This document shows positions 1-64,000 of a DNA stretch of 64,000 nt, piece by piece. Origin of the DNA: an uncultured Gammaproteobacteria bacterium (GTDB lineage Bacteria; Patescibacteriota; Patescibacteriia; VMEV01; CAZAJQ01); contig CAZAJQ010000003.1 in the NCBI GenBank assembly GCA_964485795.1, forward strand, positions 68,940 through 132,939, read 5' to 3'. Every line of letters begins with the position of its first letter. Positions within the stretch are counted from its first letter, which is position 1. The notes under the pieces were generated by a model, which saw nothing but the letters and a program-made list of their open reading frames with translations, ran no database searches and was not told the DNA's origin. The translations under genes and the position numbers were made by a program.

Positions 1-810
1 CAGATTGCCTATATGTCCGAGGAAGTCAAAGAATACAAGTTTCAGGATTATGTGAAAAAAGCTTCAAAAAAATTCGATAAAAAAGCTTTTGAAGTCAAAG
101 TGAAAGAAGGAAGCAAGGTGGGGGAAGGAACGGTGCTTTTTTATACCCCCGGAGGAGATGAAGTGCTTGCGGACATGGCCGGAAAAGTGAGCATCACGGA
201 CATTGGACTGAGCATTGCCGGAAAACAGGAAAAGACCGATGAATACCTTGTTCCCTTGGGAATGAATATTCTCGTATCCGATGGAACACTCGTGGAAAAG
301 GGCGAAAAATTGACCGAAGGCAATATTGATCTCAAGCAGCTGTATCGTCTCAAAGGCGTTCTCCCTACCCAAGAATATATCATTAAGGAGATCAAAGAAA
401 TTTACGCGTCCCAAGGACAAAAGCTCAATGACAAGCACGTGGAGATCATTTCACGTCAAATGTTTTCACGCGTCTCTATCAAGGATCCCGGAGATACGGA
501 TTTGTTGCCCGGCGACATCATCGAACGATCCGAACTTTTGGAGCACAATGCGAAATTGCAAAAGGGTCAGAAAAAAGCGGTTGGCGAAAGACTGCTTTTG
601 GGAGTGACAAAAGTCTCGCTTTCCACGCGCAGCTTTCTTGCGGCCGCTTCTTTTCAGGAAACCGCCAAAGTGCTTATCAACGCTGCAATAAACGGCAAAG
701 TGGATCGTCTCGAGGGTTTGAAAGAAAATGTCATCATCGGACGTTTGATTCCCGTGGGAGCCAGCTACAAACCCGACCAGCCAAAAAAATCTTCGGAAAG
801 CATCGGATAA
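1..810 (+). CDS. rpoC: DNA-directed RNA polymerase subunit beta' (C-terminal part; 5' end lies outside the window)
   Basis: ORF 13..810 stays open back to position 1. Translation ends with ...VTKVSLSTRSFLAAASFQETAKVLINAAINGKVDRLEGLKENVIIGRLIPVG, the conserved C-terminal signature of RpoC. Confidence 0.85.
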   Translation, partial: QIAYMSEEVKEYKFQDYVKKASKKFDKKAFEVKVKEGSKVGEGTVLFYTPGGDEVLADMAGKVSITDIGLSIAGKQEKTDEYLVPLGMNILVSDGTLVEKGEKLTEGNIDLKQLYRLKGVLPTQEYIIKEIKEIYASQGQKLNDKHVEIISRQMFSRVSIKDPGDTDLLPGDIIERSELLEHNAKLQKGQKKAVGERLLLGVTKVSLSTRSFLAAASFQETAKVLINAAINGKVDRLEGLKENVIIGRLIPVGASYKPDQPKKSSESIG

Positions 811-890
811 ATTTTGATCACTCCTCGTTTTGAGTTTTCATCAAATGGCTTCATTCCAATCGTTTTGATATACTACAAAACAGTAGGCTT

Positions 891-3158
891 TTGCCTGCTG
901 TTTTTCGTCATAGCGGGAAAAATATGAAATCAAAGAAGTATTCCAAAAAAAATGAGACGGATACCGATGACGGACAGATGCTTTCCCCGGAAGTGAAAGC
1001 CGGTATTGTCGTGGTGGTCGGTTTTGTTATGACATTTTTCAGCGTTATCAGCTTATTTGGCGGCGGACTTATAGCGGGTCGAGCATGGAATACCGTGCTT
1101 GTTTTGCTTTTCGGCTGGGGACGATTTATGGTGCCGATACTGTTGCTCGCGTTAACGTACGGCGCGTATAAAAATTTTTCACTTTTGAGCTTGCGTCAGA
1201 ATATCAGCTTGGGAGTGCTGACGCTCTGCCTCTTGGCATTGTTTCACCTCTGGATTGATTCGGAATCCGCTTTTGAAGCGGTTTCTTCCGGATATGGGGG
1301 CGGGTATATCGGTTTTTTGCTTTCATTTCCCATGCTTTTTTTTATGGGGTTTTGGGCGAGTTTCATGGTGCTTGTCGGAGCCGGTCTCATCGCTCTTGTG
1401 GTGCTTTTGAATCGTCCATTGCATGCGTGGTTTCGCATGCCATCATGGTTTGAACGATTGAAATCGCGTTTTGGCGGAGAATCTTTTGGCGATGAAGATG
1501 AGGAAAAAGAGGATGATGTGACCTTTACCGCCAAACCGTTGTCGGAAGATCATCAGCCGATGGAGGAGGACGAAGAACCTGAAAGTGACGAGGAAGACAA
1601 AGGATCAGCTTCCGAGAATGAAACGCCTCATGCGACCGAAGCGAGGCAAAGGGATCCTTTGGATTTTAAAAATCCCTATGCGGGTGCGGTATTGGATATT
1701 CCGCTTGGCCTTCTCAATAATAAGGTGGGTAAACCGACCACCGGAGACATACGAAGCACCATGCAAAAAATTCAGAAAACATTGGCGAATTTCAACATTT
1801 CCGTGGATATGGGAGAAGTTTCCGTGGGACCCACGGTGACGGAATACACGCTCAAGCCCGCGGAAGGTGTCAAGATTTCTCGCATCACGGCGTTGCAAAA
1901 TGATCTCTCCCTTGCGGTTGCAGCGCATCCGATCCGCATCGAAGCGCCGATTCCCGGGAAATCGCTTATCGGTATCGAAGTGCCCAATAAGGGCGTGGCC
2001 ATAGTCCCGTTGCGTCATATTTTGGAATCCGCGGAATATAAAAAAAACGAGTCTTTATTGACCATCGCTTTGGGAAAGGACGTTTCCGGAAAACCGTGGA
2101 TTACCAGTTTGGACAAATTGCCTCATTTGCTGGTGGCCGGTGCCACTGGAGCGGGAAAATCCGTGTATTTGAACAGCATGATCATCAGTTTGCTTTACAA
2201 AAATTCGCCGGAAACTTTGCGTTTTATCATGGTGGATCCCAAACGGGTTGAATTGACCACCTACAATCACCTTCCGCATCTTTTGACGCCCGTGATCACG
2301 GATATCAAAAAAACGGTCAATGCCCTCAAATGGTTGCTTTCGGAAATGGACGGCCGCTATACCGTGCTTTCAAAGGCCGGCAAACGCAATATCGCTGGAT
2401 ACAATGAAAGTGCCGTGCAGAAAATGCCGTATATTGTGGTAATCATCGATGAATTGGCGGATCTTATGGTGACGGCCGGGCATGAGATCGAGGGAGCGAT
2501 CATTCGCCTCGCTCAAATGGCGAGAGCCGTTGGCATTCACCTGGTATTGGCGACGCAGCGTCCCTCGGTGGACGTCATCACCGGTCTCATCAAGGCCAAT
2601 ATCCCCGGAAGAATCGCATTTGCGGTTGCTTCCATCACGGATTCGCGAACGATTTTGGACATGGCCGGAGCCGATAAGCTGATCGGGCGAGGAGATATGC
2701 TTTTTTTGAACGCCGAAATGTCAAAGCCAAAACGCATTCAGGGCGCCTTGGTGACCGATCTGGAAATGAAAAGAATCGTGCGGCATATCAAGGACGCTTT
2801 GGGTCAGCCGCAGTATATCGAAGAGGTGGTGAGCAAACAAAAAATAGGACAAACGAGTTTTGACTATTCGGACGATGATTCGGATGGAGATGATCTGCTG
2901 CAAGAAGCGAAGCAGGAAATCATTCGGGTCGGAAAGGCTTCGGCGTCATTTTTGCAGCGTCGTTTGAAAATCGGCTATGCTCGCGCAGCAAGGCTCTTGG
3001 ATCTGCTTGAGGCCGAAGGAGTGATAGGCCCCGCCGATGGAGCCAAGCCTCGGGAGATACTGTCCGTCGAGGTCGCGGAAGAAGATGCTCCATCGGATGC
3101 CGCAGACGATTTCACTTCCGAGGAAACGTTTTCGTCCGAAGATAAAAACATGACGTAG
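891..3158 (+). CDS. ftsK: DNA translocase FtsK/SpoIIIE
   Basis: N-terminal multi-TM region, then a Walker A motor (LLVAGATGAGKSVYLNSMI) and ...VIIDELADLMV. A C-terminal gamma/winged-helix domain is present (LQRRLKIGYARAARLLDLLEAEGVIG). An alternative start at the internal Met (924) is possible. Confidence 0.85.
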   Translation: MPAVFRHSGKNMKSKKYSKKNETDTDDGQMLSPEVKAGIVVVVGFVMTFFSVISLFGGGLIAGRAWNTVLVLLFGWGRFMVPILLLALTYGAYKNFSLLSLRQNISLGVLTLCLLALFHLWIDSESAFEAVSSGYGGGYIGFLLSFPMLFFMGFWASFMVLVGAGLIALVVLLNRPLHAWFRMPSWFERLKSRFGGESFGDEDEEKEDDVTFTAKPLSEDHQPMEEDEEPESDEEDKGSASENETPHATEARQRDPLDFKNPYAGAVLDIPLGLLNNKVGKPTTGDIRSTMQKIQKTLANFNISVDMGEVSVGPTVTEYTLKPAEGVKISRITALQNDLSLAVAAHPIRIEAPIPGKSLIGIEVPNKGVAIVPLRHILESAEYKKNESLLTIALGKDVSGKPWITSLDKLPHLLVAGATGAGKSVYLNSMIISLLYKNSPETLRFIMVDPKRVELTTYNHLPHLLTPVITDIKKTVNALKWLLSEMDGRYTVLSKAGKRNIAGYNESAVQKMPYIVVIIDELADLMVTAGHEIEGAIIRLAQMARAVGIHLVLATQRPSVDVITGLIKANIPGRIAFAVASITDSRTILDMAGADKLIGRGDMLFLNAEMSKPKRIQGALVTDLEMKRIVRHIKDALGQPQYIEEVVSKQKIGQTSFDYSDDDSDGDDLLQEAKQEIIRVGKASASFLQRRLKIGYARAARLLDLLEAEGVIGPADGAKPREILSVEVAEEDAPSDAADDFTSEETFSSEDKNMT

Positions 3159-3168
3159 AAAAAAAGCG

Positions 3169-3849
3169 ATGCCTATGATGTTTTTGAAAAGGACATTGCG
3201 CAATGCCGAAAGTCTCTCGCAAACCTTGCGAAGCATAAGGAAATCGCGCGGGTATTCGATCGATTCGGTTGCGGATTCCCTTGGCATTGACAGCGGATAC
3301 ATCCATGCCTTGGAAACGGGTCATTATGAGCTTTTGCCGGGCATAACCTATATTCGGCAGTATTTGAGAAAATATTGCGATTTGCTTTGTATCAAGCACG
3401 ATGAAGTCTTGCAGATTTTTGACGATGAGTATCGACTTTTTGAAAAAAAGAAACGTTTTGATGAAGCGTCATATGCGGAAAAACGCCGTCCCATAAAGCT
3501 TTTTTTTACCCCGCAATATTTCAAGTACGGGGGAGTGATTGTTTCAATCGTATTTATATTCGCGTACTTTGCCACCGAGGCGAGCTCGATCATGAAACCT
3601 CCGGAGCTATTGGTCGAATATCCGGCTGATAATGCGGTACTGGATCACGAACTCATCGAGGTTTCCGGCCATGTCGAGAGTGAAGCCTTGGTGTTTATGA
3701 ACGGCCAGGAAGTGTTTCTCAACGAAAACGGACGATTTGAAGAACCCATGAACCTTTCCGAAGGGGTGAATATTCTCCGTATCACGGCGCAAAAAAAACA
3801 CGGCGCGAAAAAAGAAATTTTTCTTCGCGTGGTGGTCAAAGAACCGTGA
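3169..3849 (+). CDS. HTH (XRE-like) membrane protein, RodZ-like
   Basis: N-terminal HTH resembles RodZ (SRGYSIDSVADSLGI...YIHALETGHYELLPGITYIRQYLRKY). A single TM helix follows (GVIVSIVFIFAYFATEA), then a C-terminal extracytoplasmic domain. Confidence 0.5.
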   Translation: MPMMFLKRTLRNAESLSQTLRSIRKSRGYSIDSVADSLGIDSGYIHALETGHYELLPGITYIRQYLRKYCDLLCIKHDEVLQIFDDEYRLFEKKKRFDEASYAEKRRPIKLFFTPQYFKYGGVIVSIVFIFAYFATEASSIMKPPELLVEYPADNAVLDHELIEVSGHVESEALVFMNGQEVFLNENGRFEEPMNLSEGVNILRITAQKKHGAKKEIFLRVVVKEP

Positions 3850-4033
3850 TTTTTTTTGCAAATATTTTATTTTTTTGCTAAACTTTTGGAATTCGGAAAG
3901 TGGGCATGCTCTCTTGATTCGAGAGGTGCATGAAGCCATCATCCCAACGTAGGAGTAAGGATGAACATACAACGCAAAAATGATCGAGAGAGAGAAAGCG
4001 TGGTGTATTCATTTTTACTCTTAATTTTTTTCT

Positions 4034-5080
4034 ATGGCAGATTTATCCGTCCTTCCCAATCCGGATCTCAAATCCGCGAACAAGAGTGAACGTTTCAACG
4101 CGGCCTTTGAAGCCATGAATCAGATCAAAGAGCGTTTCGGCGAAGGGGCGATCATGAAGCTTGGCGAGGCCAAAAACATGAATGTGAATGTGATTTCCAC
4201 CGGATGTCTGTCTTTGGACATCGCCCTTGGAGTCGGCGGAGTTCCACTGGGACGCGTCATCGAAATCTACGGACCGGAATCCTCGGGGAAAACCACGTTG
4301 GCTCAGCATATCATCGCCGAAGTGCAGAAAAAGGGCGGCATTGCGGCCTTTGTTGACGCCGAGCATGCTCTGGATCCCGAATACGCGAAGAAATTGGGCG
4401 TGAAAATCAATGATCTCCTCATTTCACAGCCCGATACCGGAGAACAGGCTTTGGAAATCGTGGAAACGTTGGTGAGATCCAATGCCATCGATGTGATCGT
4501 GGTGGATTCCGTGGCGGCGCTTACGCCAAAAGCCGAGCTGGAGGGCGATATGGGAGATTCGCATATGGGATTGCAAGCGAGGCTTATGAGTCAGGCGTTG
4601 CGGAAGCTTACGGCCATCATCGGAAAGACGAATACCATCGTTGTTTTCATCAATCAGACGCGACAAAAAATCGGCGTGATTTTTGGAAATCCCGAGACGA
4701 CCACCGGAGGCACGGCGTTGAAATTTTACGCTTCGGTGCGCATTGAGATACGAAAATCTGCGCAGATCAAGCAGGGGGATCGCATCATCGGAAATCGCGT
4801 GAAAGTGAAAATCGTGAAAAACAAAGTGGCGCCGCCGTTTCAAGCAACCGAGTTTGACATCATGTACAATGAAGGAATTTCTTTGTCCGGCGACACGCTC
4901 GATGTGGGCGTACAGCACAACGTGATCCAGAAAACCGGCAATTCCTACGCTTTCGGTGAGGTGAAGCTTGGCGTTGGTCGTGAAAAGGCGAGGATGATGC
5001 TCAAGGAAGATCCGAAGTTACTCAAAGATATTCGCGAAAAGACTTTTGAAGCCGCCAAAAAAGCGTTGCAAGAGGCGTGA
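4034..5080 (+). CDS. recA: Recombinase RecA
   Basis: Classic RecA sequence: [49 protein letters not shown] and [38 protein letters not shown]. Confidence 0.95.
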
Positions 5081-5216
5081 AAGAATATTGATCTTTCGCT
5101 GTTGAAACGATATTAAAAAAGAGATTGAATGCACGATTGTGATGTCGGAAACAATCAAAAACCGCATCCCCTCGTAACAAGGAATGCGGTTTTCGTATTG
5201 TTGTATGAGACAAGTT

Positions 5217-5474
5217 TTAGCGCTTCACGGGGGACATAAGCGCCATGGTACGCGCTCGTTTGATTGCCTGAGCCAGTTTTCTTTGGTTTTTTGAGCAAAG
5301 ACCGCTTCGCTTTTGCGGTTTGATTTTTCCATACGAAGACACGAATTGACGAAGCAAATTCACGTCTTTGTAGTCTATGGATTCTATCCCGTGCTCCATA
5401 AAGTAGCACTTTTCCTTTTTCAAGGTTTGAGATTTAGGCGAATGGGATGTCTTCGATCTTGATTTCTTCATCAT
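5217..5474 (-). CDS. rpsR: 30S ribosomal protein S18
   Basis: [19 protein letters not shown]...[24 protein letters not shown] is the S18 signature. The annotated start overlaps the ssb 3' end by 41 nt. An internal Met at about 5399 is an alternative start. Confidence 0.8.
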
Positions 5475-5880
5475 GGCTGTTGGGGTTAGTCATTTGAGAT
5501 GCGATTGCATTTGGGAGACTTCCTGGCGCGGGCGCTGCATTTCCCGATGTACCCGCGGAGTCCAGCATAATCATATTTTCCGCGATGATTTCCGTGCGAT
5601 ACTTGGTAACGCCGTTTTGATCGGTCCAGTTGCGCGTTTGCAGTCTTCCTTCGAGGTACACTTTGGATCCTTTTTTGAGGTATTGATTGCAAATTTCTGC
5701 AAGCTTCCTCCAAGCGACGATATTGTGAAATTCCGAGCGATCCTGCTTTTGCCCAGAAGCGTCTTTCCATGCAAAATTGGTGGCTATGGCAAAGGTGGAA
5801 ACATTGGTGCCATTGGCAAGCGACTTGGCTTCCGGCGCTCGCGTCAGACGTCCGATGATCATGACTTTATTGAGATCCAT
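5434..5880 (-). CDS. ssb: Single-stranded DNA-binding protein
   Basis: OB-fold SSB signature ([35 protein letters not shown]...[36 protein letters not shown]). An acidic C-terminal tail ends with DIPF. It sits in the rpsF-ssb-rpsR arrangement. Confidence 0.85.
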
Positions 5881-5930
5881 ATCGACTTTTCAATGTTTCG
5901 CAGTCTTTAAAAAGACTCGTCGGCATTCTT

Positions 5931-6461
5931 TTATATGTTTTTCAAATCCGATCCTTCCACCATCTTGTCCAGCTTTTCATCGAGATTTTTCAGCGATTTT
6001 TCCAAATCCGCCGAGGTGGGAATCGGGCGAGGTTTGGGCTGCGTGCGCGGTTTTTCGGTCATTCTTCGCTCCTTTTCCTTGGCTTTTTCTTCGGCCTTGT
6101 TTTTTTCGGCTGCTTGCGCCTGATCTTCCGCTTCGCGTCGTTTTTGGTAAGCAATGTCCAAAGTATGCCATTTGTGGTCAAATTTGACAATCATATGACG
6201 CAACACTTCGTCGGTAACGCGCAGGGATTGATTGATGGCATGAAGTTTTGCAGGTTCGGTTTTGAACTGTTCCAAGATATAATAGCCGTGCTGGAACTGT
6301 TTGATGGTGTAGGCGAGTTTTCGGCGACCCAAAGAGCCGCTTTTGACGATCTCAGAATCATGTTTTTTCAGGATATTTCGAACCTGATCCTGAATTTTGG
6401 GAAGTTCATTTTCCGAATAAATATTCGGTATGATATACAGCATCTCGTATTCTTGAAGCAT
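5931..6461 (-). CDS. rpsF: 30S ribosomal protein S6, with a long K/E-rich C-terminal extension
   Basis: N-terminal S6 fold (YEMLYIIPNIYSENELPKIQDQV...GRRKLAYTI), about 100 aa, followed by a roughly 70-aa low-complexity K/E/A tail. The gene is upstream of ssb-rpsR. Confidence 0.8.
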   Translation of the reverse strand: MLQEYEMLYIIPNIYSENELPKIQDQVRNILKKHDSEIVKSGSLGRRKLAYTIKQFQHGYYILEQFKTEPAKLHAINQSLRVTDEVLRHMIVKFDHKWHTLDIAYQKRREAEDQAQAAEKNKAEEKAKEKERRMTEKPRTQPKPRPIPTSADLEKSLKNLDEKLDKMVEGSDLKNI

Positions 6462-6649
6462 ACATTGACATTTAGCCTGACTTTATGGTAGTTAGGCAGG
6501 TATATCGGGAGGATATACCCATGGGTAAATGATTCTTTTTTCTTGAGAATTTCATGAGAAATCTCAATAATGAAGGTTAGATTAGCATGGTTTTGAAAAA
6601 AATGTCAATGTTTTTGAGAGTGTTAAAAATAAAGTAAAAAAGATTCTTT

Positions 6650-7903
6650 TTGAAAGGTATGGAGTATTTTTTTATTTTCGGAAGTCATTATGAGCTTGCT
6701 TTGGCCGAACTCACCGCTTTTTTACGTCGCGAAAAAAAAGATTTTCGATTTTTGGGATTTCCGAAGCCTGCTGCGATTCTTCATATTGATGCGTCGGAAT
6801 CGTTCATCAGCGACTGCATCAAAAAACTTGGAGGTACGATCAAAACTGGCAAGGTAGAGCGCATGGCCGATCGATGCGATGTCAAGCATATGCTGAAATC
6901 GTTGCCCGAGAAGTCAGCGGATCCAAGCGATCCCAAGGTGATTTTTGGCGTCAGCGTTTACGGCGAAGGAATAAAAGACATGGGAAAAAAAATGGGAATG
7001 AGCATAAAAAAGCATTTGAAAGAGCGCGGATATAAAGTCAGATACGTGGAAAGTAAGGATACGCAGCTTTCGGCCGTGTCTGTGACCAAGGAAAAGCTCA
7101 TTACCAAAGGAACGGAATATGTGATCATCCGCGATGGAAGTCATTTTTATTATGGAAAAACTTTGAATGTTTTTGATTATGAGCTTTTTTCGGTACGCGA
7201 TTATGGTCGCCCGTTTCGCGATGCTGCGTCGGGTATGATTCCTCCGAAATTGGCGCGAATCATGATTCAGCTGGCCACCGAATCTCTCGATTCAAAAGCT
7301 TTGTTGATTGATCCCTTTTGCGGCTCCGGAACTTTTTTGCAAGAAGCGTATTTGCTTGACTTTGAAAATTTTATCTGTTCTGATATATCACAGAAGGCGC
7401 TCTTGGACAGCCAAAGAAATTTTGCTTGGGCGAAACGTCAAAAATTGATACGCTCAAAACACGAGCCCATTTTTTTCTTGTCGGATATCAAAGCTTTACC
7501 CCAACAAATACAGGGAATGCGACTATGCGATGCCATCATCACCGAACCCTATCTCGGGCCGGCTTTGAAACATCATGCAGCAGCGAAAGAACTCGAGAGC
7601 GTCAAAAAAAACGTTGAGGATCTGTATCTTCGGGCTTTTGAGGCATTTCGCCGTCTTCTTCGACCACAAGGGCCAGTTGTAATGGTATGGCCGGCATGGG
7701 ATACGGGAAACGGATTGGTACGAATGAATATTTTGTCGAAAATTCGTTCATTGGGATTTGAACCTCAAGATATGCTTCCAAAAGAGTATCGCGAACGAAA
7801 TCAAAAACATGAATATCGCGATTCCGACGGCTTGCAGCTTTTCTACGGAAGGGAATATCAAAAGGTGATTCGAGAAATTTGGAAATTTCAGTTTCAGGGT
7901 TAA
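6650..7903 (+). CDS. Putative RNA (guanine-N2/N6-adenine type) methyltransferase, Trm14/RlmL-like
   Basis: Has the SAM-binding motif I (LIDPFCGSGTFLQEA), an upstream PPKLARIMIQLA and a catalytic (D/N)PPY-like motif (ITEPYLG). These are typical of THUMP-associated class I RNA methyltransferases. Confidence 0.5.
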   Translation: MKGMEYFFIFGSHYELALAELTAFLRREKKDFRFLGFPKPAAILHIDASESFISDCIKKLGGTIKTGKVERMADRCDVKHMLKSLPEKSADPSDPKVIFGVSVYGEGIKDMGKKMGMSIKKHLKERGYKVRYVESKDTQLSAVSVTKEKLITKGTEYVIIRDGSHFYYGKTLNVFDYELFSVRDYGRPFRDAASGMIPPKLARIMIQLATESLDSKALLIDPFCGSGTFLQEAYLLDFENFICSDISQKALLDSQRNFAWAKRQKLIRSKHEPIFFLSDIKALPQQIQGMRLCDAIITEPYLGPALKHHAAAKELESVKKNVEDLYLRAFEAFRRLLRPQGPVVMVWPAWDTGNGLVRMNILSKIRSLGFEPQDMLPKEYRERNQKHEYRDSDGLQLFYGREYQKVIREIWKFQFQG

Positions 7904-7926
7904 TTTTTTGAGCATGATTTATTTTT

Positions 7927-8475
7927 ATGAAAAAAACCGTTTCTCTGTTTTTATTTCACGATAATGAAGCGATTTTGGCCGTACGATCGCAGGGGCAGCA
8001 TTATGCCGGAGTATTGCAAGCGACGGCGCATGGGGAGATAGAAAGTGAGTTTGGGGAAAAAGAATCCGTCGCCTTGGGGCGGGAGCTTCTCGAAGAGACT
8101 TCTTTGACGCTTGACATGGTCAATGATCTCAGGTATTTGGACAAGAAAAAAGTGGGAGTCAGAAAAGAAGAAGAGTGCGGTTATTATGCCGGATCGGTTC
8201 CTTTTCATTTTTACAAGCTGATTCACCCTTGCGGCGAAATCGAACGATTCATCACGGTCGGCAAGGAATCCATAAAAAAAATTCAGCCTTTTTCGGCCAT
8301 GAAAAAAATTTTTCTAACTCCGGAAAGTCATATCAGTCCGGATGAGTATCTCGTGATGTTTGACGATGAGCTGGAAATACTTCAGACGATTTTTCAGACG
8401 ATGAAAACGGTCAAAACTGCTCAGGAAAAGAAGGCAAAAGGTGTGCCAATAAAAAAAGTTTCGATAAAGAAATGA
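7927..8475 (+). CDS. Nudix-like hydrolase (weak)
   Basis: Degenerate Nudix box (E...VALGRELLEETSL). No other recognisable domain. Confidence 0.35.
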   Translation: MKKTVSLFLFHDNEAILAVRSQGQHYAGVLQATAHGEIESEFGEKESVALGRELLEETSLTLDMVNDLRYLDKKKVGVRKEEECGYYAGSVPFHFYKLIHPCGEIERFITVGKESIKKIQPFSAMKKIFLTPESHISPDEYLVMFDDELEILQTIFQTMKTVKTAQEKKAKGVPIKKVSIKK

Positions 8476-8609
8476 CGCCCCAAGATTTTTTTCCGCGGCT
8501 ATCAGGACGATGAGAGAAGGTGCGTTTTGAAAAAAATCAAATGACGCAATAGAGGAGAAACGTCGAAATTTTTGTACAACGCTGAGAGAAAAAATTCGAG
8601 CGAGTTTGT

Positions 8610-9689
8610 CTAGACATTGACTCGAAAATGGCATACGTCTCCGTCACGTATCACATAATCTTTCCCTTCGACGCGCAGCAGCCCTTTTTCCTTGCAAAGC
8701 GTTTCGCCGTAATCGACGAAATGTTTCCAATCGATGACTTCGGCGCGAATAAAGTTTTTTTCAAAATCCGAGTGGATGACGCCCGCGGCTTGCGGCGCTT
8801 TGGTTCCCGCCGGAACGGTCCATGCGCGGCTTTCCTCTTTTCCGGAGGTGAAAAAGGTGAGCAGTCCCAAGAGACGGTAGCTGGCTTTGATGAGCGTAAA
8901 AAGTCCGGTTTCCCGTATGCCAAGTGACATCAGCATTTCCCGTTGTTCATCGTCGTTGAGTTCGACGAGCTCGGATTCGATTTTTGCGGATATATGAATT
9001 TCCTTGTCGTTGTTTGAGTGCGCATTGATTTCTTTTTCGGTGATATTGTATACCGTGAGCACGGGTTTTTCGGACAAAAGATTGAGTTCTTTGACAAAAG
9101 GGGATTCTTCTTCGGTGTGAAGAAGCGATCGAGAGGGCATGCCGGAATCAAGATGCGCTTTGAGACGCTCAAGGAATTGGCAATGCTTCTTGGCATTGAT
9201 ATTTTTCGGATCCCGAAGCGTTTTTTGCACGGCGGAGAGTCTTTTTTGAACCGTGTCGATATCCGCGTAAATGAGCTCGAGGGCAATGATCTCCATATCG
9301 TCTTGAGGCGATACCTTTCCGGAGACATGGATGACGTTGGGGTCATGAAAAGTGCGCACAACATGGCATATGGCGTCTACCTCGCGGATATTGTGAAGAA
9401 ACTTGTTTCCCAGTCCTTCGCCTTTCGAGGCGCCTTTGACGAGGCCGGCTATGTCGACGAACTCGATCGTTGTGAAAATCGTTTTTTCGCTATCCGAAAC
9501 TTTTGAGAGGGCAACGAGTCTTTCATCGGGCACGGCCACGCAGCCGATATTGGGTTCGATGGTGCAAAAAGGGTAATTGGACGCGTCGACTTGGATTTTT
9601 GTGAGAGCTTTAAACAAGGTGGATTTGCCCACATTGGGCAATCCGACGATACCGATGGAAAATGACATGGGCGTAATATTACGATGCAA
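8610..9689 (-). CDS. ychF: Ribosome-binding ATPase YchF (Obg-family GTPase)
   Basis: G1 motif (GIVGLPNVGKSTLFKALT), the YchF-specific NYPFCTIEPN and a C-terminal TGS domain (AGTKAPQAAGVIHSDFEKNFIRAEV). The likely true start is the internal MSFSIG, around 9668. Confidence 0.9.
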   Translation of the reverse strand: MHRNITPMSFSIGIVGLPNVGKSTLFKALTKIQVDASNYPFCTIEPNIGCVAVPDERLVALSKVSDSEKTIFTTIEFVDIAGLVKGASKGEGLGNKFLHNIREVDAICHVVRTFHDPNVIHVSGKVSPQDDMEIIALELIYADIDTVQKRLSAVQKTLRDPKNINAKKHCQFLERLKAHLDSGMPSRSLLHTEEESPFVKELNLLSEKPVLTVYNITEKEINAHSNNDKEIHISAKIESELVELNDDEQREMLMSLGIRETGLFTLIKASYRLLGLLTFFTSGKEESRAWTVPAGTKAPQAAGVIHSDFEKNFIRAEVIDWKHFVDYGETLCKEKGLLRVEGKDYVIRDGDVCHFRVNV

Positions 9690-9748
9690 TATGAAAAAAA
9701 GATCATGAAACTTTCACCGTCTTTTTCTCATCTTTCATCATATTCAAC

Positions 9749-10141
9749 ATGTTTTATATTTTTATTGTGATTTTTCTTTTGCCGTTTATTGAGCTGTATC
9801 TTTTGCTTTGGGTCGCTCAGGTTTTGGGGGCTTGGAACGCTTTTTCATTGATCATGATTGCCGGGATTATCGGCATCATGCTCGTGAGGTGGACGGGGGT
9901 GCTGATGCATAAAAAATTCATTTCCGATATGCGGAAGGGGATTATCCCGGCCGAGTCGATGTTTGACGCATTCATCATTTTTCTTTGCGGCGTTTTGCTT
10001 GTGATTCCGGGATTTATCACGGATATCATCGGTCTTGCATTGCTTATTCCTTTTTTCCGCAATCTTTTAAAACATTGGATCAAGGGGCGTATGGTGCGAA
10101 AAAGATCCTCCTATCAAGCCGAATATCGGGTCAAAGATTGA
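9749..10141 (+). CDS. fxsA: FxsA-family membrane protein
   Basis: Two TM helices and the FxsA-like LLVIPGFITDIIGLALLIP motif. Length is about 130 aa. Confidence 0.55.
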   Translation: MFYIFIVIFLLPFIELYLLLWVAQVLGAWNAFSLIMIAGIIGIMLVRWTGVLMHKKFISDMRKGIIPAESMFDAFIIFLCGVLLVIPGFITDIIGLALLIPFFRNLLKHWIKGRMVRKRSSYQAEYRVKD

Positions 10142-10261
10142 AAGAGCGGGATTCAATGGGAATGTATTATTTCCAACACATACGTTTGATACATGGATGG
10201 TAGCGATGCACGGATCGCATAAGGCGATGAATGGATCGCGTAAGGCGATGCACGGATGTGT

Positions 10262-10309
10262 GGATGGATGGTAAGGATGAATCTATGTGTTCATCCTTAC
10301 CATCCATCC
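10262..10309. repeat. Perfect 20-bp-arm inverted repeat (hairpin): ggatggatggtaaggatgaa / 8-nt loop / ttcatccttaccatccatcc
   Basis: Read directly from the sequence. It lies in the convergent intergenic region between fxsA (+) and folD (-). Confidence 0.9.
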
Positions 10310-10350
10310 ATGACGTGTGAGTGGCCGTTGGCACATCGTATTCGGTAGCG

Positions 10351-10385
10351 GGGTAGGGATGAACCTATGTGTTCATCCCTACCCC
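10351..10385. repeat. Second perfect inverted repeat: gggtagggatgaac / ctatgtg / gttcatccctaccc. It shares the GGATGAA...TTCATCC core with the first.
   Basis: Read directly. The stem core matches the first hairpin (..aggatgaa [loop ..tatgtg] ttcatcc..), which suggests the two are related copies. Confidence 0.9.
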
Positions 10386-10447
10386 CATGACACGGGGTGC
10401 CCATGACACGGGGTGCCCATGACACGGGGTGCCCATGACACGGTGCC
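10385..10447. repeat. Tandem direct repeat, 16-bp unit ccatgacacggggtgc, about 3.9 copies
   Basis: ccatgacacggggtgc occurs 3 times, followed by a degenerate fourth copy (ccatgacacggtgcc). It is immediately 3' of the second hairpin and about 15 bp before the folD stop. Confidence 0.9.
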
Positions 10448-10460
10448 CCTCTGATACGGG

Positions 10461-11342
10461 CTACATTTCTCCGGTGGCATTGATTGCTCGTGAAACTCGT
10501 CTCTGAAGTGCGAGCGTCACGGTGTTCGCAAGCAACATGGCCACGGTGACCGGCCCCACGCCGCCCGGAACCGGTGAAATCCATGAAGCGATTTTCTCGA
10601 CGTTTGCAAAATCAACGTCACCTTCGATGCCATGTTCGGTTTTTGTGGTGCCGACATCGATCACGATGGCGTTTTGTTTCACCATTTCCGCGGTGATGAA
10701 ACTTGGCTTACCCACCGCCACGATCAACACGTCCGATCGCAAGGTTTTATTTTTTATATCGGAATCGTTTGCCCCGCACCATTCGGCGGTCATACGCATT
10801 TTTTGAAATTGATGCATGAGCGGTTTCGCGAATATCTCGCTGTTTGACACGATCGCCGCATGTTTGTCGGTAAGCGGTTCGGCGGTGAAATCGAGCATTT
10901 TCACGATGGCCGAAGTGAGTACCGGCGGTATATCAGAACGATTTTCCAAAAACGCGGAAAGATTTTTTTTGTGAAACCCGTCCACGTCTTTTTCGGGATC
11001 CAATGCGTCGATGATACGGTCGGTGTCAAGATGCTTGGGCAGGGGAAGCTGAACGATGATGCCCGCGATATCGGGATCGCGGTTGAGAAACTTGACGGCC
11101 GCCATTATCTCGTCCGGAGTGCTTTTTTCTGTGCAGAGGTAGGTATGAAAATCGATGCCGATTTTTTTTGCGGCTTTTTCTTTGAGAGAGACGTAGAGTT
11201 TGGAAGCCGCGTCATCACCCACCAGAATGGCCGCAAGCCCGGGATGCAGGTCGTATCGTGCGATGCATTCGCGGGTTTGTTTTTCAATATCCGCGGCGAT
11301 TTTTTTGCCGTCTATGAGCGAGGCTCGGTGGAATTTTGGCAT
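10461..11342 (-). CDS. folD: Bifunctional methylenetetrahydrofolate dehydrogenase / methenyl-THF cyclohydrolase
   Basis: FolD signature along the whole length: ASKLYVSLKEKAAKKIGI, VQLPLP, and an NAD(P)-binding Rossmann segment (VAVGKPSFI...PVPGGVGPVTVAMLLANTV). Confidence 0.9.
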   Translation of the reverse strand: MPKFHRASLIDGKKIAADIEKQTRECIARYDLHPGLAAILVGDDAASKLYVSLKEKAAKKIGIDFHTYLCTEKSTPDEIMAAVKFLNRDPDIAGIIVQLPLPKHLDTDRIIDALDPEKDVDGFHKKNLSAFLENRSDIPPVLTSAIVKMLDFTAEPLTDKHAAIVSNSEIFAKPLMHQFQKMRMTAEWCGANDSDIKNKTLRSDVLIVAVGKPSFITAEMVKQNAIVIDVGTTKTEHGIEGDVDFANVEKIASWISPVPGGVGPVTVAMLLANTVTLALQRRVSRAINATGEM

Positions 11343-11626
11343 ACAAAAAGATGGGAAAATATAAAAATTATCCCCATCATAGGAAAAATGAAGGCAAAAG
11401 ACAATGTATGCACCTATGGATATTGGTTTATTGTCCCGTTTTGGGATGGATCCGGAGCTATCGATGGAATGATGCGATACCGCGATTCTCCCCGATGATT
11501 GCGCTGAAAAATTGAACCTTTTTTATTTGCTTGCTTTTATCGGCGTTTTATGTTATTTTTTGTGGCTGTTCTTTAAATATTGTTTCTCTATTTTTTTATT
11601 TTTTACCTTTTTGGGAGGTTGTTATC

Positions 11627-12133
11627 ATGAAAAAAGAAGTCAAGGACAAAATGGTTCGAAAAATTCTTCAAGAGATTTTAGCTGGTACGGAACGGAATCT
11701 CGAAAAAGAATTTGAAGTATGTTCGAATATTTTCTTTACCGAGCTCTTTGGCAAACCGCTCTATGATGCGGTGAAGCAAAGTAACCCGAGTAGGGAAGCT
11801 ATTGAGGGGGTTAGCAAAATATTCAACAAGGTGGGCTTAGATGATTCTTCGAAACGAGAAAAAATCGCGAAGGAGAAGTTCGTTTCTTTGCTCGAAAAGT
11901 ATCGAGCAAAGAAAAAAAGGCAAAAAAAGTATCCTCCTTATGAGGAAGAAAATCTTCGGAAAATGTACCATTACAACTTTTCAAAGATTTTCTCTATTAT
12001 GAGAGAACTTTATTGCGGCTCTTTGGAGGAATCATTTCCCATGACCCAGGAGCAAAAGGTCATGAGCATGAAAATCATCAAAGAGGAAATCATTGATGAT
12101 ATCATCAAAAGAGCAAGTGAAGGAAATAAATAA
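11627..12133 (+). CDS. Hypothetical protein (168 aa, K/E-rich, no recognisable domain)
   Basis: GGGAGG ribosome-binding site at 11614-11619, 7 nt before the ATG at 11627. The ORF extends upstream to 11531, but that part has no RBS and is hydrophobic low-complexity. Confidence 0.4.
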   Translation: MKKEVKDKMVRKILQEILAGTERNLEKEFEVCSNIFFTELFGKPLYDAVKQSNPSREAIEGVSKIFNKVGLDDSSKREKIAKEKFVSLLEKYRAKKKRQKKYPPYEEENLRKMYHYNFSKIFSIMRELYCGSLEESFPMTQEQKVMSMKIIKEEIIDDIIKRASEGNK

Positions 12134-12210
12134 ATTTTTTTTAAAAAAATACAAATCCCTGAGTATGGAGAAGCTCTGGGATTTTTTTTGTTTCAAAAAA
12201 GGGATGGCAT

Positions 12211-13500
12211 TTATGCCAGCTCTGGATACAGCGGATAGCGAGCCGTTAATTCTTTGACGGCTCTACGGATATCCTCTTTTACGGTTTCATCATCGCGATA
12301 TTCGATGGTCTTTGCGATGAGCTTTGCCACCTGCGTGCAGTCGTTTTCGTTGAATCCTCGAGTCGTGATGGCCGGAGTCCCGAGTCGTATGCCGGAGGGA
12401 TCCATGGGGTTCCGAGTATCATCGGGAATCATGTTTTTATTGCAGGTGATCATCACCGAGTCGAGCAGCTCCTGCGCCTGTTTGCCGCTGACGCCCTTTG
12501 GCGTGACATCGATAAGCATGAGGTGATTGTCCGTACCGCCGAAGCAGAGTTTGAAGCCGTCGCTGGCGAGTTGCAGTGACATGGCCTTGGCGTTTATTCT
12601 TATCTGCTTGGCATACGTTTTGAATTCCGGTTGCAAAGCTTCTTTGAAAGCCACGGCTTTTGCCGCGATATTGTTTTCATGAGGTCCGCCTTGCAGTCCC
12701 GGGAACACCGCCTTGTCTATGGCTTTGGCGTGCAGGGCTTTGCACATGATCATGCCCCCGCGCGGACCGCGAAGCGTTTTGTGCGTCGTCGTGGAAACCA
12801 CGTCAAAAAGTGGAACCGGATTATTCATCTCACCCGCGGCGATCAGACCCGCGATATGAGCGATATCGGCCATGGTGAGCGCGGATATCTCGTCGGCGAT
12901 CGCTTTGATATTTGCATAATCGATTTCCCGCGAATAGGCGGAGTATCCCACGAGGATCAGCTTTGGTTTGTGTTCCAAGGCCATCGAGCGAAGATGATCA
13001 TAATCGATGCTTCCGTCGGATGACGTTTTATACCGCACGAAATTATAAATCTTCGCCATGAAGGTGACCGGATGGCCATGGGTGAGATGTCCGCCGTGTG
13101 AAAGATCCATGCCGAGCACGGTATCGCCGGGATCGAGCAATGCGGAGTAAACGGCCATATTCGCTGGTGCGCCGGAAAGCGGCTGGACATTGACATGTTC
13201 GGCTCCGAAAAGCTGCCTAGCGCGGTCGATGGCGAGCTGTTCGATCTCGTCGATATATTGGTTACCGCCGTAATACCGCTTGCCGACATAACCTTCGGAG
13301 TATTTGTTGGTCAAAACGCTGCCCAAGGCTTCGAGTACGGCCTTTGAAACGAAGTTTTCGGAAGGGATGAGCTCAATGCCTTCACGCTGGCGCGTCAATT
13401 CTCGTCGTATGGAAGCGTAGATATCCGGGTCAAAGGTTTGAAGTGATGACATAAGAGGGGGACGCAGGAGTTCGTAAGCTGTCAATTCATAGGCCATCAA
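12211..13500 (-). CDS. glyA: Serine hydroxymethyltransferase
   Basis: IELIPSENFVSKAVLEALGSVLTNKYSEGY and the PLP-site TTTHKTLRGPRGG. The true start is probably the internal Met (MSSLQTFDPDIY), around 13452. Confidence 0.92.
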   Translation of the reverse strand: MMAYELTAYELLRPPLMSSLQTFDPDIYASIRRELTRQREGIELIPSENFVSKAVLEALGSVLTNKYSEGYVGKRYYGGNQYIDEIEQLAIDRARQLFGAEHVNVQPLSGAPANMAVYSALLDPGDTVLGMDLSHGGHLTHGHPVTFMAKIYNFVRYKTSSDGSIDYDHLRSMALEHKPKLILVGYSAYSREIDYANIKAIADEISALTMADIAHIAGLIAAGEMNNPVPLFDVVSTTTHKTLRGPRGGMIMCKALHAKAIDKAVFPGLQGGPHENNIAAKAVAFKEALQPEFKTYAKQIRINAKAMSLQLASDGFKLCFGGTDNHLMLIDVTPKGVSGKQAQELLDSVMITCNKNMIPDDTRNPMDPSGIRLGTPAITTRGFNENDCTQVAKLIAKTIEYRDDETVKEDIRRAVKELTARYPLYPELA

Positions 13501-13657
13501 GTATCCCTTATCCTTTGCTGCGTGAAAGAATGTTGGCCTGCGGTTTGCTGCTTACGGTTTCCATTGACTTTTATTGTATTTCCAGTATATTTATCAGTTA
13601 TTGCTTGCGTGAAGATTTCTTAAAATTGTATGTTTTTTTCAAAGAAAGGACAAGAGC

Positions 13658-14203
13658 ATGTATCTGGCATTGATAATATTGTTCGGTATCGTTCTTATGC
13701 AAAGAAGCGAAGACTTTACCGTAAGCTTTCTGATATTTTTTTCGGTCGCTGCTATGGTTGTTTGGGTGCGAATGCGGGCTCATGCGATTCGAAGTTTGCA
13801 GGTTTTTGACCGCAAGATGACCCTGTGCGGAGGGTGTGAGAAATGCAAAAAGTTTGAAGCGGAATATAAACGAGAGGTTCATGCTTTTGGCGAGCAAGGG
13901 GTAGAGGATATTGAGTCTATCGAGACATGGATTCTGAAAGTCATAGAAAAGATGCCTTCATGTCTCACCGGTGTTCCGCTTTTTTTTACTTTTTTGATTT
14001 CCGGTGAGGTATGTTCCGGGTTTGAATTGACGTTTTGCTGTAAAAGAAGGGATCAAAAAAAGGTCATCTGTCTCGCCTTTGAGTTCAAAGGGGATTTTCA
14101 AATGGATCCCTACTATTTGAAAAAAAACTATTTCGGACACATCGATGATGCTCGGTGGTTTTATCGGGAAATTGTTTTTTACGAATCAAAAGGAAAGGAA
14201 TGA
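13658..14203 (+). CDS. Hypothetical membrane protein with a CxxC...CxxC segment
   Basis: Two N-terminal TM helices, a CGGCEKCKKF motif, and no identifiable family. Its presence as a real gene is uncertain. Confidence 0.3.
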   Translation: MYLALIILFGIVLMQRSEDFTVSFLIFFSVAAMVVWVRMRAHAIRSLQVFDRKMTLCGGCEKCKKFEAEYKREVHAFGEQGVEDIESIETWILKVIEKMPSCLTGVPLFFTFLISGEVCSGFELTFCCKRRDQKKVICLAFEFKGDFQMDPYYLKKNYFGHIDDARWFYREIVFYESKGKE

Positions 14204-14206
14204 AAA

Positions 14207-14563
14207 ATGAAAAGAATCGCGATACTTGTTCTCGTGCTCTTTGTCGGGGGATGCCGGATCAATATGCATAGCGAGGTCACGGCACAGACTGATCGCCATT
14301 CAATATCATTCAGCAGTATTGTTACCAATTTTTCGGCCGTGGAATCGGTAACGGTGAAGTTTTGGAAAGGCGTGCTGGATCATGATATCCGAGCTTTTGA
14401 TAACGATGGGGAGGAGCTGGATTTTGAAAAAAATGGCGACGGGTATGTTCTGAACGTAACCGGAAAACCAAAACCGTGTACCATCAGAATTCGAGAAAAG
14501 GTGGCCGGTAGGTGGTACAAAAGTCTCTATGAGATTGGGGACAAATGCGTCAGAAAGGAGTAG
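14207..14563 (+). CDS. Putative lipoprotein (118 aa)
   Basis: Signal peptide with a lipobox (MKRIAILVLVLFVGGC). The mature part is hydrophilic. No known domain. Confidence 0.4.
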   Translation: MKRIAILVLVLFVGGCRINMHSEVTAQTDRHSISFSSIVTNFSAVESVTVKFWKGVLDHDIRAFDNDGEELDFEKNGDGYVLNVTGKPKPCTIRIREKVAGRWYKSLYEIGDKCVRKE

Positions 14564-14585
14564 GAGAGATTGAAAAAAATCTCAA

Positions 14586-14620
14586 ACCGTAGGTGTTCTT
14601 GCCTGCGGTTTTTTTTATTT
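14586..14620 (+). terminator. Rho-independent terminator candidate
   Basis: aaccgtaggtgttcttgcctgcggtttttttt: an imperfect 8-bp stem followed by a T8 run, 23 bp after the lipoprotein stop. Confidence 0.4.
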
Positions 14621-15216
14621 TTTTATCCACGACAATCGTTTTTTTTTACAGCAACAGTCTAGTAAAGTTTCGATCGATGCAATACGCGATGGAGGGGATA
14701 ATTCATATATGGTATACGTATGATTTTTATACAGCTATTTTAGCGAATTTTATAAAGTTTATGATCATTCATCGGGGGAGTGAACGCATTGAGTCCATCA
14801 TTATACTTTTTCTCAAACGTATGAGGTGGGAGGCCTTTTATGGCCTGCAACTGTCAAAATTTTTATGATGAGGTGTTTGCCTCATCATCAAATCCATCGG
14901 ACGGTACGATTCTGAACGCAGAACGAAATCATTGTTGCTGTGGAGGCAAAGCATCTTTTAAGGACGAATTGCTGCTTTTAGGCTTTGCTATTGTCTTGAC
15001 GCTGGGAATTTCCTTCATCATTTTTTGTTTCTATCATTTCTTGAAGTTATTGAAAACATTGTTATTTTTTTCCTAAAAATAAAAAAATATTTTCAATATT
15101 CGCAGGATCTCGCTACTCGAGATCCTCACTTTCCTCCCTCCAAAGCGATTTGGGAGGAGAAAAGTGGGTGCTAAAAAAGAAACGTAGAAACGGTTTTTTT
15201 CGAAAGGAAAAAGAAA

Positions 15217-16278
15217 ATGAAAAAGTTGTTTGTTGTTCTTTTCATTATTTTTGTTGGGGGATTGATGATGGGATGCGTATCTGGGAAAGATACTATAATG
15301 AGAGAAGGCCATCAGTATCCTTATCCTCAGCTCAGGATCTTTTATGCGGCTTCAAATGATGAAAGGGAGGCAATGAGGTTTCAAATGGAATATGCTCTCA
15401 CGTACATTCCTGAGAAGCTTCGCAAAGTGAAGAGTATTTATTATTGCGATCTATGTGACGATTGTTGGAAAGATACCAACATCGCCAAACAAGAAAATTT
15501 TAAGGTAAAGTTTGAAGCCAGAAATTTCAGAGATTCAAATGAAATTCATGTGAATTTTTTTAATGCACGATATCTTCGTGATCCATTTGCTCTCGGAATA
15601 ATTCATCTCATGATTCATGAATTTGGGCATTCTCATGATGCCTATGTCAATAAATGGCCTCATGAACTGCGAGAAAGGCTTGTCGCCCTATATAGGGAAG
15701 CAAAATCTAAAGGGCGTGAGCATGCTTATATGATAAGTACTCTTGAAGAGTACTGGTCATACACCTTTGCCGACGTATTGATGGGGTTTACTGATACATC
15801 GGAAAAAATTATGCTGGTCAAGGATTATTGCAAATATTATCTTGGTCGAAATTTCGATATTGTTGAATATCGAAAGCGCATGGAATGTGAACGAGAAGTA
15901 TTAGAAAAAAAGTATACTAAATATCTTTCAAGTCGCCTTATATGTGGCGGAAAGCGTTTTATGATTATCGACCTACTTGGAGAGCAAAGAAGTTATTTTC
16001 TTGCCAAAAATGAGAGAACACATAATTTCGTTATGAGCCGGTGGATGTCAGTAGGAGATGACGAAACTATGTCTAAGATGAGTGAGAATGATAAAGTGCG
16101 CATTCTCATGAAATCCTGCGGGTTTAATTATATCAATTTTTATGTTGAAAAAGGGGATACCATCCTCGCAGTAAAGATCCATGATACATGGAGATACTGT
16201 CGAATCCCAAGTGTTCAGGAAATTATCAGGGTTCTTTGGAAAATAAGTTATGATCTCGACCATTATAGAACCGGATAA
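15217..16278 (+). CDS. Putative zinc-metallopeptidase lipoprotein (HEXXH)
   Basis: Signal peptide with a lipobox-like MKKLFVVLFIIFVGGLMMGC and an HEXXH motif (IHLMIHEFGHSHD). It is preceded by three short hairpins at 15100-15200. Confidence 0.45.
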   Translation: MKKLFVVLFIIFVGGLMMGCVSGKDTIMREGHQYPYPQLRIFYAASNDEREAMRFQMEYALTYIPEKLRKVKSIYYCDLCDDCWKDTNIAKQENFKVKFEARNFRDSNEIHVNFFNARYLRDPFALGIIHLMIHEFGHSHDAYVNKWPHELRERLVALYREAKSKGREHAYMISTLEEYWSYTFADVLMGFTDTSEKIMLVKDYCKYYLGRNFDIVEYRKRMECEREVLEKKYTKYLSSRLICGGKRFMIIDLLGEQRSYFLAKNERTHNFVMSRWMSVGDDETMSKMSENDKVRILMKSCGFNYINFYVEKGDTILAVKIHDTWRYCRIPSVQEIIRVLWKISYDLDHYRTG

Positions 16279-16305
16279 AATTCTTTTTTATAGATCTCAT
16301 CATTC

Positions 16306-16343
16306 AGCTCGCAGCAAAAAAGTTGCGAGCTGATTTTTTTTAT
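16306..16343 (+). terminator. Rho-independent terminator
   Basis: cagctcgca-gcaaaaaag-ttgcgagctg followed by attttttttat, 28 bp after the stop of the 15217..16278 gene. Confidence 0.5.
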
Positions 16344-16391
16344 ATCCGCTTCACCATATACGTCCCCGAAAGCCTATACCCGAGCTTTTTA
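16320..16391. repeat. 72-bp direct repeat, copy 1 (71/72 identical to 17681..17752)
   Basis: aagttgcgagctgattttttttatatccGcttcaccatatacgtccccgaaagcctatacccgagcttttta. Copy 2 is the 3' end of elp3 (it encodes ...YKKLGYRLSGTYMVKGI on the minus strand). Copy 1 is therefore a non-functional duplicate of a gene end. Confidence 0.9.
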
Positions 16392-16427
16392 CTGTATTCC
16401 AGATTTTCATACCAAGGTATAATATTA

Positions 16428-16455
16428 TTGACTTTTTTTTCTACTATGGTACAAT
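16428..16455 (+). promoter_or_regulatory. Sigma70-like promoter candidate for the AAA ATPase gene
   Basis: -35 TTGACT (16428-16433), 16-nt spacer, -10 TACAAT (16450-16455). The ATG is at 16495. Confidence 0.4.
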
Positions 16456-16494
16456 ATCAGTGGTAGTAAAATACTAAAAGTATAAGAGCATTTT

Positions 16495-17673
16495 ATGATA
16501 AAAGATCGATATCTATCGCCATTTATCACCTCCGATTTGCAAAAAAAGATGGTTTTTCTTGGAGGACCTCGTCAGGTTGGCAAAACCAGCCTGGCTCTTT
16601 TTATCGGCAGAAATCACTACAAGAATTCAACATATTACAATTGGGACAACCGAGACGATAAAAAGGCGATGCTTCATGACACATTTCCATCCGAGACAGA
16701 TCTGATAATTTTTGATGAAATTCATAAGTATCGACCCTGGAAAAATTTCATCAAAGGTAAATACGATAAGCATAAGGATGACTTTCATATGCTCGTGACG
16801 GGTAGCGCACGCCTTGATCTCTATCGAAAAGGCGGGGATTCGCTGATGGGACGTTATCATTATTATCGTCTTCATCCTTTTACCCTTGCAGAGGTTCTTA
16901 AAGTATTACCGAAATCAAATGTTGGCGGCGAACTTTTCTTTGTTCCCGAATCAGCGAATGCAAAAACTTTTTTCAATCGCCTCTTTCAATTCGGAGGCTT
17001 TCCCGAACCATATCTCGAGCAAGATATCAAAACTTTGCGAAGATTTCACAATGAACGATTTGATCGACTTTTTAAAGAGGATATCCGAGAGATAGAAAGC
17101 ATTCGATACCTTTCTCAACTTCAAATATTTGCTGAGTTGCTTCCTACGAAAGTCGGATCGCTTCTTTCTTTGAACTCATTTCGCGAAGATTTGCAAGTGA
17201 CGCATAAAACCATCTCTCATTGGGCAGATGTTCTCGAAAATTTCTACTATCATTTTCGGATCTACCCCTTTGCATCATCGTTGATCAAGTCTCTTAGAAA
17301 GGAACCAAAACTGTATTTGTGGGACTGGTCGCAGATTCATGATGAATCGATCAGATTGGAAAACATGGTCGCGAGTCATCTTTTGAAATTCGTGCATTTC
17401 ATTCAAGATACGCAAGGATACAAAATAGCACTCCATTTTCTCCGAGACGTCGAGCAAAGAGAGGTGGATTTTCTTGTGACCATCAATAATTCGCCTTGGT
17501 TTGCCGTTGAAGTAAAAAAATTTGACACATCGCCATCCTCTACACTTCTGTATTTCCAAAAAAAGCTTCGCATCCCCTTCATATATCAAGTGATAATGAA
17601 TCACGGTATCGATCAACGACAGACTGGAATCCGAGTCATAAGCGCAAGTAAATTTTTAACGTCATTGATATAA
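16495..17673 (+). CDS. AAA+ superfamily ATPase, COG1373 family (ATPase domain plus C-terminal DUF4143-like domain)
   Basis: Walker A (FLGGPRQVGKTSLAL) and Walker B (LIIFDEIH). MLVTGSARLDL...GRYHYYRLHPFTLAE is characteristic of COG1373. The C-terminal roughly 150 aa is DUF4143-like. Confidence 0.7.
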   Translation: MIKDRYLSPFITSDLQKKMVFLGGPRQVGKTSLALFIGRNHYKNSTYYNWDNRDDKKAMLHDTFPSETDLIIFDEIHKYRPWKNFIKGKYDKHKDDFHMLVTGSARLDLYRKGGDSLMGRYHYYRLHPFTLAEVLKVLPKSNVGGELFFVPESANAKTFFNRLFQFGGFPEPYLEQDIKTLRRFHNERFDRLFKEDIREIESIRYLSQLQIFAELLPTKVGSLLSLNSFREDLQVTHKTISHWADVLENFYYHFRIYPFASSLIKSLRKEPKLYLWDWSQIHDESIRLENMVASHLLKFVHFIQDTQGYKIALHFLRDVEQREVDFLVTINNSPWFAVEVKKFDTSPSSTLLYFQKKLRIPFIYQVIMNHGIDQRQTGIRVISASKFLTSLI

Positions 17674-17680
17674 TCTCATA

Positions 17681-17752
17681 AAGTTGCGAGCTGATTTTTT
17701 TTATATCCCCTTCACCATATACGTCCCCGAAAGCCTATACCCGAGCTTTTTA
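17681..17752. repeat. 72-bp direct repeat, copy 2 (the authentic 3' end of elp3)
   Basis: See copy 1. Together the two copies bracket a 1.29-kb segment containing only the AAA ATPase gene and its promoter. Confidence 0.9.
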
Positions 17753-19374
17753 TAATACTCCCTCGACCCGATGCCCGCGATGACGGCTATTTTTTCATAG
17801 CCTTTTTTTTGCGCGATTGCCTCGGCTCGCCGCAGAAGTTTTTTTCCCAGTCCTCGATGCTGAGACGAATCGCTGGTCGAATCTTTTTCCCTGATGCTCT
17901 GAACCTTTCCATAGGTATGCAATTCTCGTATCAATGCGCAATGTTTCAGATCGGATATGAAAATATCTTCTTGTCTCGGTAGCCGAAGGCGTAAAAAAGA
18001 ATACAACGTCGTTTGAAATTCATTTTCAAAAGAAATAAAAAATTCCTTCCCTCCCGAAGCTTCAAATTCAAACTCATGCATGATAATCTTCTCTCTCTGA
18101 GTACTGTGAACTGAGTACTGAGTATTTGCCGCCTCCTTTCCCACTTGCCTGCACCTCATGCATCGACACTTTTCACCGCGTTTCTCCAATTCTTTTTGAA
18201 GGTATTCCCGAAGATTGAGGATTTTGTTTCCGGCAAGAACGGTTTTTGACGGGATATCGCGAAAAACCCGATCGATTCGTACATACTGAGGTACGATTTT
18301 TTTTATTTCGAGCAAGGTTTCAAAAAGCTCTTCATCCGTATAGGGTCGATAATTTCCCTGTTTCCACCAGCGATACAAAAGCGCGTCCTTGACCACCACG
18401 CAAGGATATATTTTGAGCTGATCGGGCTTGAAGTCGGCATCGGAAAATATTTTTTTGAATCCGAGAATATCCTTTTCCGGCGTGGATCCGGGCAAACCCG
18501 GCATCATGTGGTACTGGATTTTGAATCCGGCGTTTCGAAGCAGTTTTGTGGCTCTTGCGGCGTCCGATCCGTCTTCTTCCCTTCGAGTCAGCTTTTGCAC
18601 TGCATCGTCCACGGATTGCACGCCGAGTTCGATCCTCGTGCATCCGAGATCACGCAGGCGTTTCACTTCGGTTTCCGTGATGTGATCCGGCCTCGTTTCG
18701 ATGGTCATGCCGATGATGCGGTTTTTCGCGTATTCGTTTTTTTTCTGCGCGGCTATCAGATTTTTTTTACCCTTATCGATTTTATGAAGCTTGGCAGCGT
18801 TTTCATCCGTCATTTCAAAACGCGAATTTGCTGCGTCAAAGCATCGCTTGATGAACCATGTCTGGTACTGCTTGGGGTAAAACGACCATGTTCCGCCGGT
18901 GATATGGAGCTCGATTTTTTCGGTGTTGTGTCCGTTGAGATGCAAAGCCGTGATTCGTGACTTCACCTGACGATAGGGATCCCAAGCATTGCGCACGGCG
19001 CGCATCACGGCCGGTTGATCCGGCAAATAGCTTTTCGGCATGTTTTTCGCCGTAGGGCAGTACACGCATTTTCCGGGGCAGGGAAACGGTTTCGTGAGAA
19101 GCGCCACCACGGCCACTCCGGAAGAAGTGCGTATGGCGCGTTTTTGGAGCATGTTTTCGAGTCTTTGATCGGCGGCAATCACGGTATCATGCACCATTTT
19201 TCGATACGTTCGCAAAATATCGGATTTTGCGGGAGAAGGAAATTTATATTTACCGGCGCTTTTGCGTATAATGATTTCAGCGTCGCCGGAATTTTTCGGA
19301 TATTGCGCGACAAGATCTCTGACGATGATGTCAAGCACTTTCTGCGGATGGGTTTTTTTGTAGGTCAGAGGCAT
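17701..19374 (-). CDS. elp3: Elongator Elp3-like protein (radical-SAM plus GNAT acetyltransferase), putative tRNA U34 carboxymethyluridine synthase
   Basis: 557 aa. Radical-SAM cysteine cluster (CPGKCVYCP), a central Elp3-type rSAM domain (GHNTEKIELHITGGTWSFYP...TRIELGVQSVDD) and a C-terminal GNAT motif (QHRGLGKKLLRRAEAIAQKKGYEKIAVIAGIGSREYYKKLGY). Confidence 0.85.
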   Translation of the reverse strand: MPLTYKKTHPQKVLDIIVRDLVAQYPKNSGDAEIIIRKSAGKYKFPSPAKSDILRTYRKMVHDTVIAADQRLENMLQKRAIRTSSGVAVVALLTKPFPCPGKCVYCPTAKNMPKSYLPDQPAVMRAVRNAWDPYRQVKSRITALHLNGHNTEKIELHITGGTWSFYPKQYQTWFIKRCFDAANSRFEMTDENAAKLHKIDKGKKNLIAAQKKNEYAKNRIIGMTIETRPDHITETEVKRLRDLGCTRIELGVQSVDDAVQKLTRREEDGSDAARATKLLRNAGFKIQYHMMPGLPGSTPEKDILGFKKIFSDADFKPDQLKIYPCVVVKDALLYRWWKQGNYRPYTDEELFETLLEIKKIVPQYVRIDRVFRDIPSKTVLAGNKILNLREYLQKELEKRGEKCRCMRCRQVGKEAANTQYSVHSTQREKIIMHEFEFEASGGKEFFISFENEFQTTLYSFLRLRLPRQEDIFISDLKHCALIRELHTYGKVQSIREKDSTSDSSQHRGLGKKLLRRAEAIAQKKGYEKIAVIAGIGSREYYKKLGYRLSGTYMVKGI

Positions 19375-19420
19375 AATACTTGAATCAATTTTTTATCATC
19401 GCGATCGAAATCAATAAAAT

Positions 19421-20092
19421 ATGCGTTCAACTCGAGTAGACGTCATCATGCGTCAAATTCAAACCGATTATGATACCATCGCCGTTCATTTTTCGCAAAC
19501 CAGAAAAAAGGTTTGGACTGACCTTGATCCGTTGCTCGCGCATGTGAAAAACGGGGATAAGGTTCTCGATATGGGGTGCGGAGACGGGAGACTCTATGAA
19601 TACCTTCGAGCAAAAAACGTTGAGTATCTCGGCATGGATTTTTCAGAAGCTTTTATACGCATCGCGCGAAATCGATATCCGGACTTGAAATTTATCCGGC
19701 ATGATATGACGCGTAAGCTTTCATTTTCAGGATTTGATTGCGTATTTTTGATCGCAAGTCTCCAGCATCTTCCCACGCAAGCGTTGGCGATTGCAACGCT
19801 TCGAAACGTTTTTTCGTATCTGAAACCCGGCGGCTATCTTCTCATGACCAATTGGAATCTGTACCATCATAGCTTTTTGAAACATTTTTTTAAAACAAGA
19901 CTGCGACACCCGTTTTGGCCTCCAAAGAACGTTGAAATCCCTTGGAAAGACAGCGACGGAAAAATCCTCAGCCGTCGTTTTTATCATGCGTTTACGGTTC
20001 ATGAGCTGAAAAAACTTTTACAAAGATCGGGGTTTTGCGTTCTTGAGTTTCATGAAAGACAAAATTTCATTGTTGTCGCACAAAAGCGATGA
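19421..20092 (+). CDS. Trm9-like class I SAM-dependent methyltransferase
   Basis: SAM motif I (VLDMGCGDGRL). The N-terminal DYDTIAVHFSQTRKKVW matches the Trm9/ALKBH8-MT hallmark (V(Y/H)..IAPHFS.TR.K.WP), and the C-terminus FIVVAQKR resembles the Trm9 end. The gene is divergent from elp3, 46 bp away. Confidence 0.6.
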   Translation: MRSTRVDVIMRQIQTDYDTIAVHFSQTRKKVWTDLDPLLAHVKNGDKVLDMGCGDGRLYEYLRAKNVEYLGMDFSEAFIRIARNRYPDLKFIRHDMTRKLSFSGFDCVFLIASLQHLPTQALAIATLRNVFSYLKPGGYLLMTNWNLYHHSFLKHFFKTRLRHPFWPPKNVEIPWKDSDGKILSRRFYHAFTVHELKKLLQRSGFCVLEFHERQNFIVVAQKR

Positions 20093-20110
20093 TATACTTT
20101 TAAAATCCTT

Positions 20111-21373
20111 TTGGAGTCTCAGAAGATAATACAAATTGCGTTTGAATTAATTTTTTTTAAAAAAATCAGTGGTATGTTTTTATTTCATCAGAAGCGAAAA
20201 ATTCGCTCAGCATGTGCCGTTATCGTCTTGATATTTCTCGTTCCCGTCATAACCTTTGCGGCCGGCATCGTGAATGACAAACAGTGGTATCTGCCTTCGG
20301 ACGAGACTTTTGACGATAATCTTTTTGTGTCTGGTGAAGAGATCGTCATCGATGGCAATGTCAAGGGTGATGTGATCGCGGCCGGAGGAAGCGTGGAAGT
20401 GCGAGGCAATGTCGAAGGAGACATCATTGCGGCGGCAGGAGAGATCAGCGTATCCGGACATGTGGGCGGCAATGTGCGCGTCGCGGGCGGCGATGTTCGA
20501 CTTTTCGGAGATGTCGAAAAAAACGTCAACGTTTTTTCGGGACAATTTGATATGAACGATGAAAGTCATATCGGCGGAACGATGACGTTTTTCGGCGGTG
20601 CTGGAAATATCGCGGGGAGCATCGGTCGCGATCTCTATGTCGGAGCCGGCCAGCTTGCGCTGAAATCAATGGTTGAACGAAATGCGACGATTTGGAGCGA
20701 CTCCGAAGGCGTTTCACTTCATCCCAAGACTCGGATCGGCGGTGATTTCACCTATACCGGCTCCAATGAACTGCTGCTCGGTGACGATATGGTCGCCGGC
20801 AAGGTTCACTTCCAGAGATTGGCCGCCGCACCAAAAAAAGATATTTTGGGCTTCATGAAAACATTTGCCGCCGGATTTTCCGGGTTTTGGCTGGGTATGA
20901 AAGTCATGTCCATGCTCGGAATGTTTTTGGTCGGTCTCGTGATGATTTTTTTGAAAAAGAAAAAAGTCTTTGCCTTGGTCAAAGTCGCTTCGCAATCGTT
21001 TCCGAGGATTCTTGGGTACGGATTTTTGATGTTTATCATCATCCCCATCTGCGCCGTCATTGCCGCGTTTACGGTGGTGGGACTGCCGCTGGCCGCGACC
21101 CTTGTGGCGCTTTACCTTGTCATGCTGTATCTTTCCAAAGTTGTCATGGGCATTGCCTTGGGGCATTTTCTTTTGACATCATCGGGAAATACGGGTAAAA
21201 AAGGTTTCAAAGAAGCGAATCTTTTCGCATCCATGTTCCTCGGTATTTTCGCGCTCAGCGTGATGTCAACGCTTCCTTTGATCGGCTGGCTGATATCATT
21301 GATCGCGATCGTCTGGGGTTTTGGCGTCTTCTTCGTGTTTGAGAGGCAAATGCTCGAAAAAATCAAAGATTGA
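20111..21373 (+). CDS. Membrane protein with bactofilin-like (polymer-forming) beta-helical repeats
   Basis: N-terminal signal/TM helix. Repeats (GNVKGDVIAAGGSVEVRGNVEGDIIAAAGEISVSGHVGGNVRVAGGDVRLFGDVEKNVNV) fit the bactofilin/DUF342 pattern. The C-terminal third has 4-5 TM helices. The probable start is the internal Met at 20174. Confidence 0.45.
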   Translation: MESQKIIQIAFELIFFKKISGMFLFHQKRKIRSACAVIVLIFLVPVITFAAGIVNDKQWYLPSDETFDDNLFVSGEEIVIDGNVKGDVIAAGGSVEVRGNVEGDIIAAAGEISVSGHVGGNVRVAGGDVRLFGDVEKNVNVFSGQFDMNDESHIGGTMTFFGGAGNIAGSIGRDLYVGAGQLALKSMVERNATIWSDSEGVSLHPKTRIGGDFTYTGSNELLLGDDMVAGKVHFQRLAAAPKKDILGFMKTFAAGFSGFWLGMKVMSMLGMFLVGLVMIFLKKKKVFALVKVASQSFPRILGYGFLMFIIIPICAVIAAFTVVGLPLAATLVALYLVMLYLSKVVMGIALGHFLLTSSGNTGKKGFKEANLFASMFLGIFALSVMSTLPLIGWLISLIAIVWGFGVFFVFERQMLEKIKD

Positions 21374-21406
21374 CGCACTTACCACTGAGAATTTTATCTT
21401 TTCCGT

Positions 21407-22771
21407 ATGATTGACTCCATTTTCAAATCCTACGATATTCGCGGCGTATATCCTTCTGAACTGGATGAAAACAACGCCCATCAGATAGCCAAGGCTTTTT
21501 TCAGCCTCATAAAAAAAGAAAATCCGCGAAAAAATTTAAAGCTCGTCGTCGGGCGCGATATGCGACTTTCATCGCCGCAGATCCATGAACGCGTGATCGC
21601 CGCATTGGTGGAAAGCGGCGCGCATGTGATCGACGTCGGATTGGTCTCGACGCCGACTTTTTATTTTGCAGTCAGTTATTACGGTTACGACGGGGGGATC
21701 TTGGTCTCGGCATCGCATAATCCCAAGCAGTACAATGGCCTGAAAATGGTGCGTAGCAAAGCGCTCCCCATCAGCGGCGATTCGGGAATTTATTGGATGC
21801 GCGATCTTTGCAAGGGAGAAAAATTTCTTTCTTCAAAACGTCAAGGCAGCCTTGAAAAAAAGGAAGACGTTTTGCAAAAACAGGTGGAAGTGGAGCTCGC
21901 ATACGGAGCTCCTGAGAAGATTCGGGATTTCACGATTGTTTTGGACGGATCAAATGCCATGGGTTCCCAATATTTGGACGCTTTGTTCGGTCATTTGCCG
22001 TGCAAGCTTATCAAGCTCAATTTTGAGCTGGACGGCAATTTTCCGGTTCACGAAGCCGATCCATTTAAAGACGAGAATAATCGCCAAATTCAGGAAAAAG
22101 TGAAAGAAACCGAGGCCGATCTCGGCATCGTCACCGATGGCGACGGAGACAGGATTTTTTTCATCGACAACCTTGGTAAAACCATCGATCCGGCGTTGAT
22201 TCGCGGATTGATGGCAAAGATCTTGATTCGCAAGCATCCGGGTGCAAAGATCTGCTACGATATTCGTCCGGGAAAAATAACTCGAGATATGATTCTCGAA
22301 TCCGGCGGAGTTCCCTGCATCACAAAAGTCGGGCATTCGCTTATCAAGGAACAGGGGATCAAGGAAGGAGCGATTTTTGCGGGGGAGTCTTCGGGTCATT
22401 TTTTCATGAAAATGGAACACGGATTTTACGAAGCGCCAATGATCGTGATTCTCAAGTTGCTTGAGGAATTTTCGCAAAGCTCGATGCCGATTTCCGAGTA
22501 TTTGGCGCCGTATCAGCGCTATTTCCACTCCGGAGAGATCAATTTCAAAGTTTCGGACAAGGAAAAGGTCATGAAAGCGGTTGAGGAACGCTATTCCGAC
22601 GGACAAAAAAACATGCTCGACGGTTTGACCGTTGAGTATTCGGATTTTTGGTTCAATATTCGACCGTCAAATACGGAGTCGGTGCTGCGGCTCAATCTTG
22701 AAGCCGTTTCCGAAGCGATCATGAAAGCAAAAAAATCCGAAATCATTTCGATCATCGAGCAAGGAAAGTGA
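21407..22771 (+). CDS. Phosphomannomutase/phosphoglucomutase (alpha-D-phosphohexomutase)
   Basis: IFKSYDIRGVYPSELDE, an active-site Ser loop (VSASHNPKQYNGLK), a metal-binding loop (DGDGDR) and a sugar-binding segment (GESSGH). The YNG(L)K form indicates PMM/PGM rather than GlmM. Confidence 0.85.
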   Translation: MIDSIFKSYDIRGVYPSELDENNAHQIAKAFFSLIKKENPRKNLKLVVGRDMRLSSPQIHERVIAALVESGAHVIDVGLVSTPTFYFAVSYYGYDGGILVSASHNPKQYNGLKMVRSKALPISGDSGIYWMRDLCKGEKFLSSKRQGSLEKKEDVLQKQVEVELAYGAPEKIRDFTIVLDGSNAMGSQYLDALFGHLPCKLIKLNFELDGNFPVHEADPFKDENNRQIQEKVKETEADLGIVTDGDGDRIFFIDNLGKTIDPALIRGLMAKILIRKHPGAKICYDIRPGKITRDMILESGGVPCITKVGHSLIKEQGIKEGAIFAGESSGHFFMKMEHGFYEAPMIVILKLLEEFSQSSMPISEYLAPYQRYFHSGEINFKVSDKEKVMKAVEERYSDGQKNMLDGLTVEYSDFWFNIRPSNTESVLRLNLEAVSEAIMKAKKSEIISIIEQGK

Positions 22772-22800
22772 TTTTTTAAAATAGCTCTCGATTTCACGGT

Positions 22801-23517
22801 TTGAAAAATGATCAAAAAGGTATGCGTGTGATGAACCGATGGCGTCGTTTTTGGAGCGGGGAATACGTTTTTTTGATCGTATGTTTTATTTTTTTCGGAG
22901 CGGCCAATATCGCGATTTCGTTGCGAGACGGCAGTTTTCCGCAGGTATTGTGGTTTTGCTCCATGAACGTTTTTTTGTTTGTCGTCGCTTTGATGTTGAA
23001 AAATGATTTTTTGATCGGAAGCGTTTTTGTCGGGCAATTCGTTTTTCAGGCCGTGTGGACCACGGATATGGTGAGTTTTTTTTTGACGGGAAACCCGATT
23101 TTGCAGGTGGAAAATTATCTGAAATTTTCCGACGGCATGAGGCTTTTTGTGACCATGTATCATTTTCTCTTACTCATTGTCCCGCTTTGGGTTCTCATCA
23201 AGAAAAAGAATATTCATCGTTTGTCTTGGATGGGCGCATCGGTTTTTTTGTTGCTCGTATCGCTTGCTTCTTTGCCGTTCGGTATGAGTGAAAACATCAA
23301 TTGCGTCTATCTTCCGTGTCCTTTGGGAGTGTTTGAAAGATTGGGCATTTATTATGAGTCATTTCCGCTACCGTATTACCTCATCCACTGGATATCGCAT
23401 ACGATTTTATTTTTTATTCCCACGAATATGATCGCATTTTTTGCGTTTGAAATCGTTTTGGGGAACCGTCATCGAGATGATATGATGAAACTGAACACCG
23501 TGAGAAACGAGATATGA
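22801..23517 (+). CDS. Hypothetical polytopic membrane protein
   Basis: About six predicted TM helices and no recognisable motif. Its 3' end overlaps the murI start by 4 nt. Confidence 0.3.
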   Translation: MKNDQKGMRVMNRWRRFWSGEYVFLIVCFIFFGAANIAISLRDGSFPQVLWFCSMNVFLFVVALMLKNDFLIGSVFVGQFVFQAVWTTDMVSFFLTGNPILQVENYLKFSDGMRLFVTMYHFLLLIVPLWVLIKKKNIHRLSWMGASVFLLLVSLASLPFGMSENINCVYLPCPLGVFERLGIYYESFPLPYYLIHWISHTILFFIPTNMIAFFAFEIVLGNRHRDDMMKLNTVRNEI

Positions 23518-24350
23518 AAATAGGGATTTTTGATTCTGGTTTCGGGGGATTGACGGTATTCCGTCATATCGCGAAGAAATTTCCGATGTATGATTTTATC
23601 TATCTCGGCGATAATGCGCGCGCGCCCTATGGGAACAAATCTTGCGAAGCCGTATGCGAGTTATCGGAAAAAGCGGTTGATTTTCTTTTTGCGCAAAGCT
23701 GCCAGATCATCATCATTGCGTGCAATACGATATCGGCTCAAGCGCTCCGGACATTGCAGCAATCATATTTGAAAAAAAAGCAGGATGCTTCAAAACGCAT
23801 TTTGGGCGTGTTGATCCCCATGGCCGAAGAAGCGGTGCATATTTCCAAAAGAGGTCGCATCGGCATTATCGGCACCACCGGTACTATCGAATCAAAGGCT
23901 TTTGAGCGCGAATTACGGAAAAATTTTGACGTTCATAAGGCCGAATTGCCGTACAAAAGATTGTCTCTTTTCACCCAAGCTTGTCCCTTGCTCGTTCCTC
24001 TCGTGGAGGAAGGCTGGGAAAAAAGTCCGGTCGCCATGAAAGTATTGCGAAAATACCTTCGACCGCTCAAGGATAAAAAGATTGACACTTTGATTTTGGG
24101 TTGCACGCATTATCCGGTTTTTCTAAAAAACATACGTCAGATCATGGGAAAAAATTGTCATGTTCCCGATCCCGGGGAAATCATCGCCGATTCTTTGGGA
24201 AATTACTTGCAGCGACATCCGGAAATCGAGTCCGTGCTTTCAAAAAAAGGTCATATCCAAATGCTTACCACGGACGGAACAAAAAAATTCAATGAAATCG
24301 GCTCAAGATTTTTCGGTAAAAACATTCGATCCGAAAAAGTGTCATTGTAA
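23514..24350 (+). CDS. murI: Glutamate racemase
   Basis: MKIGIFDSGFGGLTV, YLGDNARAPYG, IIIACNTISA and GCTHYP: the canonical MurI motifs, including both catalytic Cys regions. Confidence 0.88.
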   Translation: MKIGIFDSGFGGLTVFRHIAKKFPMYDFIYLGDNARAPYGNKSCEAVCELSEKAVDFLFAQSCQIIIIACNTISAQALRTLQQSYLKKKQDASKRILGVLIPMAEEAVHISKRGRIGIIGTTGTIESKAFERELRKNFDVHKAELPYKRLSLFTQACPLLVPLVEEGWEKSPVAMKVLRKYLRPLKDKKIDTLILGCTHYPVFLKNIRQIMGKNCHVPDPGEIIADSLGNYLQRHPEIESVLSKKGHIQMLTTDGTKKFNEIGSRFFGKNIRSEKVSL

Positions 24351-24356
24351 ATATCT

Positions 24357-24695
24357 ATGAGCGAGCAGCAAAGCATACAAAACCCCGATATTGCGAACAA
24401 TCGAATCCATGCCGCTTTGGCGTACGTTTGGATACTGTGCGTCATCCCTCTCGTGTTTCGACGCGACAGCGAATACGCTCAATTTCACGGGAAACAGGGA
24501 TTCATGCTGCTGCTCATCGAGCTTTTTTCGTCGCTTTTGGGTTTGATTCCCAATATCGGGTTCGTTTTTTTCGTGATCGGCTGGGTATATGCCGTCACGC
24601 TTTCGGGGCTGGGAGTGATTCGAGCCGCACAGGGAGAAAAGTGGCAAATGCCGATATGGGGAGAATACGCAAAAAGGCTTATCATCGGATCATGA
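24357..24695 (+). CDS. Small membrane protein, DUF4870-like
   Basis: AALAYVWILCVIPLVF...HGKQGFMLLLIE pattern with two TM helices, typical of the DUF4870 family. Confidence 0.4.
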   Translation: MSEQQSIQNPDIANNRIHAALAYVWILCVIPLVFRRDSEYAQFHGKQGFMLLLIELFSSLLGLIPNIGFVFFVIGWVYAVTLSGLGVIRAAQGEKWQMPIWGEYAKRLIIGS

Positions 24696-24807
24696 TGGAG
24701 CTTTAGTATTGAGGCATTCAGTGCTCAGTTCACAGTACTCAGTACTCAGTGCTCAGCATATACTGAAGAGGAGGGGAGTCGCGAATGGGGAAGGGAAAAT
24801 TAAAAAT

Positions 24808-26247
24808 ATGAAAAAAACAAAAATCGTCTGCACCATCGGTCCTGCGAGCAGGGAGATCAAGACTTTGCGAAAGATGATCGTTTCTGGCATGAACGTCGCT
24901 CGGCTGAATTTTTCTCATGGTACGCACGAAGAGCATTTGCATTTGATTCGCAATATTCGAAAAGCCGCTCATGAGGAAGGCGCTGACGTAGCGATTTTGC
25001 AAGATCTGCAGGGTCCGAGAATCCGGGTGGGTGATGTGGAAAAAGAAGGCATTTCCATACGGCAGGGCGAGCATGTGGCATTGGTCAGTGAGCGATATTG
25101 GAAAAAAAAATCACAGAAATCCGTGAAAATCATACCGCAGCAATACGCCGGTTTGTATGATGATGTGAAGATCCATGACACGATTCTCATCGAAGACGGT
25201 ACCAAGCGTTTGAAAGTTGAGGGAAAAAAAGGCGGCATGATTTTTTGCAAAGTCATTGTGGGTGGCACTGTGTACGCCCATAAGGGCATCAATGTTCCGG
25301 GCGCTACTTTGCGAGCGAGCGCCATAACCGAAAAGGATATCGCGGATATACGATTTGGCTGTGAAAACGATGTTGATTATATCGCGCTTTCGTTTGTGCG
25401 ATCCGCAAAAGATCTGATGCGGCTTCGGGAGTTGATACAAAAATTCACGCCGAAAAAATTTTTATGCCCGGCAATCGTTCCCAAAATCGAAAGGCAGGAA
25501 GCCATCGACGATTTTCCAAACATTCTTGTCCATTCGGACGCCATCATGTATGCGCGCGGCGATTTGGCGCTCGAGATTCCCGCGCAGGAAGTCCCCATCT
25601 TGCAGAAAAAGCTCATCATGATCTGTCTGGAGGCGGCCAGACCGATTATCGTGGCCACGCAAATGCTCGAGTCCATGAAAGACAATATCCAGCCGACTCG
25701 AGCCGAGCTTTCCGACGTGGCCAACGCCGTGATCGATCATACGGACGCCATTATGCTGAGCGGGGAAACCGCCGGCGGGAAGTATCCGGTGGAAACCGTT
25801 GAGTTTATGGCCAAAGTCGCCCGAGAAGCCGAAAATTCGCCTTTTGACGACATGCCCTGCCATGAATTTCCCATCACGAGTTTGTCCGGTGGGCTGGCGC
25901 GATCCGTGTGTTTTTTAGCGCCGGATACGGGTATTTCAAAAGTCGTGGTTCTCAGCGACGATATGAAGGAAATCACGCTTTTTGCGCGTCATCGTGGCGA
26001 AATGAATATCATCGCCTTGGTTTCCGATGAAAAACGCATGAGGCAGTGCCAGCTCATATGGGGAGTGACGGCGAGCGTTTTGAGCAGAAAGGTTTTGGAA
26101 AATCCCACGACCGATGCGGTCGTCAAATTTTTGGGTCAAAAAAATATTCTTCGAAAAGGCGAAAGATGCATTCTTTGCAGTCATGCTCAGACTGGAAAAA
26201 AAGAGCATCATGAAGAGTTGAATTTCGTAAAAATCGAGAAACGGTGA
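24808..26247 (+). CDS. pyk: Pyruvate kinase
   Basis: TKIVCTIGPAS, GMNVARLNFSHG and MYARGDLALEIP, with a C-terminal regulatory domain. GA-rich RBS precedes the ATG at 24808. The track ORF begins at 24709, but that upstream part has no RBS and covers a heptad repeat. Confidence 0.9.
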   Translation: MKKTKIVCTIGPASREIKTLRKMIVSGMNVARLNFSHGTHEEHLHLIRNIRKAAHEEGADVAILQDLQGPRIRVGDVEKEGISIRQGEHVALVSERYWKKKSQKSVKIIPQQYAGLYDDVKIHDTILIEDGTKRLKVEGKKGGMIFCKVIVGGTVYAHKGINVPGATLRASAITEKDIADIRFGCENDVDYIALSFVRSAKDLMRLRELIQKFTPKKFLCPAIVPKIERQEAIDDFPNILVHSDAIMYARGDLALEIPAQEVPILQKKLIMICLEAARPIIVATQMLESMKDNIQPTRAELSDVANAVIDHTDAIMLSGETAGGKYPVETVEFMAKVAREAENSPFDDMPCHEFPITSLSGGLARSVCFLAPDTGISKVVVLSDDMKEITLFARHRGEMNIIALVSDEKRMRQCQLIWGVTASVLSRKVLENPTTDAVVKFLGQKNILRKGERCILCSHAQTGKKEHHEELNFVKIEKR

Positions 26248-26437
26248 TGTATTTCGCAAATACCTCAACCGTATTGAAAAACTCCGGATTATTGATATGC
26301 TGATGAGGTTTTAGAAAGTAAGATGAGACAGTAGCAAAATGCGAACTACTCGCCCTGAAGTTAAGCAAAGCGCATACTTCAGGGCTCGCTCCAGAGCTTC
26401 GTATTTCATCATTTTTTTACAGTCTCAAGACACATGT

Positions 26438-27554
26438 ATGAACGAACTTATTTCCCAGCTTGAGAATCTCAATGATCGGATTCTGGCGGCTTGGGACTAT
26501 CTTTGACATCGAGAAAACGCGGCGCGAAATATTTGCTCTTGAAGAAAAAATGCAAAGACCGGGTTTTTGGAATGATCAAAAAAAAGCGCAAGATATCACG
26601 CAAAGTCTCTCTGAAAAGAAAAATTTCACGCAAGAATGGGAAGCCCTTCGTAAGGGCGTTTCCGATATGATTGACTATGGAAGGCTCGCTTCCAAGGAAG
26701 ATCAGACGAGTGATTTTTCGGCGGATTTGAGAAAACAGTTTGAAACGTTGCAAAAAAATTTTCGTGCACTTGAATTGCAGCTTTTTTTCGGCGGAGACTA
26801 TGACGCTTCCAATGCGGTTGTTTCCATACACGCCGGGACCGGAGGCACCGAAGCGCAGGACTGGGCCATGATGCTGGAGCGTATGATTTTGAGGTATTGT
26901 GAGAAGAAAAATTTCCGCGCGGAAATTCTCGACCGATCCAAGGGAGGCGAGGCTGGCATCAAAAGCGCAACCTTGCTCGTGAAGGGCAGATACGCCTATG
27001 GATATCTGAAATCCGAGCATGGCGTTCATCGGCTCGTGCGCATATCGCCTTTTGATGCGGAAAAGATGCGACATACGTCATTTGCATTGATCGAAGTGAT
27101 CCCCGAGATTCAGACCGAGGACGAGATCACGATAGACCCCAAGGATCTTCGCATCGATACGTTTCTTGCCGGAGGCCACGGAGGACAAAGCGTCCAAACC
27201 ACGTATTCCGCCGTTCGAATCGTCCATTTGCCGACGAAAATCACGGTGAGTTGCCAAAACGAACGTTCGCAGACGCAAAATAAAGAAATGGCCATGAAGG
27301 TCTTGAAGAGCCGACTCCTGAAACGCAGAGAAGAAGAGCGCGAACGCGAAAAGCAAAAGCTCCGAGGCGAATACACTTCCGCCGAATGGGGCAATCAAAT
27401 CCGAAGCTATGTCTTGCATCCTTATAAAATGGTGAAGGATCATCGCACGAAGCAAGAAACATCCGATCCTTTGTCAGTTTTGAATGGAGAGATAGACGAT
27501 TTCATCGAAAGTTATTTGCGTTGGAAAAAATCCGCTTCAAATTCAAAGGAATAA
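26438..27554 (+). CDS. prfB: Peptide chain release factor 2, with programmed +1 ribosomal frameshift: join(26438..26503, 26505..27554)
   Basis: A short frame-0 ORF (MNELISQLENLNDRILAAWDYL) ends at an in-frame TGA inside CTT TGA C (26501-26507), the canonical RF2 shift site. Shifting +1 reads D-I-E-K-T... and gives a full-length RF2 with the SPF (SPFDAEKMRHTSFA) and GGQ (GGHGGQSVQTT) motifs. Confidence 0.85.
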
Positions 27555-27560
27555 ACTTTT

Positions 27561-28505
27561 TTGACTTGTTGTATGAACATCCTTGTCACCGGCGGTGCCG
27601 GCTTCATCGGATCGCATATCGTACACGAATTGCTGAAAAAAAATCATCATGTTTTTGTGGTGGACGATTTGTCTACGGGTAAAAAAAACAATTTGCACCC
27701 GATGGCCAAGTTTTACCGTTATGATATCCGCTCTTCAAAGATGGAAAAGCTTTTTAAAAAAATAAAATTCGACGTTGTCAATCATCATGCCGCGCAGAAG
27801 AATCTCCGATCCTCGGTGCAAGATCCGTTGAATGACGCCGATATCAATATCGTAGGCAGTTTGAAATTGCTGGAGTTGTGCAGAAAATACCATGTCAAAA
27901 AATTCATTTTTGCATCGACCGGAGGAGCTCTTTTTGACGATTCCGTCACGCTTCCGGCTCGCGAAGAAGAACGGTCGATACCGAAGTCTCCGTACGGCAT
28001 TTCAAAGCTTTGCATCGAACACTATTTGGAGTTCTATCATCGCGTGTACGGGCTTTCGTATGCGGCGCTTCGATATTCCAATGTCTATGGAGGGAGGCAA
28101 GACCCCAAAGGCGAGGCCGGGGTGATCGCGATATTCATCAAAAACATGTTGCGGGAAGAGCCGTGCACCATCACCGGCACGGGGAAACAAACGCGAGATT
28201 TCATCCATGTATCCGATGTCGTCAAAGCCAATATGCTGGCCATGCATTCATCGAAAACGGGTTCATACCATATCGGTACGGGCGTTGAAACGAGCATTCT
28301 CAAGCTTTTTGAAACGCTCTCTGATCTCCTTGGCTATAATGCGAGACCGGAGTTTTCAAAATCCGTTGCCGGCGAAGTGATGCGAAGCGTGCTCAGCTCT
28401 CAAAGAGCAAAAAAACAGCTTGGCTGGGAAGCAAAGACGTCACTTTTTGTCGGGTTGAAAAAAACGATCCCGTGGTTTTTGGAACAGGAGAAAAAATTAT
28501 TTTAG
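27561..28505 (+). CDS. NAD-dependent epimerase/dehydratase (UDP-glucose 4-epimerase-like)
   Basis: MNILVTGGAGFIGSH Rossmann motif and a catalytic YxxxK (PYGISKLCIEHY). The true start is probably the Met at 27573. Confidence 0.8.
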   Translation: MTCCMNILVTGGAGFIGSHIVHELLKKNHHVFVVDDLSTGKKNNLHPMAKFYRYDIRSSKMEKLFKKIKFDVVNHHAAQKNLRSSVQDPLNDADINIVGSLKLLELCRKYHVKKFIFASTGGALFDDSVTLPAREEERSIPKSPYGISKLCIEHYLEFYHRVYGLSYAALRYSNVYGGRQDPKGEAGVIAIFIKNMLREEPCTITGTGKQTRDFIHVSDVVKANMLAMHSSKTGSYHIGTGVETSILKLFETLSDLLGYNARPEFSKSVAGEVMRSVLSSQRAKKQLGWEAKTSLFVGLKKTIPWFLEQEKKLF

Positions 28506-28658
28506 ACTGTCCACAAGCAAAGCTTGACTGGAAGAGCACGGTGTTTTAATGTAAATCAAATATGCAAATGAGACGCAATCACATTATTACCCTTATGGTC
28601 GTTAGACTTTTGAAGTCGAGGGTATTTTGCATATAAAGAGAAGAAATTGCGAAGACCA

Positions 28659-28681
28659 ACCCTCGATGAGAGGGTTTTTTT
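28659..28681 (+). terminator. Terminator or attenuator hairpin
   Basis: accctc-gatga-gagggt followed by ttttttt. An upstream tcgagggt (28616-28623) can alternatively pair with accctcga (28659-28666), which is an antiterminator-like arrangement. Confidence 0.3.
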
Positions 28682-28791
28682 CGTTCGGGGGATGTTCTTT
28701 GAAAATGTTCTCAAAATGTGTGTCTGTGTAGCGAAGTGAGCCCGTACGAAGTGTAACGGGACCATGTTGTCAGTTTGAAAGGAGTTCTACG

Positions 28792-30153
28792 ATGAAAAAG
28801 TTCGGTACAAAGTTTCATGAATGGTATCTCAAGCAATTCAATGCGAAGCTCAAAGTCAAAAATGGCCAGGATCTTATCGGGCCCGAGCTTGAATTCCCGG
28901 TGGTGGATGGGTCTTATTACCCTGCGGATGTGAGGGCTATTTTTCCCCGCTTAAAGGAAATGGGGTGGAAAGAGGTCAGTGAAGCTGATTCGTCGGTTAT
29001 CGGAATGAAGCATCCTCACAAAGAATTGATCGTAAAAATGGATGCCACTCCGGCCATGTTGGAAGTGAATTTTCCGCCTTCACCTATGAAGGCGGTCGGA
29101 GAAGAAGTTGCGCAGATCATGGAAGAATTGTCTTTGATGTTCTCTGAAGTGGGCTGCCATATTCTGGCAATGGGAGCATTTCCGTATAACAGCGGGAGAA
29201 GGGAGGATTGGCTTTCGGACAACCCGAGATATTCGAAAGGTCTGATTCAGGCTTTTCCGCAGCTTTCAAATCGACCTTCCATAGATGAAGCCACTCGTTT
29301 TGCATCGTTTCAAGTGCATCTGGATATTCCGAAAATGGACGAAATCGTGGATGGAATGAATGTGCTGAATTTTTTTGCGCCTTGTGTCTTGGCATTGAAT
29401 TGCTGGTCATTTCTCTATGACGGATCGGCTCAAAAAATCGAATCTGGACGGGAAAATTTTTGGAAATTTACGGATCAGCCGCGTACCGGGATACCTCCGA
29501 AAAAATTCGAGAATATCGAGGAGTATCTGAATTTCATGATGGATATTCCCTTCGCGTTTACCGAAGATGAAGACGGGAGATATATTCTCCCAAAGACGAC
29601 ATTCCGACAATTCATGAAAGATGTCGGTGAGGAGAGCTACTTGAGGCATTGGCTTCTTCATGAGGGGTGCGTGTGGCATGATGCGCGCATACGACTCAAA
29701 TTTGGCACTTTCGAATGTCGCGGTTGCGACACTTCGACGCCGGAAAATGCCAAGTACTTTTTTGCCTTGCAGTATGGCTTGCTCAGAAATCTTCGCGCGG
29801 CAAAAGATGAGATGGAGGATTTTTTGAAAAAAAACTCATGGAAAAAAGTCATGGAAATCCATGAAAAAGTCATATTCGGATTTCAAAAAAACGATCCGCA
29901 AAAAAAAGTCTTTATCGCTCTCCTTGCAGATATGGTGGATTTGGTTTCGGATGGATTGGATCGTATCGATTTGCCGGAAAGCGACTTGTTGATTGCCGTC
30001 ATGTCGGGAAGAGCAAGCAGACTGGAGCATGATTCAGTTTCCAAAGAATTTCGCAGTCAATCTCGAGATATCGAAGAGTATCTTTCGGGAAAGATTGTAA
30101 AAAAGGCCAATACATTGGATCATTTGCTCGTTACGACGCAAAGATTCGCGTAA
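28792..30153 (+). CDS. Putative carboxylate-amine ligase, glutamate-cysteine ligase family 2 (GCS2)-like (tentative)
   Basis: N-terminal LIGPELEFPVVD resembles the GCS2/YbdK (I/L)GxEEEFxLVD start. Length is 453 aa. AAAGGAG ribosome-binding site 8 nt upstream. This is a weak family call. Confidence 0.3.
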   Translation: MKKFGTKFHEWYLKQFNAKLKVKNGQDLIGPELEFPVVDGSYYPADVRAIFPRLKEMGWKEVSEADSSVIGMKHPHKELIVKMDATPAMLEVNFPPSPMKAVGEEVAQIMEELSLMFSEVGCHILAMGAFPYNSGRREDWLSDNPRYSKGLIQAFPQLSNRPSIDEATRFASFQVHLDIPKMDEIVDGMNVLNFFAPCVLALNCWSFLYDGSAQKIESGRENFWKFTDQPRTGIPPKKFENIEEYLNFMMDIPFAFTEDEDGRYILPKTTFRQFMKDVGEESYLRHWLLHEGCVWHDARIRLKFGTFECRGCDTSTPENAKYFFALQYGLLRNLRAAKDEMEDFLKKNSWKKVMEIHEKVIFGFQKNDPQKKVFIALLADMVDLVSDGLDRIDLPESDLLIAVMSGRASRLEHDSVSKEFRSQSRDIEEYLSGKIVKKANTLDHLLVTTQRFA

Positions 30154-30178
30154 TACCCCATAATGAGAATATTTCTAT

Positions 30179-30209
30179 AAGACCTTGCAGAATTGCGGGT
30201 CTTATTTTT
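30179..30209 (+). terminator. Rho-independent terminator
   Basis: aagacc-ttgcagaattgcg-ggtctt followed by atttttttt, 26 bp after the stop at 30153. Confidence 0.45.
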
Positions 30210-30669
30210 TTTCATCCAAAAACTCCTCTCCTGCTCTAGTGTAAACTTGACGTTGCAATGTTACAGGAGTTGACAAAAATGTATGTTTGTTTTACTATTC
30301 AAGCCGAAGTAGTAGGAACAAAATAATTAAACGCTGGCATATCAATAATACATAGCTTTTGTATACATAGTATACGGGGGAGGTATTGTCAGTGGGAAGA
30401 AAAAAGGTGGATTTGTTTTGTTTCGAACCTTTAAGCCCCTAAGCAATGTACGGAGATCAATCCCAGCTAGATACTTCTAGTTCGGCACGATAATCTGGCA
30501 TCCATAGGTGGTTTTTTTTTATTCGAAATCGGAATGATAATGATTCGTCGGTAAGGTGATTTCGACATCATGTGAGAGAGATTTTTTTAGAAATAAGTGA
30601 CGTTTGAACTCGATTGACTTGGGTGTGAAATTCTTCTACTCTTGGTGATATGTGATGAACGTATCATTC

Positions 30670-30743
30670 GGGCCCTTAGCTCAGCTGGCTAGAGTGCTTC
30701 CATGGCATGGAAGAGGTCACGGGTTCAAATCCCGTAGGGTCCA
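30670..30743 (+). tRNA. tRNA-Ala (anticodon GGC)
   Basis: Cloverleaf read by eye: acceptor GGGCCCT/AGGGTCC with a G3:U70 pair (the Ala identity element), anticodon arm cttcc-aTGGCat-ggaag, T-arm cacggGTTCAAATcccgt. No encoded CCA. Confidence 0.85.
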
Positions 30744-30826
30744 TACGATAGAGTTTAGAGTCTGGAGTCTAGGATCTAGACTTCAGATTCTTACCAAAAA
30801 ACATATCAACGTTCGCAACTCTCTTT

Positions 30827-30897
30827 GGGCCTATAGTCTAGTGGCATGACAGGGCATTCGCATTGCTCAGGCGGGAGTTCGATTCTCCCTAGGTCCA
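30827..30897 (+). tRNA. tRNA-Ala (anticodon CGC)
   Basis: Acceptor GGGCCTA/TAGGTCC with G3:U70, anticodon arm gggca-ttCGCat-tgctc, T-arm gggagTTCGATTctccc, and a 3-bp D-stem. Confidence 0.75.
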
Positions 30898-30922
30898 TAC
30901 AATAGATTCTAGAGTCTCATCG

Positions 30923-30996
30923 GGGTGCATGGCTCAGCTGGTTAGAGCGCTGTCCTCACACGACAGAGGTCCCTGGTTCGAATCCAGGTGCGCCCA
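30923..30996 (+). tRNA. tRNA-Val (anticodon CAC)
   Basis: Acceptor GGGTGCA/TGCGCCC, D-arm gctcAGCTGGTTAGagc, anticodon arm ctgtc-ctCACac-gacag, T-arm cctggTTCGAATccagg. Confidence 0.85.
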
Positions 30997-31009
30997 TAAA
31001 AAATCACCT

Positions 31010-31999
31010 ATGAATCATCTCATCGACGCGAAGTATCATCACCGGGAAGCGGGGTATTTCATGTCCGCGAAGATTCCGATCGTGGAGCAGGATTCGCTGC
31101 TCATTTCCGACGTCGAGCAATTCGTCATAAAAAACATAAAAAATTTTGACAGCATCGATTTTATCTATGTCATTGATAGCGCGAAACATCTTCTGGGATG
31201 CATTCCCATCAAGGAGCTCTTTGTGGCGGATAAGCGTTTGCCGATAAAAAGCATCCTTGTCATGCCCGCAATATCGGTTCGGCCGCATTCCGCCGCCAAG
31301 AGAGTCGCTTATTCCGCGCTCAAGCACGATATGACGGAAATTCCGGTCGTAGATAAGGAAAATCACTTTTGGGGAGCTATCATCGCTTCAAGATTGATAA
31401 AAATTTTGGACACTCGAGCCGTGGAAGACATTTTCCGTTTCGGAGGCCTCACTCATGGCGGGGTTTTTGACGATATCCTGCATATCCCTTTTGTGACGGC
31501 GATCAAGCATCGTTTGCCGTGGCTTTTGGTTGGGCTTGCGGGTGGCATGTTGGCGGCGTTGCTGACGGATAGCTTCGAAGCCGTCCTTTCGAAAAACATT
31601 ATCCTCGTTTCCTTTATTCCGCTCATGGTCTATATGGCCGATGCGGTTGGCACGCAAACCGAAGCCTTTATCATCCGTGATCTGTCGATGAATCCCGAAT
31701 TGCGATTTTACAAATATTTTCTGAAACATTGGAGTGTGGTATCCGCCATAGGCATGGCGGTAAGCCTTGTCCTCTTGGTGCTCACTTTTATCTTTATCCA
31801 ATCATGGTCATTGAGCTTCGTATTGGCGCTTTCACTTTTTTTGGCCATCCAATCTTCACTTTTGACCGGTCTCCTCATTCCTTATCTTTTTGAAAAGATG
31901 AAATTCGATCCCGCCAATGCCAGCGGTCCTGTGGCCACGATGATTCAGGATATTATGAGTATTTTCCTGTATTTTGTGATCGCTTCATGGATTCTCTAG
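31010..31999 (+). CDS. mgtE: Magnesium transporter MgtE (CBS pair plus MgtE TM domain; no MgtE_N domain)
   Basis: CBS-type region (IPIKELFVADKRLPIKSILVMPAISV...) then five TM helices with the MgtE motifs (PLMVYMADAVGTQTEAFIIR, GPVATMIQDIMSIFLYFVIA). The track ORF 30929.. overlaps tRNA-Val. The first Met after the tRNA is at 31010. Confidence 0.75.
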   Translation: MNHLIDAKYHHREAGYFMSAKIPIVEQDSLLISDVEQFVIKNIKNFDSIDFIYVIDSAKHLLGCIPIKELFVADKRLPIKSILVMPAISVRPHSAAKRVAYSALKHDMTEIPVVDKENHFWGAIIASRLIKILDTRAVEDIFRFGGLTHGGVFDDILHIPFVTAIKHRLPWLLVGLAGGMLAALLTDSFEAVLSKNIILVSFIPLMVYMADAVGTQTEAFIIRDLSMNPELRFYKYFLKHWSVVSAIGMAVSLVLLVLTFIFIQSWSLSFVLALSLFLAIQSSLLTGLLIPYLFEKMKFDPANASGPVATMIQDIMSIFLYFVIASWIL

Positions 32000-32020
32000 A
32001 TTTGAGGAGAGCCTCAGAAC

Positions 32021-32053
32021 ATAAAAAAAAGAGCATTGAGATGCTCTTTTGTG
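32021..32053. terminator. Bidirectional rho-independent terminator
   Basis: aaaaaaaa-gagcat-tgag-atgctc-ttttgtg: hairpin with an A-run on one side and a T-run on the other. It lies between convergent mgtE (+) and the 32083..32315 ORF (-). Confidence 0.5.
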
Positions 32054-32082
32054 ATTCTTGCTGGAAAAAAACATAACTCCTT

Positions 32083-32315
32083 TCATCTTTTTCTTTTCCA
32101 AATGGCTTTTCCTTTCTGATCTTGGATCATGCGAAGCTGCCAATGAAGTTTTCCATGCGCATTCAGTTCGTTTTCAAGTTCAAGCGCCGTTTCGAATATA
32201 TCGTCCTTTGGGGACGATAGAGTTTTGATTTGCTCTTGACACGGTGACGGCTTCATGTCGTCGGCACTTTGATAAATCCAAGTGATGAAGAAGCATTTAA
32301 AATTTTCCGATTGCA
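32083..32315 (-). CDS. Hypothetical small protein (77 aa)
   Basis: GGAGG ribosome-binding site 8 nt upstream of the ATG (rc of 32313-32315). No known domain. The track ORF extends to 32391 but lacks an RBS there. Confidence 0.3.
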
Positions 32316-32462
32316 TTTTTTTTCCTCCAAAAAAACGATACCTTTTTAACCCAGCATTATAATATGGAAAAAAAATCAGAAAGACAAGCACCCTTTATTC
32401 TCTGAATTCCGCGGGTATGTTTAAAAACGTCTTTTAAAAGACGACCGAAACACGATACGGAA

Positions 32463-32496
32463 ATCAAAAAAACACCTATCCATTCAGGTGTTTTTC
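32463..32496 (-). terminator. Rho-independent terminator of rpmB
   Basis: On the minus strand: acacctgaatggataggtgt followed by ttttttt (the hairpin is at 32472-32491 on plus). Confidence 0.45.
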
Positions 32497-32530
32497 GTTT
32501 CATCGAGAAGAAAGTTTTGAAGGGGAAGAG

Positions 32531-32737
32531 TTATCCTATCTTCAGAGATTCGCCTTGATGCTTGCGAAGAGTTCGAAGCGCAGACGTCGAAATTTTGACA
32601 CGTTTCCCGTTGATTTTCTTGGTCTGAAGGTTTGGCAATGAAAAACGTGGACCTCGCGGGTTGAGGTTTCCGCGAAGCAATTTTCGCGGATTGATCTTCA
32701 TGGCTTTTTTCCCGGACATCTCGCAAACTCGCGACAT
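32531..32737 (-). CDS. rpmB: 50S ribosomal protein L28
   Basis: MSRVCEMSGKKAMKINPRKLLRGNLNPRGPRFSLPNLQTKK: the L28 family signature (MSRVCxxxGK...RRFxPNL). Confidence 0.8.
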   Translation of the reverse strand: MSRVCEMSGKKAMKINPRKLLRGNLNPRGPRFSLPNLQTKKINGKRVKISTSALRTLRKHQGESLKIG

Positions 32738-32917
32738 AATCGTTTCGTTAATTTCACCAGCTTAGCAAAATGAGTGAAAGAAAGTCAACTTTCCACGTTT
32801 CGCAGCGCATTGCGGGCCCGTGATGTGGTGTATTTTTTTTAAAAAGGATGCTAAGGTTGAACAATAACCATGGAGTTTGTCCATCGGTTGTTTTAAAATA
32901 TCGATGATCAGGAATCT

Positions 32918-33562
32918 ATGATCTATGTCGTTTGGTTTACCGCAGTGATCATTTCCCTATCCATTCATGAATTTGCGCATGCCGCCGTGGCAAAGATGAA
33001 TGGTGACGATACCGCCGAAGAAATGGGGCGGCTTACCTTGAATCCCTTGGCGCATGTGGATATGTTTGGAACCGTGTTTTTACCGATTCTTTTGCTGGTT
33101 TCCACCGCAGGGCAATTCGCTTTTGGATGGGCAAAACCCGTACCCATCAACCCAAACCAGTTTCGCAATCAAAAAAAAGGCGAATTTCAAGTCAGCTCAG
33201 CGGGCATTGCCGCAAATCTGATCTTGGCGGTAACGTTTCTTGTCGTTCTTCGATTGCTTGCCGGATTTTCGAGCGTTTCGTCCGACAATATGCTCGTCAT
33301 TTTTTTTCAAAGCCTTGTTTTCATCAACCTTGCTCTCGCGCTTTTCAATCTTTTACCATTGCCGCCTTTGGACGGATCCGGTATCCTTTTTTCCGTATTG
33401 CCGGATTCCGAATACGCGACGAGATTAAAACTTTTTCTTCAGACCAATGGCCTTTTTCTTCTTTTGCTGCTTTTGATATTGGATGGCTACTTCGATTTTT
33501 TTGCCCGAGCCATTTACGGTGTCTATCATATTCTTGTTTCCTTGGTTTTTTTTGGTATATAA
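32918..33562 (+). CDS. Site-2 protease family (peptidase M50) zinc metalloprotease
   Basis: An HEXXH motif inside TM helix 1 (SIHEFAHAAVA), multiple TM helices, and a distal LNLLPLPPLDGS that supplies the M50 third zinc ligand (LDG). Confidence 0.7.
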   Translation: MIYVVWFTAVIISLSIHEFAHAAVAKMNGDDTAEEMGRLTLNPLAHVDMFGTVFLPILLLVSTAGQFAFGWAKPVPINPNQFRNQKKGEFQVSSAGIAANLILAVTFLVVLRLLAGFSSVSSDNMLVIFFQSLVFINLALALFNLLPLPPLDGSGILFSVLPDSEYATRLKLFLQTNGLFLLLLLLILDGYFDFFARAIYGVYHILVSLVFFGI

Positions 33563-33612
33563 AAGTGAATCCAACGATCATTATCGATGCTCTGGGAAAG
33601 GTAGCCAAAATA

Positions 33613-33640
33613 TTGACGTATCGGCGTTGCTTATGATAAT
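33613..33640 (+). promoter_or_regulatory. Promoter candidate for the str operon
   Basis: -35 TTGACG (33613-33618), 16-nt spacer, -10 GATAAT (33635-33640), about 140 bp upstream of rpsL. Confidence 0.35.
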
Positions 33641-33782
33641 CTCCCAAAAAGGATACGAAGAAAGAAGCGGGCTATTTCAGTGAACGTAGAGAAATGCACG
33701 TCATTTTTTTGATACCGCTGGAATATTTTTATTTTGTTAACCGTCTTATTAAAAAACCTTGAGATATACCGAAGCATCGTTT

Positions 33783-34202
33783 ATGCCTACCACGAATCAA
33801 CTTATCCGACATCCCAGGAAATACAAGAAAAACCGACGTACGTCATTGTTGTCGACGGTTTTTAATACGCTTCAGCGAAAGAGAACCAAACTCCCGGATG
33901 GAAACCCGTTCAAGCGAGGCGTATGTCTCAAAGTCACTACCACGACACCCAAAAAACCAAACTCGGCTTTGCGAAAAATCGCGAGAGTGAGGCTTTCAAA
34001 CGGTATGGAAGTGACGGCTTATATTCCGGGTATGGGACACAATCTCCAAGAGCACTCCATTGTTCTGGTTCGCGGCGGACGTGTGAAGGATTTGCCCGGC
34101 GTGCGCTATCAGGTGATTCGTGGAGTATTTGATACGCAGGGCGTGGAGGGGCGCAGGCAAGGCCGATCGAGATATGGTGCCAAAAAGCCCAAGGCCAAAT
34201 AA
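33783..34202 (+). CDS. rpsL: 30S ribosomal protein S12
   Basis: MPTTNQLIR...[59 protein letters not shown]. The track ORF starts 8 codons earlier, at 33759. Confidence 0.95.
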
Positions 34203-34225
34203 TTTGATATTAATCAGTCATTGAT

Positions 34226-34693
34226 ATGCGAGGAAAAAAAGCATCGAGAAGGTCTACCAAGCCGGATTTGCGATACAACAATCCGTTTATCGGCAAATTC
34301 ATCAATTATGTCATGAGAGATGGGAAAAAATCCATTGCCCAGGAAGTCGTGTATCAGTGTCTTGACATCGTGAAGGAAAAAACCAAGAAAAATCCCATCG
34401 AGATTTTTGATAAGGCCATGAAAAATGTCTCCCCTTTGCTTGAAGTGAGAAGCAAACGCGTCGGTGGAGCAAATTACCAGATACCGGTTCAAGTACGCAG
34501 CGAGCGACGATTTATTTTGGGCTCGCGCTGGATCATCGAAGCCGCACAGACGCGTAAGGGAAAATCAATGCAAGAAAAGCTTGCCGAAGAGTTGATGGCC
34601 GCGGCCAACCTTGAAGGATCGGCGATGAGGAAAAAGCAAAATGTCCAGAAAATGGCCGAGGCAAACCGAGCCTTTGCGCATTTTGCAAGGTAA
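34226..34693 (+). CDS. rpsG: 30S ribosomal protein S7
   Basis: KFINYVMRDGKKSIAQEVVYQCLDIV...GANYQIPVQVRSERRFILGSRWIIEAA. Confidence 0.95.
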   Translation: MRGKKASRRSTKPDLRYNNPFIGKFINYVMRDGKKSIAQEVVYQCLDIVKEKTKKNPIEIFDKAMKNVSPLLEVRSKRVGGANYQIPVQVRSERRFILGSRWIIEAAQTRKGKSMQEKLAEELMAAANLEGSAMRKKQNVQKMAEANRAFAHFAR

Positions 34694-34808
34694 CGCATCA
34701 TTTTTTACACACTGTGGGAAAATTGAGTTCATCATGATTATTATGGACTCATTTTCTTTTTGGCTTCATGTTTTATTGAAAATGAAATTTAAACGTTGAC
34801 TTTTTCTT

Positions 34809-36887
34809 ATGCCACGAGAATATTCGCTCGAAAATACAAGAAATTTTGGAATTATTGCGCATATTGATGCCGGGAAAACCACGGTCAGCGAGCGCATTCT
34901 TTTTTATACCGGAAAAAAGCACAAGATCGGTGAAGTGCATGAAGGCGATACCACCATGGACTGGATGGAGCAAGAGCGCGAGCGAGGCATTACCATTACG
35001 GCCGCTGCCACGACCTGTTTTTGGAAAAATCACCGTTTGAACCTTATTGACACTCCGGGGCATGTGGATTTTACGGTCGAAGTCGAGCGTTCGTTGCGTG
35101 TTCTCGATGGTGGTGTGGTGGTGTTTGACGGCGTTGCGGGCGTGGAGCCGCAATCGGAAACCGTGTGGCATCAAGCGGACAAATATGAAGTCCCGCGCAT
35201 TTGTTTTATCAACAAGATGGATCGTACCGGAGCGGATTTTTATAAAGACTTGGAATCCATACACGCGAAACTTACCAAGCTTGCTCATCCCATCCAGCTT
35301 CCCATCGGCGCCGAGGATCGTTTTCTTGGGATCATTGATTTGCTCAACATGAAAGCGAGGTATTACCTCGATGACATGGGGCAAAATATCGAAGAGCGAG
35401 AGATTCCCGCCGATGAGCTTGAACGCGCGAAAAATTTTCGCAACGCTTTGATCGAAGCGATTGTCGAGCATGACGATGCGCTCATGAGTGCCTATCTCGA
35501 GGGAAAAGAAATCGCATTGGTGGATTTGAATCGTGTGCTTCGAAAGGCGACGATTGAAAATAAGCTTGTTCCGGTGCTGTGCGGCGCGGCTCTCAAAAAC
35601 AAGGGTGTGCAGCTTTTGCTTGATGCTGTGGTCGAATATTTGCCCTCCCCATTGGATATTCCGGCGATACGAGGATTTGATCCGGATGATAAGAGTAAGG
35701 AAATCATGAGGCATGCGGATGACAGCGAGCCTTTCACCGGTCTTGCTTTCAAAATCGCCACCGACCCGTTTGTTGGTAAACTCTGTTTTTTTCGCGTTTA
35801 CTCCGGCGTACTGAAGTCCGGATCCTATGTGCTTAATAGCACCACGGGCAATCGAGAACGCGTCGGGCGTTTGGTTCGCATGCATGCCAATCAAAGGGAG
35901 GAAATCGAGGAAGTCTATGCAGGAGAAATCGCGGCCGCTATTGGATTGAAAAACACTTTCACCGGACATACGTTGTGTGATCCCGATTATCCGGTGGTGC
36001 TTGAAGAGATCATATTTCCTGAACCGGTCATTTCGGTTGCCGTGGAGCCAAAGACCAAGGCCGACCAAGAAAAAATGGGCATGGCTCTTTCCAAGCTCGC
36101 CGAAGAAGATCCGACTTTCAAGGTTCGCACCGATGAGGAAACTTTGCAGGTGGTCATTTCCGGTATGGGAGAATTGCATCTCGACATTATCGTGGATCGT
36201 ATGAGACGCGAATTCGGCGTCGAAGCCAATGTCGGCAAGCCGCAGGTGGCGTACAAAGAAACCATTCGAGGCGAAGCCGAAGCCGAGGGTAAGTATATTC
36301 GCCAAACCGGCGGTCGCGGTCAATACGGTCATTGTTGGCTCAAAGTGGCGCCCAAAAAGAAAGGTGAAGGATTTGAATTCATCGATGAGGTCAAGGGAGG
36401 CGTTATACCGCGCGAATATATTCCGGCCATTCAAAAAGGCGTTCGCGAGGCGCTGGATCGCGGGGTTTTGGCGGGGTATCCCATGATTGATGTGCAGGTG
36501 ACGGTATTTGACGGTACGTACCATGAAGTGGATTCATCCGAGATCGCTTTTAAGATCGCCGGCTCCATGGCATTTCAAGCGGCCGCGAAAAAAGCCGGGC
36601 TTATTCTGCTTGAACCGGTCATGAAAGTGGAGGTGCTTACTCCGGAGGAGAATATGGGCGATGCCATCGGAAGCCTCAATTCCAAACGTGCGCAAATCAA
36701 CGAAATGGCCGAGCGCAACCAAATACGCATTATCAGAAGCATCGTGCCGTTATCCGAGATGTTTGGCTATGCGACGGAACTTCGCTCCCTGAGTCAAGGA
36801 AGGGCCAGCTATTCCATGGAATTTTCTCATTATGCCGAGGCTCCAGCGAATATTGTGGATAAAATCAAAGAAGGAAAACAAAAATAA
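34809..36887 (+). CDS. fusA: Elongation factor G
   Basis: [44 protein letters not shown] and the full five-domain EF-G length (692 aa). Confidence 0.97.
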
Positions 36888-37049
36888 GATGTTTGACGGA
36901 TACCATGATGCAAAAGAAGCGAGCCAAACGAGTGCCGCTGAATGCGATAAGAAAGCCTTTTTTTGCAAAAAAAAATTTTCTCAAAAAACGTTGACAAAGG
37001 AAAGAAAATTGTCTAAGCTTGGCAAACGGTAGGAAATGAAAGAGAATCT

Positions 37050-37364
37050 ATGACCTTGGATTTGAAGGACATTCTTGACCTGATGCGCAGAAACGGTGAT
37101 ACCATCATCACTTATGATGAATCATCGGAAATGGCCTTTGCAATCGTTCCGCTGACTCGCTATGCGCATTGGAGTGAGCATGAGAAAAATATAGAAAACC
37201 TCACTGAGCAGGAGCTACTCATGAAAATCAATGCGGATATCGCTCGTTGGAAGGTGACTCATGAAGCATCAAGGCGAGAAGTTGTTAGACCTGAAGCGGG
37301 AAAAAAACAAAGCGAGCGATCGGTTTCAACAGGTGTAGATGAACCCAAGTCCAATTTTTTTTAA
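37050..37364 (+). CDS. Hypothetical small protein (104 aa) inserted between fusA and tuf
   Basis: No recognisable motif. Weak RBS-like AGGAAA/GAGA upstream. A promoter-like TTGACA (36991) with TAAGCT precedes it. Confidence 0.3.
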   Translation: MTLDLKDILDLMRRNGDTIITYDESSEMAFAIVPLTRYAHWSEHEKNIENLTEQELLMKINADIARWKVTHEASRREVVRPEAGKKQSERSVSTGVDEPKSNFF

Positions 37365-37393
37365 AGCTGTGGATAAATAAACGATGAAACGCT

Positions 37394-37420
37394 TGAGAAA
37401 AGAGGCCTTTGTGATATAAT
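37394..37420 (+). promoter_or_regulatory. Promoter candidate for tuf with an extended -10
   Basis: -35 TTGAGA (37394-37399), 15-nt spacer containing a TG, -10 TATAAT (37415-37420). A 5'-UTR hairpin follows (gaaacga...cgtttc, around 37487-37506). Confidence 0.4.
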
Positions 37421-37523
37421 AAAAACAATTTTTTTAGAAAAACATTCGTGTTTTCAATTTTAATACTGAAAGTGAAAAGGGGAAAACGAACCATATCGTT
37501 TCTTTTTCATTCACAAAAAATCT

Positions 37524-38711
37524 ATGTCTGAAGTATTCGATCGATCCAAACCTCATGTGAATGTCGGCACCATCGGCCATGTTGACCATGGAAAGACGAC
37601 CTTATCCGCCGCTCTTACTCATGTATTGGCCGCTTCCGGACAAAAGGCGCGTGTGGAAAAATATGAAGACATTGATAATGCTCCTGAAGAGCGTGAGCGC
37701 GGTATTACGATTTCCACCCATCATTGTGAATATGAATCCGAAAAACGTCATTATGCTCATGTGGATTGTCCCGGACATGCTGACTATATCAAAAACATGA
37801 TTACCGGAGCGGCTCAGATGGATGGCGCCATTCTGGTGGTATCGGCGGTTGACGGTCCCATGCCTCAGACTCGAGAGCATATCCTTTTGGCCCGTCAAGT
37901 CGGTGTTCCTGCGATTGTCGTATTTTTGAATAAGATTGACGCTGTCGAAGATCCCGAGCTCGTGGATCTTGTCGAAGAGGAAGTGCGTGAATTGCTGAAA
38001 AAATATGAATACAAGGGAGATGAAATTCCTGTGATTCGCGGGTCTGCCCTGAAAGCTTTGGAAAATCCCAATGGTGAAGAAGCCAAAAAGATTTTGGAGC
38101 TTGTGAAAGCTCTGGATGAGTATATTCCTGAGCCGGTTCGCGAGCTTGATAAGCCGTTTTTGATGCCCATTGAAGATATTTTTTCCATCGAGGGGAGAGG
38201 TACGGTGGTGACCGGACGTATTGAACGTGGTGTGGTGAAGCTCAATGAAGAAGTGGCGATCATCGGCGTACGAGAGACCAAAAAGACGGTTGTGACGGGT
38301 ATCGAGATGTTTAATAAGCAGCTCGAAGAAGGAAGAGCGGGTGATAATGCCGGTGTATTGCTTCGAGGCATCAAAAAAGAAGACGTTGAGCGAGGTCAGG
38401 TATTGGCCAAGCCCGGAAGCGTTACTCCTCATACGGAGTTTGAGGGTGAAGTTTATGTTTTGACCAAGGAAGAAGGTGGAAGGCATAAGCCCTTTATCAA
38501 AGGATATAAACCGCAGTTCTATATTCGCACCACGGATGTGACCGGAGAGGTGATCAATCTTGGTGCAGCTGAAATGGTGATGCCCGGTGATACGGTGAAT
38601 CTTTCGGTGAAGCTTATCGTGCCGGTTGCGCTGGAAGAAAAGCAGAGATTTGCCATTCGAGAAGGAGGGCGCACGGTAGGCGCCGGAGTGGTAACCAAGA
38701 TTGTCAAATAA
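37524..38711 (+). CDS. tuf: Elongation factor Tu
   Basis: [45 protein letters not shown] and 395 aa. Confidence 0.97.
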
Positions 38712-38739
38712 TCGAAGATTTAAGAATTAATCTGCAGCC

Positions 38740-39072
38740 ATGGCCGTAAAAGCGACAAAAGAAGAATTTCATCAAAGGATTCGTATCAAGATTCGGGCGT
38801 ATGATCACAAGATCGTGGATCAGTCAACGCGTATTATTTTGGACACCGCTTCTCGAACGGGAGCGAAAATATCCGGACCGGTTCCATTGCCTACGGAAAA
38901 ACATAAGTATTCGGTGAATCGATCTTCTTTTGTAGATAAAGATTCTCAAGAGCAGTTTGAAATGCGTATTCATAAAAGATTGATTGACATAGTTGATCCT
39001 ACGGAAAAAACCATTGACTCCCTGATGAATTTGAATTTGCCGGCCGGTGTTGACGTGGAGATAAAGATGTAA
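38740..39072 (+). CDS. rpsJ: 30S ribosomal protein S10
   Basis: [41 protein letters not shown]. Confidence 0.95.
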
Positions 39073-39309
39073 GGGAATGCATGATTTGAAAATATAAATA
39101 AGATCTGAGACGTTATGGCCTGCATCGGATACGTCAAAAGAAAACCTTTATATTTTTTCCATTAACAGGAGAATATTTTCTCCTCACCTATCAAAGACAG
39201 CATTTGATTTTGAAGTTATTTTTTTGAATTCATTGCAGAAGTTTATTTCTTGCTAAAGATTGGGAAGTAAGCTTCTGTTTTTAGCATTCGGAAAACAGTA
39301 TTTACGCTT

Positions 39310-40017
39310 ATGAAATTCATTCTTGGAAGAAAATTAAGAATGGAACAAAGGTTTCAAAACGGAGCCGTTGTACCGGTAACGGTCGTGCAGGCAGGTCCTT
39401 GTATTGTGACGGTGAAAAAAAACGTTGAAAAGGACGGCTATACATGCGTCCAGATAGGCTTTGAAGAAACCAAAAAAGTAACACGAGCGGAAAAGGGACA
39501 TGTGAAATCGTTGGAAAAAGCCGGAAGATTCCCTCGCGTTTTGAGAGAATTTCGTGTCGAGGAAGGGGATATCAAGGTTGGTTCCGTCATTGACGTGAAT
39601 ACGTTTGAGGTGGGAGACATTGTGAATGCCCGAGGTGTTTCAAAGGCAAAAGGTTTTCAGGGTGTGGTCAAAAGACATGGCTTCAGCGGCCAAAAAGCAA
39701 CGCATGGAACCAAAGATCAATTGAGGCATTCCGGTACGATCGGAGCCGGAGGGAAGCAGCATGTGCTGAAGGGAATCCGAATGGGTGGACGAATGGGCGG
39801 CGATCAAGTTACCGTAAAAAATCTCGCGATTATCGAAATTGATGCGCAGCGTCATATGCTTTATATCAAAGGAGCCTTGCCGGGAAAGCGTCTTTCTTTG
39901 ATCAAGATTTTCGGCAAAGGTGATTTGAAAGTATCCGAACCTGCAGGTATTCCGGTATCTGATATTTTAGCGAAGTCTGCGGAAACGACCTCTTCTCCGG
40001 TAAGGGCTGAGGAATAA
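39310..40017 (+). CDS. rplC: 50S ribosomal protein L3
   Basis: PVTVVQAGPCIVTVKK...GFQGVVKRHGFSGQKATHGTKDQLRHSGTIGAGG. Confidence 0.93.
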   Translation: MKFILGRKLRMEQRFQNGAVVPVTVVQAGPCIVTVKKNVEKDGYTCVQIGFEETKKVTRAEKGHVKSLEKAGRFPRVLREFRVEEGDIKVGSVIDVNTFEVGDIVNARGVSKAKGFQGVVKRHGFSGQKATHGTKDQLRHSGTIGAGGKQHVLKGIRMGGRMGGDQVTVKNLAIIEIDAQRHMLYIKGALPGKRLSLIKIFGKGDLKVSEPAGIPVSDILAKSAETTSSPVRAEE

Positions 40018-40026
40018 TTTTCACAT

Positions 40027-40659
40027 ATGAAAGCCAAAGTTTTTAATGTACAAGGACAGGAAGTAAGGGAGATGGATCTTCCATCGGATATTTTTGACGT
40101 TACCTTGAGCAAGGATACGCTGATTCATGCGGTTCGAGTTCAATTGGCAAACAAGCGTCAGGTTTTGGCGCATACCAAGACCAGAGGGGAAGTGCGCGGA
40201 GGAGGGAAGAAACCATGGAAACAAAAAGGTACCGGCCGAGCACGACATGGTTCCATTCGGTCACCTCTGTGGGTGGGGGGCGGTATCGTCTTTGGCCCGC
40301 GTAAAGATCGTAATTTTTCATTGAAAATCAATAAAAAACAAAAGAGCAAGGCTTTGTGCATGGGACTTTCGGATAAGGCAACCCATCAGCAGCTCATTGT
40401 GATGGATGAGTGGAAAATAGATGCGATCAAGACAAAAAACATGGCCAAGATTCTTCAGTCATTGCCGGTCAAGCAAGATTCCGCTTTGATTCTCTTTGAA
40501 AAAAGCGATGAAAAGCTTATCAAATCCTTGCGAAACATTCCGAATATCATGAGTATGCATGCGAAGTGCTTGAACATTATTGACCTTTTGAAGTATAAGT
40601 ACCTTGTTCTGCCGGTGGCTGCTCTGGATCTTTTGCCGGTAAAGATGAAAAAACAGTGA
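40027..40659 (+). CDS. rplD: 50S ribosomal protein L4
   Basis: [43 protein letters not shown]. Confidence 0.93.
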
Positions 40660-41108
40660 AATCTATGGGAATCATAAAAGACATTCAAAAAACACTCAAA
40701 AGCGATGATGGTCAGGATGCACAGAATACGGTATCCGAAGACGACAAAAAAGAAGTGAAGTCTTCGCTCAAGGCTGGAAAGACACGAGCTTCGAAGAAAA
40801 ATAATGAAGTGAAGCTCAAAGAAGATACCGGAAACGCCTATCGTATCATCAAGTATCCGATATTCACCGAACAATCACAGGTGCTCGCTGCATTGGGAAA
40901 GTATGTTTTTCGAGTGAGTATGGATGCCAGCAAAACTGATGTGGCGTATGCGGTAGCCAAGGTATACGATAAAAAAGTTGCCAAGGTCAATATGATTCGA
41001 ATGCAGGGGAAAAAAGTCATGAATGCTCGATGGAAAGGCAAAAAGAAAGATTGGAAAAAAGCCATTATTACCTTGAATCCGGGTGAAACCATGGAAGTGA
41101 ATCAGTAA
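40656..41108 (+). CDS. rplW: 50S ribosomal protein L23, with an N-terminal K/E/D-rich extension of about 60 aa
   Basis: The L23 core is YRIIKYPIFTEQSQVL...FRVSMDASKTDVAYAVAKVYDKKVAKVNMI. The ATG overlaps the rplD stop in an ATGA arrangement, which supports the long form. An in-frame GTG (VKLKEDTGNAYR) would give a canonical-length alternative. Confidence 0.85.
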   Translation: MKSMGIIKDIQKTLKSDDGQDAQNTVSEDDKKEVKSSLKAGKTRASKKNNEVKLKEDTGNAYRIIKYPIFTEQSQVLAALGKYVFRVSMDASKTDVAYAVAKVYDKKVAKVNMIRMQGKKVMNARWKGKKKDWKKAIITLNPGETMEVNQ

Positions 41109-41131
41109 TTCAAGAGTTTTATACACGATAT

Positions 41132-41962
41132 ATGCCGGTAAAAATATACAAACCTACCTCTCCGGGACGAAGAAACGCTTCGGTGAACACCTTTGCCGAG
41201 TTGACGTATTCAAAACCGCATAAGCGGCTTGTGGCACCAAAAAAAAATCATGCGGGTCGCAATCATAGGGGGAGCATTACGGTTCGCCATCAGGGAAGCG
41301 GAGTCAAAAAAATGTACCGAATGGTGGATTTTCTTCAGGACAAATGGGATATTCCGGCAAAAGTGATAAGCATTGAATACGATCCCAATCGTTCGGCATG
41401 GATTGCCTTGTTGGGGTATCGAGATGGGGAAAAACGATATATTCTGGCATTGCAGGACATGAAGGTGGGAAACGAAATTCTTTCATCGCAAAAAAGGGTG
41501 GATATCCAGATGGGCAATCGTATGCCGATGAAATTTATCCCCATCGGAAGTTTGATTTCAAGCATAGAAATGCGTCGCGGGAAAGGTGCGGAGATGGTAC
41601 GATCCGCAGGAAACAGCGCTCAGCTGATGGCCGTGGAAGATGGGTATGCTTTGATCCGCATGCCTTCAAAAGAATTGAGAAAGATTCCGTCTGATTGCAT
41701 GGCGACGATTGGGGCGATTTCCAATCCCGATCATGGTTTGGTACGTTACGGGAAGGCCGGTCGTATGAGGTATTTGGGCGTGAGACCCAGAGTTCGCGGC
41801 AAGGCCATGAATCCGGTGGATCATCCTCATGGAGGTGGTGAAGGGAATACCTCTATTGGCTTGAAAGCTCCAAAAACCAAGTGGGGAAAGAAGGCGTTGG
41901 GAGTGAAAACCCGCAAAAATAAATCCTCGGATATGTATATCGTGGAGCGGAGAAAAAAGTAA
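41132..41962 (+). CDS. rplB: 50S ribosomal protein L2
   Basis: IKIYKPTSPGRRN...AKVISIEYDPNRSAWIALL...GNRMPMKFIPIGSLI...HGGGEGNTSIG. Confidence 0.95.
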   Translation: MPVKIYKPTSPGRRNASVNTFAELTYSKPHKRLVAPKKNHAGRNHRGSITVRHQGSGVKKMYRMVDFLQDKWDIPAKVISIEYDPNRSAWIALLGYRDGEKRYILALQDMKVGNEILSSQKRVDIQMGNRMPMKFIPIGSLISSIEMRRGKGAEMVRSAGNSAQLMAVEDGYALIRMPSKELRKIPSDCMATIGAISNPDHGLVRYGKAGRMRYLGVRPRVRGKAMNPVDHPHGGGEGNTSIGLKAPKTKWGKKALGVKTRKNKSSDMYIVERRKK

Positions 41963-42002
41963 AATAGAGACTGTAGCAAAATCATGAATCTTAAATGAAA
42001 AT

Positions 42003-42290
42003 ATGGCAAGAAGTGTGAAAAAGGGCCCGTTTACGGATCCTAAATTGATAAAAAAAATTCAGATGATGAAGCCTCAAGAAAAAAAGGTGATCAAAACATG
42101 GTCGCGAGCTTCGACCATAACACCTGAGATGGTGGGATATACATTTGGAGTGCATAACGGAAAAAGTCATATTGAGGTTTATGTCGTTGAGAATATGGTA
42201 GGGCATAAACTGGGCGAATTTTCACCAACAAGAAAATTTATTTCACATGGAGGGAAAATGGCCAAAGCGGAATCAAAAGAAAAAGCGTAA
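42003..42290 (+). CDS. rpsS: 30S ribosomal protein S19
   Basis: [10 protein letters not shown]...[48 protein letters not shown]. Confidence 0.95.
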
Positions 42291-42308
42291 AAAAGATAGA
42301 GTATCATT

Positions 42309-42890
42309 ATGAAAGTCACAGCAACATTACAACATTTGCGAATGGCTCCTCGAAAGGTTCGACTTTTGAGAGATTTGATTTGCGGCATGAAGATTTCCAG
42401 CGCACAGTCCCAGCTTTTGCAACAATCCAAGTGGGCGGCAAAGCCGATTTTGAAGCTGCTTTTATCCGCGGTTGCCAATGCCGAGCATAATTTCGGCTTG
42501 GAAAAAAATAATCTTTATATTCATACCATGACGGTTGATCAGGGGCCGATTATCAAACGTTGGACTCCCAAAGCGTTTGGTCGAGCGACCGAAGTAAGGA
42601 AAAAAACATCTCATATTACTTTGGTACTCGACGAAATGATTCCAGGCCAAAGTCATAAGAACGCAGGAGTTTTGAAATCGGATAAGCAAGACGATAAGGT
42701 GCTCGCAGAAACGAAAGCATCGGAAAAGAAGGAGCAGCAAAGTTCAGCGGACGTGAAAGAAAAGCATAGTGAAGCGGCTTTTGATCGCCGAAGAGCGGTA
42801 AAACGCAAAGAAAATTTTCAAGAAAATAAGCCCCAAAAGAAATCCAAGGGCTTTGCGAGTAAAATATTTCAACGAAAGAAAGAAGGATAA
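42309..42890 (+). CDS. rplV: 50S ribosomal protein L22, with a K/E-rich C-terminal extension of about 80 aa
   Basis: The L22 core is ATLQHLRMAPRKVRLLRDLICGMKISSAQSQL...GPIIKRWTPKAFGRATEVRKKTSHITLVL, followed by a low-complexity K/E/Q tail. Confidence 0.9.
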   Translation: MKVTATLQHLRMAPRKVRLLRDLICGMKISSAQSQLLQQSKWAAKPILKLLLSAVANAEHNFGLEKNNLYIHTMTVDQGPIIKRWTPKAFGRATEVRKKTSHITLVLDEMIPGQSHKNAGVLKSDKQDDKVLAETKASEKKEQQSSADVKEKHSEAAFDRRRAVKRKENFQENKPQKKSKGFASKIFQRKKEG

Positions 42891-42911
42891 GAGTTTTCAT
42901 AATCCATTTCT

Positions 42912-43613
42912 ATGGGACATAAAGTGAATCCAAAAGGCTATCGGGTGAGTGTCATCTACGGTTGGCCGTCAAAGTGGTTTTCAAAACGCAATTACGCGGA
43001 AAATCTCAAGCAAGACATTCAGATTCGAAGATTTTTGAAAAACAAGCTGAGGGAAGCTTTGCTTGACACTCTTGAAATTGAACGTTCTCACAATAAGATC
43101 ACCGTTATCATTCATGCGGCCAAGCCGGGAGTGATTATCGGCAAAGGAGGCGCTGGAGTGGAAGAATTGAAAAAAACTTTGGAACGCACTTTTCTTGTTG
43201 GCAAGAAACTCAATCTGCAATTGACCATTTCCGAAGTTAAAAAGCCAAATTTATCCTCGGCCATTGTCATGCAAGGAATGATATTTGATATAGAAAAACG
43301 TATGCCGTTCCGCCGAGTGCTCAAGCAAGCGCTTGGGAAGATTGAAAAAGCCGGAGCTTTGGGCGGGCGGGTGAGTGTTTCCGGAAGACTCAATGGAGCC
43401 GAAATCGCGCGTCGCGAAACATTGTCTTTTGGGAAAGTGCCTCTTCATACGCTTCGAGCGGATATCGATTACAATCGTGGAATGGCAAAAACTACATACG
43501 GAGCTATCGGTGTCAAGGTTTGGGTGTATCGCGGAGAAGTGTTCGGCGAGAAAAAAGTTTTGAATATGAAAAACGAGACCAATGAAGTTAAAAATCAAGC
43601 GTTAAAAAGTTGA
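42912..43613 (+). CDS. rpsC: 30S ribosomal protein S3
   Basis: MGHKVNPKGYRVSVIYGWPSKWF and a KH domain (GVIIGKGGAGVEELKK). Confidence 0.95.
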   Translation: MGHKVNPKGYRVSVIYGWPSKWFSKRNYAENLKQDIQIRRFLKNKLREALLDTLEIERSHNKITVIIHAAKPGVIIGKGGAGVEELKKTLERTFLVGKKLNLQLTISEVKKPNLSSAIVMQGMIFDIEKRMPFRRVLKQALGKIEKAGALGGRVSVSGRLNGAEIARRETLSFGKVPLHTLRADIDYNRGMAKTTYGAIGVKVWVYRGEVFGEKKVLNMKNETNEVKNQALKS

Positions 43614-43614
43614 T

Positions 43615-44043
43615 ATGCTCATGCCGAAAAAAACGAAATTTCGTAAATCACATAAAGGACGCAGGAGAAATCAAGGAATAGCGTCTTCAAAGACTTCATT
43701 GAGTTTTGGTAAATACGGGCTCAAAGCTTTGGAACATGCGTGGATTACCTCTCGGCAGATTGAGTCTGTTCGTATTACGGTGGCGAGAGCCGTGCAAAAA
43801 GGCGGAAGGCTTTGGATACGTATTTTCCCTGATAAGCCGGTAACGCAAAAAGGCAATGAAATGCCCATGGGAGGCGGAAAAGGAGCCGTAGATCACTATG
43901 TGGTGGCCGTAAAACCCGGAACCGTTCTGTTTGAAGTGGATGGAATCCCTGCCGAAGTCGCGCGAGAAGTGCTTGAGTTGGCCGCTTATAAATTGCCGAT
44001 AAAATCCAAATTTATCACCAAAGCGTATCGCTATGAAGTATAA
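43615..44043 (+). CDS. rplP: 50S ribosomal protein L16
   Basis: MLMPKKTKFRKSHKGRRRN...GKYGLKALEHAWITSRQIESVRIT...MPMGGGKGAVDHYVVAVKPGTVLFEV. Confidence 0.95.
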   Translation: MLMPKKTKFRKSHKGRRRNQGIASSKTSLSFGKYGLKALEHAWITSRQIESVRITVARAVQKGGRLWIRIFPDKPVTQKGNEMPMGGGKGAVDHYVVAVKPGTVLFEVDGIPAEVAREVLELAAYKLPIKSKFITKAYRYEV

Positions 44044-44218
44044 AGAATTTCGAGAATTATCGAGTGAAGAGCTCAAGAGACGCTTGCAAAATAAGCGAGA
44101 AGCTTTGCGATATATGGGTTTTCGGGTTCATGCCCATGAATGGAAAGAAGTGCGGAAAATTCGTGAAGTCAAGAAGGATATTGCAAAAATCTTGACTCTT
44201 CTCCATAAAAAGTCGTAA
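44033..44218 (+). CDS. rpmC: 50S ribosomal protein L29
   Basis: MKYKEFRELSSEELKRRLQNKREALRYMGFRVHAHEWKEVRKIREVKKDIAKILT. Confidence 0.85.
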   Translation: MKYKEFRELSSEELKRRLQNKREALRYMGFRVHAHEWKEVRKIREVKKDIAKILTLLHKKS

Positions 44219-44250
44219 ACTTACGCGTTTGAGGTCGCAACTATTTTTAT

Positions 44251-44505
44251 ATGATACCAGCAACATCCAAAACGACGAAAAGAACATTTATCGGTGAAAT
44301 CATATCGGATTCCATGAATAAGACGAGAGTGGTTCGAGTTGAAAGCGTTAAACAGCATCCCAAATACGAGAAAAGGTATCTTTCGGCTCGAAAGTTTAAA
44401 GTCCATGACGAAAAAAATGAATACAAGATGGGTGATAAAGTGAAATTCATCGAATGTCGACCATTGAGCAGCGAAAAACGTTGGAGAATCGTTGGAAAGG
44501 CATAA
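44251..44505 (+). CDS. rpsQ: 30S ribosomal protein S17
   Basis: TFIGEIISDSMNKTRVVRVESVKQHPKYEKRYLSARKFKVHDEKNEYKMGDKVKFIECRPLS. Confidence 0.9.
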   Translation: MIPATSKTTKRTFIGEIISDSMNKTRVVRVESVKQHPKYEKRYLSARKFKVHDEKNEYKMGDKVKFIECRPLSSEKRWRIVGKA

Positions 44506-44531
44506 AGAATAAAAGTTTTTGATTCAAGTGT

Positions 44532-44903
44532 ATGGTGCAACATAGAAGCATGTTACATGCGGCGGACAATACCGGAGTGAAGAAAATGCAGGTGATCCGA
44601 GTTTTGGGCGGGTACAAAAAGAGGTACGCGAGAATCGCTGATATCGTCACGGTGACGCTCAAAGATGTTCAGCCTCATTCCATGGTGAAAAAGGGTGAGG
44701 TTCATCATGCTGTCATCGTGCGCACCAAGAAAGAAACCAAACGAACCGACGGGAGTTATATCCGATTTGACGAAAACGCTGCGGTGATTATTGATATGAA
44801 ATCCAAAGAACCCAAAGGCACAAGAATTTTCGGTCCGGTGGCGCGTGAGCTTCGAAATGCGGGATTTCATAAAATCATTTCCTTGGCGCCCGAGGTGCTC
44901 TAA
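44532..44903 (+). CDS. rplN: 50S ribosomal protein L14
   Basis: [27 protein letters not shown]...[33 protein letters not shown]. Confidence 0.95.
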
Positions 44904-44912
44904 TCGCAATAT

Positions 44913-45224
44913 ATGAAGATCAAAAAGAACGATACCGTCAAAATTATCGCCGGAAAGGATAAAGGAAAATCTGGAAAAGTGATACAGGTGTTGGCTTCAG
45001 ACGACAAGGTTGTTGTCGATGGGGTGAACAGCATGGTGAAACATTTGAAATCCAAGCAAACCGGGAAAAGCGGTGAGAAAATGCAATTTTTTGGCCCTAT
45101 CGCTGTTTCAAACGTGCGATTGATATGTTCTCGTTGCAGCAAACCAACGCGCGTAGGGTATAAGGTTTTGGAAGATCGGTCCAAGGTTCGAGTTTGTCAT
45201 GTGTGTCATGAAATAATTTCCTAG
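44913..45224 (+). CDS. rplX: 50S ribosomal protein L24 (KOW domain) with a C-terminal Cys4 segment
   Basis: MKIKKNDTVKIIAGKDKGKSGKVIQV plus CSRC...CHVC. Confidence 0.9.
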   Translation: MKIKKNDTVKIIAGKDKGKSGKVIQVLASDDKVVVDGVNSMVKHLKSKQTGKSGEKMQFFGPIAVSNVRLICSRCSKPTRVGYKVLEDRSKVRVCHVCHEIIS

Positions 45225-45225
45225 T

Positions 45226-45762
45226 ATGCATTTGAAAGCAGTGTATCTCCAGAAAGGCGTTCCGGAACTTTTGAAAACATGCCACCTGAAAAATGTCATG
45301 GAGGTTCCTCGCGTGGAAAAAATCGTCATCAATGTCGGTATCGGAAAAAGCAAGGACGATGCGAGGTTCAAAGATGTTGTTTTGGAAAATCTCAAAATGA
45401 TTTCAGGGCAAAAGCCTTCATTGACCGAAGCGAAAAAATCCATTTCCAATTTTAAAATCCGCAAGGGTCTTGCGGTGGGGGTGCGCGTTACTTTGCGAGG
45501 CAAAAGGATGTATGATTTTTTAGAAAAACTGATTCATGTTTCGCTGCCGCGCATTCGGGATTTTCAGGGATTGGATACCCGTATCATTGATAAATCCGGC
45601 AATATGAATATCGGATTCAGAGAGCAAATCGCATTTCCGGAGATTCAGGCCGAGGGTATTGAAAAACTCCATGGGGTTCAAGTCACCGTCAGTGTCAAAG
45701 CCAAGAGCAGGGAGCATGCGTTGGAGCTTTATAAATTTTTTGGATTTCCGTTTAAAAAATAA
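45226..45762 (+). CDS. rplE: 50S ribosomal protein L5
   Basis: [16 protein letters not shown]...[36 protein letters not shown]. Confidence 0.95.
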
Positions 45763-45767
45763 TTTTT

Positions 45768-45962
45768 ATGGCTACTGAAGCTCAACGAGTGAAAAGTCAA
45801 AAATCCTTGACGAGACCCAAGTTTTCCACGCGAGTCGTGAGACGATGCTGGAGATGCGGGCGCAAGCATGGGTTTATGAGAAAGTTTCAGATGTGCAGGA
45901 TTTGTTTTCGAGAATTGGCATCTCAGGGTCTTATTCCCGGGGTGCGAAAGAGTAGCTGGTAA
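45768..45962 (+). CDS. rpsZ: 30S ribosomal protein S14, zinc-binding type Z
   Basis: 64 aa, with [25 protein letters not shown] (CxxC...CxxC). Confidence 0.9.
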
Positions 45963-45995
45963 AATCTTTAATTTATATCTTACAATGAACGAAGT

Positions 45996-46397
45996 ATGCT
46001 ACACGATCCCATTTCAGACATGCTTACAAGAATGAGAAATGCCGTCATGGTGCGAAAACCGGAAGTGGTGATGCCGTATTCAAAAATGAAAATGGCCATT
46101 GCGAACATTCTTAAAAGGGAAGGGTTCATCGAGGATGCGGAGCGCGTTGAAAAAGGAGAATCAACACAGTTTGATATTTTGAAAATTCGCTTGAAGTATG
46201 TCGAGAAGCAGCCGGCGATTCAGTCGCTTCGACGTTTGAGCAAACCGAGTTTACGCATCTATCGGAAAAAAGGGGATTTGCCTCGTGTTTTAAACGGCTA
46301 TGGCATTGCGATCGTATCCACATCCCGCGGACTAATGACCAATAAAGAAGCGGCAAAATCGGGTTTGGGAGGCGAAGTGATTTGTGAAATTTATTAA
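45996..46397 (+). CDS. rpsH: 30S ribosomal protein S8
   Basis: DPISDMLTRMRNAVMVRK...RVLNGYGIAIVSTSRGLMTNKEAAKSGLGGEVICEIY. Confidence 0.95.
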   Translation: MLHDPISDMLTRMRNAVMVRKPEVVMPYSKMKMAIANILKREGFIEDAERVEKGESTQFDILKIRLKYVEKQPAIQSLRRLSKPSLRIYRKKGDLPRVLNGYGIAIVSTSRGLMTNKEAAKSGLGGEVICEIY

Positions 46398-46405
46398 TCC
46401 TGCGT

Positions 46406-46951
46406 ATGTCAAGAATCGGCAAAAAAGAAATTATTATTCCGGAAAAGGTGAAAGTTGTCATCGAGGGAAAGAAGGTGACGATTTCCGGCCCCCTCGGAGA
46501 AGTGAGTCAAACCTTGCATCCCTTGGTGAGTGCAAAAAAAGAAGATGCCATCCTTCGAGTGGATGTTGAAAACCACGACGATATCGAACAAAAGGCGCTA
46601 TGGGGACTCTTTGGAAGCCTTTTGAACAATATGATCGTCGGCGTCACTTTAGGATTTGAAAAAAAACTGGAAATCAATGGAGTCGGATACAAGGCGCAAC
46701 TCAGCGGCGGTAAGTTCCAGCTTTCATTGGGATACACGCATACGATTGAATTTACGCTCCCAAAAGGAATAGAAGGCAAGGTTGAAAAAAACCTCATTAC
46801 CATCCGCGGAGCCAATAAGCAGCTCGTGGGTCAGGTAGCCGCCGAGATCCGAGCCTTGCGAAAGCCGGAACCCTACAATGGAAAGGGCATCAAATACCTC
46901 GACGAAGTGATACGGCGCAAAGAAGGGAAAAAGGCGAAGACCGGAGAATAA
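46406..46951 (+). CDS. rplF: 50S ribosomal protein L6
   Basis: MSRIGKKEIIIPEKVKVVIEGKKVTISGPLGE...GYKAQLSGGKFQLSLGYTHTIEF. Confidence 0.95.
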   Translation: MSRIGKKEIIIPEKVKVVIEGKKVTISGPLGEVSQTLHPLVSAKKEDAILRVDVENHDDIEQKALWGLFGSLLNNMIVGVTLGFEKKLEINGVGYKAQLSGGKFQLSLGYTHTIEFTLPKGIEGKVEKNLITIRGANKQLVGQVAAEIRALRKPEPYNGKGIKYLDEVIRRKEGKKAKTGE

Positions 46952-46960
46952 TTCATTTTT

Positions 46961-47317
46961 ATGAAACGAGAAAAAATATACAGCGATATTCGTAAAAGAC
47001 GTGCCAAGAGAGTGCGTGCCAAGATTTCCGGCACAAAGGTTACGCCGCGGGTTGCCGTATTTCGAAGTTTACGTCATATCAGCGCACAGTTTATCGACGA
47101 TGCCGCACAGAAAACGGTTCTGTCGGTGCATGATTCCATGCTCAAGGACAAAGATTTGAAACCTGTGGAAAAAGCGAGGGCGCTGGGAAATTTGGCGGCA
47201 GTAAAAGCGGCTGATTTGAAATTGCAGAATATCGTTTTTGACAGGAGACATTATCGATATCATGGTCGCGTGAAGGCATTTGCGGATGGCATGCGAGAAA
47301 AAGGATTACAATTTTAA
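46961..47317 (+). CDS. rplR: 50S ribosomal protein L18
   Basis: RRAKRVRAKISGTKVTPRVAVFRSLRHISAQFIDD...FDRRHYRYHGRVKAFADGMREKGLQF. Confidence 0.9.
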   Translation: MKREKIYSDIRKRRAKRVRAKISGTKVTPRVAVFRSLRHISAQFIDDAAQKTVLSVHDSMLKDKDLKPVEKARALGNLAAVKAADLKLQNIVFDRRHYRYHGRVKAFADGMREKGLQF

Positions 47318-47325
47318 CATCCATT

Positions 47326-47865
47326 ATGGTGATTCAACCACAAGAAAAAACATCATCGCAGAGTCAGGATTCGCGTCCCGAAGAAAGAAAAGAATCAAGG
47401 ATGAGAATGCGCAAAGAAAAGAATCCGGAGTTTGATCAGAAAATCATTGATTTGGCTCGCGTTACTCGCGTTATGGCCGGTGGAAAACGCATGCGATTTC
47501 GTGCCTGTGTCGCCGTGGGTGATAAAAAGGGTCGAGTTGGACTGGGTATGGCCAAGGGAGCCGATGTGACGCAAGCCATCAACAAGGCCGTTTCCGCCGC
47601 TCAAAAAAATCTCATTGTGGTTCCTCTCAAAGACGCAAGGACACTTCCTCATCAAGTGAAAAAGAAATTTGGAGCCGCCCAAGTCATGATGAAGCCGGCT
47701 CAAGTGGGGCAAGGTATCATTGCCGGAGGTGTCGTGCGCATGATTCTCGAGCTTGTCGGCGTCAAGGACGTGGTGGGAAAGATCAGCGGTGGAAGCGCCA
47801 ATCGAATCAACAATAGCAAAGCGACGATAGAAGCTCTCAAGGCTTTGCATAATGTAAAAAAGTAA
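47326..47865 (+). CDS. rpsE: 30S ribosomal protein S5
   Basis: IDLARVTRVMAGGKRMRFRACVAVGDKKGRVGLGMAKGADVTQAINKAV...GSANRINNSKATIEALKAL. It is followed directly by rplO, with no rpmD (L30) between them. Confidence 0.93.
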   Translation: MVIQPQEKTSSQSQDSRPEERKESRMRMRKEKNPEFDQKIIDLARVTRVMAGGKRMRFRACVAVGDKKGRVGLGMAKGADVTQAINKAVSAAQKNLIVVPLKDARTLPHQVKKKFGAAQVMMKPAQVGQGIIAGGVVRMILELVGVKDVVGKISGGSANRINNSKATIEALKALHNVKK

Positions 47866-47869
47866 TCGT

Positions 47870-48310
47870 ATGCTGTCACTATCCACGCTTCCAAAGGCGA
47901 AAAGTTTCAAACGCATCAAAAGACGCGGGAGAGGAAATTCTTCCGGCAAGGGCGCTTATTCCGGAAAAGGGATCAAGGGGCAAAAAGCGCGTACCGGAGG
48001 AAGCCACGGTTTGACCTATCAAGGAATGAAATCCCGTATCATGAGCATCCCCAAGATGCGAGGCTTTGCGAGCATGTACCACAAAAAAGCGACGATCAAT
48101 CTGGACGATATGAACGTTTCATTTCGGGTGGGAGAAAAAATCACTCCGAAACGTTTATTGCGCAAGGGTTTGATTTCCTCGGTGCGTTTTGGCGTAAAAA
48201 TATTGGGAAACGGGGAAGTGAATAAGAATTTTGTTGTAGCGGGATGCGAGGTGTCTCAAAGCGCCCGAGTCAAGATAGAAAAAGCCGGAGGTACGATTCA
48301 AAGTAAGTAA
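47870..48310 (+). CDS. rplO: 50S ribosomal protein L15
   Basis: KRRGRGNSSGKGAYSGKGIKGQKARTGGS. Confidence 0.9.
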   Translation: MLSLSTLPKAKSFKRIKRRGRGNSSGKGAYSGKGIKGQKARTGGSHGLTYQGMKSRIMSIPKMRGFASMYHKKATINLDDMNVSFRVGEKITPKRLLRKGLISSVRFGVKILGNGEVNKNFVVAGCEVSQSARVKIEKAGGTIQSK

Positions 48311-48317
48311 GAGACTT

Positions 48318-49592
48318 ATGATTCGAAATATTCTGCAACGCGTTTGGCGCATACCGGAGTTGCGCAAGAGCATTTTTTTTGTTTTTTGCATGCTCGTCAT
48401 CTTTCGGCTTGCGGCGCATATTCCCATACCGGGAGTGCATGAAGAAAACCTTCGTGATTTTTTTGCGAACAATCAATTCCTCGGCCTTGTCAATATTTTT
48501 TCGGGCGGAGGCATGGAAAATTTTTCCATCGTGGCTATGGGAGTGGCTCCCTATATTACGGCCTCCATTATTTTTCAGCTCTTGACCATGATTGTTCCCA
48601 AGCTTGAGGAACTTATGAAGGAAGGACCAAGCGGGCAAAAAAAGATTCAGAGGTATACGCGTTTTGCCGCCATACCGCTTTCTTTTTTACAGTCATTTGG
48701 ATTGATAAGCATTCTCAAACAGTCTTCTCGTCCGATTTTGGGGGATTTGTCGTCATTTGACTATTTTTCCATTATGCTTACCCTTTCGGCGGGTACGGTG
48801 TTTTTGATGTGGTTGGGTGAGATGATTTCCGAGAAAAACATCGGCAATGGCATTTCTTTTTTGATTTTTGCGGGGATTATCGCGTCGCTTCCGACGGCTG
48901 TACAAAACACGATTCTGAATTTTGACAATTCGCAAATTCTCAATATCGTTTTCTTTATTGCTTTGGCTGTTGTGACTATCGTGGGAGTCGTTTTTATTTC
49001 TGAAGCGCAGAGAAATATACCGGTATCATACGCTCGTGTCATGCGTGGTCAGGCTTTGGGAGGAGTTCATACGTATCTTCCCTTACGAGTCAATCAGGCC
49101 GGTGTCATTCCCATCATTTTTGCGGTTTCCATGATTCTTTTTCCACCCATGGTGGCTCAGTTTTTTTTACATGCTCGATCATCCTTGCTGGTAAAAGCCG
49201 CGGAATGGACCATCAGCATTTTTCAAGATCGTTGGGTGTACGGCATCCTCTATTTTGTTCTTGTTTTCGCTTTTACTTTCTTTTATACGGCCATCGTTTT
49301 TCGACCGGACGATATTGCTGAAAATTTGCAAAAGCAGGGTGGCTTCATGTCCGGTATTCGACCGGGGAAAGCCACGTCAGAATACTTGCAGTTTGTGTCT
49401 TCGAGAATTCTTCTTGCCGGCGCCTTATTTTTGTCCATTATCGCGATTCTCCCCTTGATCGTTGAGGGTGTGACGGGATTGACGACTTTGGCCATCGGAG
49501 GTACGAGTATGCTGATCGTCATATCCGTGGTGATCGAAATGGTGCAAAAGATTGACGCGCAGATTACCATGCGCGACTATGACGGCGTTTAA
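48318..49592 (+). CDS. secY: Preprotein translocase subunit SecY
   Basis: 10-TM protein with RKSIFFVFCMLVIFRLAAHIPIPGV, GMENFSIVAMGVAPYITASIIFQLLTMIVPKLEEL and GTSMLIVISVVIEMVQKI. Confidence 0.95.
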   Translation: MIRNILQRVWRIPELRKSIFFVFCMLVIFRLAAHIPIPGVHEENLRDFFANNQFLGLVNIFSGGGMENFSIVAMGVAPYITASIIFQLLTMIVPKLEELMKEGPSGQKKIQRYTRFAAIPLSFLQSFGLISILKQSSRPILGDLSSFDYFSIMLTLSAGTVFLMWLGEMISEKNIGNGISFLIFAGIIASLPTAVQNTILNFDNSQILNIVFFIALAVVTIVGVVFISEAQRNIPVSYARVMRGQALGGVHTYLPLRVNQAGVIPIIFAVSMILFPPMVAQFFLHARSSLLVKAAEWTISIFQDRWVYGILYFVLVFAFTFFYTAIVFRPDDIAENLQKQGGFMSGIRPGKATSEYLQFVSSRILLAGALFLSIIAILPLIVEGVTGLTTLAIGGTSMLIVISVVIEMVQKIDAQITMRDYDGV

Positions 49593-49695
49593 AGGCGTCG
49601 CGATTCATCTGGATATGAAGGCGTCGGAGCGAAGAAATACAAAAGAAACGTTGGAGCGTTTTCTTTTTTTTGATATTATAAAGCATTGAGATCGT

Positions 49696-50394
49696 GTGTG
49701 TTTTCATTGCTTGATGTCTATGAATATTTTGCAAAAAGTTCCTTCCGTCGTTATTCTTTTGGGAGCCGCGGGCAGCGGAAAGGGAACGCAGGCCGAGTTT
49801 TTGCGGGATGAGCTCCACCTGCATTTTATAGAAACCGGAAGGATCATACGGGATCGTATGATGGCAGAAGACGAATTCGGGAAAAAAATGCGGGGTATCG
49901 TCGAAAAAGGTGGACATCTTTCCGATGCAGACGTCAGCGCCATAGTTTTTGAAGCTTTTGACGGTGTTTCTCCATCGGAAAACATTCTTTTGGACGGATT
50001 TCCGAGAAGCATCGGGCAGGCTCGCAATCTGGAGCAAATTTTGACATCGCATGGACGTGACCCGAAACATATCATACCCGTGTATATTCGCGTTGATTTA
50101 GAAATGGCGAAGCAGAGACTTTTACAACGCGGTATTTGTTCAAAATGTAAGATGGTTTTTATGTCGCGGAGCATGACTCTCTGTCCGCATTGCGGAGGCG
50201 AAATTACGAAGCGCAAGGATGACACTCCTCTGGCGATTGCCAATCGGTTGCAATGGTTTATCGACCATATCATGCCGGCCATTGAATTTTACAGAACCAA
50301 GGAGAAGTTCATGGAAGTTGACGGCAATCAATCCGTCGAACGGGTGCATGAGGATATTGTGCGTTTTGTTCAAACAGCCATGAAGGTTGCATAA
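49696..50394 (+). CDS. adk: Adenylate kinase, with a zinc-binding lid
   Basis: P-loop ILLGAAGSGKGTQA, then LLDGFPRSIGQA, and a Cys4 lid (CSKC...CPHC). The probable start is the internal Met, around 49714-49720. Confidence 0.9.
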   Translation: MCFHCLMSMNILQKVPSVVILLGAAGSGKGTQAEFLRDELHLHFIETGRIIRDRMMAEDEFGKKMRGIVEKGGHLSDADVSAIVFEAFDGVSPSENILLDGFPRSIGQARNLEQILTSHGRDPKHIIPVYIRVDLEMAKQRLLQRGICSKCKMVFMSRSMTLCPHCGGEITKRKDDTPLAIANRLQWFIDHIMPAIEFYRTKEKFMEVDGNQSVERVHEDIVRFVQTAMKVA

Positions 50395-50447
50395 AAAAAG
50401 ATGCGTCAACCGTCTTCTTCATTTTTATAGGATATGAATAATGAAAA

Positions 50448-51248
50448 GTGCCTATGATCATTTATAAAACTCCGGAAGAAATAGCCATGATCGAAAAAAG
50501 CGGACGAATCTTATCAAAAGCTCTGCAAACCGTGATGGAATATGCCAAGGCCGGTGCGGATATCGGAGATCTGGACGCTTTGGCGGAAAAAACGATCCGA
50601 TCGTTGGGAGGCGTTCCGGCATTCAAAGGGTATCAGTCGCATCCTGACGATCCGCCGTTTCCCTCAAGTCTTTGCGCATCGGTCAATGAGGAGGTGGTGC
50701 ATGCGCCGGCTTTGAAAGGACGCATTTTGCGCGAAGGGGATATCGTCGGTTTGGATTTGGGCGTGAATTATCAAGGATTTTTTTCGGATATGGCCGTAAC
50801 GATCCCGATCGGAAATGTTTCGGATGACGCCAAACGTTTGCTCGAAGTGACTCGGAATGCATTGTATCGTGGCATCGAGCAGGTGAAAATCGGCAATCAT
50901 ATCCATGACATTTCTTTCGCCGTTCAGCAGTTTGTCGAAGCTGCGGGTTTTTCCGTCGTGAGGGATTTGGTGGGACATGGCGTCGGAAAGTCCGTTCATG
51001 AAGAACCCAAAATTCCGAATTTCGTTTCTCGCCAGTTTCCGAAGGTGGAAATTTCCGCGGGTATGGTTTTGGCCATTGAACCGATGGTCAATGCCGGCGG
51101 CGCCGGAGTGAGCGTTTTGGAAGACGGGTGGACGGTTGCAACCAAGGATAAAAGATTGTCGGCTCATTTTGAACATACCGTGGCCGTGACTTCGGAAGGG
51201 TGTAAGATTTTGACGGAGTTTGAAGGCATTGAGAAGGGTGGAAAATAA
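50448..51248 (+). CDS. map: Methionine aminopeptidase, type I
   Basis: IYKTPEEIAMIEKSGRI...GDIVGLDLGVNYQGFFSDMAVT...HGVGKSVHEEP...AIEPMVNAG. Confidence 0.93.
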   Translation: MPMIIYKTPEEIAMIEKSGRILSKALQTVMEYAKAGADIGDLDALAEKTIRSLGGVPAFKGYQSHPDDPPFPSSLCASVNEEVVHAPALKGRILREGDIVGLDLGVNYQGFFSDMAVTIPIGNVSDDAKRLLEVTRNALYRGIEQVKIGNHIHDISFAVQQFVEAAGFSVVRDLVGHGVGKSVHEEPKIPNFVSRQFPKVEISAGMVLAIEPMVNAGGAGVSVLEDGWTVATKDKRLSAHFEHTVAVTSEGCKILTEFEGIEKGGK

Positions 51249-51278
51249 TGTCATAGCTCAGAGGACGTCAAGAAAATT

Positions 51279-51686
51279 TTGTCTATGTTCGACATTCTCA
51301 GCATTGATTTTGGCACGAAACATATCGGGCTTGCTTTGGGAGACAGCGAGACGAGTATGGTGACTCCTTTGCCGGCGATTCCTTCGGATGAGCATGTATT
51401 TGAGCATCTCCGTGCACTGATTAAGGAACACGAATGCTCCGCTTTGGTCGTCGGAAAACCGGTTTCTTTGCAAAGCGATGACACGGAAATGACTCGCAAG
51501 GTGGAGCAGTGGGTGATAATGCTCAAACGGAATTTTTCGCTTCCGGTGCACTGGGAAGATGAGCGGCTTACCACGGCTTTGGCTTCCAAAATGCAAAAGG
51601 AGCTGCAAACATCATCCGCTGATCGCGATTCGATTGCCGCGATGCTCATTGCCCAGAGTTATATCGCAAGACAAAAAAAACGATGA
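51279..51686 (+). CDS. ruvX: Putative pre-16S rRNA nuclease / Holliday-junction resolvase-like YqgF (RuvX)
   Basis: ILSIDFGTKHIGLALGD...ALVVGKPVSLQSDDTEMTRKVEQWV...DERLTTALA, the RNase H-like YqgF pattern. Confidence 0.8.
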   Translation: MSMFDILSIDFGTKHIGLALGDSETSMVTPLPAIPSDEHVFEHLRALIKEHECSALVVGKPVSLQSDDTEMTRKVEQWVIMLKRNFSLPVHWEDERLTTALASKMQKELQTSSADRDSIAAMLIAQSYIARQKKR

Positions 51687-51696
51687 TAGGAAAGCT

Positions 51697-52434
51697 ATGC
51701 ATCTTTGTACACAAGCGATGATTTTGAAAAAAAAAGACGTATTCGAAAGGGATCGTCTGTATACGATGTTTGCCAGATCGCTTGGAAAAATACAGGTGCT
51801 TGCGCGAGGGGTTCGAAAACGCGAGAGTAAGCTCTCTCCTTTTTTGCAGGAAATGGCGCTCCTCGATATTGCTGTTGTCCGTCGAAAGAATCAAGGTATG
51901 CTGCTCACCGAAGTGATGATTCGGAACAATTGCCATGATACGAAACGAGATATACGAAAGATCGCTCTTTCCCAGTACTGTTGCGAAGCCGCCGAGAAAA
52001 TGACGGTATGGCACGTGCCCGAAGCCAATGTTTTTGAAACTCTGTGGGATGTATTGCGATACATTGACCGTATTCCGAAGCAAGCGAATTTTGTCATGCA
52101 CCAGTTGCAGGCAAGGGTATTTGTATGGAAATTGACGGAGCATCTCGGTTTTTCCCCGCCACTTGGAAGGTGTGCGGAATGCAAATCCTCATTTTCGGAG
52201 CGTGATTTCTATTTGGATGTGAAACAAAACAGTGTTTTATGCGAGCAACATCGATCCGATGAAGGGATCCCATTTGAGCATTCGCTGTATGCGAGCATGA
52301 TGAATGATCAAAGATTCACCAAGGATGCCATGCACAAGCGTTATCCGAAAAAAATACGATTGCTTGCCGATGCCATTGACGCAATGGTGGAAAAAAATAT
52401 GGAATTTCCTTTGCAATCCTCCCAATGGATATAA
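51697..52434 (+). CDS. recO: DNA repair protein RecO
   Basis: N-terminal OB-fold (ILKKKDVFERDRLYTMFARSLGKIQVLARGVRKRESKL) and a C-terminal Cys4 zinc motif (CAECKSS...LCEQH). The track ORF (51559..) overlaps ruvX. The first Met after the ruvX stop is at 51697. Confidence 0.7.
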   Translation: MHLCTQAMILKKKDVFERDRLYTMFARSLGKIQVLARGVRKRESKLSPFLQEMALLDIAVVRRKNQGMLLTEVMIRNNCHDTKRDIRKIALSQYCCEAAEKMTVWHVPEANVFETLWDVLRYIDRIPKQANFVMHQLQARVFVWKLTEHLGFSPPLGRCAECKSSFSERDFYLDVKQNSVLCEQHRSDEGIPFEHSLYASMMNDQRFTKDAMHKRYPKKIRLLADAIDAMVEKNMEFPLQSSQWI

Positions 52435-52479
52435 ACGTCAAGAGAAAACGTATTTTTTTCAGAGCAAATAAGATTATTT

Positions 52480-53808
52480 TTGATGATGGATATTTTTATG
52501 AGTCATACCATTTTCTTATCGAATATTTCTTCTTTCGTGGGGCAAGAGGTTGCGTTGCGAGGATGGGTGTCCAATTTCCGTTCGAGCGGAAAAATATTTT
52601 TTTTGCAATTTCGCGACGGAACCGGAACTATACAGGCCGTGGTGAGCAAGGATGCCGTATCCGAGCAAGCATGGGCATCGTTGCAGGACATGGGTTTGGA
52701 ATCATCGGTCGAATTGGCGGGCATGGTGAAGCGCGATGACCGCGCGGAAAGCGGTTTTGAGCTGGAAGCAAGGCAGGTTCGTATCGTTCAGAATGCCAAG
52801 GACTATCCCATCTCAAAGAAAGAGCATGGTCCGGATTTTCTCCTCGATCATCGGCATCTCTGGATTCGATCCAAAAGACAGTGGGCCATACTGCGCATTC
52901 GGCACACGATCATCTATGCCCTGTATGATTTTTTACGCGAACAGCAATTCATGCGTTTTGACACCCCGGTTTTGACGCCCAATGCTTGTGAAGGAACCAC
53001 CGAACTTTTTGAAGTGGATTATTTCGGGAATCCTTCGTATCTTTCTCAGAGCGGACAATTGTATTTGGAGTCCGCGATCATGAGTTTTGGACGGGCGTAT
53101 GATTTTGGACCGGTGTTTCGCGCGGAAAAATCAAAAACAAGGAGGCACCTTATCGAATTTTGGATGCTGGACGCCGAGATGGCTTACGCGGACTGTGAAG
53201 AGAACATGAATATTCAGGAACGATTAGTCACGTATGTTGTTTCCGAGGTATTGAAAAAAAATAGACTGGAGCTTGCGATTTTGGAGAGAGATACGGCAAT
53301 GCTTGAAAAGGTTACGCCGCCATTTTATAAAAAGACGTACACCGAAGTCGTGAAGGAATTGCAAAGCATGGGTTCGGAAATACATCTCGGCGATGATCTT
53401 GGCGCGGCCGATGAGACCATGCTCACCGTGAAATATGATAAGCCCGTCTTTGTGAAAGAATATCCGCGAGCCATCAAAGCGTTTTATATGAAAAAAGCCG
53501 ATGCAAAGCCCGATGATCAGGGTATGGAGTTTGTCAAAAACAACGATCTCTTGGCTCCGGAAGGATATGGGGAAATTATCGGAGGCTCGGAAAGGGAAGA
53601 CCGTTATGAGGTGCTTTTGGAATCCATACAAAGGGAAAAACTGCCGATAGCCGATTTTCAATGGTACCTCGATTTGAGAAAGTACGGATCCGTGCCCCAT
53701 TCCGGATTCGGCGTGGGATTGGAGAGGCTGGTGACGTGGATTTGCGGCTTGAAACATGTGAGAGAGTCCATTCCTTTTCCGCGGCTTATCAACCGCTATA
53801 AACCTTAA
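52480..53808 (+). CDS. asnS: Class IIb aminoacyl-tRNA synthetase, probable asparaginyl-tRNA synthetase
   Basis: N-terminal OB anticodon-binding domain (VALRGWVSNFRSSGKIFFLQFRDGTG), class II motifs 1-3 and a C-terminal HSGFGVGLERLV...IPFPR (AsnRS-like GFG). The Asn-versus-Asp assignment is tentative. Confidence 0.65.
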   Translation: MMMDIFMSHTIFLSNISSFVGQEVALRGWVSNFRSSGKIFFLQFRDGTGTIQAVVSKDAVSEQAWASLQDMGLESSVELAGMVKRDDRAESGFELEARQVRIVQNAKDYPISKKEHGPDFLLDHRHLWIRSKRQWAILRIRHTIIYALYDFLREQQFMRFDTPVLTPNACEGTTELFEVDYFGNPSYLSQSGQLYLESAIMSFGRAYDFGPVFRAEKSKTRRHLIEFWMLDAEMAYADCEENMNIQERLVTYVVSEVLKKNRLELAILERDTAMLEKVTPPFYKKTYTEVVKELQSMGSEIHLGDDLGAADETMLTVKYDKPVFVKEYPRAIKAFYMKKADAKPDDQGMEFVKNNDLLAPEGYGEIIGGSEREDRYEVLLESIQREKLPIADFQWYLDLRKYGSVPHSGFGVGLERLVTWICGLKHVRESIPFPRLINRYKP

Positions 53809-53818
53809 CTCAACTTTT

Positions 53819-55147
53819 ATGCGTATCATGAACGAACAGGTCATGGAAAAGATCGGACAAAGCATCGCGGTTGCAGGCTGGGTGAGCGCTGCTAGGAAAA
53901 TGGGGAAAGTCGTTTTTTTGGACATTACCGATCGTTCCGGCAAGCTTCAAATCGTTTGCATTCCCGCGGAAATGGACGAAAGCAAGGATAGGCTTTCTTC
54001 GATAAAGTCGCATACCGTGATAGAAGTGTTTGGAATTGTGCAAAAACGCGATCAAAAACAAGTGAACGCGAAAATATCCACCGGATCCGTCGAACTTTTG
54101 GCAAAAAGCGTAAAAATTCTCTCACATTCCGAAGGGTTGCCTTTTGATATTGACGATAAGCTGAATTTGGAAACCTATTTGGATTTCATGCCCATTACCT
54201 TGCGATCGGATCGAGCCAAAGCCGTGTTTTCCGTTCAGACCGAAATCGTCCACGCATTTCGCGAATTTTTGCGCCATGAAAAGTTTATGGAGTTTCAGGC
54301 ACCCAAGATTGTGGCGCAGGCGGCCGAGGGTGGAGCCAATGTCTATAAGCTCGATTATTTCGGACACAACGCTTTTTTGGCGCAAAGTCCGCAGATTTAC
54401 AAGCAAATCATGGTGGGGGTCTATGAGCGAGTGTTTACGATCGGCAATGTTTATCGAGCCGAACCCCATGCCACTTCTCGGCACCTCAACGAATATACGA
54501 GCATGGACTTGGAATTTGGTTTCATCAAGGATCATACCGACGTGATGAAGCTTGAAAATCGGCTGCTTTCCTTCATATCCCAGCATTTGCAAAAAACATG
54601 TTCTCGGGAATTTTCCATGTTTGAAGCGAGTATCCCAGCCGTACCCCAAGAAATACCCTCGCTCAAGCTCAAGGAAGCGCAAGAGATCATCAAAAAAGAG
54701 TATGGTGAGGATTGCACGAGTGAACCCGATTTGGAGCCGCATCAGGAAATGTTCATCGCCGATTTCATCAAAAAAACTCGAAATTCGGAGTTTGTTTTCA
54801 TCACTCATTACCCGACTTCCAAGCGTCCGTTTTATACGTATCCGGATGAAGCCGATCCCGAGTATACGAAAAGTTTTGACCTTTTGTTCCGTGGCTTGGA
54901 AATCACCACCGGAGGGCAGAGAATCCATGAGTATGAACAGCTTTTGGCAAATTTGAAAAAGTGGAATTACAATCCCGTACATTTTGAATTCATGCTGCAG
55001 TGTTTTCGATATGGAATGCCTCCCGAAGGCGGATTGGCGATAGGGCTGGAGCGGTTGACCGCGAAATACTTGGGTATTGACAATGTCAAATGGGCGACGC
55101 TTTTTCCGAGGGATTTGAATCGAATCGATACCAAACTTTCGCAATAA
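53819..55147 (+). CDS. aspS: Class IIb aminoacyl-tRNA synthetase, probable archaeal/eukaryotic-type aspartyl-tRNA synthetase
   Basis: OB domain (IAVAGWVSAARKMGKVVFLDITDRSG). At 442 aa it is much shorter than the bacterial-type AspRS. The C-terminus (PEGGLAIGLERLTAKYLGIDNVKWATLFPRDLNRI) resembles the archaeal AspRS ending (GLERF...FPRDRKRLTP). Confidence 0.65.
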   Translation: MRIMNEQVMEKIGQSIAVAGWVSAARKMGKVVFLDITDRSGKLQIVCIPAEMDESKDRLSSIKSHTVIEVFGIVQKRDQKQVNAKISTGSVELLAKSVKILSHSEGLPFDIDDKLNLETYLDFMPITLRSDRAKAVFSVQTEIVHAFREFLRHEKFMEFQAPKIVAQAAEGGANVYKLDYFGHNAFLAQSPQIYKQIMVGVYERVFTIGNVYRAEPHATSRHLNEYTSMDLEFGFIKDHTDVMKLENRLLSFISQHLQKTCSREFSMFEASIPAVPQEIPSLKLKEAQEIIKKEYGEDCTSEPDLEPHQEMFIADFIKKTRNSEFVFITHYPTSKRPFYTYPDEADPEYTKSFDLLFRGLEITTGGQRIHEYEQLLANLKKWNYNPVHFEFMLQCFRYGMPPEGGLAIGLERLTAKYLGIDNVKWATLFPRDLNRIDTKLSQ

Positions 55148-55172
55148 TGCCTTTTTTTCTGATCGTGCGAAC

Positions 55173-55934
55173 ATGCGTCGTGAATCGATGAGCAAGCCAA
55201 GAGATTTTGTCAAAAAAACATGCATAGCGCTTTGTCATATCGGGTTGCTCTGGATGTCTTCGCAGGACCGTTTTCTCTTTCTTCAACTGCTTGATGAAAA
55301 GAAACTCCGCATTGACGCCATTTCACTTGCGCAGGTGACGGATCAATATTTGGAAACCATCCGAAGTCATTGCATTGACCCCGATGAGATAGCATCGTTT
55401 CTTTCGGTGGCATCTTCCTTGATTCTCAAAAAATCGAGATTATTGATTCCCGAGCAAGTTGACGATATTTTGGACGATGTTTCACTGGAAGCGCGACTCA
55501 TGCTGTACCGCGAATTTTCACAATCCGCCAAAAAAATTTTAAGCATCATTCGTAAGCATTCAACCGCGTATCAAGCAAATGGAACGTTTACTCTTCAGAC
55601 AAAAGAACGGATGGCGCCGAAAAACATGACGGAAGAATCGCTTTCAGATGCGTTTTTTGAAGTTATGCGTCGGAATTTTTATCTCTCACGACCTTCACAA
55701 GCGTATTTGAAAAATCATGTTTCTCTCATTGAAAAAGTGACGATGCTAAAGGATTCGCTTCTCAAAAGGCATTCTCTTCTATTTTCCGAATTTACCCGAG
55801 CATCGTCACGCGAGGAGGTGATTCTTTATTTTTTGGCGCTTATGGAGATGATGAAGATGCCGTTGTTTCATGTTTCGCAACGGGCGAATTTTCAGGAGAT
55901 CTCTTTGAACTATGACCATCGAAAAAAACTGTGA
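55173..55934 (+). CDS. scpA: Segregation and condensation protein A (tentative)
   Basis: C-terminal SREEVILYFLALMEMMK...V.Q...FQEISL matches the ScpA winged-helix end. Its position directly upstream of and overlapping scpB supports the call. Confidence 0.6.
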   Translation: MRRESMSKPRDFVKKTCIALCHIGLLWMSSQDRFLFLQLLDEKKLRIDAISLAQVTDQYLETIRSHCIDPDEIASFLSVASSLILKKSRLLIPEQVDDILDDVSLEARLMLYREFSQSAKKILSIIRKHSTAYQANGTFTLQTKERMAPKNMTEESLSDAFFEVMRRNFYLSRPSQAYLKNHVSLIEKVTMLKDSLLKRHSLLFSEFTRASSREEVILYFLALMEMMKMPLFHVSQRANFQEISLNYDHRKKL

Positions 55935-56478
55935 TAAATTTCAAAAAGATCGAGCCATGGTCGAAAGTCTGATTTTCGTTTCAGGAGGAGATTGCCCGAT
56001 GCAAAAAATTTCCGATGCCGCCATGATATCCATCGATCGAGTCAGAGAAATCGTTTGTTTTTTGCAAAAAGAATGTGAAGATCAATGTCGCGGGTTGAGA
56101 TTGATGATTCATGATGAGAACGTTTCAATGGTAACCGATCCGGAATGCGCCGAAACGGTGAGAAAGTTTTTGAAGAGAAAAACTGAGCAGGAATTGTCGC
56201 GAGCTCAGCTTGAAACGTTGGCGATCATCGCGTATCGTAAAAACATCACCAAACCCTCGCTTGAGATCATGCGAGGAGTGAATTGCAGCCAGGTTCTCGC
56301 TCATCTGCTCATTGCCGGCTATATCGTCGAAAGCGAAGATGCCAAAACGCAAATAAAATCGTATGATATAACGGTGGAATTTTTGAAATATCTCGGAGTC
56401 ATGAAGCGGGAAGATTTGCCGAATTTTGAAACATTGTCGAAAAAAACGATTCCATACGATGCAAAATCTCATGAGTGA
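55912..56478 (+). CDS. scpB: Segregation and condensation protein B
   Basis: VESLIFVSGG...LSRAQLETLAIIAYRKNITKPSLEIMRGVNCSQVLAHLLIAGYIVE, the tandem winged-helix ScpB pattern. The start may be the internal Met, around 55957. Confidence 0.75.
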   Translation: MTIEKNCDKFQKDRAMVESLIFVSGGDCPMQKISDAAMISIDRVREIVCFLQKECEDQCRGLRLMIHDENVSMVTDPECAETVRKFLKRKTEQELSRAQLETLAIIAYRKNITKPSLEIMRGVNCSQVLAHLLIAGYIVESEDAKTQIKSYDITVEFLKYLGVMKREDLPNFETLSKKTIPYDAKSHE

Positions 56479-56484
56479 TGAGCT

Positions 56485-57447
56485 TTGTTTATATTTTATG
56501 AGTTTATGATATTGAGCCTTTTGTTCCAATTTTTTTTGTATTCGACGTCGCTGCCGCATCATTCCGAAAACGCGGCTATGAATTTTTTATCTCGATTGCC
56601 ACTCGCGGTCGAAAAATTTGATGAACGCGTTGATGTTTCCGAGGTACGTCAAAGAAAGCCATACAAGGATACGACGGACAGCCTCGGAGTCGTTGTTTCC
56701 GCGTCTTCGGCCATAGCCGTTGATGCGCAAAGCGGCGAAATTCTTTTTTTGAAAAACAGCGATGCGGTCGTTTCGATCGCAAGCATCACGAAACTCATGA
56801 CGGCCTTGGTGCTCGTGGATTCCGTGTCGGATTGGAGTCGGCGAGTGACCATGTCCAAGGATGATGAGACCTCCATGAGCTCAAAAAAGATTTACCGCGG
56901 AGACGAAGTCACCATGAATGATCTCTTCATCGCTTCATTGGCCGGATCCGACAACGATTCCACAAAAGCGCTGGTAAGAGCAACCGGCATGTCGGAGACG
57001 GAGTTTGTCGCGGCCATGAACGCCAAAGCGCAGTCGCTTCACATGCAGCATACGACGTTTTATGATCCTACAGGGCTTGATAGTGGAAATGTATCGACCG
57101 TGTACGATCTCGTGTATTTGATCAAAGCGGCTTTGAGTCTTCAAAAGATCAGAAATATCACCACGTCAAGCGTGCATGAATTGACTACCGTGAAGGGTAA
57201 TGTCCGCAGGATCGACAATACCGATAAGCTTTTGGAAAGCTTTGTGAATCAGTACCCCTACAAGATCATCGGCGGAAAAACCGGTTATTTGCCGGACGCC
57301 GGTTACTGCTTCTCGGCATGGATACGCAACGAGACCAAAAAAGCGGAGATCATCACGATAGCTTTAAACAGTCAAAGCATGGACAGCAGATTTCAAGATG
57401 TCAAAGCCATGAGCGTTTGGATTTTTGAAAATTTCACTTGGAAATGA
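56485..57447 (+). CDS. D-alanyl-D-alanine carboxypeptidase (peptidase S11, PBP5/DacA-like)
   Basis: SxxK motif (SIASITKLMT), SxN motif (AGSDNDSTKAL) and KTG motif (GGKTGYLPDAG), plus an N-terminal signal/TM region. Confidence 0.7.
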   Translation: MFIFYEFMILSLLFQFFLYSTSLPHHSENAAMNFLSRLPLAVEKFDERVDVSEVRQRKPYKDTTDSLGVVVSASSAIAVDAQSGEILFLKNSDAVVSIASITKLMTALVLVDSVSDWSRRVTMSKDDETSMSSKKIYRGDEVTMNDLFIASLAGSDNDSTKALVRATGMSETEFVAAMNAKAQSLHMQHTTFYDPTGLDSGNVSTVYDLVYLIKAALSLQKIRNITTSSVHELTTVKGNVRRIDNTDKLLESFVNQYPYKIIGGKTGYLPDAGYCFSAWIRNETKKAEIITIALNSQSMDSRFQDVKAMSVWIFENFTWK

Positions 57448-57450
57448 TGT

Positions 57451-57936
57451 ATGGATATCGTCGCATTATTTAAAAATATTCCCGGAGAATGGGCGGTTTT
57501 TTTTATGGCGATGCTTCCCGTAGCCGAGGTTCGCGTCGCTTTACCGGTGGCTTTGACCGTGTATGATATGCCGCTCGCGTCGGCATTGATCATTTCGATA
57601 ATTGGAAATCTTTTTCCGGTCGTTTTTATTTTGCTTTTTTTGGATCGCGTATCACGGTTTTTGAGCGAAAAATCATTGATGATGAAATCGTTTTTTGAAA
57701 AATTGTTTTCAAAAACGAAAATCAAATACGCCGCTCAAATGCAAACATGGGGAGAAATCGCTTTGATAACTTTCGTCGCGATTCCATTGCCTTTCACGGG
57801 AGCTTGGACCGGCGCGCTGATTGCGTTTCTCATGGGATTTTCATTTTGGAAATCACTTTTTTCTTTGGCTGCCGGAGTGTGCATCGCTGCCTTGATAGTG
57901 CTGTTATCAATACACGGAATCGTATCATTTTTTTAA
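57451..57936 (+). CDS. Small polytopic membrane protein (COG2426-like 'small multidrug export' family, tentative)
   Basis: Four TM helices and no catalytic motif. Confidence 0.35.
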   Translation: MDIVALFKNIPGEWAVFFMAMLPVAEVRVALPVALTVYDMPLASALIISIIGNLFPVVFILLFLDRVSRFLSEKSLMMKSFFEKLFSKTKIKYAAQMQTWGEIALITFVAIPLPFTGAWTGALIAFLMGFSFWKSLFSLAAGVCIAALIVLLSIHGIVSFF

Positions 57937-57959
57937 ACATGCTGTGATATACTACGTTT

Positions 57960-58760
57960 ATGAAACATCGAAACATGTGGCTCGTAGCCAATTGGAAAAT
58001 GTATCTTGCATTGCCGGAAGCAAAGCTGTTGGCTCGCGTGATAACAAAAGACTCGGAATTGCGAAAAATGACCGGTGTCAGCATGGTGGTCTGTCCGGAT
58101 TTTTTGGCATTGTCCGACATGCCTCGGCGGACGTTTTTTTCCTTCGGGTCGCAGGACGTTTTTTTTGAAAAAAGAGGAGCGTACACCGGATCCATCAGCG
58201 GTGAAGATCTCGTTTCCTTGGGAGTTCGGTATGCCATTATCGGGCATTCGGAGAAAAAACAATATGGATGCGAGACCGATGAGGCGATACAAAAGAAAAT
58301 CAAACGGTGTCTTGAATGCGGGTTGACCCCCATCGTTTGCGTGGGCGAAAACATGAAGCAAAGGCAATCGGGAAAGAGCCAGGAGGTGATAGAAAACCAA
58401 TTGACAATGGCCTTTCAAAAGATTACAATATCCGCATTTCAAAAAATATTGATCGCTTATGAGCCGGTATGGGCCATCAGTCATGGAGATGGGGAGCAGC
58501 ATGATGCGCTGGATGCAAAAGAGGCGGATAGCATGGCTCACCATATCAGAGAATTTTTTGAGAAAAAATTTTCCGTTCAAAATGGCTTTATTGATGTACT
58601 GTATGGAGGCAGTGTGTCGGAGAGCAATATTGCGGCGTTTCTTGAAACTCAAAATTTGGACGGTGTGCTCTTGGGAAGCGCCGGAACAGACTTTTCCGCA
58701 CTAAAACGCATCTGTCTTTTCATCGAAGAGGCGTCCAAGCAAAGGGCGGCAACCATATAA
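57960..58760 (+). CDS. tpiA: Triosephosphate isomerase
   Basis: WLVANWKMY and IIGHSEKK. The Glu-loop region (AYEPVWAISHGDG) has a non-canonical insertion (see findings). There is a terminal GGS...L motif. Confidence 0.85.
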   Translation: MKHRNMWLVANWKMYLALPEAKLLARVITKDSELRKMTGVSMVVCPDFLALSDMPRRTFFSFGSQDVFFEKRGAYTGSISGEDLVSLGVRYAIIGHSEKKQYGCETDEAIQKKIKRCLECGLTPIVCVGENMKQRQSGKSQEVIENQLTMAFQKITISAFQKILIAYEPVWAISHGDGEQHDALDAKEADSMAHHIREFFEKKFSVQNGFIDVLYGGSVSESNIAAFLETQNLDGVLLGSAGTDFSALKRICLFIEEASKQRAATI

Positions 58761-58768
58761 GTTACATT

Positions 58769-59656
58769 ATGCTTTTTAATATCATTCCCCTTGTCATCAT
58801 CGCATTGAGCTGTTGTATTTCAGTTTTTATCATCGTCAGAAAATTTCCGGAAATCACCGCCATTGATGTCGAGACATTGCCGGAAGAGCAGCAAAAAGCC
58901 GTTAAAGAGAGAATCATTCAACGCAGGATTCGTAAATACATCGCTTCGGTTTCATCGTTTTTGAAAATGTTGATAGCTCCGTTTGGAAGGTTTGTAAAAA
59001 AAATTTCTGCAAAATTTTACCGAAGGGTTTTGGAATTGGAAAAAGTCTATGTATCTCCAAAAAGGCACGGTAAGCCGGGGATGAAAGATGATGCGGAAAT
59101 TCAGATCCAAAAAATGCTTACGGAGGCGAAAGAGTTGATCGCCGAGGAAAAGTGGAGCGACGCGGAAAAAAAGTATATTGAGATCATCAGCTGGGACAAT
59201 AAAAATTATGAGGCGTACCAAGGGTTGTCGGATCTCTATGTCCAGCAAAAGGAATATGTGCAGGCCAAAGAAACGTTGGAATACATGCTGAAGCTTTCCG
59301 GAGAGCAGGAAAAGGCGTATACAAGGCTAGCGTTTATCGCCAAGGAGCAGGGCGATTTGAAAACCGCGGAAGAGGATTATCTCCATTCATTGCAGATCAA
59401 TGAAAATTCGTCGGATACGTTTTTTTCGCTCGGAGAAGTGTATGAGGCCATGGACGAAAAGGAGAAAGCGTTTGCGAATTTTTCAAAGGCTGTGGATATG
59501 GAAAAAAACAATCCGAAATATCTCGATAAGATCATTGATATGTGCATGATGCTGAAGAAAAAAAGTGAAGCGAGGGAATATTTGAAAAAGCTCAAGAGCG
59601 TGAATCCTGAAAATCAAAAAATAAAATATTACGCGGCAAAGATAAAGGAGATTTGA
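58769..59656 (+). CDS. TPR-repeat protein with an N-terminal TM anchor
   Basis: N-terminal TM helix (LFNIIPLVIIALSCCISVFII), then 4-5 TPR-like repeats (AYQGLSDLYVQQKEYVQAKETLEYMLKL..., AYTRLAFIAKEQGDLKTAEEDYLHSLQI...). Confidence 0.5.
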   Translation: MLFNIIPLVIIALSCCISVFIIVRKFPEITAIDVETLPEEQQKAVKERIIQRRIRKYIASVSSFLKMLIAPFGRFVKKISAKFYRRVLELEKVYVSPKRHGKPGMKDDAEIQIQKMLTEAKELIAEEKWSDAEKKYIEIISWDNKNYEAYQGLSDLYVQQKEYVQAKETLEYMLKLSGEQEKAYTRLAFIAKEQGDLKTAEEDYLHSLQINENSSDTFFSLGEVYEAMDEKEKAFANFSKAVDMEKNNPKYLDKIIDMCMMLKKKSEAREYLKKLKSVNPENQKIKYYAAKIKEI

Positions 59657-59703
59657 GAATCGGAAAAAGAGCGGGCGGGTCAGGAAGTGAAAGCTATAAA
59701 AAT

Positions 59704-59776
59704 TGCCGATGTAGCTCAGTTGGTAGAGCATTTCCATGGTAAGGAAAAGGTCACCGGTTCAATTCCGGTCATCGGC
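59704..59776 (+). tRNA. tRNA-Thr (anticodon GGT)
   Basis: Acceptor GCCGATG/CATCGGC, D-arm gctcAGTTGGTAGagc, anticodon arm tttcc-aTGGTaa-ggaaa, T-arm caccgGTTCAATTccggt. Confidence 0.85.
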
Positions 59777-59839
59777 TGTGGAGGGATCCTCCATACATCA
59801 TAGAAACGAGACTCTAGATTCTAGAGTCAAGTCTACTGT

Positions 59840-59913
59840 CGGGGTATGGCCTAATTGGCTATGGCGCACGCTTCGGGTGCGTGAGGTTCTGGGTTCGAGT
59901 CCCAGTACCCCGA
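59840..59913 (+). tRNA. tRNA-Pro (anticodon CGG)
   Basis: Acceptor CGGGGTA/TACCCCG with C1:G72 (bacterial tRNA-Pro identity), anticodon arm cacgc-ttCGGgt-gcgtg, T-arm ctgggTTCGAGTcccag. Confidence 0.8.
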
Positions 59914-60049
59914 AAATTTTTCATGAACAATTTTCTCTTCATTTTTCTTTCATAATCTTTTTTTCATCGATGTGTTCACTGATGAATTTTTATTGTAGAA
60001 AAGAGATTGAGAAATTAGGAATTCGAAAAGAGGGACAAAAAAGAAACAT

Positions 60050-60123
60050 CGGGGATTGGCGCAGATGGCTAGCGCGCTTGCATGGGGTGCAAGAGGTCAC
60101 CAGTTCGAGTCTGGTATCCCCGA
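60050..60123 (+). tRNA. tRNA-Pro (anticodon GGG)
   Basis: Acceptor CGGGGAT/ATCCCCG with C1:G72, D-arm gcgcAGATGGCTAgcgc, anticodon arm cttgc-aTGGGgt-gcaag, T-arm caccaGTTCGAGTctggt. A hairpin follows (agtccgcc-tttg-gcgggact, 60124-60143). Confidence 0.8.
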
Positions 60124-60179
60124 CCAGTCCGCCTTTGGCGGGACTAGACTCTAGATTCTAGAATCTAGTATTTGGAATT

Positions 60180-60528
60180 ATGTTCGACTTTGAAAAACTC
60201 ATTGCTTATCAAAAAGCTAGAGATGTAAATAAGAAAATTCAGAAACTTTTAGTTAATAGAAAAAACAATTCGTTTTTTTAAGAGATCAAATTTATCGAGC
60301 ATCTGTCAGCATGGTGATCAATAGAGCCGAAGGGACAGGTAAATTTTCAAAAACGATCGTAAAAATTTTTACGTGAGCTTACGTGGTTAAGTATTCGAAT
60401 GCGCTCCCTTATGAGAAATGCTTCACGATGAAAATGTAATGACCAATATAGACCTCAATGCTTTTAAATCGGACTTGGAAGAAGTTTCTCGCTTATTATC
60501 CGGATTAATAAACAGTTTTACAAACTAA
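60180..60528 (+). pseudogene. Frameshifted remnant of a four-helix-bundle protein (23S rRNA intervening-sequence protein family, PF05635-like)
   Basis: Three frames together spell a family-typical protein. MFDFEKLIAYQKARDVNKKIQKLLVNRKNNSFF* (frame a, stops after a T8 run). ...RDQIYRASVSMVINRAEGTGKFSKTIVKIFT* (frame b) matches the QIRRAA.SI.SNIAEG.GR.S.KEF core. ...MTNIDLNAFKSDLEEVSRLLSGLINSFTN* (frame c) is the C-terminal helix. At least two frameshifts, one at a homopolymer. Confidence 0.5.
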
Positions 60529-60570
60529 ACGAGAATCAAGATTCCGGTTCCTCGTATTCCTCAAATACCC

Positions 60571-61131
60571 ATGTCCTCAACCGTCATCATTATCACCGGA
60601 CTTCCGGCTTCCGGGAAAACGACCATTGGGAAAAAACTTTCCGAGCATTTTCGGCTGCCGATGTTTTCAAAAGACATGATCAAGGAGCTTATCTTTGATG
60701 GCTTCGGCTCTGCCGACCGGGAATTTTCCAAGAAAGTCGGATGTGCCGCGTATGATTTGATGCATCGTTTTTTGGAAGAATTTTTGAAATGCGATCTTTC
60801 ATGTATTCTTGAAAGTAATTTTACAGCTTGCAACGACAATGAGATTTTTAAGAAACTTGAGGAAAAATATTCGCCGAAATTCATCCAGATTTTTTGTTTT
60901 GCCGATGGAAAAGTGCTGTTTGAAAGGTTTCAATCGCGGGTCGAATCCGGTGAGCGTCACCCGGGTCATCAGGATGCGAATAACACGGAGGAATTTCAAA
61001 GAATATTATACAAAGGAAAAAGTGAGCCATTGGATGTGGAAAGTCGCCTGATTGAAGTGAATACCACACATTTTAACACGCTCAATTTTGATGATGTGAT
61101 TTCCCGGGTCGAGCAGCTCATCAAGGGTTGA
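60571..61131 (+). CDS. P-loop NTPase / putative small-molecule kinase (AAA_33-like)
   Basis: Walker A at the N-terminus (VIIITGLPASGKTTIGKKL) and 186 aa, resembling gluconokinase or zeta-toxin-like kinases. No further specificity is assignable. Confidence 0.5.
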   Translation: MSSTVIIITGLPASGKTTIGKKLSEHFRLPMFSKDMIKELIFDGFGSADREFSKKVGCAAYDLMHRFLEEFLKCDLSCILESNFTACNDNEIFKKLEEKYSPKFIQIFCFADGKVLFERFQSRVESGERHPGHQDANNTEEFQRILYKGKSEPLDVESRLIEVNTTHFNTLNFDDVISRVEQLIKG

Positions 61132-61233
61132 TGCCATTGATGTTTTTATTCACGCTAAAACGCCTGTGTGGGCGTTTTTATAAATACTCATTTCATGTGG
61201 AATATGATACTCTTGTTGGAATAAAGAACAGCT

Positions 61234-62886
61234 ATGAAGGCGTCTGACATTTTTATACAAGCGCTGGAAAACGAAGGAGTGAAGCATATTTTCGGAGTTC
61301 CTGGTGAAGAAACTTTGGATCTTTTGGATTCCATTCGGAAGTCAAAGATCGATTTTATCGTCACAAGGCATGAACAAACGGCCGGATTCATGGCGGCCAA
61401 TATCGGACGATTGTCCGGACATCCGGGAGTATGCATATCCACCTTGGGTCCGGGTGCCACGAATCTCGTGACGCCGGCTGCGTATGCGCAGCTTGGAGCC
61501 ATGCCCATGATCATGATCACGGGTCAAAAGCCGCTTCAAAAAAGCAAACAAGGTCACTTTCAGATCATCGATGCCGTGGACATCATGAAGCCGGTGACAA
61601 AGTTCACGAGTCAAGTCACCTATGCCGAGAAGATTCCTTCGTTGGTTCGCGAGGCGTTTCGCATCGCGGCGGAAGAAAGACCGGGCGCCGTGCATCTTGA
61701 GCTTCCCGAAGACGTGGCCAAACAAGACATTGTCGCCGAGGTGTTTCCGGTCAATGGAGTACGCAGGCCGATCGCCGAAGAAAAGGCCATCGCAAAGGCA
61801 ACGAATATGATCGCATCGGCGAAGCGTCCCTTGCTTTTGATAGGCGCCGGAGCCAATCGCAAGCTTACTTCGAAAATGCTTCATGAGTTTGTGAATTCCA
61901 TGGCAATACCTTTTTTCACGACGCAGATGGGCAAGGGCGTTGTTGATGAGCGTCATCCGCTTTTTCTCGGAACAGCGGCAATATCCGGCGGCGATTTGCT
62001 GCACGAGGCGGTGGCGGCATCCGACCTTATCATCAATGTCGGGCATGACGTGATCGAAAAGCCTCCATTTATCATGAAAAAAGATGGATTTCAAGTCATC
62101 CATATTCATTTTTTTTCGGCCAAAGTGGATGATATTTACTTTCCTCAGCATGAAGTCGTGGGGGATATAGCCAATGCTCTTTGGCAAATAATGCAAAAAC
62201 TCGAAAAACAAAAACACTGGGATTTTTCTTTTTTCCGACATGTAAAAGCGACTTTGGCGAGGCACGATAAAGGTCGTGAAAACTTTCAAACCTACCCGGT
62301 GTCACCGCAATGCTTGGTATCGATGTTGCGAAAAGCGATGCCCCAAGACGGGATTTTGGCGCTTGATAACGGCATGTACAAGCTCTATGTCGCGAGGAAT
62401 TATCCCGCGTATCATCCCAATACCGTGATGCTGGACAATGCTTTGGCCACCATGGGAGCGGGGCTTGCCGGCGGTATGGCCGCAAGACTCATTCATCCCG
62501 ATAAAAAAATTTTGGTTTTGTGCGGTGACGGAGGGTTTCTCATGTCGCTCGCTGATCTCGAAACCTGTGTCCGCATGAACATGGATATTGTCGTGCTCAT
62601 CGTCCGCGACGATGGATATGGTATGATTTCTTGGAAGCAGGAAGGCATGGGGTTGCAAAGATTCGGACTCGATTTTCAGAATCCCGATTTTGTAAAGCTC
62701 GCCGAAAGTTTTGGGGCATCGGGATATCGAGCGGAAAGCGTCAAGGATATCGAAAAACTTTTGAAACAATGTTTATCATCCAAAGGTGTCCATGTCATCG
62801 AGGTTCGGATCGATTACTCGGGAAATGAGCGTTATTTCGGGCAAGATTTGAAAGATGCCGTTTTACGCATGAAGAGTGAAAAATAA
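61234..62886 (+). CDS. Thiamine-pyrophosphate enzyme, acetolactate synthase large-subunit family (AlsS/IlvB-like)
   Basis: N-terminal TPP-pyrimidine domain (IFGVPGEETLDLLDSI...HEQTAGFMAANIGRLSGHPGVCISTLGPGATNLVT) and a C-terminal TPP-binding motif (LCGDGGFLMSLADLETCVRMNMDIVVLIV). 550 aa. Confidence 0.8.
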   Translation: MKASDIFIQALENEGVKHIFGVPGEETLDLLDSIRKSKIDFIVTRHEQTAGFMAANIGRLSGHPGVCISTLGPGATNLVTPAAYAQLGAMPMIMITGQKPLQKSKQGHFQIIDAVDIMKPVTKFTSQVTYAEKIPSLVREAFRIAAEERPGAVHLELPEDVAKQDIVAEVFPVNGVRRPIAEEKAIAKATNMIASAKRPLLLIGAGANRKLTSKMLHEFVNSMAIPFFTTQMGKGVVDERHPLFLGTAAISGGDLLHEAVAASDLIINVGHDVIEKPPFIMKKDGFQVIHIHFFSAKVDDIYFPQHEVVGDIANALWQIMQKLEKQKHWDFSFFRHVKATLARHDKGRENFQTYPVSPQCLVSMLRKAMPQDGILALDNGMYKLYVARNYPAYHPNTVMLDNALATMGAGLAGGMAARLIHPDKKILVLCGDGGFLMSLADLETCVRMNMDIVVLIVRDDGYGMISWKQEGMGLQRFGLDFQNPDFVKLAESFGASGYRAESVKDIEKLLKQCLSSKGVHVIEVRIDYSGNERYFGQDLKDAVLRMKSEK

Positions 62887-62949
62887 GCGTATGAATTTCA
62901 ATGCGTCGATGGTTTTTTCAAAAAAAGTACATGGAATTATTGAGAATTG

Positions 62950-64000
62950 ATGAAACCCTATCAAGCTATGCCATTGATTTCGATCAATCCATTCACCGAA
63001 GAAATATTGCAAACCTATGAGGAGGATGATGCGACGGTATTGGAACAAAAATTGGCCGCAGCAAAGAAATCATTTTTGCAATGGAGCATGGCTGGATATG
63101 AAGAAAGGGCGCGGTGGATGTTTGCCTTGGGAGAACTTTTTCGAAATCGTTCCGATGCGTACGGAAAAATCATGACCGCTGAAATGGGAAAACCGATCGT
63201 ACAGGCAAGAGCCGAAGTGGAAAAATGCGCATGGGTGTGCGATTACTATGCCGCTCATTGCGGCGCCATGCTTGAGCCGGAGGCGGTCAAGACCGAAGGG
63301 AAGAAAAGCTATGTGCGATTTGATCCCCTTGGCATTGTCCTTGCTATCATGCCGTGGAATTTCCCGTTTTGGCAAGTGATGCGTTTTGCGGCTCCGGCGA
63401 TCATCGGAGGCAATGTCGGCATATTGAAGCATTCGTCCAATGTGCAGGGTTGCGCTGATGCCATCAATGAAGCTTTTCTTGATGCCGGATTTCCGGAAGG
63501 GATTTTTCAAAATCTCCGAGCGTCTTCTTCTGCTATCGAAAAAATCATCGCCGATGATCGTGTCAAAGCCGTGACTTTGACGGGCAGCGAAAAGGCAGGG
63601 CAGGCGGTAGCGATGCATGGCGGAAAATATTTGAAAAAGACCGTGCTAGAGCTCGGCGGAAGCGACCCGTTCATAGTCTTACGGGATGCCGACCTTGAGA
63701 TGGCCTCACAAGTAGCCGTCATGGCACGACTGCAAAATTGCGGACAAAGTTGCATAGCCGCAAAAAGATTTATCGTCGAAAAATCCGTTGCGGACGTTTT
63801 TTTGAAAAACATCATCGATCATTACGGAAAAATCATCATGGGGGATCCCATGGATGAAAAAACGATGATGGGGCCACTGATAAACGAAGCCTCTCGAAAG
63901 GAAATAGAGCGTCAGGTGCAAACATCCGTCAAGCATGGAGCGCGCGTCGTTTTCGGCGGGAAACGAAGAGAGGGAAAGGGGTTTTTTTATGAGCCGACGA
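62950..64000 (+). CDS. NAD(P)-dependent aldehyde dehydrogenase (SSADH-like), 3' end outside the window
   Basis: The ATG at 62950 opens a frame that reaches the window end. It is not in the ORF track. Translation includes IMPWNFPFWQV, the catalytic Glu motif (TVLELGGSDPFIV) and the catalytic Cys motif (LQNCGQSCIAAKRFIV). Confidence 0.75.
   Translation, partial: MKPYQAMPLISINPFTEEILQTYEEDDATVLEQKLAAAKKSFLQWSMAGYEERARWMFALGELFRNRSDAYGKIMTAEMGKPIVQARAEVEKCAWVCDYYAAHCGAMLEPEAVKTEGKKSYVRFDPLGIVLAIMPWNFPFWQVMRFAAPAIIGGNVGILKHSSNVQGCADAINEAFLDAGFPEGIFQNLRASSSAIEKIIADDRVKAVTLTGSEKAGQAVAMHGGKYLKKTVLELGGSDPFIVLRDADLEMASQVAVMARLQNCGQSCIAAKRFIVEKSVADVFLKNIIDHYGKIIMGDPMDEKTMMGPLINEASRKEIERQVQTSVKHGARVVFGGKRREGKGFFYEPT

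Follow-up and report, generated by a model that had tools for sequence, protein, structure and literature searches.

An intact elp3 gene lies on the minus strand at 17701-19374 of the 64-kb window, by which we mean the whole stretch of DNA that was analysed. According to its profile matches it encodes a radical SAM/GNAT tRNA U34 modification enzyme: the 557-aa product with the C-terminus ...YKKLGYRLSGTYMVKGI matches TIGR01211 with 560 bits (cutoff 350) and contains Radical_SAM, Radical_SAM_C and GNAT domains. Between elp3 and glyA (12211-13500, minus strand), which are adjacent in relatives, there is an accessory stretch of lower GC content (13501-16303, GC 0.33-0.43) with plus-strand ORFs for which searches against Pfam, NCBIfam, PADLOC and PHROG gave no matches. 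The last of these ORFs (15217-16278, plus strand) codes for 353 aa with a lipoprotein-like N-terminus and an HEFGH motif, and it is followed by an intrinsic terminator (16304-16342, plus strand) with a 12-bp stem, a 6-nt loop and a T8 tail, whose hairpin at 16304-16333 has a dG of -21.9 kcal/mol and a z of -6.35. Between this gene and elp3 we find a single ATPase gene bracketed by a 73-nt direct repeat, DR1 (16319-16391) and DR2 (17680-17752), to neither of which a strand is assigned.

The two copies are identical in 72/73 positions, the sole mismatch being G at 16348 versus C at 17709, and their longest exact stretch is 43 nt. The 71/72 repeat that a sequence-only reading of this DNA had placed at 16320..16391 and 17681..17752 is thus real and one base longer. 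Allowing for up to 3 mismatches the window contains exactly two copies (0 in 100 shuffles), and no other dispersed direct repeat of at least 24 nt with such spacing is present in it; searches with it against Rfam and for tRNAs gave no match. Repeat comparison, translation and folding show how the two copies differ in context. DR2 consists of the elp3 end (17701-17752), namely the last 17 codons and the stop of the TIGR01211-matching ORF, and 21 nt of downstream spacer without the left hairpin arm, and it is the authentic, working 3' end of elp3. DR1 is the displaced copy: its part 16340-16391 is, on the minus strand, a detached elp3 3' end of 17 codons and stop, which would encode ...KKLGYRLSGTYMVKRI* with a change from Gly to Arg at the penultimate codon, and 16319-16339 comprises the spacer and the right arm of the terminator hairpin. 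No gene body is joined to DR1, which is a mere fragment of the gene. A continuation of the pseudo-elp3 frame past DR1 was considered and rejected, as just two more codons (EY) agree, possibly by chance. On its left side the duplication begins at 16319, inside the hairpin loop, and the hairpin is complete at DR1 only, DR2 having the right arm alone and showing no folding, which is what an insertion into a once-single region of elp3 end and terminator predicts. Copying of a 73-bp target would also have left both neighbours with a complete end, elp3 with its last 17 codons in DR2 and the 353-aa gene with its terminator in DR1.

The inserted DNA itself (16392-17679, plus strand) measures 1,288 bp and was resolved by ORF list and domain search into a regulatory region and one ORF, with its right end only 6 nt past the ATPase stop codon. 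That nothing more than a promoter and one COG1373-type gene lies between the repeats had been noted before and holds: the sigma70-like promoter at 16428-16455 is composed of TTGACT (16428-16433), a 16-nt spacer and TACAAT (16450-16455), agrees in 10/12 positions and is TG-extended, and the only ORF has the AAA_14/DUF4143 architecture. Two palindromes accompany this promoter within the regulatory region (16409-16455, plus strand), ATACCAAGGTAT at 16409-16420 and the imperfect TACTATGGTA at 16442-16451, the latter overlapping the -10 element TACAAT. The cassette contains neither a recombinase gene nor a transposase domain, and no terminal inverted repeats were found at its two termini, with only chance-level matches of 71-74% elsewhere.

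The ORF (16495-17673, plus strand) encodes a 392-aa AAA+ ATPase with a DUF4143 domain, as judged from Pfam (AAA_14 7.8e-26, DUF4143 4.1e-23), PADLOC and conserved residues. Walker A (GPRQVGKT, G24-P-R-Q-V-G-K30-T) and Walker B (IIFDE, D74-E75) are invariant, as are D325, E339 and K341 of the PD-(D/E)XK motif among 25 sequences. In the predicted structure the C-terminal DUF4143 part, a PD-(D/E)XK nuclease domain by its motif, adopts an alpha-beta-beta-beta-alpha-beta arrangement with pLDDT values of 83-94; Foldseek with the whole model returned AAA+ ATPases only, and the nuclease domain received no separate match. Searches of PHROGs and NCBIfam gave no match, viral contigs contained no relative, the PDB sequence search gave only a marginal AAA match, and among plasmids there were only distant homologs (25-41%). 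The PADLOC model PDC-S01 (PDLC04790) matched with an E-value of 3.7e-46 over residues 5-378. With this full-length HMM match, the AAA_14 and DUF4143 architecture and the intact Walker A/B and PD-(D/E)XK residues, the gene belongs by its sequence to PDC-S01 (COG1373), a PADLOC family of candidate single-gene defence systems, and the suggestion that such ATPases are mobile or defence-like was well founded. Published work characterizes PDC-S01 as an ATPase with a fused PD-(D/E)XK domain, found in prokaryotes very commonly and passed on between domains; among the papers searched on DUF4143, COG1373 and PDC-S01, none reports flanking target duplications or a defined mobile unit.

A comparison of orthologous loci had been proposed with the question whether the ATPase is absent there and elp3 followed directly by the 353-aa gene. 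The ATPase adjoins elp3 in 0/28 related loci, and the gene after elp3 is folD or glyA in the following ones: the closest Elp3 relative (L115, 66% aa identity) has a single elp3 end without insert and folD 5 nt after elp3, and in four more distant ones (L007, L009, L010 and L017) glyA lies next to elp3. L115 is too diverged for DNA alignment and has another downstream gene, and a DNA-level empty site for the window locus was not found in the databases, because these hold no Elp3 relative above 66% aa. At 90% clustering, Elp3, the ATPase and the 353-aa protein are each the sole member of their cluster, the cluster tables list 2 contigs for the three proteins, and a scan of a genome collection gave identities of at most 52%. 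Logan contigs (k=31) of three sequencing runs break precisely where the two repeat copies agree over 43 nt (L003 = 16362-17752, L004 = 16362-17739, L006 ending at 16378), which means that both repeat-to-cassette junctions are present in independent read sets, although contigs of this kind would look alike for an integrated cassette and for an empty site accompanied by a free circle. The ATPase gene is probably a recent accessory insertion in this genome.

To see the gene family as a whole we took from metagenome contigs 50 non-redundant homologs that have 300 nt or more of sequence on each side, using segments of the same contigs as controls. Direct repeats bracket 19/50 of the homologs (about 38%) versus 7/264 of the control segments (odds ratio 22, P = 7e-12), and this strongly enriched footprint is family-wide; the repeats at L046, L047, L080, L092 and L105 are to be read as tRNA-like or multi-copy intergenic elements, not as clean target duplications. 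The bracketing repeats are 19-316 nt long, each has a different sequence, and they cover gene 3' ends, one gene 5' end, tRNA 3' parts and intergenic DNA. Because this bracketing recurs around relatives in many unrelated places, the family in its entirety acts like a small mobile cassette. A functional link to elp3 or tRNA modification is not supported, since sister cassettes adjoin DegT aminotransferases, tRNA-Arg, tRNA-Ala and other unrelated genes.

For two of the sister insertions the empty site exists as well. The segment that lies on either side of the cassette in L073/L116 occurs just once in the DegT-SIS region of L122/L123, and the 62-nt repeat of L063 is likewise single-copy in L068, where both flanks are collinear. 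Cassettes that are 89-97% identical to each other lie in unrelated flanks, and their similarity begins no earlier than 59-98 nt ahead of the ATG (blastn boundaries) and ends 0-24 nt past the stop codon; cassettes of 90-97% identity have repeats of unrelated sequence. The repeat copies themselves carry traces of their history: 12/14 differences in L073 (P = 8e-5) and 10/11 in L114 (P = 1.3e-4) fall on third codon positions, which rules out in-situ duplication followed by neutral decay for these two loci, and mostly synonymous differences are expected if one copy came from another lineage. The single difference between DR1 and DR2 is uninformative in this respect. Between L116 and L073 the identity switches from ~80% to 100% inside DegT and stays at 100% throughout the cassette, a pattern that could be an assembly chimera.

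Taken together, the hairpin that is complete at DR1 only, the lack of the ATPase in the 28 related loci, the recurrent footprint and the two empty sites bear out the earlier proposal of a cassette inserted at the elp3 end with target duplication, and we consider it probable that 16392-17679 is a discrete one-gene mobile cassette that came in together with a 73-bp target copy ('insertion with long target duplication'). It would have been inserted between the convergent elp3 and 353-aa genes, the copied target starting in the loop of their common terminator hairpin and ending 52 nt into elp3. The primary insertion may have started from two breaks or nicks separated by tens to hundreds of bp, the gaps being filled afterwards, or from an equivalent break repair. 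Illegitimate recombination, which had been named as the alternative, does not stand as a true rival and may be the molecular route of the very same insertion. The encoded nuclease might take part in the insertion because it is the sole protein in the unit. Once established, insertions might pass from one lineage to another when DNA is taken up and recombines homologously in the flanks, for which the third-position differences in L073 and L114 and the identity switch between L116 and L073 speak, and the two repeats would permit excision or amplification of the cassette by recombination.

Nobusato et al. 2000 are said to have described an 'insertion with long target duplication' of restriction-modification genes. 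Such inserts carry restriction-modification and Type IV restriction genes without transposase or integrase (Furuta, Abe & Kobayashi 2010, PMC2853133), and the repeats around them measure 30 to about 420 bp, occur once in genomes with the empty site and in many cases extend into a tRNA or the 3' end of the adjacent gene, with mcrA as a single-gene case (PMC2853133). Double-strand breakage has been proposed as their cause, and most have been seen in naturally competent species (PMC2853133). The criteria of Furuta et al. 2010 call for repeats >30 bp, an empty site with a single copy and collinear flanks, no other mobility genes, an insert <20 kb and restriction-modification homologs (PMC2853133). 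Here the window repeat is 73 nt long, the insert of 1,288 bp contains one ORF and no mobility genes, and single-copy collinear empty sites are available for the sister loci L073/L116 (L122/L123) and L063 (L068). This is probably the same kind of rearrangement with a new cargo: in contrast to the known cases the insert is a one-gene AAA+/PD-(D/E)XK unit without methyltransferase and not a restriction-modification system, it is much smaller (~1.3 kb) with reproducible edges and a frequent footprint (19/50), and its hosts are uncultured Patescibacteria and Deltaproteobacteria.

The same repeats could also have arisen in a Campbell-type manner, if a circle carrying the cassette and a captured 73-bp elp3 end had entered by a single homologous crossover, in which case the repeats would be recombinant copies and not the result of fill-in. 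A 73-nt repeat suffices for RecA-type recombination, the sharp repeat edges and the mainly synonymous copy differences would be explained as well (as donor and recipient alleles), and a circle would also fit the Logan contigs. Contig L104 (2,451 nt) has identical 123-nt termini, which fit a circular or tandem form, but these termini do not lie at its cassette repeats and differ from them, so that we dropped the overlap as proof of a circle, and no circular junction was observed. Such a crossover moreover offers no route to new sites, yet near-identical cassettes occur at different targets with different repeats, and capture of the target DNA would require an earlier illegitimate step. We therefore regard this explanation as unlikely.

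Still less probable appears natural transformation with homology-facilitated illegitimate recombination, in which a donor fragment of elp3 end and ATPase gene, anchored in elp3 by homology, would have been joined illegitimately with its far end 52 nt inside the resident elp3 end, the ATPase being a passive passenger and no defined element existing. The copy differences at synonymous sites, the 100%-identity tract with its breakpoint in a flanking gene and the prevalence of long target duplications in naturally competent species would all agree with it, and so would the extra non-cassette DNA within some repeat-bounded inserts: at some loci (L063) 100-240 nt of unrelated DNA separate the repeat from the cassette, which would not remain after a precise transposition mechanism. 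Random fragments, however, would not share unit edges across contexts (3' at the stop codon, 5' within about 15 nt), and flanking repeats are rare in the control segments of the same contigs.

A tyrosine or serine recombinase acting in trans, with the repeats as attL/attR of a decayed or cis-mobilisable island at the elp3 3' end, seems very improbable. A duplicated gene or tRNA 3' end is a classic hallmark of islands that integrases have inserted, and in L101 tRNA-Arg is indeed duplicated from the anticodon stem to CCA. Yet no insert (1.28-1.45 kb) contains a recombinase gene, the repeats of 19-316 nt have no common core, no conserved core was seen at the junctions across loci, and closely related cassettes with different repeats imply that there is no element-borne att site. 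An assembly artefact, in which a free 1.36-kb circle or a strain-variable segment was mis-threaded at the common 43-mer, would fit the k=31 De Bruijn contigs that end in the repeat without resolved paths but is hardly credible, since the public contig JACQLO010000003.1 (GCA_016204025.1) has the same arrangement, the single mismatch links each copy to its own left flank, the longest exact stretch of 43 nt is well within read length and many unrelated assemblies show the same architecture. The window runs on past the end of that public contig and hence probably derives from a second, longer record, the longest of the contigs in the cluster tables having 134,263 bp.

Other known elements resemble the cassette only in part. 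In a known nuclease-gene system with one cognate site a nuclease gene also lies between a gene and a detached copy of its 3' end, but the nuclease belongs to another family, and the cassettes described here sit at many unrelated targets with duplications that also span gene 5' ends and intergenic DNA. Related cassettes at different targets likewise set them apart from a free-standing homing endonuclease gene with its one cognate site. With integrase-mediated islands and cis-mobilisable elements they share direct repeats by which the target gene regains its 3' end, but not a recombinase or a conserved att core. Transposons also duplicate target DNA directly at both ends of a discrete unit; their target-site duplications are usually <15 bp, whereas those found here are far longer and variable, and neither a transposase nor terminal inverted repeats are present.

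If the AAA+/PD-(D/E)XK protein were itself the mobility enzyme, the 1.3-kb unit of operator, promoter and ORF, with its end right at the stop codon, would be an autonomous one-gene element and would open its target at two positions separated by tens to hundreds of bp, to be joined by gap filling. We think this rather doubtful, but if so, prokaryotes would have a mobile element of a new class, and the 'long target duplication' footprint seen for decades around nuclease-type defence genes would find its explanation. The family offers a simple test case, with one gene of ~1.3 kb, reproducible unit edges, a frequent footprint, natural pairs of empty and occupied alleles and mutable catalytic residues. 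PDC-S01 is counted among the commonest 'defence' candidates, and its abundance may partly reflect selfish mobility and not host benefit. Most likely the gene product acts as an NTP-dependent nuclease that is self-repressed via its own DNA-binding domain at the paired palindromes; homologous cassettes show the identical two-site palindrome layout, and their half-sites co-vary.

The sequence-only reading had described a direct repeat that copies the 3' end of elp3 (17701–19374, minus strand; NCBIfam TIGR01211 with 560 bits at a cutoff of 350, and Pfam), and this repeat is real, being 73 nt long, one base more than had been noted. Its left copy DR1 (16319–16391) and right copy DR2 (17680–17752) differ at one position, 16348 G versus 17709 C; with up to three mismatches allowed only these two copies were found (0 in 100 shuffles), and across the 64-kb window they form the only pair of long dispersed direct repeats. 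DR2 covers the last 17 codons and the stop of elp3; within DR1 the elp3 frame reads KKLGYRLSGTYMVKRI* and the gene body is absent. The promoter and single AAA ATPase gene that had been placed between the copies were also found, as the 1,288-bp insert (16392–17679) carries one TG-extended sigma70-like site (16428–16455, 10/12 match) and one plus-strand ORF with AAA_14 and DUF4143 domains (16495–17673), whose stop codon lies 6 nt from the insert end. No tRNA or Rfam family was found in the repeat and insert region. After the insertion the ATPase gene lacks its own terminator (17674–17700), and its transcription would go antisense into the elp3 3' end.

The left end of DR1 lies in the loop of the terminator hairpin (16304–16333; 12-bp stem, T8 tail, dG −21.9 kcal/mol, z −6.35) of a gene for a 353-aa protein (15217–16278, plus strand) that is convergent with elp3. 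DR2 holds the right hairpin arm only and does not fold (dG −2.1). Because the hairpin is complete at DR1 only, DR1 stands in its original left context and DR2, joined to the elp3 body, in its original right context; the pre-insertion state is a single elp3 end abutting the terminator of the convergent gene, and both neighbours retained complete ends after the insertion. The 353-aa protein has a lipoprotein-like N-terminus (…GGLMMGC) and a HEFGH zinc-protease-type motif; searches of Pfam, NCBIfam, PADLOC and PHROGs gave no match. Its gene closes an accessory stretch of low GC content (13.5–16.3 kb) that relatives lack.

Relatives with at least 90% identity were found for none of the ATPase, Elp3 and the 353-aa protein. 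In the locus of the nearest Elp3 (L115, 66% identity) folD starts 5 nt after elp3, and the downstream order folD, FxsA, YchF, NUDIX, methyltransferase, S6 and SSB is that of the window at 5.4–11.3 kb, while glyA comes next after elp3 in L007, L009, L010 and L017. In the proposed comparison with related elp3 loci, the ATPase was absent beside elp3 in 28/28 of them. Since folD or glyA directly follows elp3 in relatives, 13501–17700 of the window is additional DNA that separates elp3 from glyA, with a lower GC content (0.33–0.43) and on the opposite strand; within it, the ATPase cassette is the youngest layer and the one next to elp3. For a functional link to elp3, at which the sequence-only reading had hinted, we found no evidence. 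Between the FxsA-like gene and folD (10270–10463), a 32-nt hairpin-forming repeat occurs twice (10270–10301 and 10352–10383), and about four copies of the 16-nt unit CCCATGACACGGGGTG follow in tandem.

Using an alignment of homologs (60–66% identical, from many Patescibacteria lineages) we retrieved 80 metagenome loci. The 50 non-redundant genes flanked on either side by 300 nt or more were compared with same-length segments from the same contigs. Significant bracketing direct repeats were found for 19/50 ATPase homologs versus 7/264 controls (odds ratio 22, P = 7e-12). These repeats are 19–316 nt long, 81–100% identical and different in sequence at every locus, and the DNA between them, typically 1,276–1,454 bp, consists of promoter and ORF. 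In L073, L108 and L114 they cover the 3' end of a co-directional upstream gene. L101 duplicates a tRNA-Arg between its anticodon stem and CCA, and L046 the 3' portion of a tRNA-Ala in convergent orientation. The repeat of L042 takes in 17 codons at the start of a downstream gene, and the 316-nt repeat of L038 a gene end, a spacer and the start of the next gene. As in the window, each of these duplications leaves both neighbours intact. Empty sites were found at two sister loci. L122/L123 (DUF362-DegT-SIS) lack the cassette present in L073/L116 (DUF362-DegT-ATPase-SIS), and their segment 2738–2873 aligns with both L073/L116 repeats, the upstream flank continuing from the left copy and the downstream flank from the right one; in L068 the 62-nt repeat of L063 occurs once, and the sequence is collinear on either side of it.

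Some loci deserve a separate remark. The related cassettes of L079 (~3850–3905) and L101 (3834–3909), 82% identical, start a few nt from a tRNA CCA end, that of tRNA-Arg in L101 and of what looks like a different tRNA in L079, a hint that this subfamily favours tRNA 3' ends. L104 (2,451 nt), with 106-nt repeats, has identical termini (1–123 and 2329–2451) and may be circular, tandem or within a second outer repeat. Downstream of the cassette in L037/L038, the 316-nt repeat duplicates the 5' end of a gene (L038 5504–6232) that begins MRKVIFANGEYYHIYNRGVDKREVF and may resemble IS200/REP-associated Y1 transposase-like proteins.

Cassettes 89–97% identical in DNA were found in unrelated flanks (L063/L068, 97% over 1,264 nt; L062/L077, 93% over 1,264 nt; L079/L085, 90% over 1,296 nt; L063/L073, 90% over 1,269 nt; L051/L056, 89% over 1,236 nt), and as L073 is from a Deltaproteobacterium the family crosses phyla. 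By blastn boundaries the similarity reaches from the first palindrome, 59–98 nt before the ATG, to the stop codon (+0 to 24 nt). In the window this is the perfect palindrome ATACCAAGGTAT (16409–16420), 17 nt downstream of the insert start, which encloses the promoter together with an imperfect palindrome that overlaps the −10 box. Two palindromic sites frame or precede the promoter in all homologous cassettes (upstream regions of L035–L114; window 16409–16455), with half-sites that co-vary by subfamily (TATACC..GGTATA; TTGCTTATAAGCAA; TTGACTAAGGTCAA), and judged from this pattern they look like a putative autoregulatory operator for the DNA-binding domain of the ATPase protein itself. Invariant features of the protein in the homolog alignment include Walker A (GPRQVGKT), Walker B (IIFDE) and, in the C-terminal DUF4143 domain (EVDFLV...AVEVK), residues D325, E339 and K341. 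The structure model (mean pLDDT 68.7, pTM 0.69) has an N-terminal AAA+ fold similar to clamp-loader and ORC subunits and a confident C-terminal α-β-β-β-α-β domain (pLDDT 83–94). DUF4143/COG1373 is listed in the literature within the PD-(D/E)XK superfamily, and the protein matches the PADLOC PDC-S01 models (E 3.7e-46), described in a 2026 survey as a fusion of an ATPase with PD-(D/E)XK and, as a candidate, ranked there fourth by frequency among 'defence' systems of prokaryotes.

Where repeats are coding, the copies differ nearly always at third codon positions: 12/14 differences in L073 (12 synonymous versus 2 non-synonymous codons, P = 8e-5) and 10/11 in L114 (P = 1.3e-4). This bias rules out a detached fragment decaying in place and means that the copies come from two functional alleles, thus that donor and recipient DNA were joined by homologous recombination. 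In agreement with this, L116, compared over L073 coordinates 1542–7895, is ~80% identical to L073 (71–89%) up to ~3490 inside DegT and 100% identical from there for 4.4 kb, a stretch that spans the cassette with its two repeats and 2.6 kb or more beyond; either recombination or a chimeric assembly would explain the switch. The single difference in the window repeat is non-synonymous in the dead copy DR1; it points to a recent insertion event and has no bearing on the homologous-recombination question.

The structure found in the window is that of 'insertion with long target duplication', known for restriction-modification genes and among them for a Type IV mcrA gene on its own, with repeats of 30 to ~420 bp that overlap gene 3' ends or tRNAs, without other mobility genes, mostly in naturally competent species, and with double-strand breakage proposed (PMC2853133). 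It differs in that its cargo is not an R-M pair; an empty site at DNA level was verified at the sister loci only. A further parallel are free-standing homing endonuclease genes between a gene and its duplicated C-terminal fragment (PMC6279837), unlike which the ATPase cassettes use many targets. In the papers searched on DUF4143, COG1373 and PDC-S01 we found no report of a flanking-duplication footprint for the family. The kind of rearrangement is already known; cargo and hosts are new, and a family-wide pattern with a sharply defined 1.3-kb unit opens the old mechanistic question to experiment.

A discrete one-gene unit has been inserted with long target duplication, so that the cassette insertion proposed from sequence alone holds, based on the hairpin context, the ATPase-free elp3 relatives, the family footprint and the two sister empty sites. 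The primary step would be break-repair at two positions 19–316 bp apart, possibly through staggered nicks and fill-in or an equivalent route, for which the resident nuclease is the sole candidate enzyme encoded by the cassette; later spread could proceed via uptake of DNA with homologous recombination, and through its repeats the cassette could be excised or amplified. A Campbell-type single crossover of a circle with captured target DNA would account for the repeat edges and the allele-like differences but leaves new sites unexplained, and we consider it unlikely. Generic homology-facilitated illegitimate recombination, although in agreement with the recombination signatures and with extra DNA in some inserts, is at odds with the reproducible unit ends and the control frequencies and appears quite improbable. 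An integrase acting in trans is very improbable, as both a recombinase and a shared core are absent.

An assembly artefact can practically be dismissed, as the longest exact stretch between the copies is 43 nt, the mismatch is allele-specific and the same design occurs in many unrelated assemblies. The window arrangement itself is also present in GCA_016204025.1 (contig JACQLO010000003.1). As the window outruns this contig, it probably stems from a second, longer record of the same organism; cluster tables give two contigs for the three proteins, the longest of 134,263 bp. Logan contigs (k=31) of three sequencing runs (L003, 16362–17752; L004, 16362–17739; L006, ending at 16378) confirm both repeat/cassette junctions and end where the 43-nt exact repeat would branch a de Bruijn graph; by themselves they are also compatible with an empty site plus a free circle, and it is the assemblies with longer k, together with the allele-specific mismatch, that favour the integrated form. 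JACQLO010000003.1 ends at ~14985 of the window, ~232 nt upstream of the 353-aa gene, and L006 is continuous across that point.

Follow-up and report, generated by a model that had tools for sequence, protein, structure and literature searches.

The analysed stretch of DNA (64 kb; hereafter the window) belongs to a genome of the Parcubacteria, within the Candidate Phyla Radiation (CPR), and contains an Elp3 gene and a gene for a class I methyltransferase (MT) placed head to head with 46 bp between them. The features of the two genes are collected in Table 1. Both open reading frames had been described in the initial annotation, and their coordinates, strands, lengths, the 46-bp gap, and the quoted motifs were all reproduced exactly. 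A weak sigma-70-like match at 19393-19420 on the + strand, within the intergenic region, is not evidence of function. The same annotation had reported no mnmE or mnmG gene, and we likewise found neither within the 64-kb window; since only 64 kb of the genome is covered, this says little and proves nothing about genome-wide absence.

Table 1. Features of the divergent Elp3-methyltransferase locus (positions within the window).
Feature	Coordinates	Strand	Remarks
Elp3 gene, 557 aa	17701..19374	-	Radical-SAM, Radical_SAM_C, and GNAT/KAT domains; predicted tRNA U34 carboxymethyl (cm5U) synthase
Elp3 basic N-terminal extension, residues 1-77	19144..19374	-	14 Lys/Arg versus 8 Asp/Glu; DmcElp3 alignment begins at residue 78
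Elp3 radical-SAM [4Fe-4S] motif CPGKCVYC(P), Cys99/Cys103/Cys106	19057..19080	-	Near-identical in DmcElp3 (CPGKCIYC)
Elp3 zinc Cys triad CRCMRC, Cys403/405/408	18151..18168	-	Corresponds to DmcElp3 C310, C312, C315
Elp3 KAT acetyl-CoA motif QHRGLGKKLL (residues 505-514; 17833-17862) through Tyr540	17737..17862	-	Y540 corresponds to DmcElp3 Y441
Divergent intergenic region, AT-rich, 46 bp	19375..19420	.	Presumed shared promoter region
Trm9-type class I SAM-dependent MT gene, 223 aa	19421..20092	+	Predicted cm5U34 to mcm5U34 conversion
MT N-terminal Trm9-like helix motif YDTIAVHFSQTRKKVW, including Arg28 (ScTrm9 R29)	19469..19516	+	R28 in 30/30 family members
MT SAM-binding motif I VLDMGCGDG and acidic Asp73 (ScTrm9 D72)	19562..19645	+	D73 invariant
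MT substrate-pocket residues H116, W145, W175, R186, Y188, N215	19754..20089	+	Correspond to ScTrm9 H116, W145, W168, R241, Y243, N271

The Elp3 protein, which starts with MPLTYKK, is unambiguously a member of the Elp3 family and is predicted from its sequence to catalyse cm5U34 formation. The whole protein lies above the curated cut-off of TIGR01211 (560.3 bits, cut-off 350; model positions 9-521 of 522), and the Pfam domains Radical_SAM (PF04055), Radical_SAM_C (PF16199), and Acetyltransf_1 were all detected. Bacterial, archaeal, yeast, and mammalian Elp3 proteins were matched in the PDB with E-values of 1e-121 to 1e-89, the best match being Elp3 of Dehalococcoides mccartyi (DmcElp3; 5L7J, E 1e-121, 47.5% identity). 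Using the list of acetyl-CoA pocket residues published for DmcElp3 (PMC6367351), we found the pocket kept, with K153, K285, E484, H486, and Y540 corresponding to DmcElp3 K77, K193, E386, H388, and Y441. The initial reading of a full-length Elp3 with the CPGKCVYCP cluster, a radical-SAM core, and a GNAT domain is thus borne out, all cluster, zinc, and acetyl-CoA residues being present, among them the KAT catalytic residues on which that reading had been made to depend. As a correction to that reading, bacterial Elp3 is already known and crystallised.

Comparison with the crystallised protein (5L7J, 5L7L, 6IA6) shows both what is shared and what differs. The CPGKC(I/V)YC motif, the zinc triad, and the acetyl-CoA residues are common to the two, and the zinc-binding Cys triad is typical of prokaryotic Elp3 (PMC6367351). 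DmcElp3, in contrast, lacks the basic N-terminal extension of ~75 aa, which is present in archaeal and eukaryotic Elp3 and required for tRNA binding (PMC6367351). Because the CPR protein carries this extension, it resembles full-length archaeal and eukaryotic Elp3. Like archaeal Elp3, it is stand-alone, without Elp1, 2, 4, 5, or 6.

The MT contains DYDTIAVHFSQTRKKVW, in which the Trm9-like motif spans residues 17-32, and ends in NFIVVAQKR. Its AlphaFold model (pLDDT 94.4) has a Rossmann methyltransferase fold; this fold, motif I, and D73 are generic class I features that do not discriminate for Trm9. The top two Foldseek matches were Trm9 and 3SM3, with METTL6, a tRNA m3C methyltransferase, among the tied structural neighbours. 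When the MT family was searched as a profile against solved structures, the top PDB match was Yarrowia Trm9 (5CM2_Z, 96.4 bits, E 1.4e-26). End-to-end alignment of the MT with the Trm9 chain of 5CM2 (query 25-222 versus chain 2-194) matches TRYKPW with TRKKVW and NWWVVAKR with NFIVVAQKR; among the PDB matches listed, this is the sole full-length alignment of the MT to Trm9. The family is very large: at 50% identity, ~1,800 clusters match it below E 1e-30. Automatic JGI annotation gives two of its members a TRM9 label.

The residues of the active site are more informative. Eight residues whose mutation inactivates yeast Trm9 (ScTrm9) have been defined: R29, D72, H116, W145, W168, R241, Y243, and N271, of which R29 is the proposed carboxylate-positioning residue (PMC4678810). 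All eight are present in the MT and show little or no variation among family members. In the pocket, H116 and W145 are found in 30/30 members and R186 in 29/30, while W175 is kept in 24/30 (F or Y in the other six), Y188 in 24/30, and N215 in 26/30. The mutation-tolerant ScTrm9 positions K31, H115, and Q149, on the other hand, vary within the family. Two controls were compared: the near-tied PDB match 3SM3 has just two of the eight essential residues, and an Elp3-unlinked methyltransferase (locus L036) lacks the seven that are not involved in SAM binding. The earlier proposal that the MT resembles Trm9 rather than a generic methyltransferase therefore holds for the end-to-end 5CM2 alignment and the eight essential residues; judged by overall sequence and fold, the MT resembles a generic Rossmann enzyme, with Trm9 just marginally above other class I methyltransferases. 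For this reason, the assignment rests on the active-site residues and on gene linkage.

Linkage between the two genes proved to be conserved. An MT is present at 24 of 28 species-level CPR Elp3 loci, in 21 of them in the divergent-adjacent arrangement, and it is the only conserved neighbour, no other family being found at more than seven of the CPR Elp3 loci. Among the 21 divergent loci, the spacing is ~0-430 bp in 16 and ~1.1-1.4 kb in two; in the remaining three, one of the two ORFs is cut at a contig end and the spacing could not be measured. Two loci (L010 and L017) had no MT in the flanks present, including when a variant protein of the L007 type was used as the query. In the reverse direction, Elp3 adjoins all four MT homologues tested. 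The linkage holds at Elp3 identities of 44-52%, at loci that keep no other neighbour. All-against-all ORF clustering of 29 loci revealed neither thiolation enzymes nor AlkB-like domains as conserved neighbours. Outside the CPR, D. mccartyi encodes a divergent MT, with only a generic annotation and all eight Trm9 residues, 43 bp upstream of the crystallised DmcElp3, and a second Dehalococcoidia genome again has the Elp3-MT pair with 8/8 Trm9 residues. Thus the adjacency, which the initial annotation had wished to see in related genomes, recurs at 24/28 CPR loci, in 4/4 reverse look-ups, and in the Dehalococcoidia. From this conserved linkage in CPR and two Dehalococcoidia genomes, we conclude that the MT is functionally associated with Elp3 and probably acts downstream of it.

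Taken together, the pair is probably a two-gene module for wobble-uridine modification, in which Elp3 would form cm5U34 and the Trm9-type MT would convert it to mcm5U34. In the predicted chemistry, a 5'-deoxyadenosyl radical generated from SAM at the [4Fe-4S] cluster, together with acetyl-CoA, would place a carboxymethyl group on C5 of tRNA U34, and the divergently transcribed MT would then esterify the carboxylate using SAM. Arg28 and His116 of the MT may position the carboxylate, and Trp145, Trp175, Arg186, Tyr188, and Asn215 may hold the uridine, as has been proposed for the corresponding residues of yeast Trm9. The shared 46-bp intergenic region suggests that the two genes may be co-regulated.

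The closest functional parallels are yeast Trm9-Trm112 and the ALKBH8 MT domain with TRMT112, which esterify cm5U34 to mcm5U34. The CPR MT shares with them the class I Rossmann fold, the N-terminal helix motif x-I-A-x-H-F-S-x-T-R-x-x-x-W, and the C-terminal strand N-x-x-V-V-A-x-K, and with eukaryotic Trm9 the 8/8 essential residues and a place in the pathway downstream of Elp3. It differs in its bacterial host, in its low identity (~26% to Yarrowia Trm9), in the absence of RRM or AlkB fusion domains, and in the physical pairing of its gene with Elp3, an arrangement that eukaryotic Trm9 does not show. A precedent for such pairing exists in the archaea: Elp3 and Trm9 genes are clustered in Sulfolobus solfataricus, a comparison made here by description (PMC6144793, PMC5372719). 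Haloferax volcanii Trm9-Trm112 makes mcm5U, the product predicted for the CPR pair, and depends on Trm112 in vivo (PMC6144793). PDB entry 6F5Z, considered as a structure of H. volcanii Trm9, was rejected because it is Hvo_0019. The pair is best placed within an already known pathway, as its bacterial representative, and not as the undescribed kind of system for which it was initially put forward as a candidate.

Two other bacterial routes modify the same nucleotide. MnmE/MnmG, with MnmC, also target C5 of the wobble U34, presumably with the same role in decoding purine-ending codons, but these enzymes (GTPase, FAD/folate) are unrelated to the Elp3 pair (radical-SAM, acetyl-CoA) and yield cmnm5/mnm5 rather than cm5/mcm5 side chains. 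The class I methyltransferase CmoM of E. coli methyl-esterifies cmo5U34 to mcmo5U34. As predicted for the CPR MT, it forms the methyl ester of a side-chain carboxylate on the wobble uridine, but it belongs to the CmoA/CmoB pathway, acts on an oxyacetic acid side chain, and is not linked to Elp3. CmoM was absent among the PDB matches listed for the MT.

Several alternatives to this module were weighed. The strongest of them, which we regard as unlikely, is that the MT is coupled to Elp3 but performs another methylation, of a different xm5U intermediate, another tRNA position, or Elp3 itself, so that the product is not mcm5U. Linkage demonstrates coupling and not chemistry, the overall similarity to Trm9 is marginal, METTL6 is among the tied structural neighbours, and the equivalents of Y243 and N271 are variable. 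In addition, Pfam searches of the small ORFs nearby, tblastn with E. coli YcaR as the query, and a scan for the CxxC...G[IVL]P motif revealed no convincing Trm112-like ORF in the window or at 36 loci from partial genomes. Against this, conservation falls precisely on the Arg and His proposed to position the cm5U carboxylate and on the two Trp, the Arg, and the Asn that line the uridine pocket. A different substrate is hard to reconcile with essential Trm9 positions that are conserved while non-essential ones drift.

It is very improbable that the MT is a generic small-molecule methyltransferase, such as UbiE/MenG, whose adjacency to Elp3 has no functional meaning. Such a reading could draw on the non-discriminating fold, on a Pfam Ubie_methyltran score of 35.8 bits, and on the labels "UbiE" or "methylase involved in ubiquinone/menaquinone biosynthesis" in JGI and UniRef, as in most databases. 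Yet the UbiE/MenG NCBIfam models score far under their cut-offs (43.3 versus 216 bits for NF001244; 39.6 versus 158 for TIGR01934), and the grouping with UbiE-like enzymes that the initial annotation had named as the outcome contrary to its proposal was not seen, UbiE/MenG scores being 36-43 bits against cut-offs of 158-378. The linkage, moreover, outlasts Elp3 divergence and recurs in the Dehalococcoidia, and neither CPR bacteria nor Dehalococcoides are known to synthesise quinones. We give equally little credence to the idea that this Elp3 homologue is a protein or small-molecule acetyltransferase or another radical-SAM enzyme and that the pair acts on a non-tRNA substrate: bacterial xcm5U has never been measured and the in vitro activity of DmcElp3 is very weak (PMC7663514), but all tRNA-pathway catalytic residues and the basic tRNA-binding extension are kept in the CPR Elp3, tRNA specifically triggers acetyl-CoA hydrolysis by DmcElp3 (PMC6367351), and the partner MT has a Trm9 active site.

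With the two-gene wobble-uridine module as the preferred reading, the locus and its relatives provide evidence, at the genome level, that bacteria have the whole route from cm5U to mcm5U. A 2017 specialist review reported no detectable bacterial homologues of Trm112-dependent methyltransferases, Trm9 included (PMC5372719), and a 2020 review assigned bacterial Elp3 to one clade, for which it stated that direct evidence of xcm5U derivatives is lacking (PMC7663514). Our searches for literature on Elp3 in Patescibacteria or the CPR, or on MnmG in Patescibacteria, returned nothing relevant. The pairing in CPR and Dehalococcoides points to a bacterial Trm9 and to bacterial mcm5U, both undescribed in the searchable literature. 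If this is true, annotations as "UbiE" or "class I methyltransferase" would have to be corrected in hundreds of cases. More tentatively, much of bacterial diversity, namely the CPR/Patescibacteria and the Dehalococcoidia, might modify wobble uridines to mcm5(s2)U of the eukaryote/archaeal type, in place of (c)mnm5U of the MnmE/MnmG type, by means of a portable Elp3/Trm9 cassette with a Trm112-independent MT that is either a relic older than the domain split or has been exchanged between domains; we consider this broader scenario possible but rather doubtful. Under it, no bacterial Trm9 and no stand-alone Trm9 would have preceded this MT. Biochemical work on enzymes implicated in human disease could also gain simpler models from the locus, in the form of a bacterial Elp3 of full length and a Trm9 that may not need Trm112. 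Since the MT gene, unannotated as to function, adjoins the crystallised DmcElp3 in a culturable organism, D. mccartyi, the in vivo product of bacterial Elp3, a long-open question, becomes directly testable. Near the Dehalococcoidia MT, we also observed a conserved zinc-ribbon protein of 72-75 aa.

Inspection of the window sequence confirmed both open reading frames (ORFs) of the pair where the initial annotation had placed them, together with all the motifs it had quoted (CPGKCVYCP and QHRGLGKKLL in Elp3, DYDTIAVHFSQTRKKVW and a C-terminal FIVVAQKR in the methyltransferase). Judged by sequence, the identity of the 557-aa ORF as Elp3 is not in doubt. It matched the NCBIfam model TIGR01211 at 560 bits (cut-off 350), with nearly the whole model covered, and contained the Pfam domains Radical_SAM, Radical_SAM_C and GNAT. 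The best match among solved structures was Dehalococcoides mccartyi Elp3 (DmcElp3; 5L7J, E 1e-121), with further matches to Elp3 of Methanocaldococcus infernus (E 4e-120) and of eukaryotes (E 1e-92 to 1e-89). Functionally important residues taken from the Glatt laboratory (PMC6367351) were mapped onto the window protein, which retains cluster cysteines C99, C103 and C106 and zinc cysteines C403, C405 and C408. The catalytic residues of the KAT domain are also present, all five acetyl-CoA residues K153, K285, E484, H486 and Y540 being conserved (K77, K193, E386, H388 and Y441 in DmcElp3). The CPR protein differs from DmcElp3 in carrying a Lys/Arg-rich N-terminal extension of 77 residues; such an extension is typical of archaeal and eukaryotic Elp3, is important for tRNA binding, and is 'completely absent' from DmcElp3 (PMC6367351).

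Library scans of the methyltransferase (METHYLTRANSFERASE), which is 100% identical to MBI4117658.1 from a 'Parcubacteria group bacterium' MAG and so places the window in CPR/Patescibacteria, gave a generic class I methyltransferase only, with Pfam matches to Methyltransf_23/25/12/31/11 and no NCBIfam model near its cut-off. The UbiE/MenG models scored just 36-43 bits against cut-offs of 158-378, which makes such an identity unlikely. Despite the generic library matches, the evidence points to Trm9. In a PDB sequence search, the only end-to-end alignment among the matches listed was to 5CM2_Z, Trm9 from the Yarrowia Trm9-Trm112 complex (query 25-222 against chain 2-194). This alignment spans TR(Y/K)K(P/V)W near the N-terminus and N(W/F)xVVA(K/Q)(R/K) near the C-terminus, and 5CM2_Z was also the top match of a profile built from 30 family members (96.4 bits, E 1.4e-26). 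A confident AlphaFold model (pLDDT 94.4, pTM 0.91) predicted a standard Rossmann fold that begins with a helix and ends in a beta-hairpin.

In yeast Trm9, alanine mutants of R29, D72, H116, W145, W168, R241, Y243 and N271 abolish or severely reduce activity, and H24A, K31A, H115A, R122A, E148A, Q149A and D270A are tolerated (Letoquart et al., PMC4678810). Active-site residues were compared in a MAFFT alignment; the Yarrowia chain was rebuilt from the printed alignment and reproduced the paper's numbering at 12/12 checked positions. All eight essential residues are found in the window methyltransferase (R28, D73, H116, W145, W175, R186, Y188 and N215) and, in that order, are conserved in 30, 30, 30, 30, 24 (Phe or Tyr in another 6), 29, 24 and 26 of the 30 family members, whereas no such constraint is seen at K31, H115 and Q149, three of the sites where substitution is tolerated. 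Family conservation tracks measured residue importance, as expected if the substrate pocket were the same. The near-tied structure 3SM3, used as a control, has 2/8 residues, a single Trp plus the SAM-binding Asp, which is a generic feature; on these alignments, the comparison does discriminate Trm9 likeness. Together, the eight residues and the low UbiE/MenG scores support the reading of a Trm9-like rather than generic enzyme.

Scanning the Elp3 protein against one genome per GTDB species yielded 28 loci, all from CPR-type MAGs (Elp3 identity 44-52%). By tblastn and family HMM, 24 of the 28 contain a methyltransferase homologue. In 21 of them the arrangement is that of the window, with the homologue next to Elp3 on its upstream side and divergent from it, at a spacing of ~0-430 bp where measurable and ~1.1-1.4 kb in two loci. 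In three loci of one CPR subclade (L007, L015 and L023), a variant that has diverged further (27-29% identical to the window protein, with Glu at the position of N271) lies downstream of Elp3 and convergent. No methyltransferase was found in four loci: one, L024, has no upstream DNA at all, and L010 and L017 have none within the flanking DNA present, their upstream neighbours (944-aa and 120-aa ORFs) being common to the L007-type loci. HMM scores separated linked genes (178-310 bits) cleanly from the next best ORF (19.5 bits). In an all-against-all clustering of ORFs from 29 loci, Elp3 (26) and the methyltransferase (24) were the only widely conserved genes (next family, 7), so the pair has stayed intact as the genes around it were reshuffled. 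Conversely, four methyltransferase homologues picked without reference to Elp3 (P0021, P0025, P0026 and P0030) are each preceded immediately by a divergent gene (506-600 aa) whose product has both a Radical_SAM and a Radical_SAM_C domain (4/4). Both surveys thus show the adjacency to be conserved in related genomes. Among these loci with CPR-type Elp3/Trm9-like genes, L001, L003, L005, L009 and L014 come from third-party-assembled MAGs titled 'uncultured Gammaproteobacteria', taxonomic labels that are probably unreliable; the title 'uncultured Candidatus Saccharibacteria' is borne by L012, L013, L018 and others.

With DmcElp3 as query, we inspected three Dehalococcoidia/Chloroflexota loci. In D. 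mccartyi (CP019867.1), a gap of 43 bp separates the crystallised Elp3 from a divergent upstream gene for a class I methyltransferase of 224 aa, and a second Dehalococcoidia genome (1.0-Mb contig) has the same arrangement; both linked enzymes carry 8/8 Trm9 residues and the His-His pair. The third locus has no copy adjoining Elp3, and its unlinked methyltransferase has 0 of the specific Trm9 residues. Public sources name the D. mccartyi protein solely 'class I SAM-dependent methyltransferase' or 'UbiE', and the JGI automatic pipeline labels two family members 'tRNA (uracil-5-)-methyltransferase TRM9'. The family is large: an exhaustive search (E <= 1e-30) gave 1,784 representatives at 50% identity, and a word-indexed search (E <= 1e-12) gave at least 1,495 clusters at the 90% level.

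Both chemical steps are established for homologous enzymes: Elp3 uses acetyl-CoA and radical-SAM chemistry to form cm5U34 (PMC6367351, PMC13315578), and Trm9 converts cm5U to mcm5U by methylating its carboxylate (PMC4678810, PMC6144793). We consider it likely that the pair is a cm5U-to-mcm5U module, in support of the overall reading in the initial annotation. The CPR Elp3 would modify the host's own U34 tRNAs and the neighbouring methyltransferase would esterify its product, R28 and H116 positioning the carboxylate and W145, W175, R186, Y188 and N215 holding the nucleotide; the two genes may be co-regulated from their shared 46-bp region. To our knowledge, every characterised Trm9 enzyme needs Trm112. 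No Trm112-like gene was found in the window or the loci, a weak test in partial genomes, and the methyltransferase is possibly independent of Trm112. A small zinc-ribbon protein, conserved in both Dehalococcoidia genomes two genes from the Trm9-like methyltransferase and matching no Pfam family above threshold, could be a partner with a Trm112-like role.

Several structures of DmcElp3 are known, and bacterial Elp3 with them; reviews describe it as 'rare', as limited to 'one specific anaerobic bacterial clade' and, in newer accounts, as occurring in 'numerous bacteria'. The remark on its rarity in the initial annotation carries little weight. Elp3 and Trm9 genes are clustered in Sulfolobus, and mcm5U with Trm9-Trm112 was demonstrated in Haloferax (PMC6144793). 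For Elp3-bearing bacteria, a 2020 review found direct evidence for xcm5U lacking and left Trm9 unmentioned (PMC7663514), and the literature searched contained nothing relevant on Elp3 in CPR/Patescibacteria. Because the pathway is known elsewhere and the position for bacteria differs, the pair adds a new bacterial member to an already known pathway. Its chemistry is not novel, and to call the pair an undescribed system was an overstatement. What sets it apart is the tight divergent pairing, a full-length Elp3 in CPR and a methyltransferase that may not depend on Trm112. For tRNA-modification specialists, it lets an open question be tested directly in an organism that can be cultured.

The remaining window genes are ordinary core genome (rpoC end, ftsK, recA, ychF, folD, glyA, pgm, murI, pyk, prfA/B, an rpsG-fusA-tuf cluster, secY, adk, map, recO and two class II aminoacyl-tRNA synthetases). 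Apart from the pair, the 64 kb contain no gene for wobble-uridine modification; mnmE/mnmG are indeed missing there, but this carries little weight. All six tRNA genes have G or C at position 34. The ARAGORN call for tRNA-Pro-GGG (60050-60126) scores below the Rfam gathering score. The MgtE ORF was called mechanically from 30929, inside tRNA-Val (30923-30996), so the gene must in fact begin further downstream.

Coordinates of features in the window and in loci around Elp3 genes of other genomes (L handles)
Feature	Sequence	Coordinates	Strand	Remark
Elp3 ORF, 557 aa	window	17701-19374	-	
Methyltransferase ORF, 223 aa	window	19421-20092	+	
Spacer between both start codons, 46 bp	window	19375-19420		AT-rich
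Variant methyltransferase	L007	11951-12664		
Variant methyltransferase	L015	13683-14396		
Variant methyltransferase	L023	1852-2574		
Zinc-ribbon protein, 72-75 aa	L034	8423-8650	-	CPxC...CWKC
Zinc-ribbon protein, 72-75 aa	L035	8387-8605	-	CPxC...CWKC
tRNA cluster Ala-GGC/Ala-CGC/Val-CAC	window	30670-30996		without U34
tRNA cluster Thr-GGT/Pro-CGG/Pro-GGG	window	59705-60126		without U34
Three ORFs without Pfam match	window	13658-14203, 14207-14563, 15217-16278		low-GC stretch
AAA_14/DUF4143 ATPase	window	16495-17673		low-GC stretch
Membrane protein, 420 aa	window	20111-21373		bactofilin-like beta-solenoid; directly downstream of methyltransferase
Membrane protein counterpart	L029	6762-7871		
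Membrane protein counterpart	L030	6737-7744		
SHMT/FolD region	window	10461-13500		
SHMT/FolD region	L029	1910-4065		
SHMT/FolD region	L030	833-2122		
SHMT/FolD region	L032	702-2000		
Tandem class II aminoacyl-tRNA synthetase paralogues, 442 aa each	window	52480-53808, 53819-55147		

Between glyA (SHMT, 12211-13500) and Elp3, the stretch 13600-17700 has a GC content of 0.386-0.395, compared to ~0.46 elsewhere, and a local GC-skew flip; it looks like an inserted variable island, because SHMT directly abuts Elp3 in relatives L029 and L032. Several CPR loci carry SHMT downstream of Elp3 (SHMT family in 5), often accompanied by FolD, so that one-carbon metabolism genes adjoin an enzyme dependent on SAM and acetyl-CoA; this may be coincidental local synteny. 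On the other side, the order of the membrane protein (DUF8173 in relatives), then phosphoglucomutase and glutamate racemase, recurs in at least two relatives. Each of the tandem synthetases combines an OB-fold anticodon-binding domain with a tRNA-synt_2 core; presumably one is AspRS and the other AsnRS, or they form a related pair.
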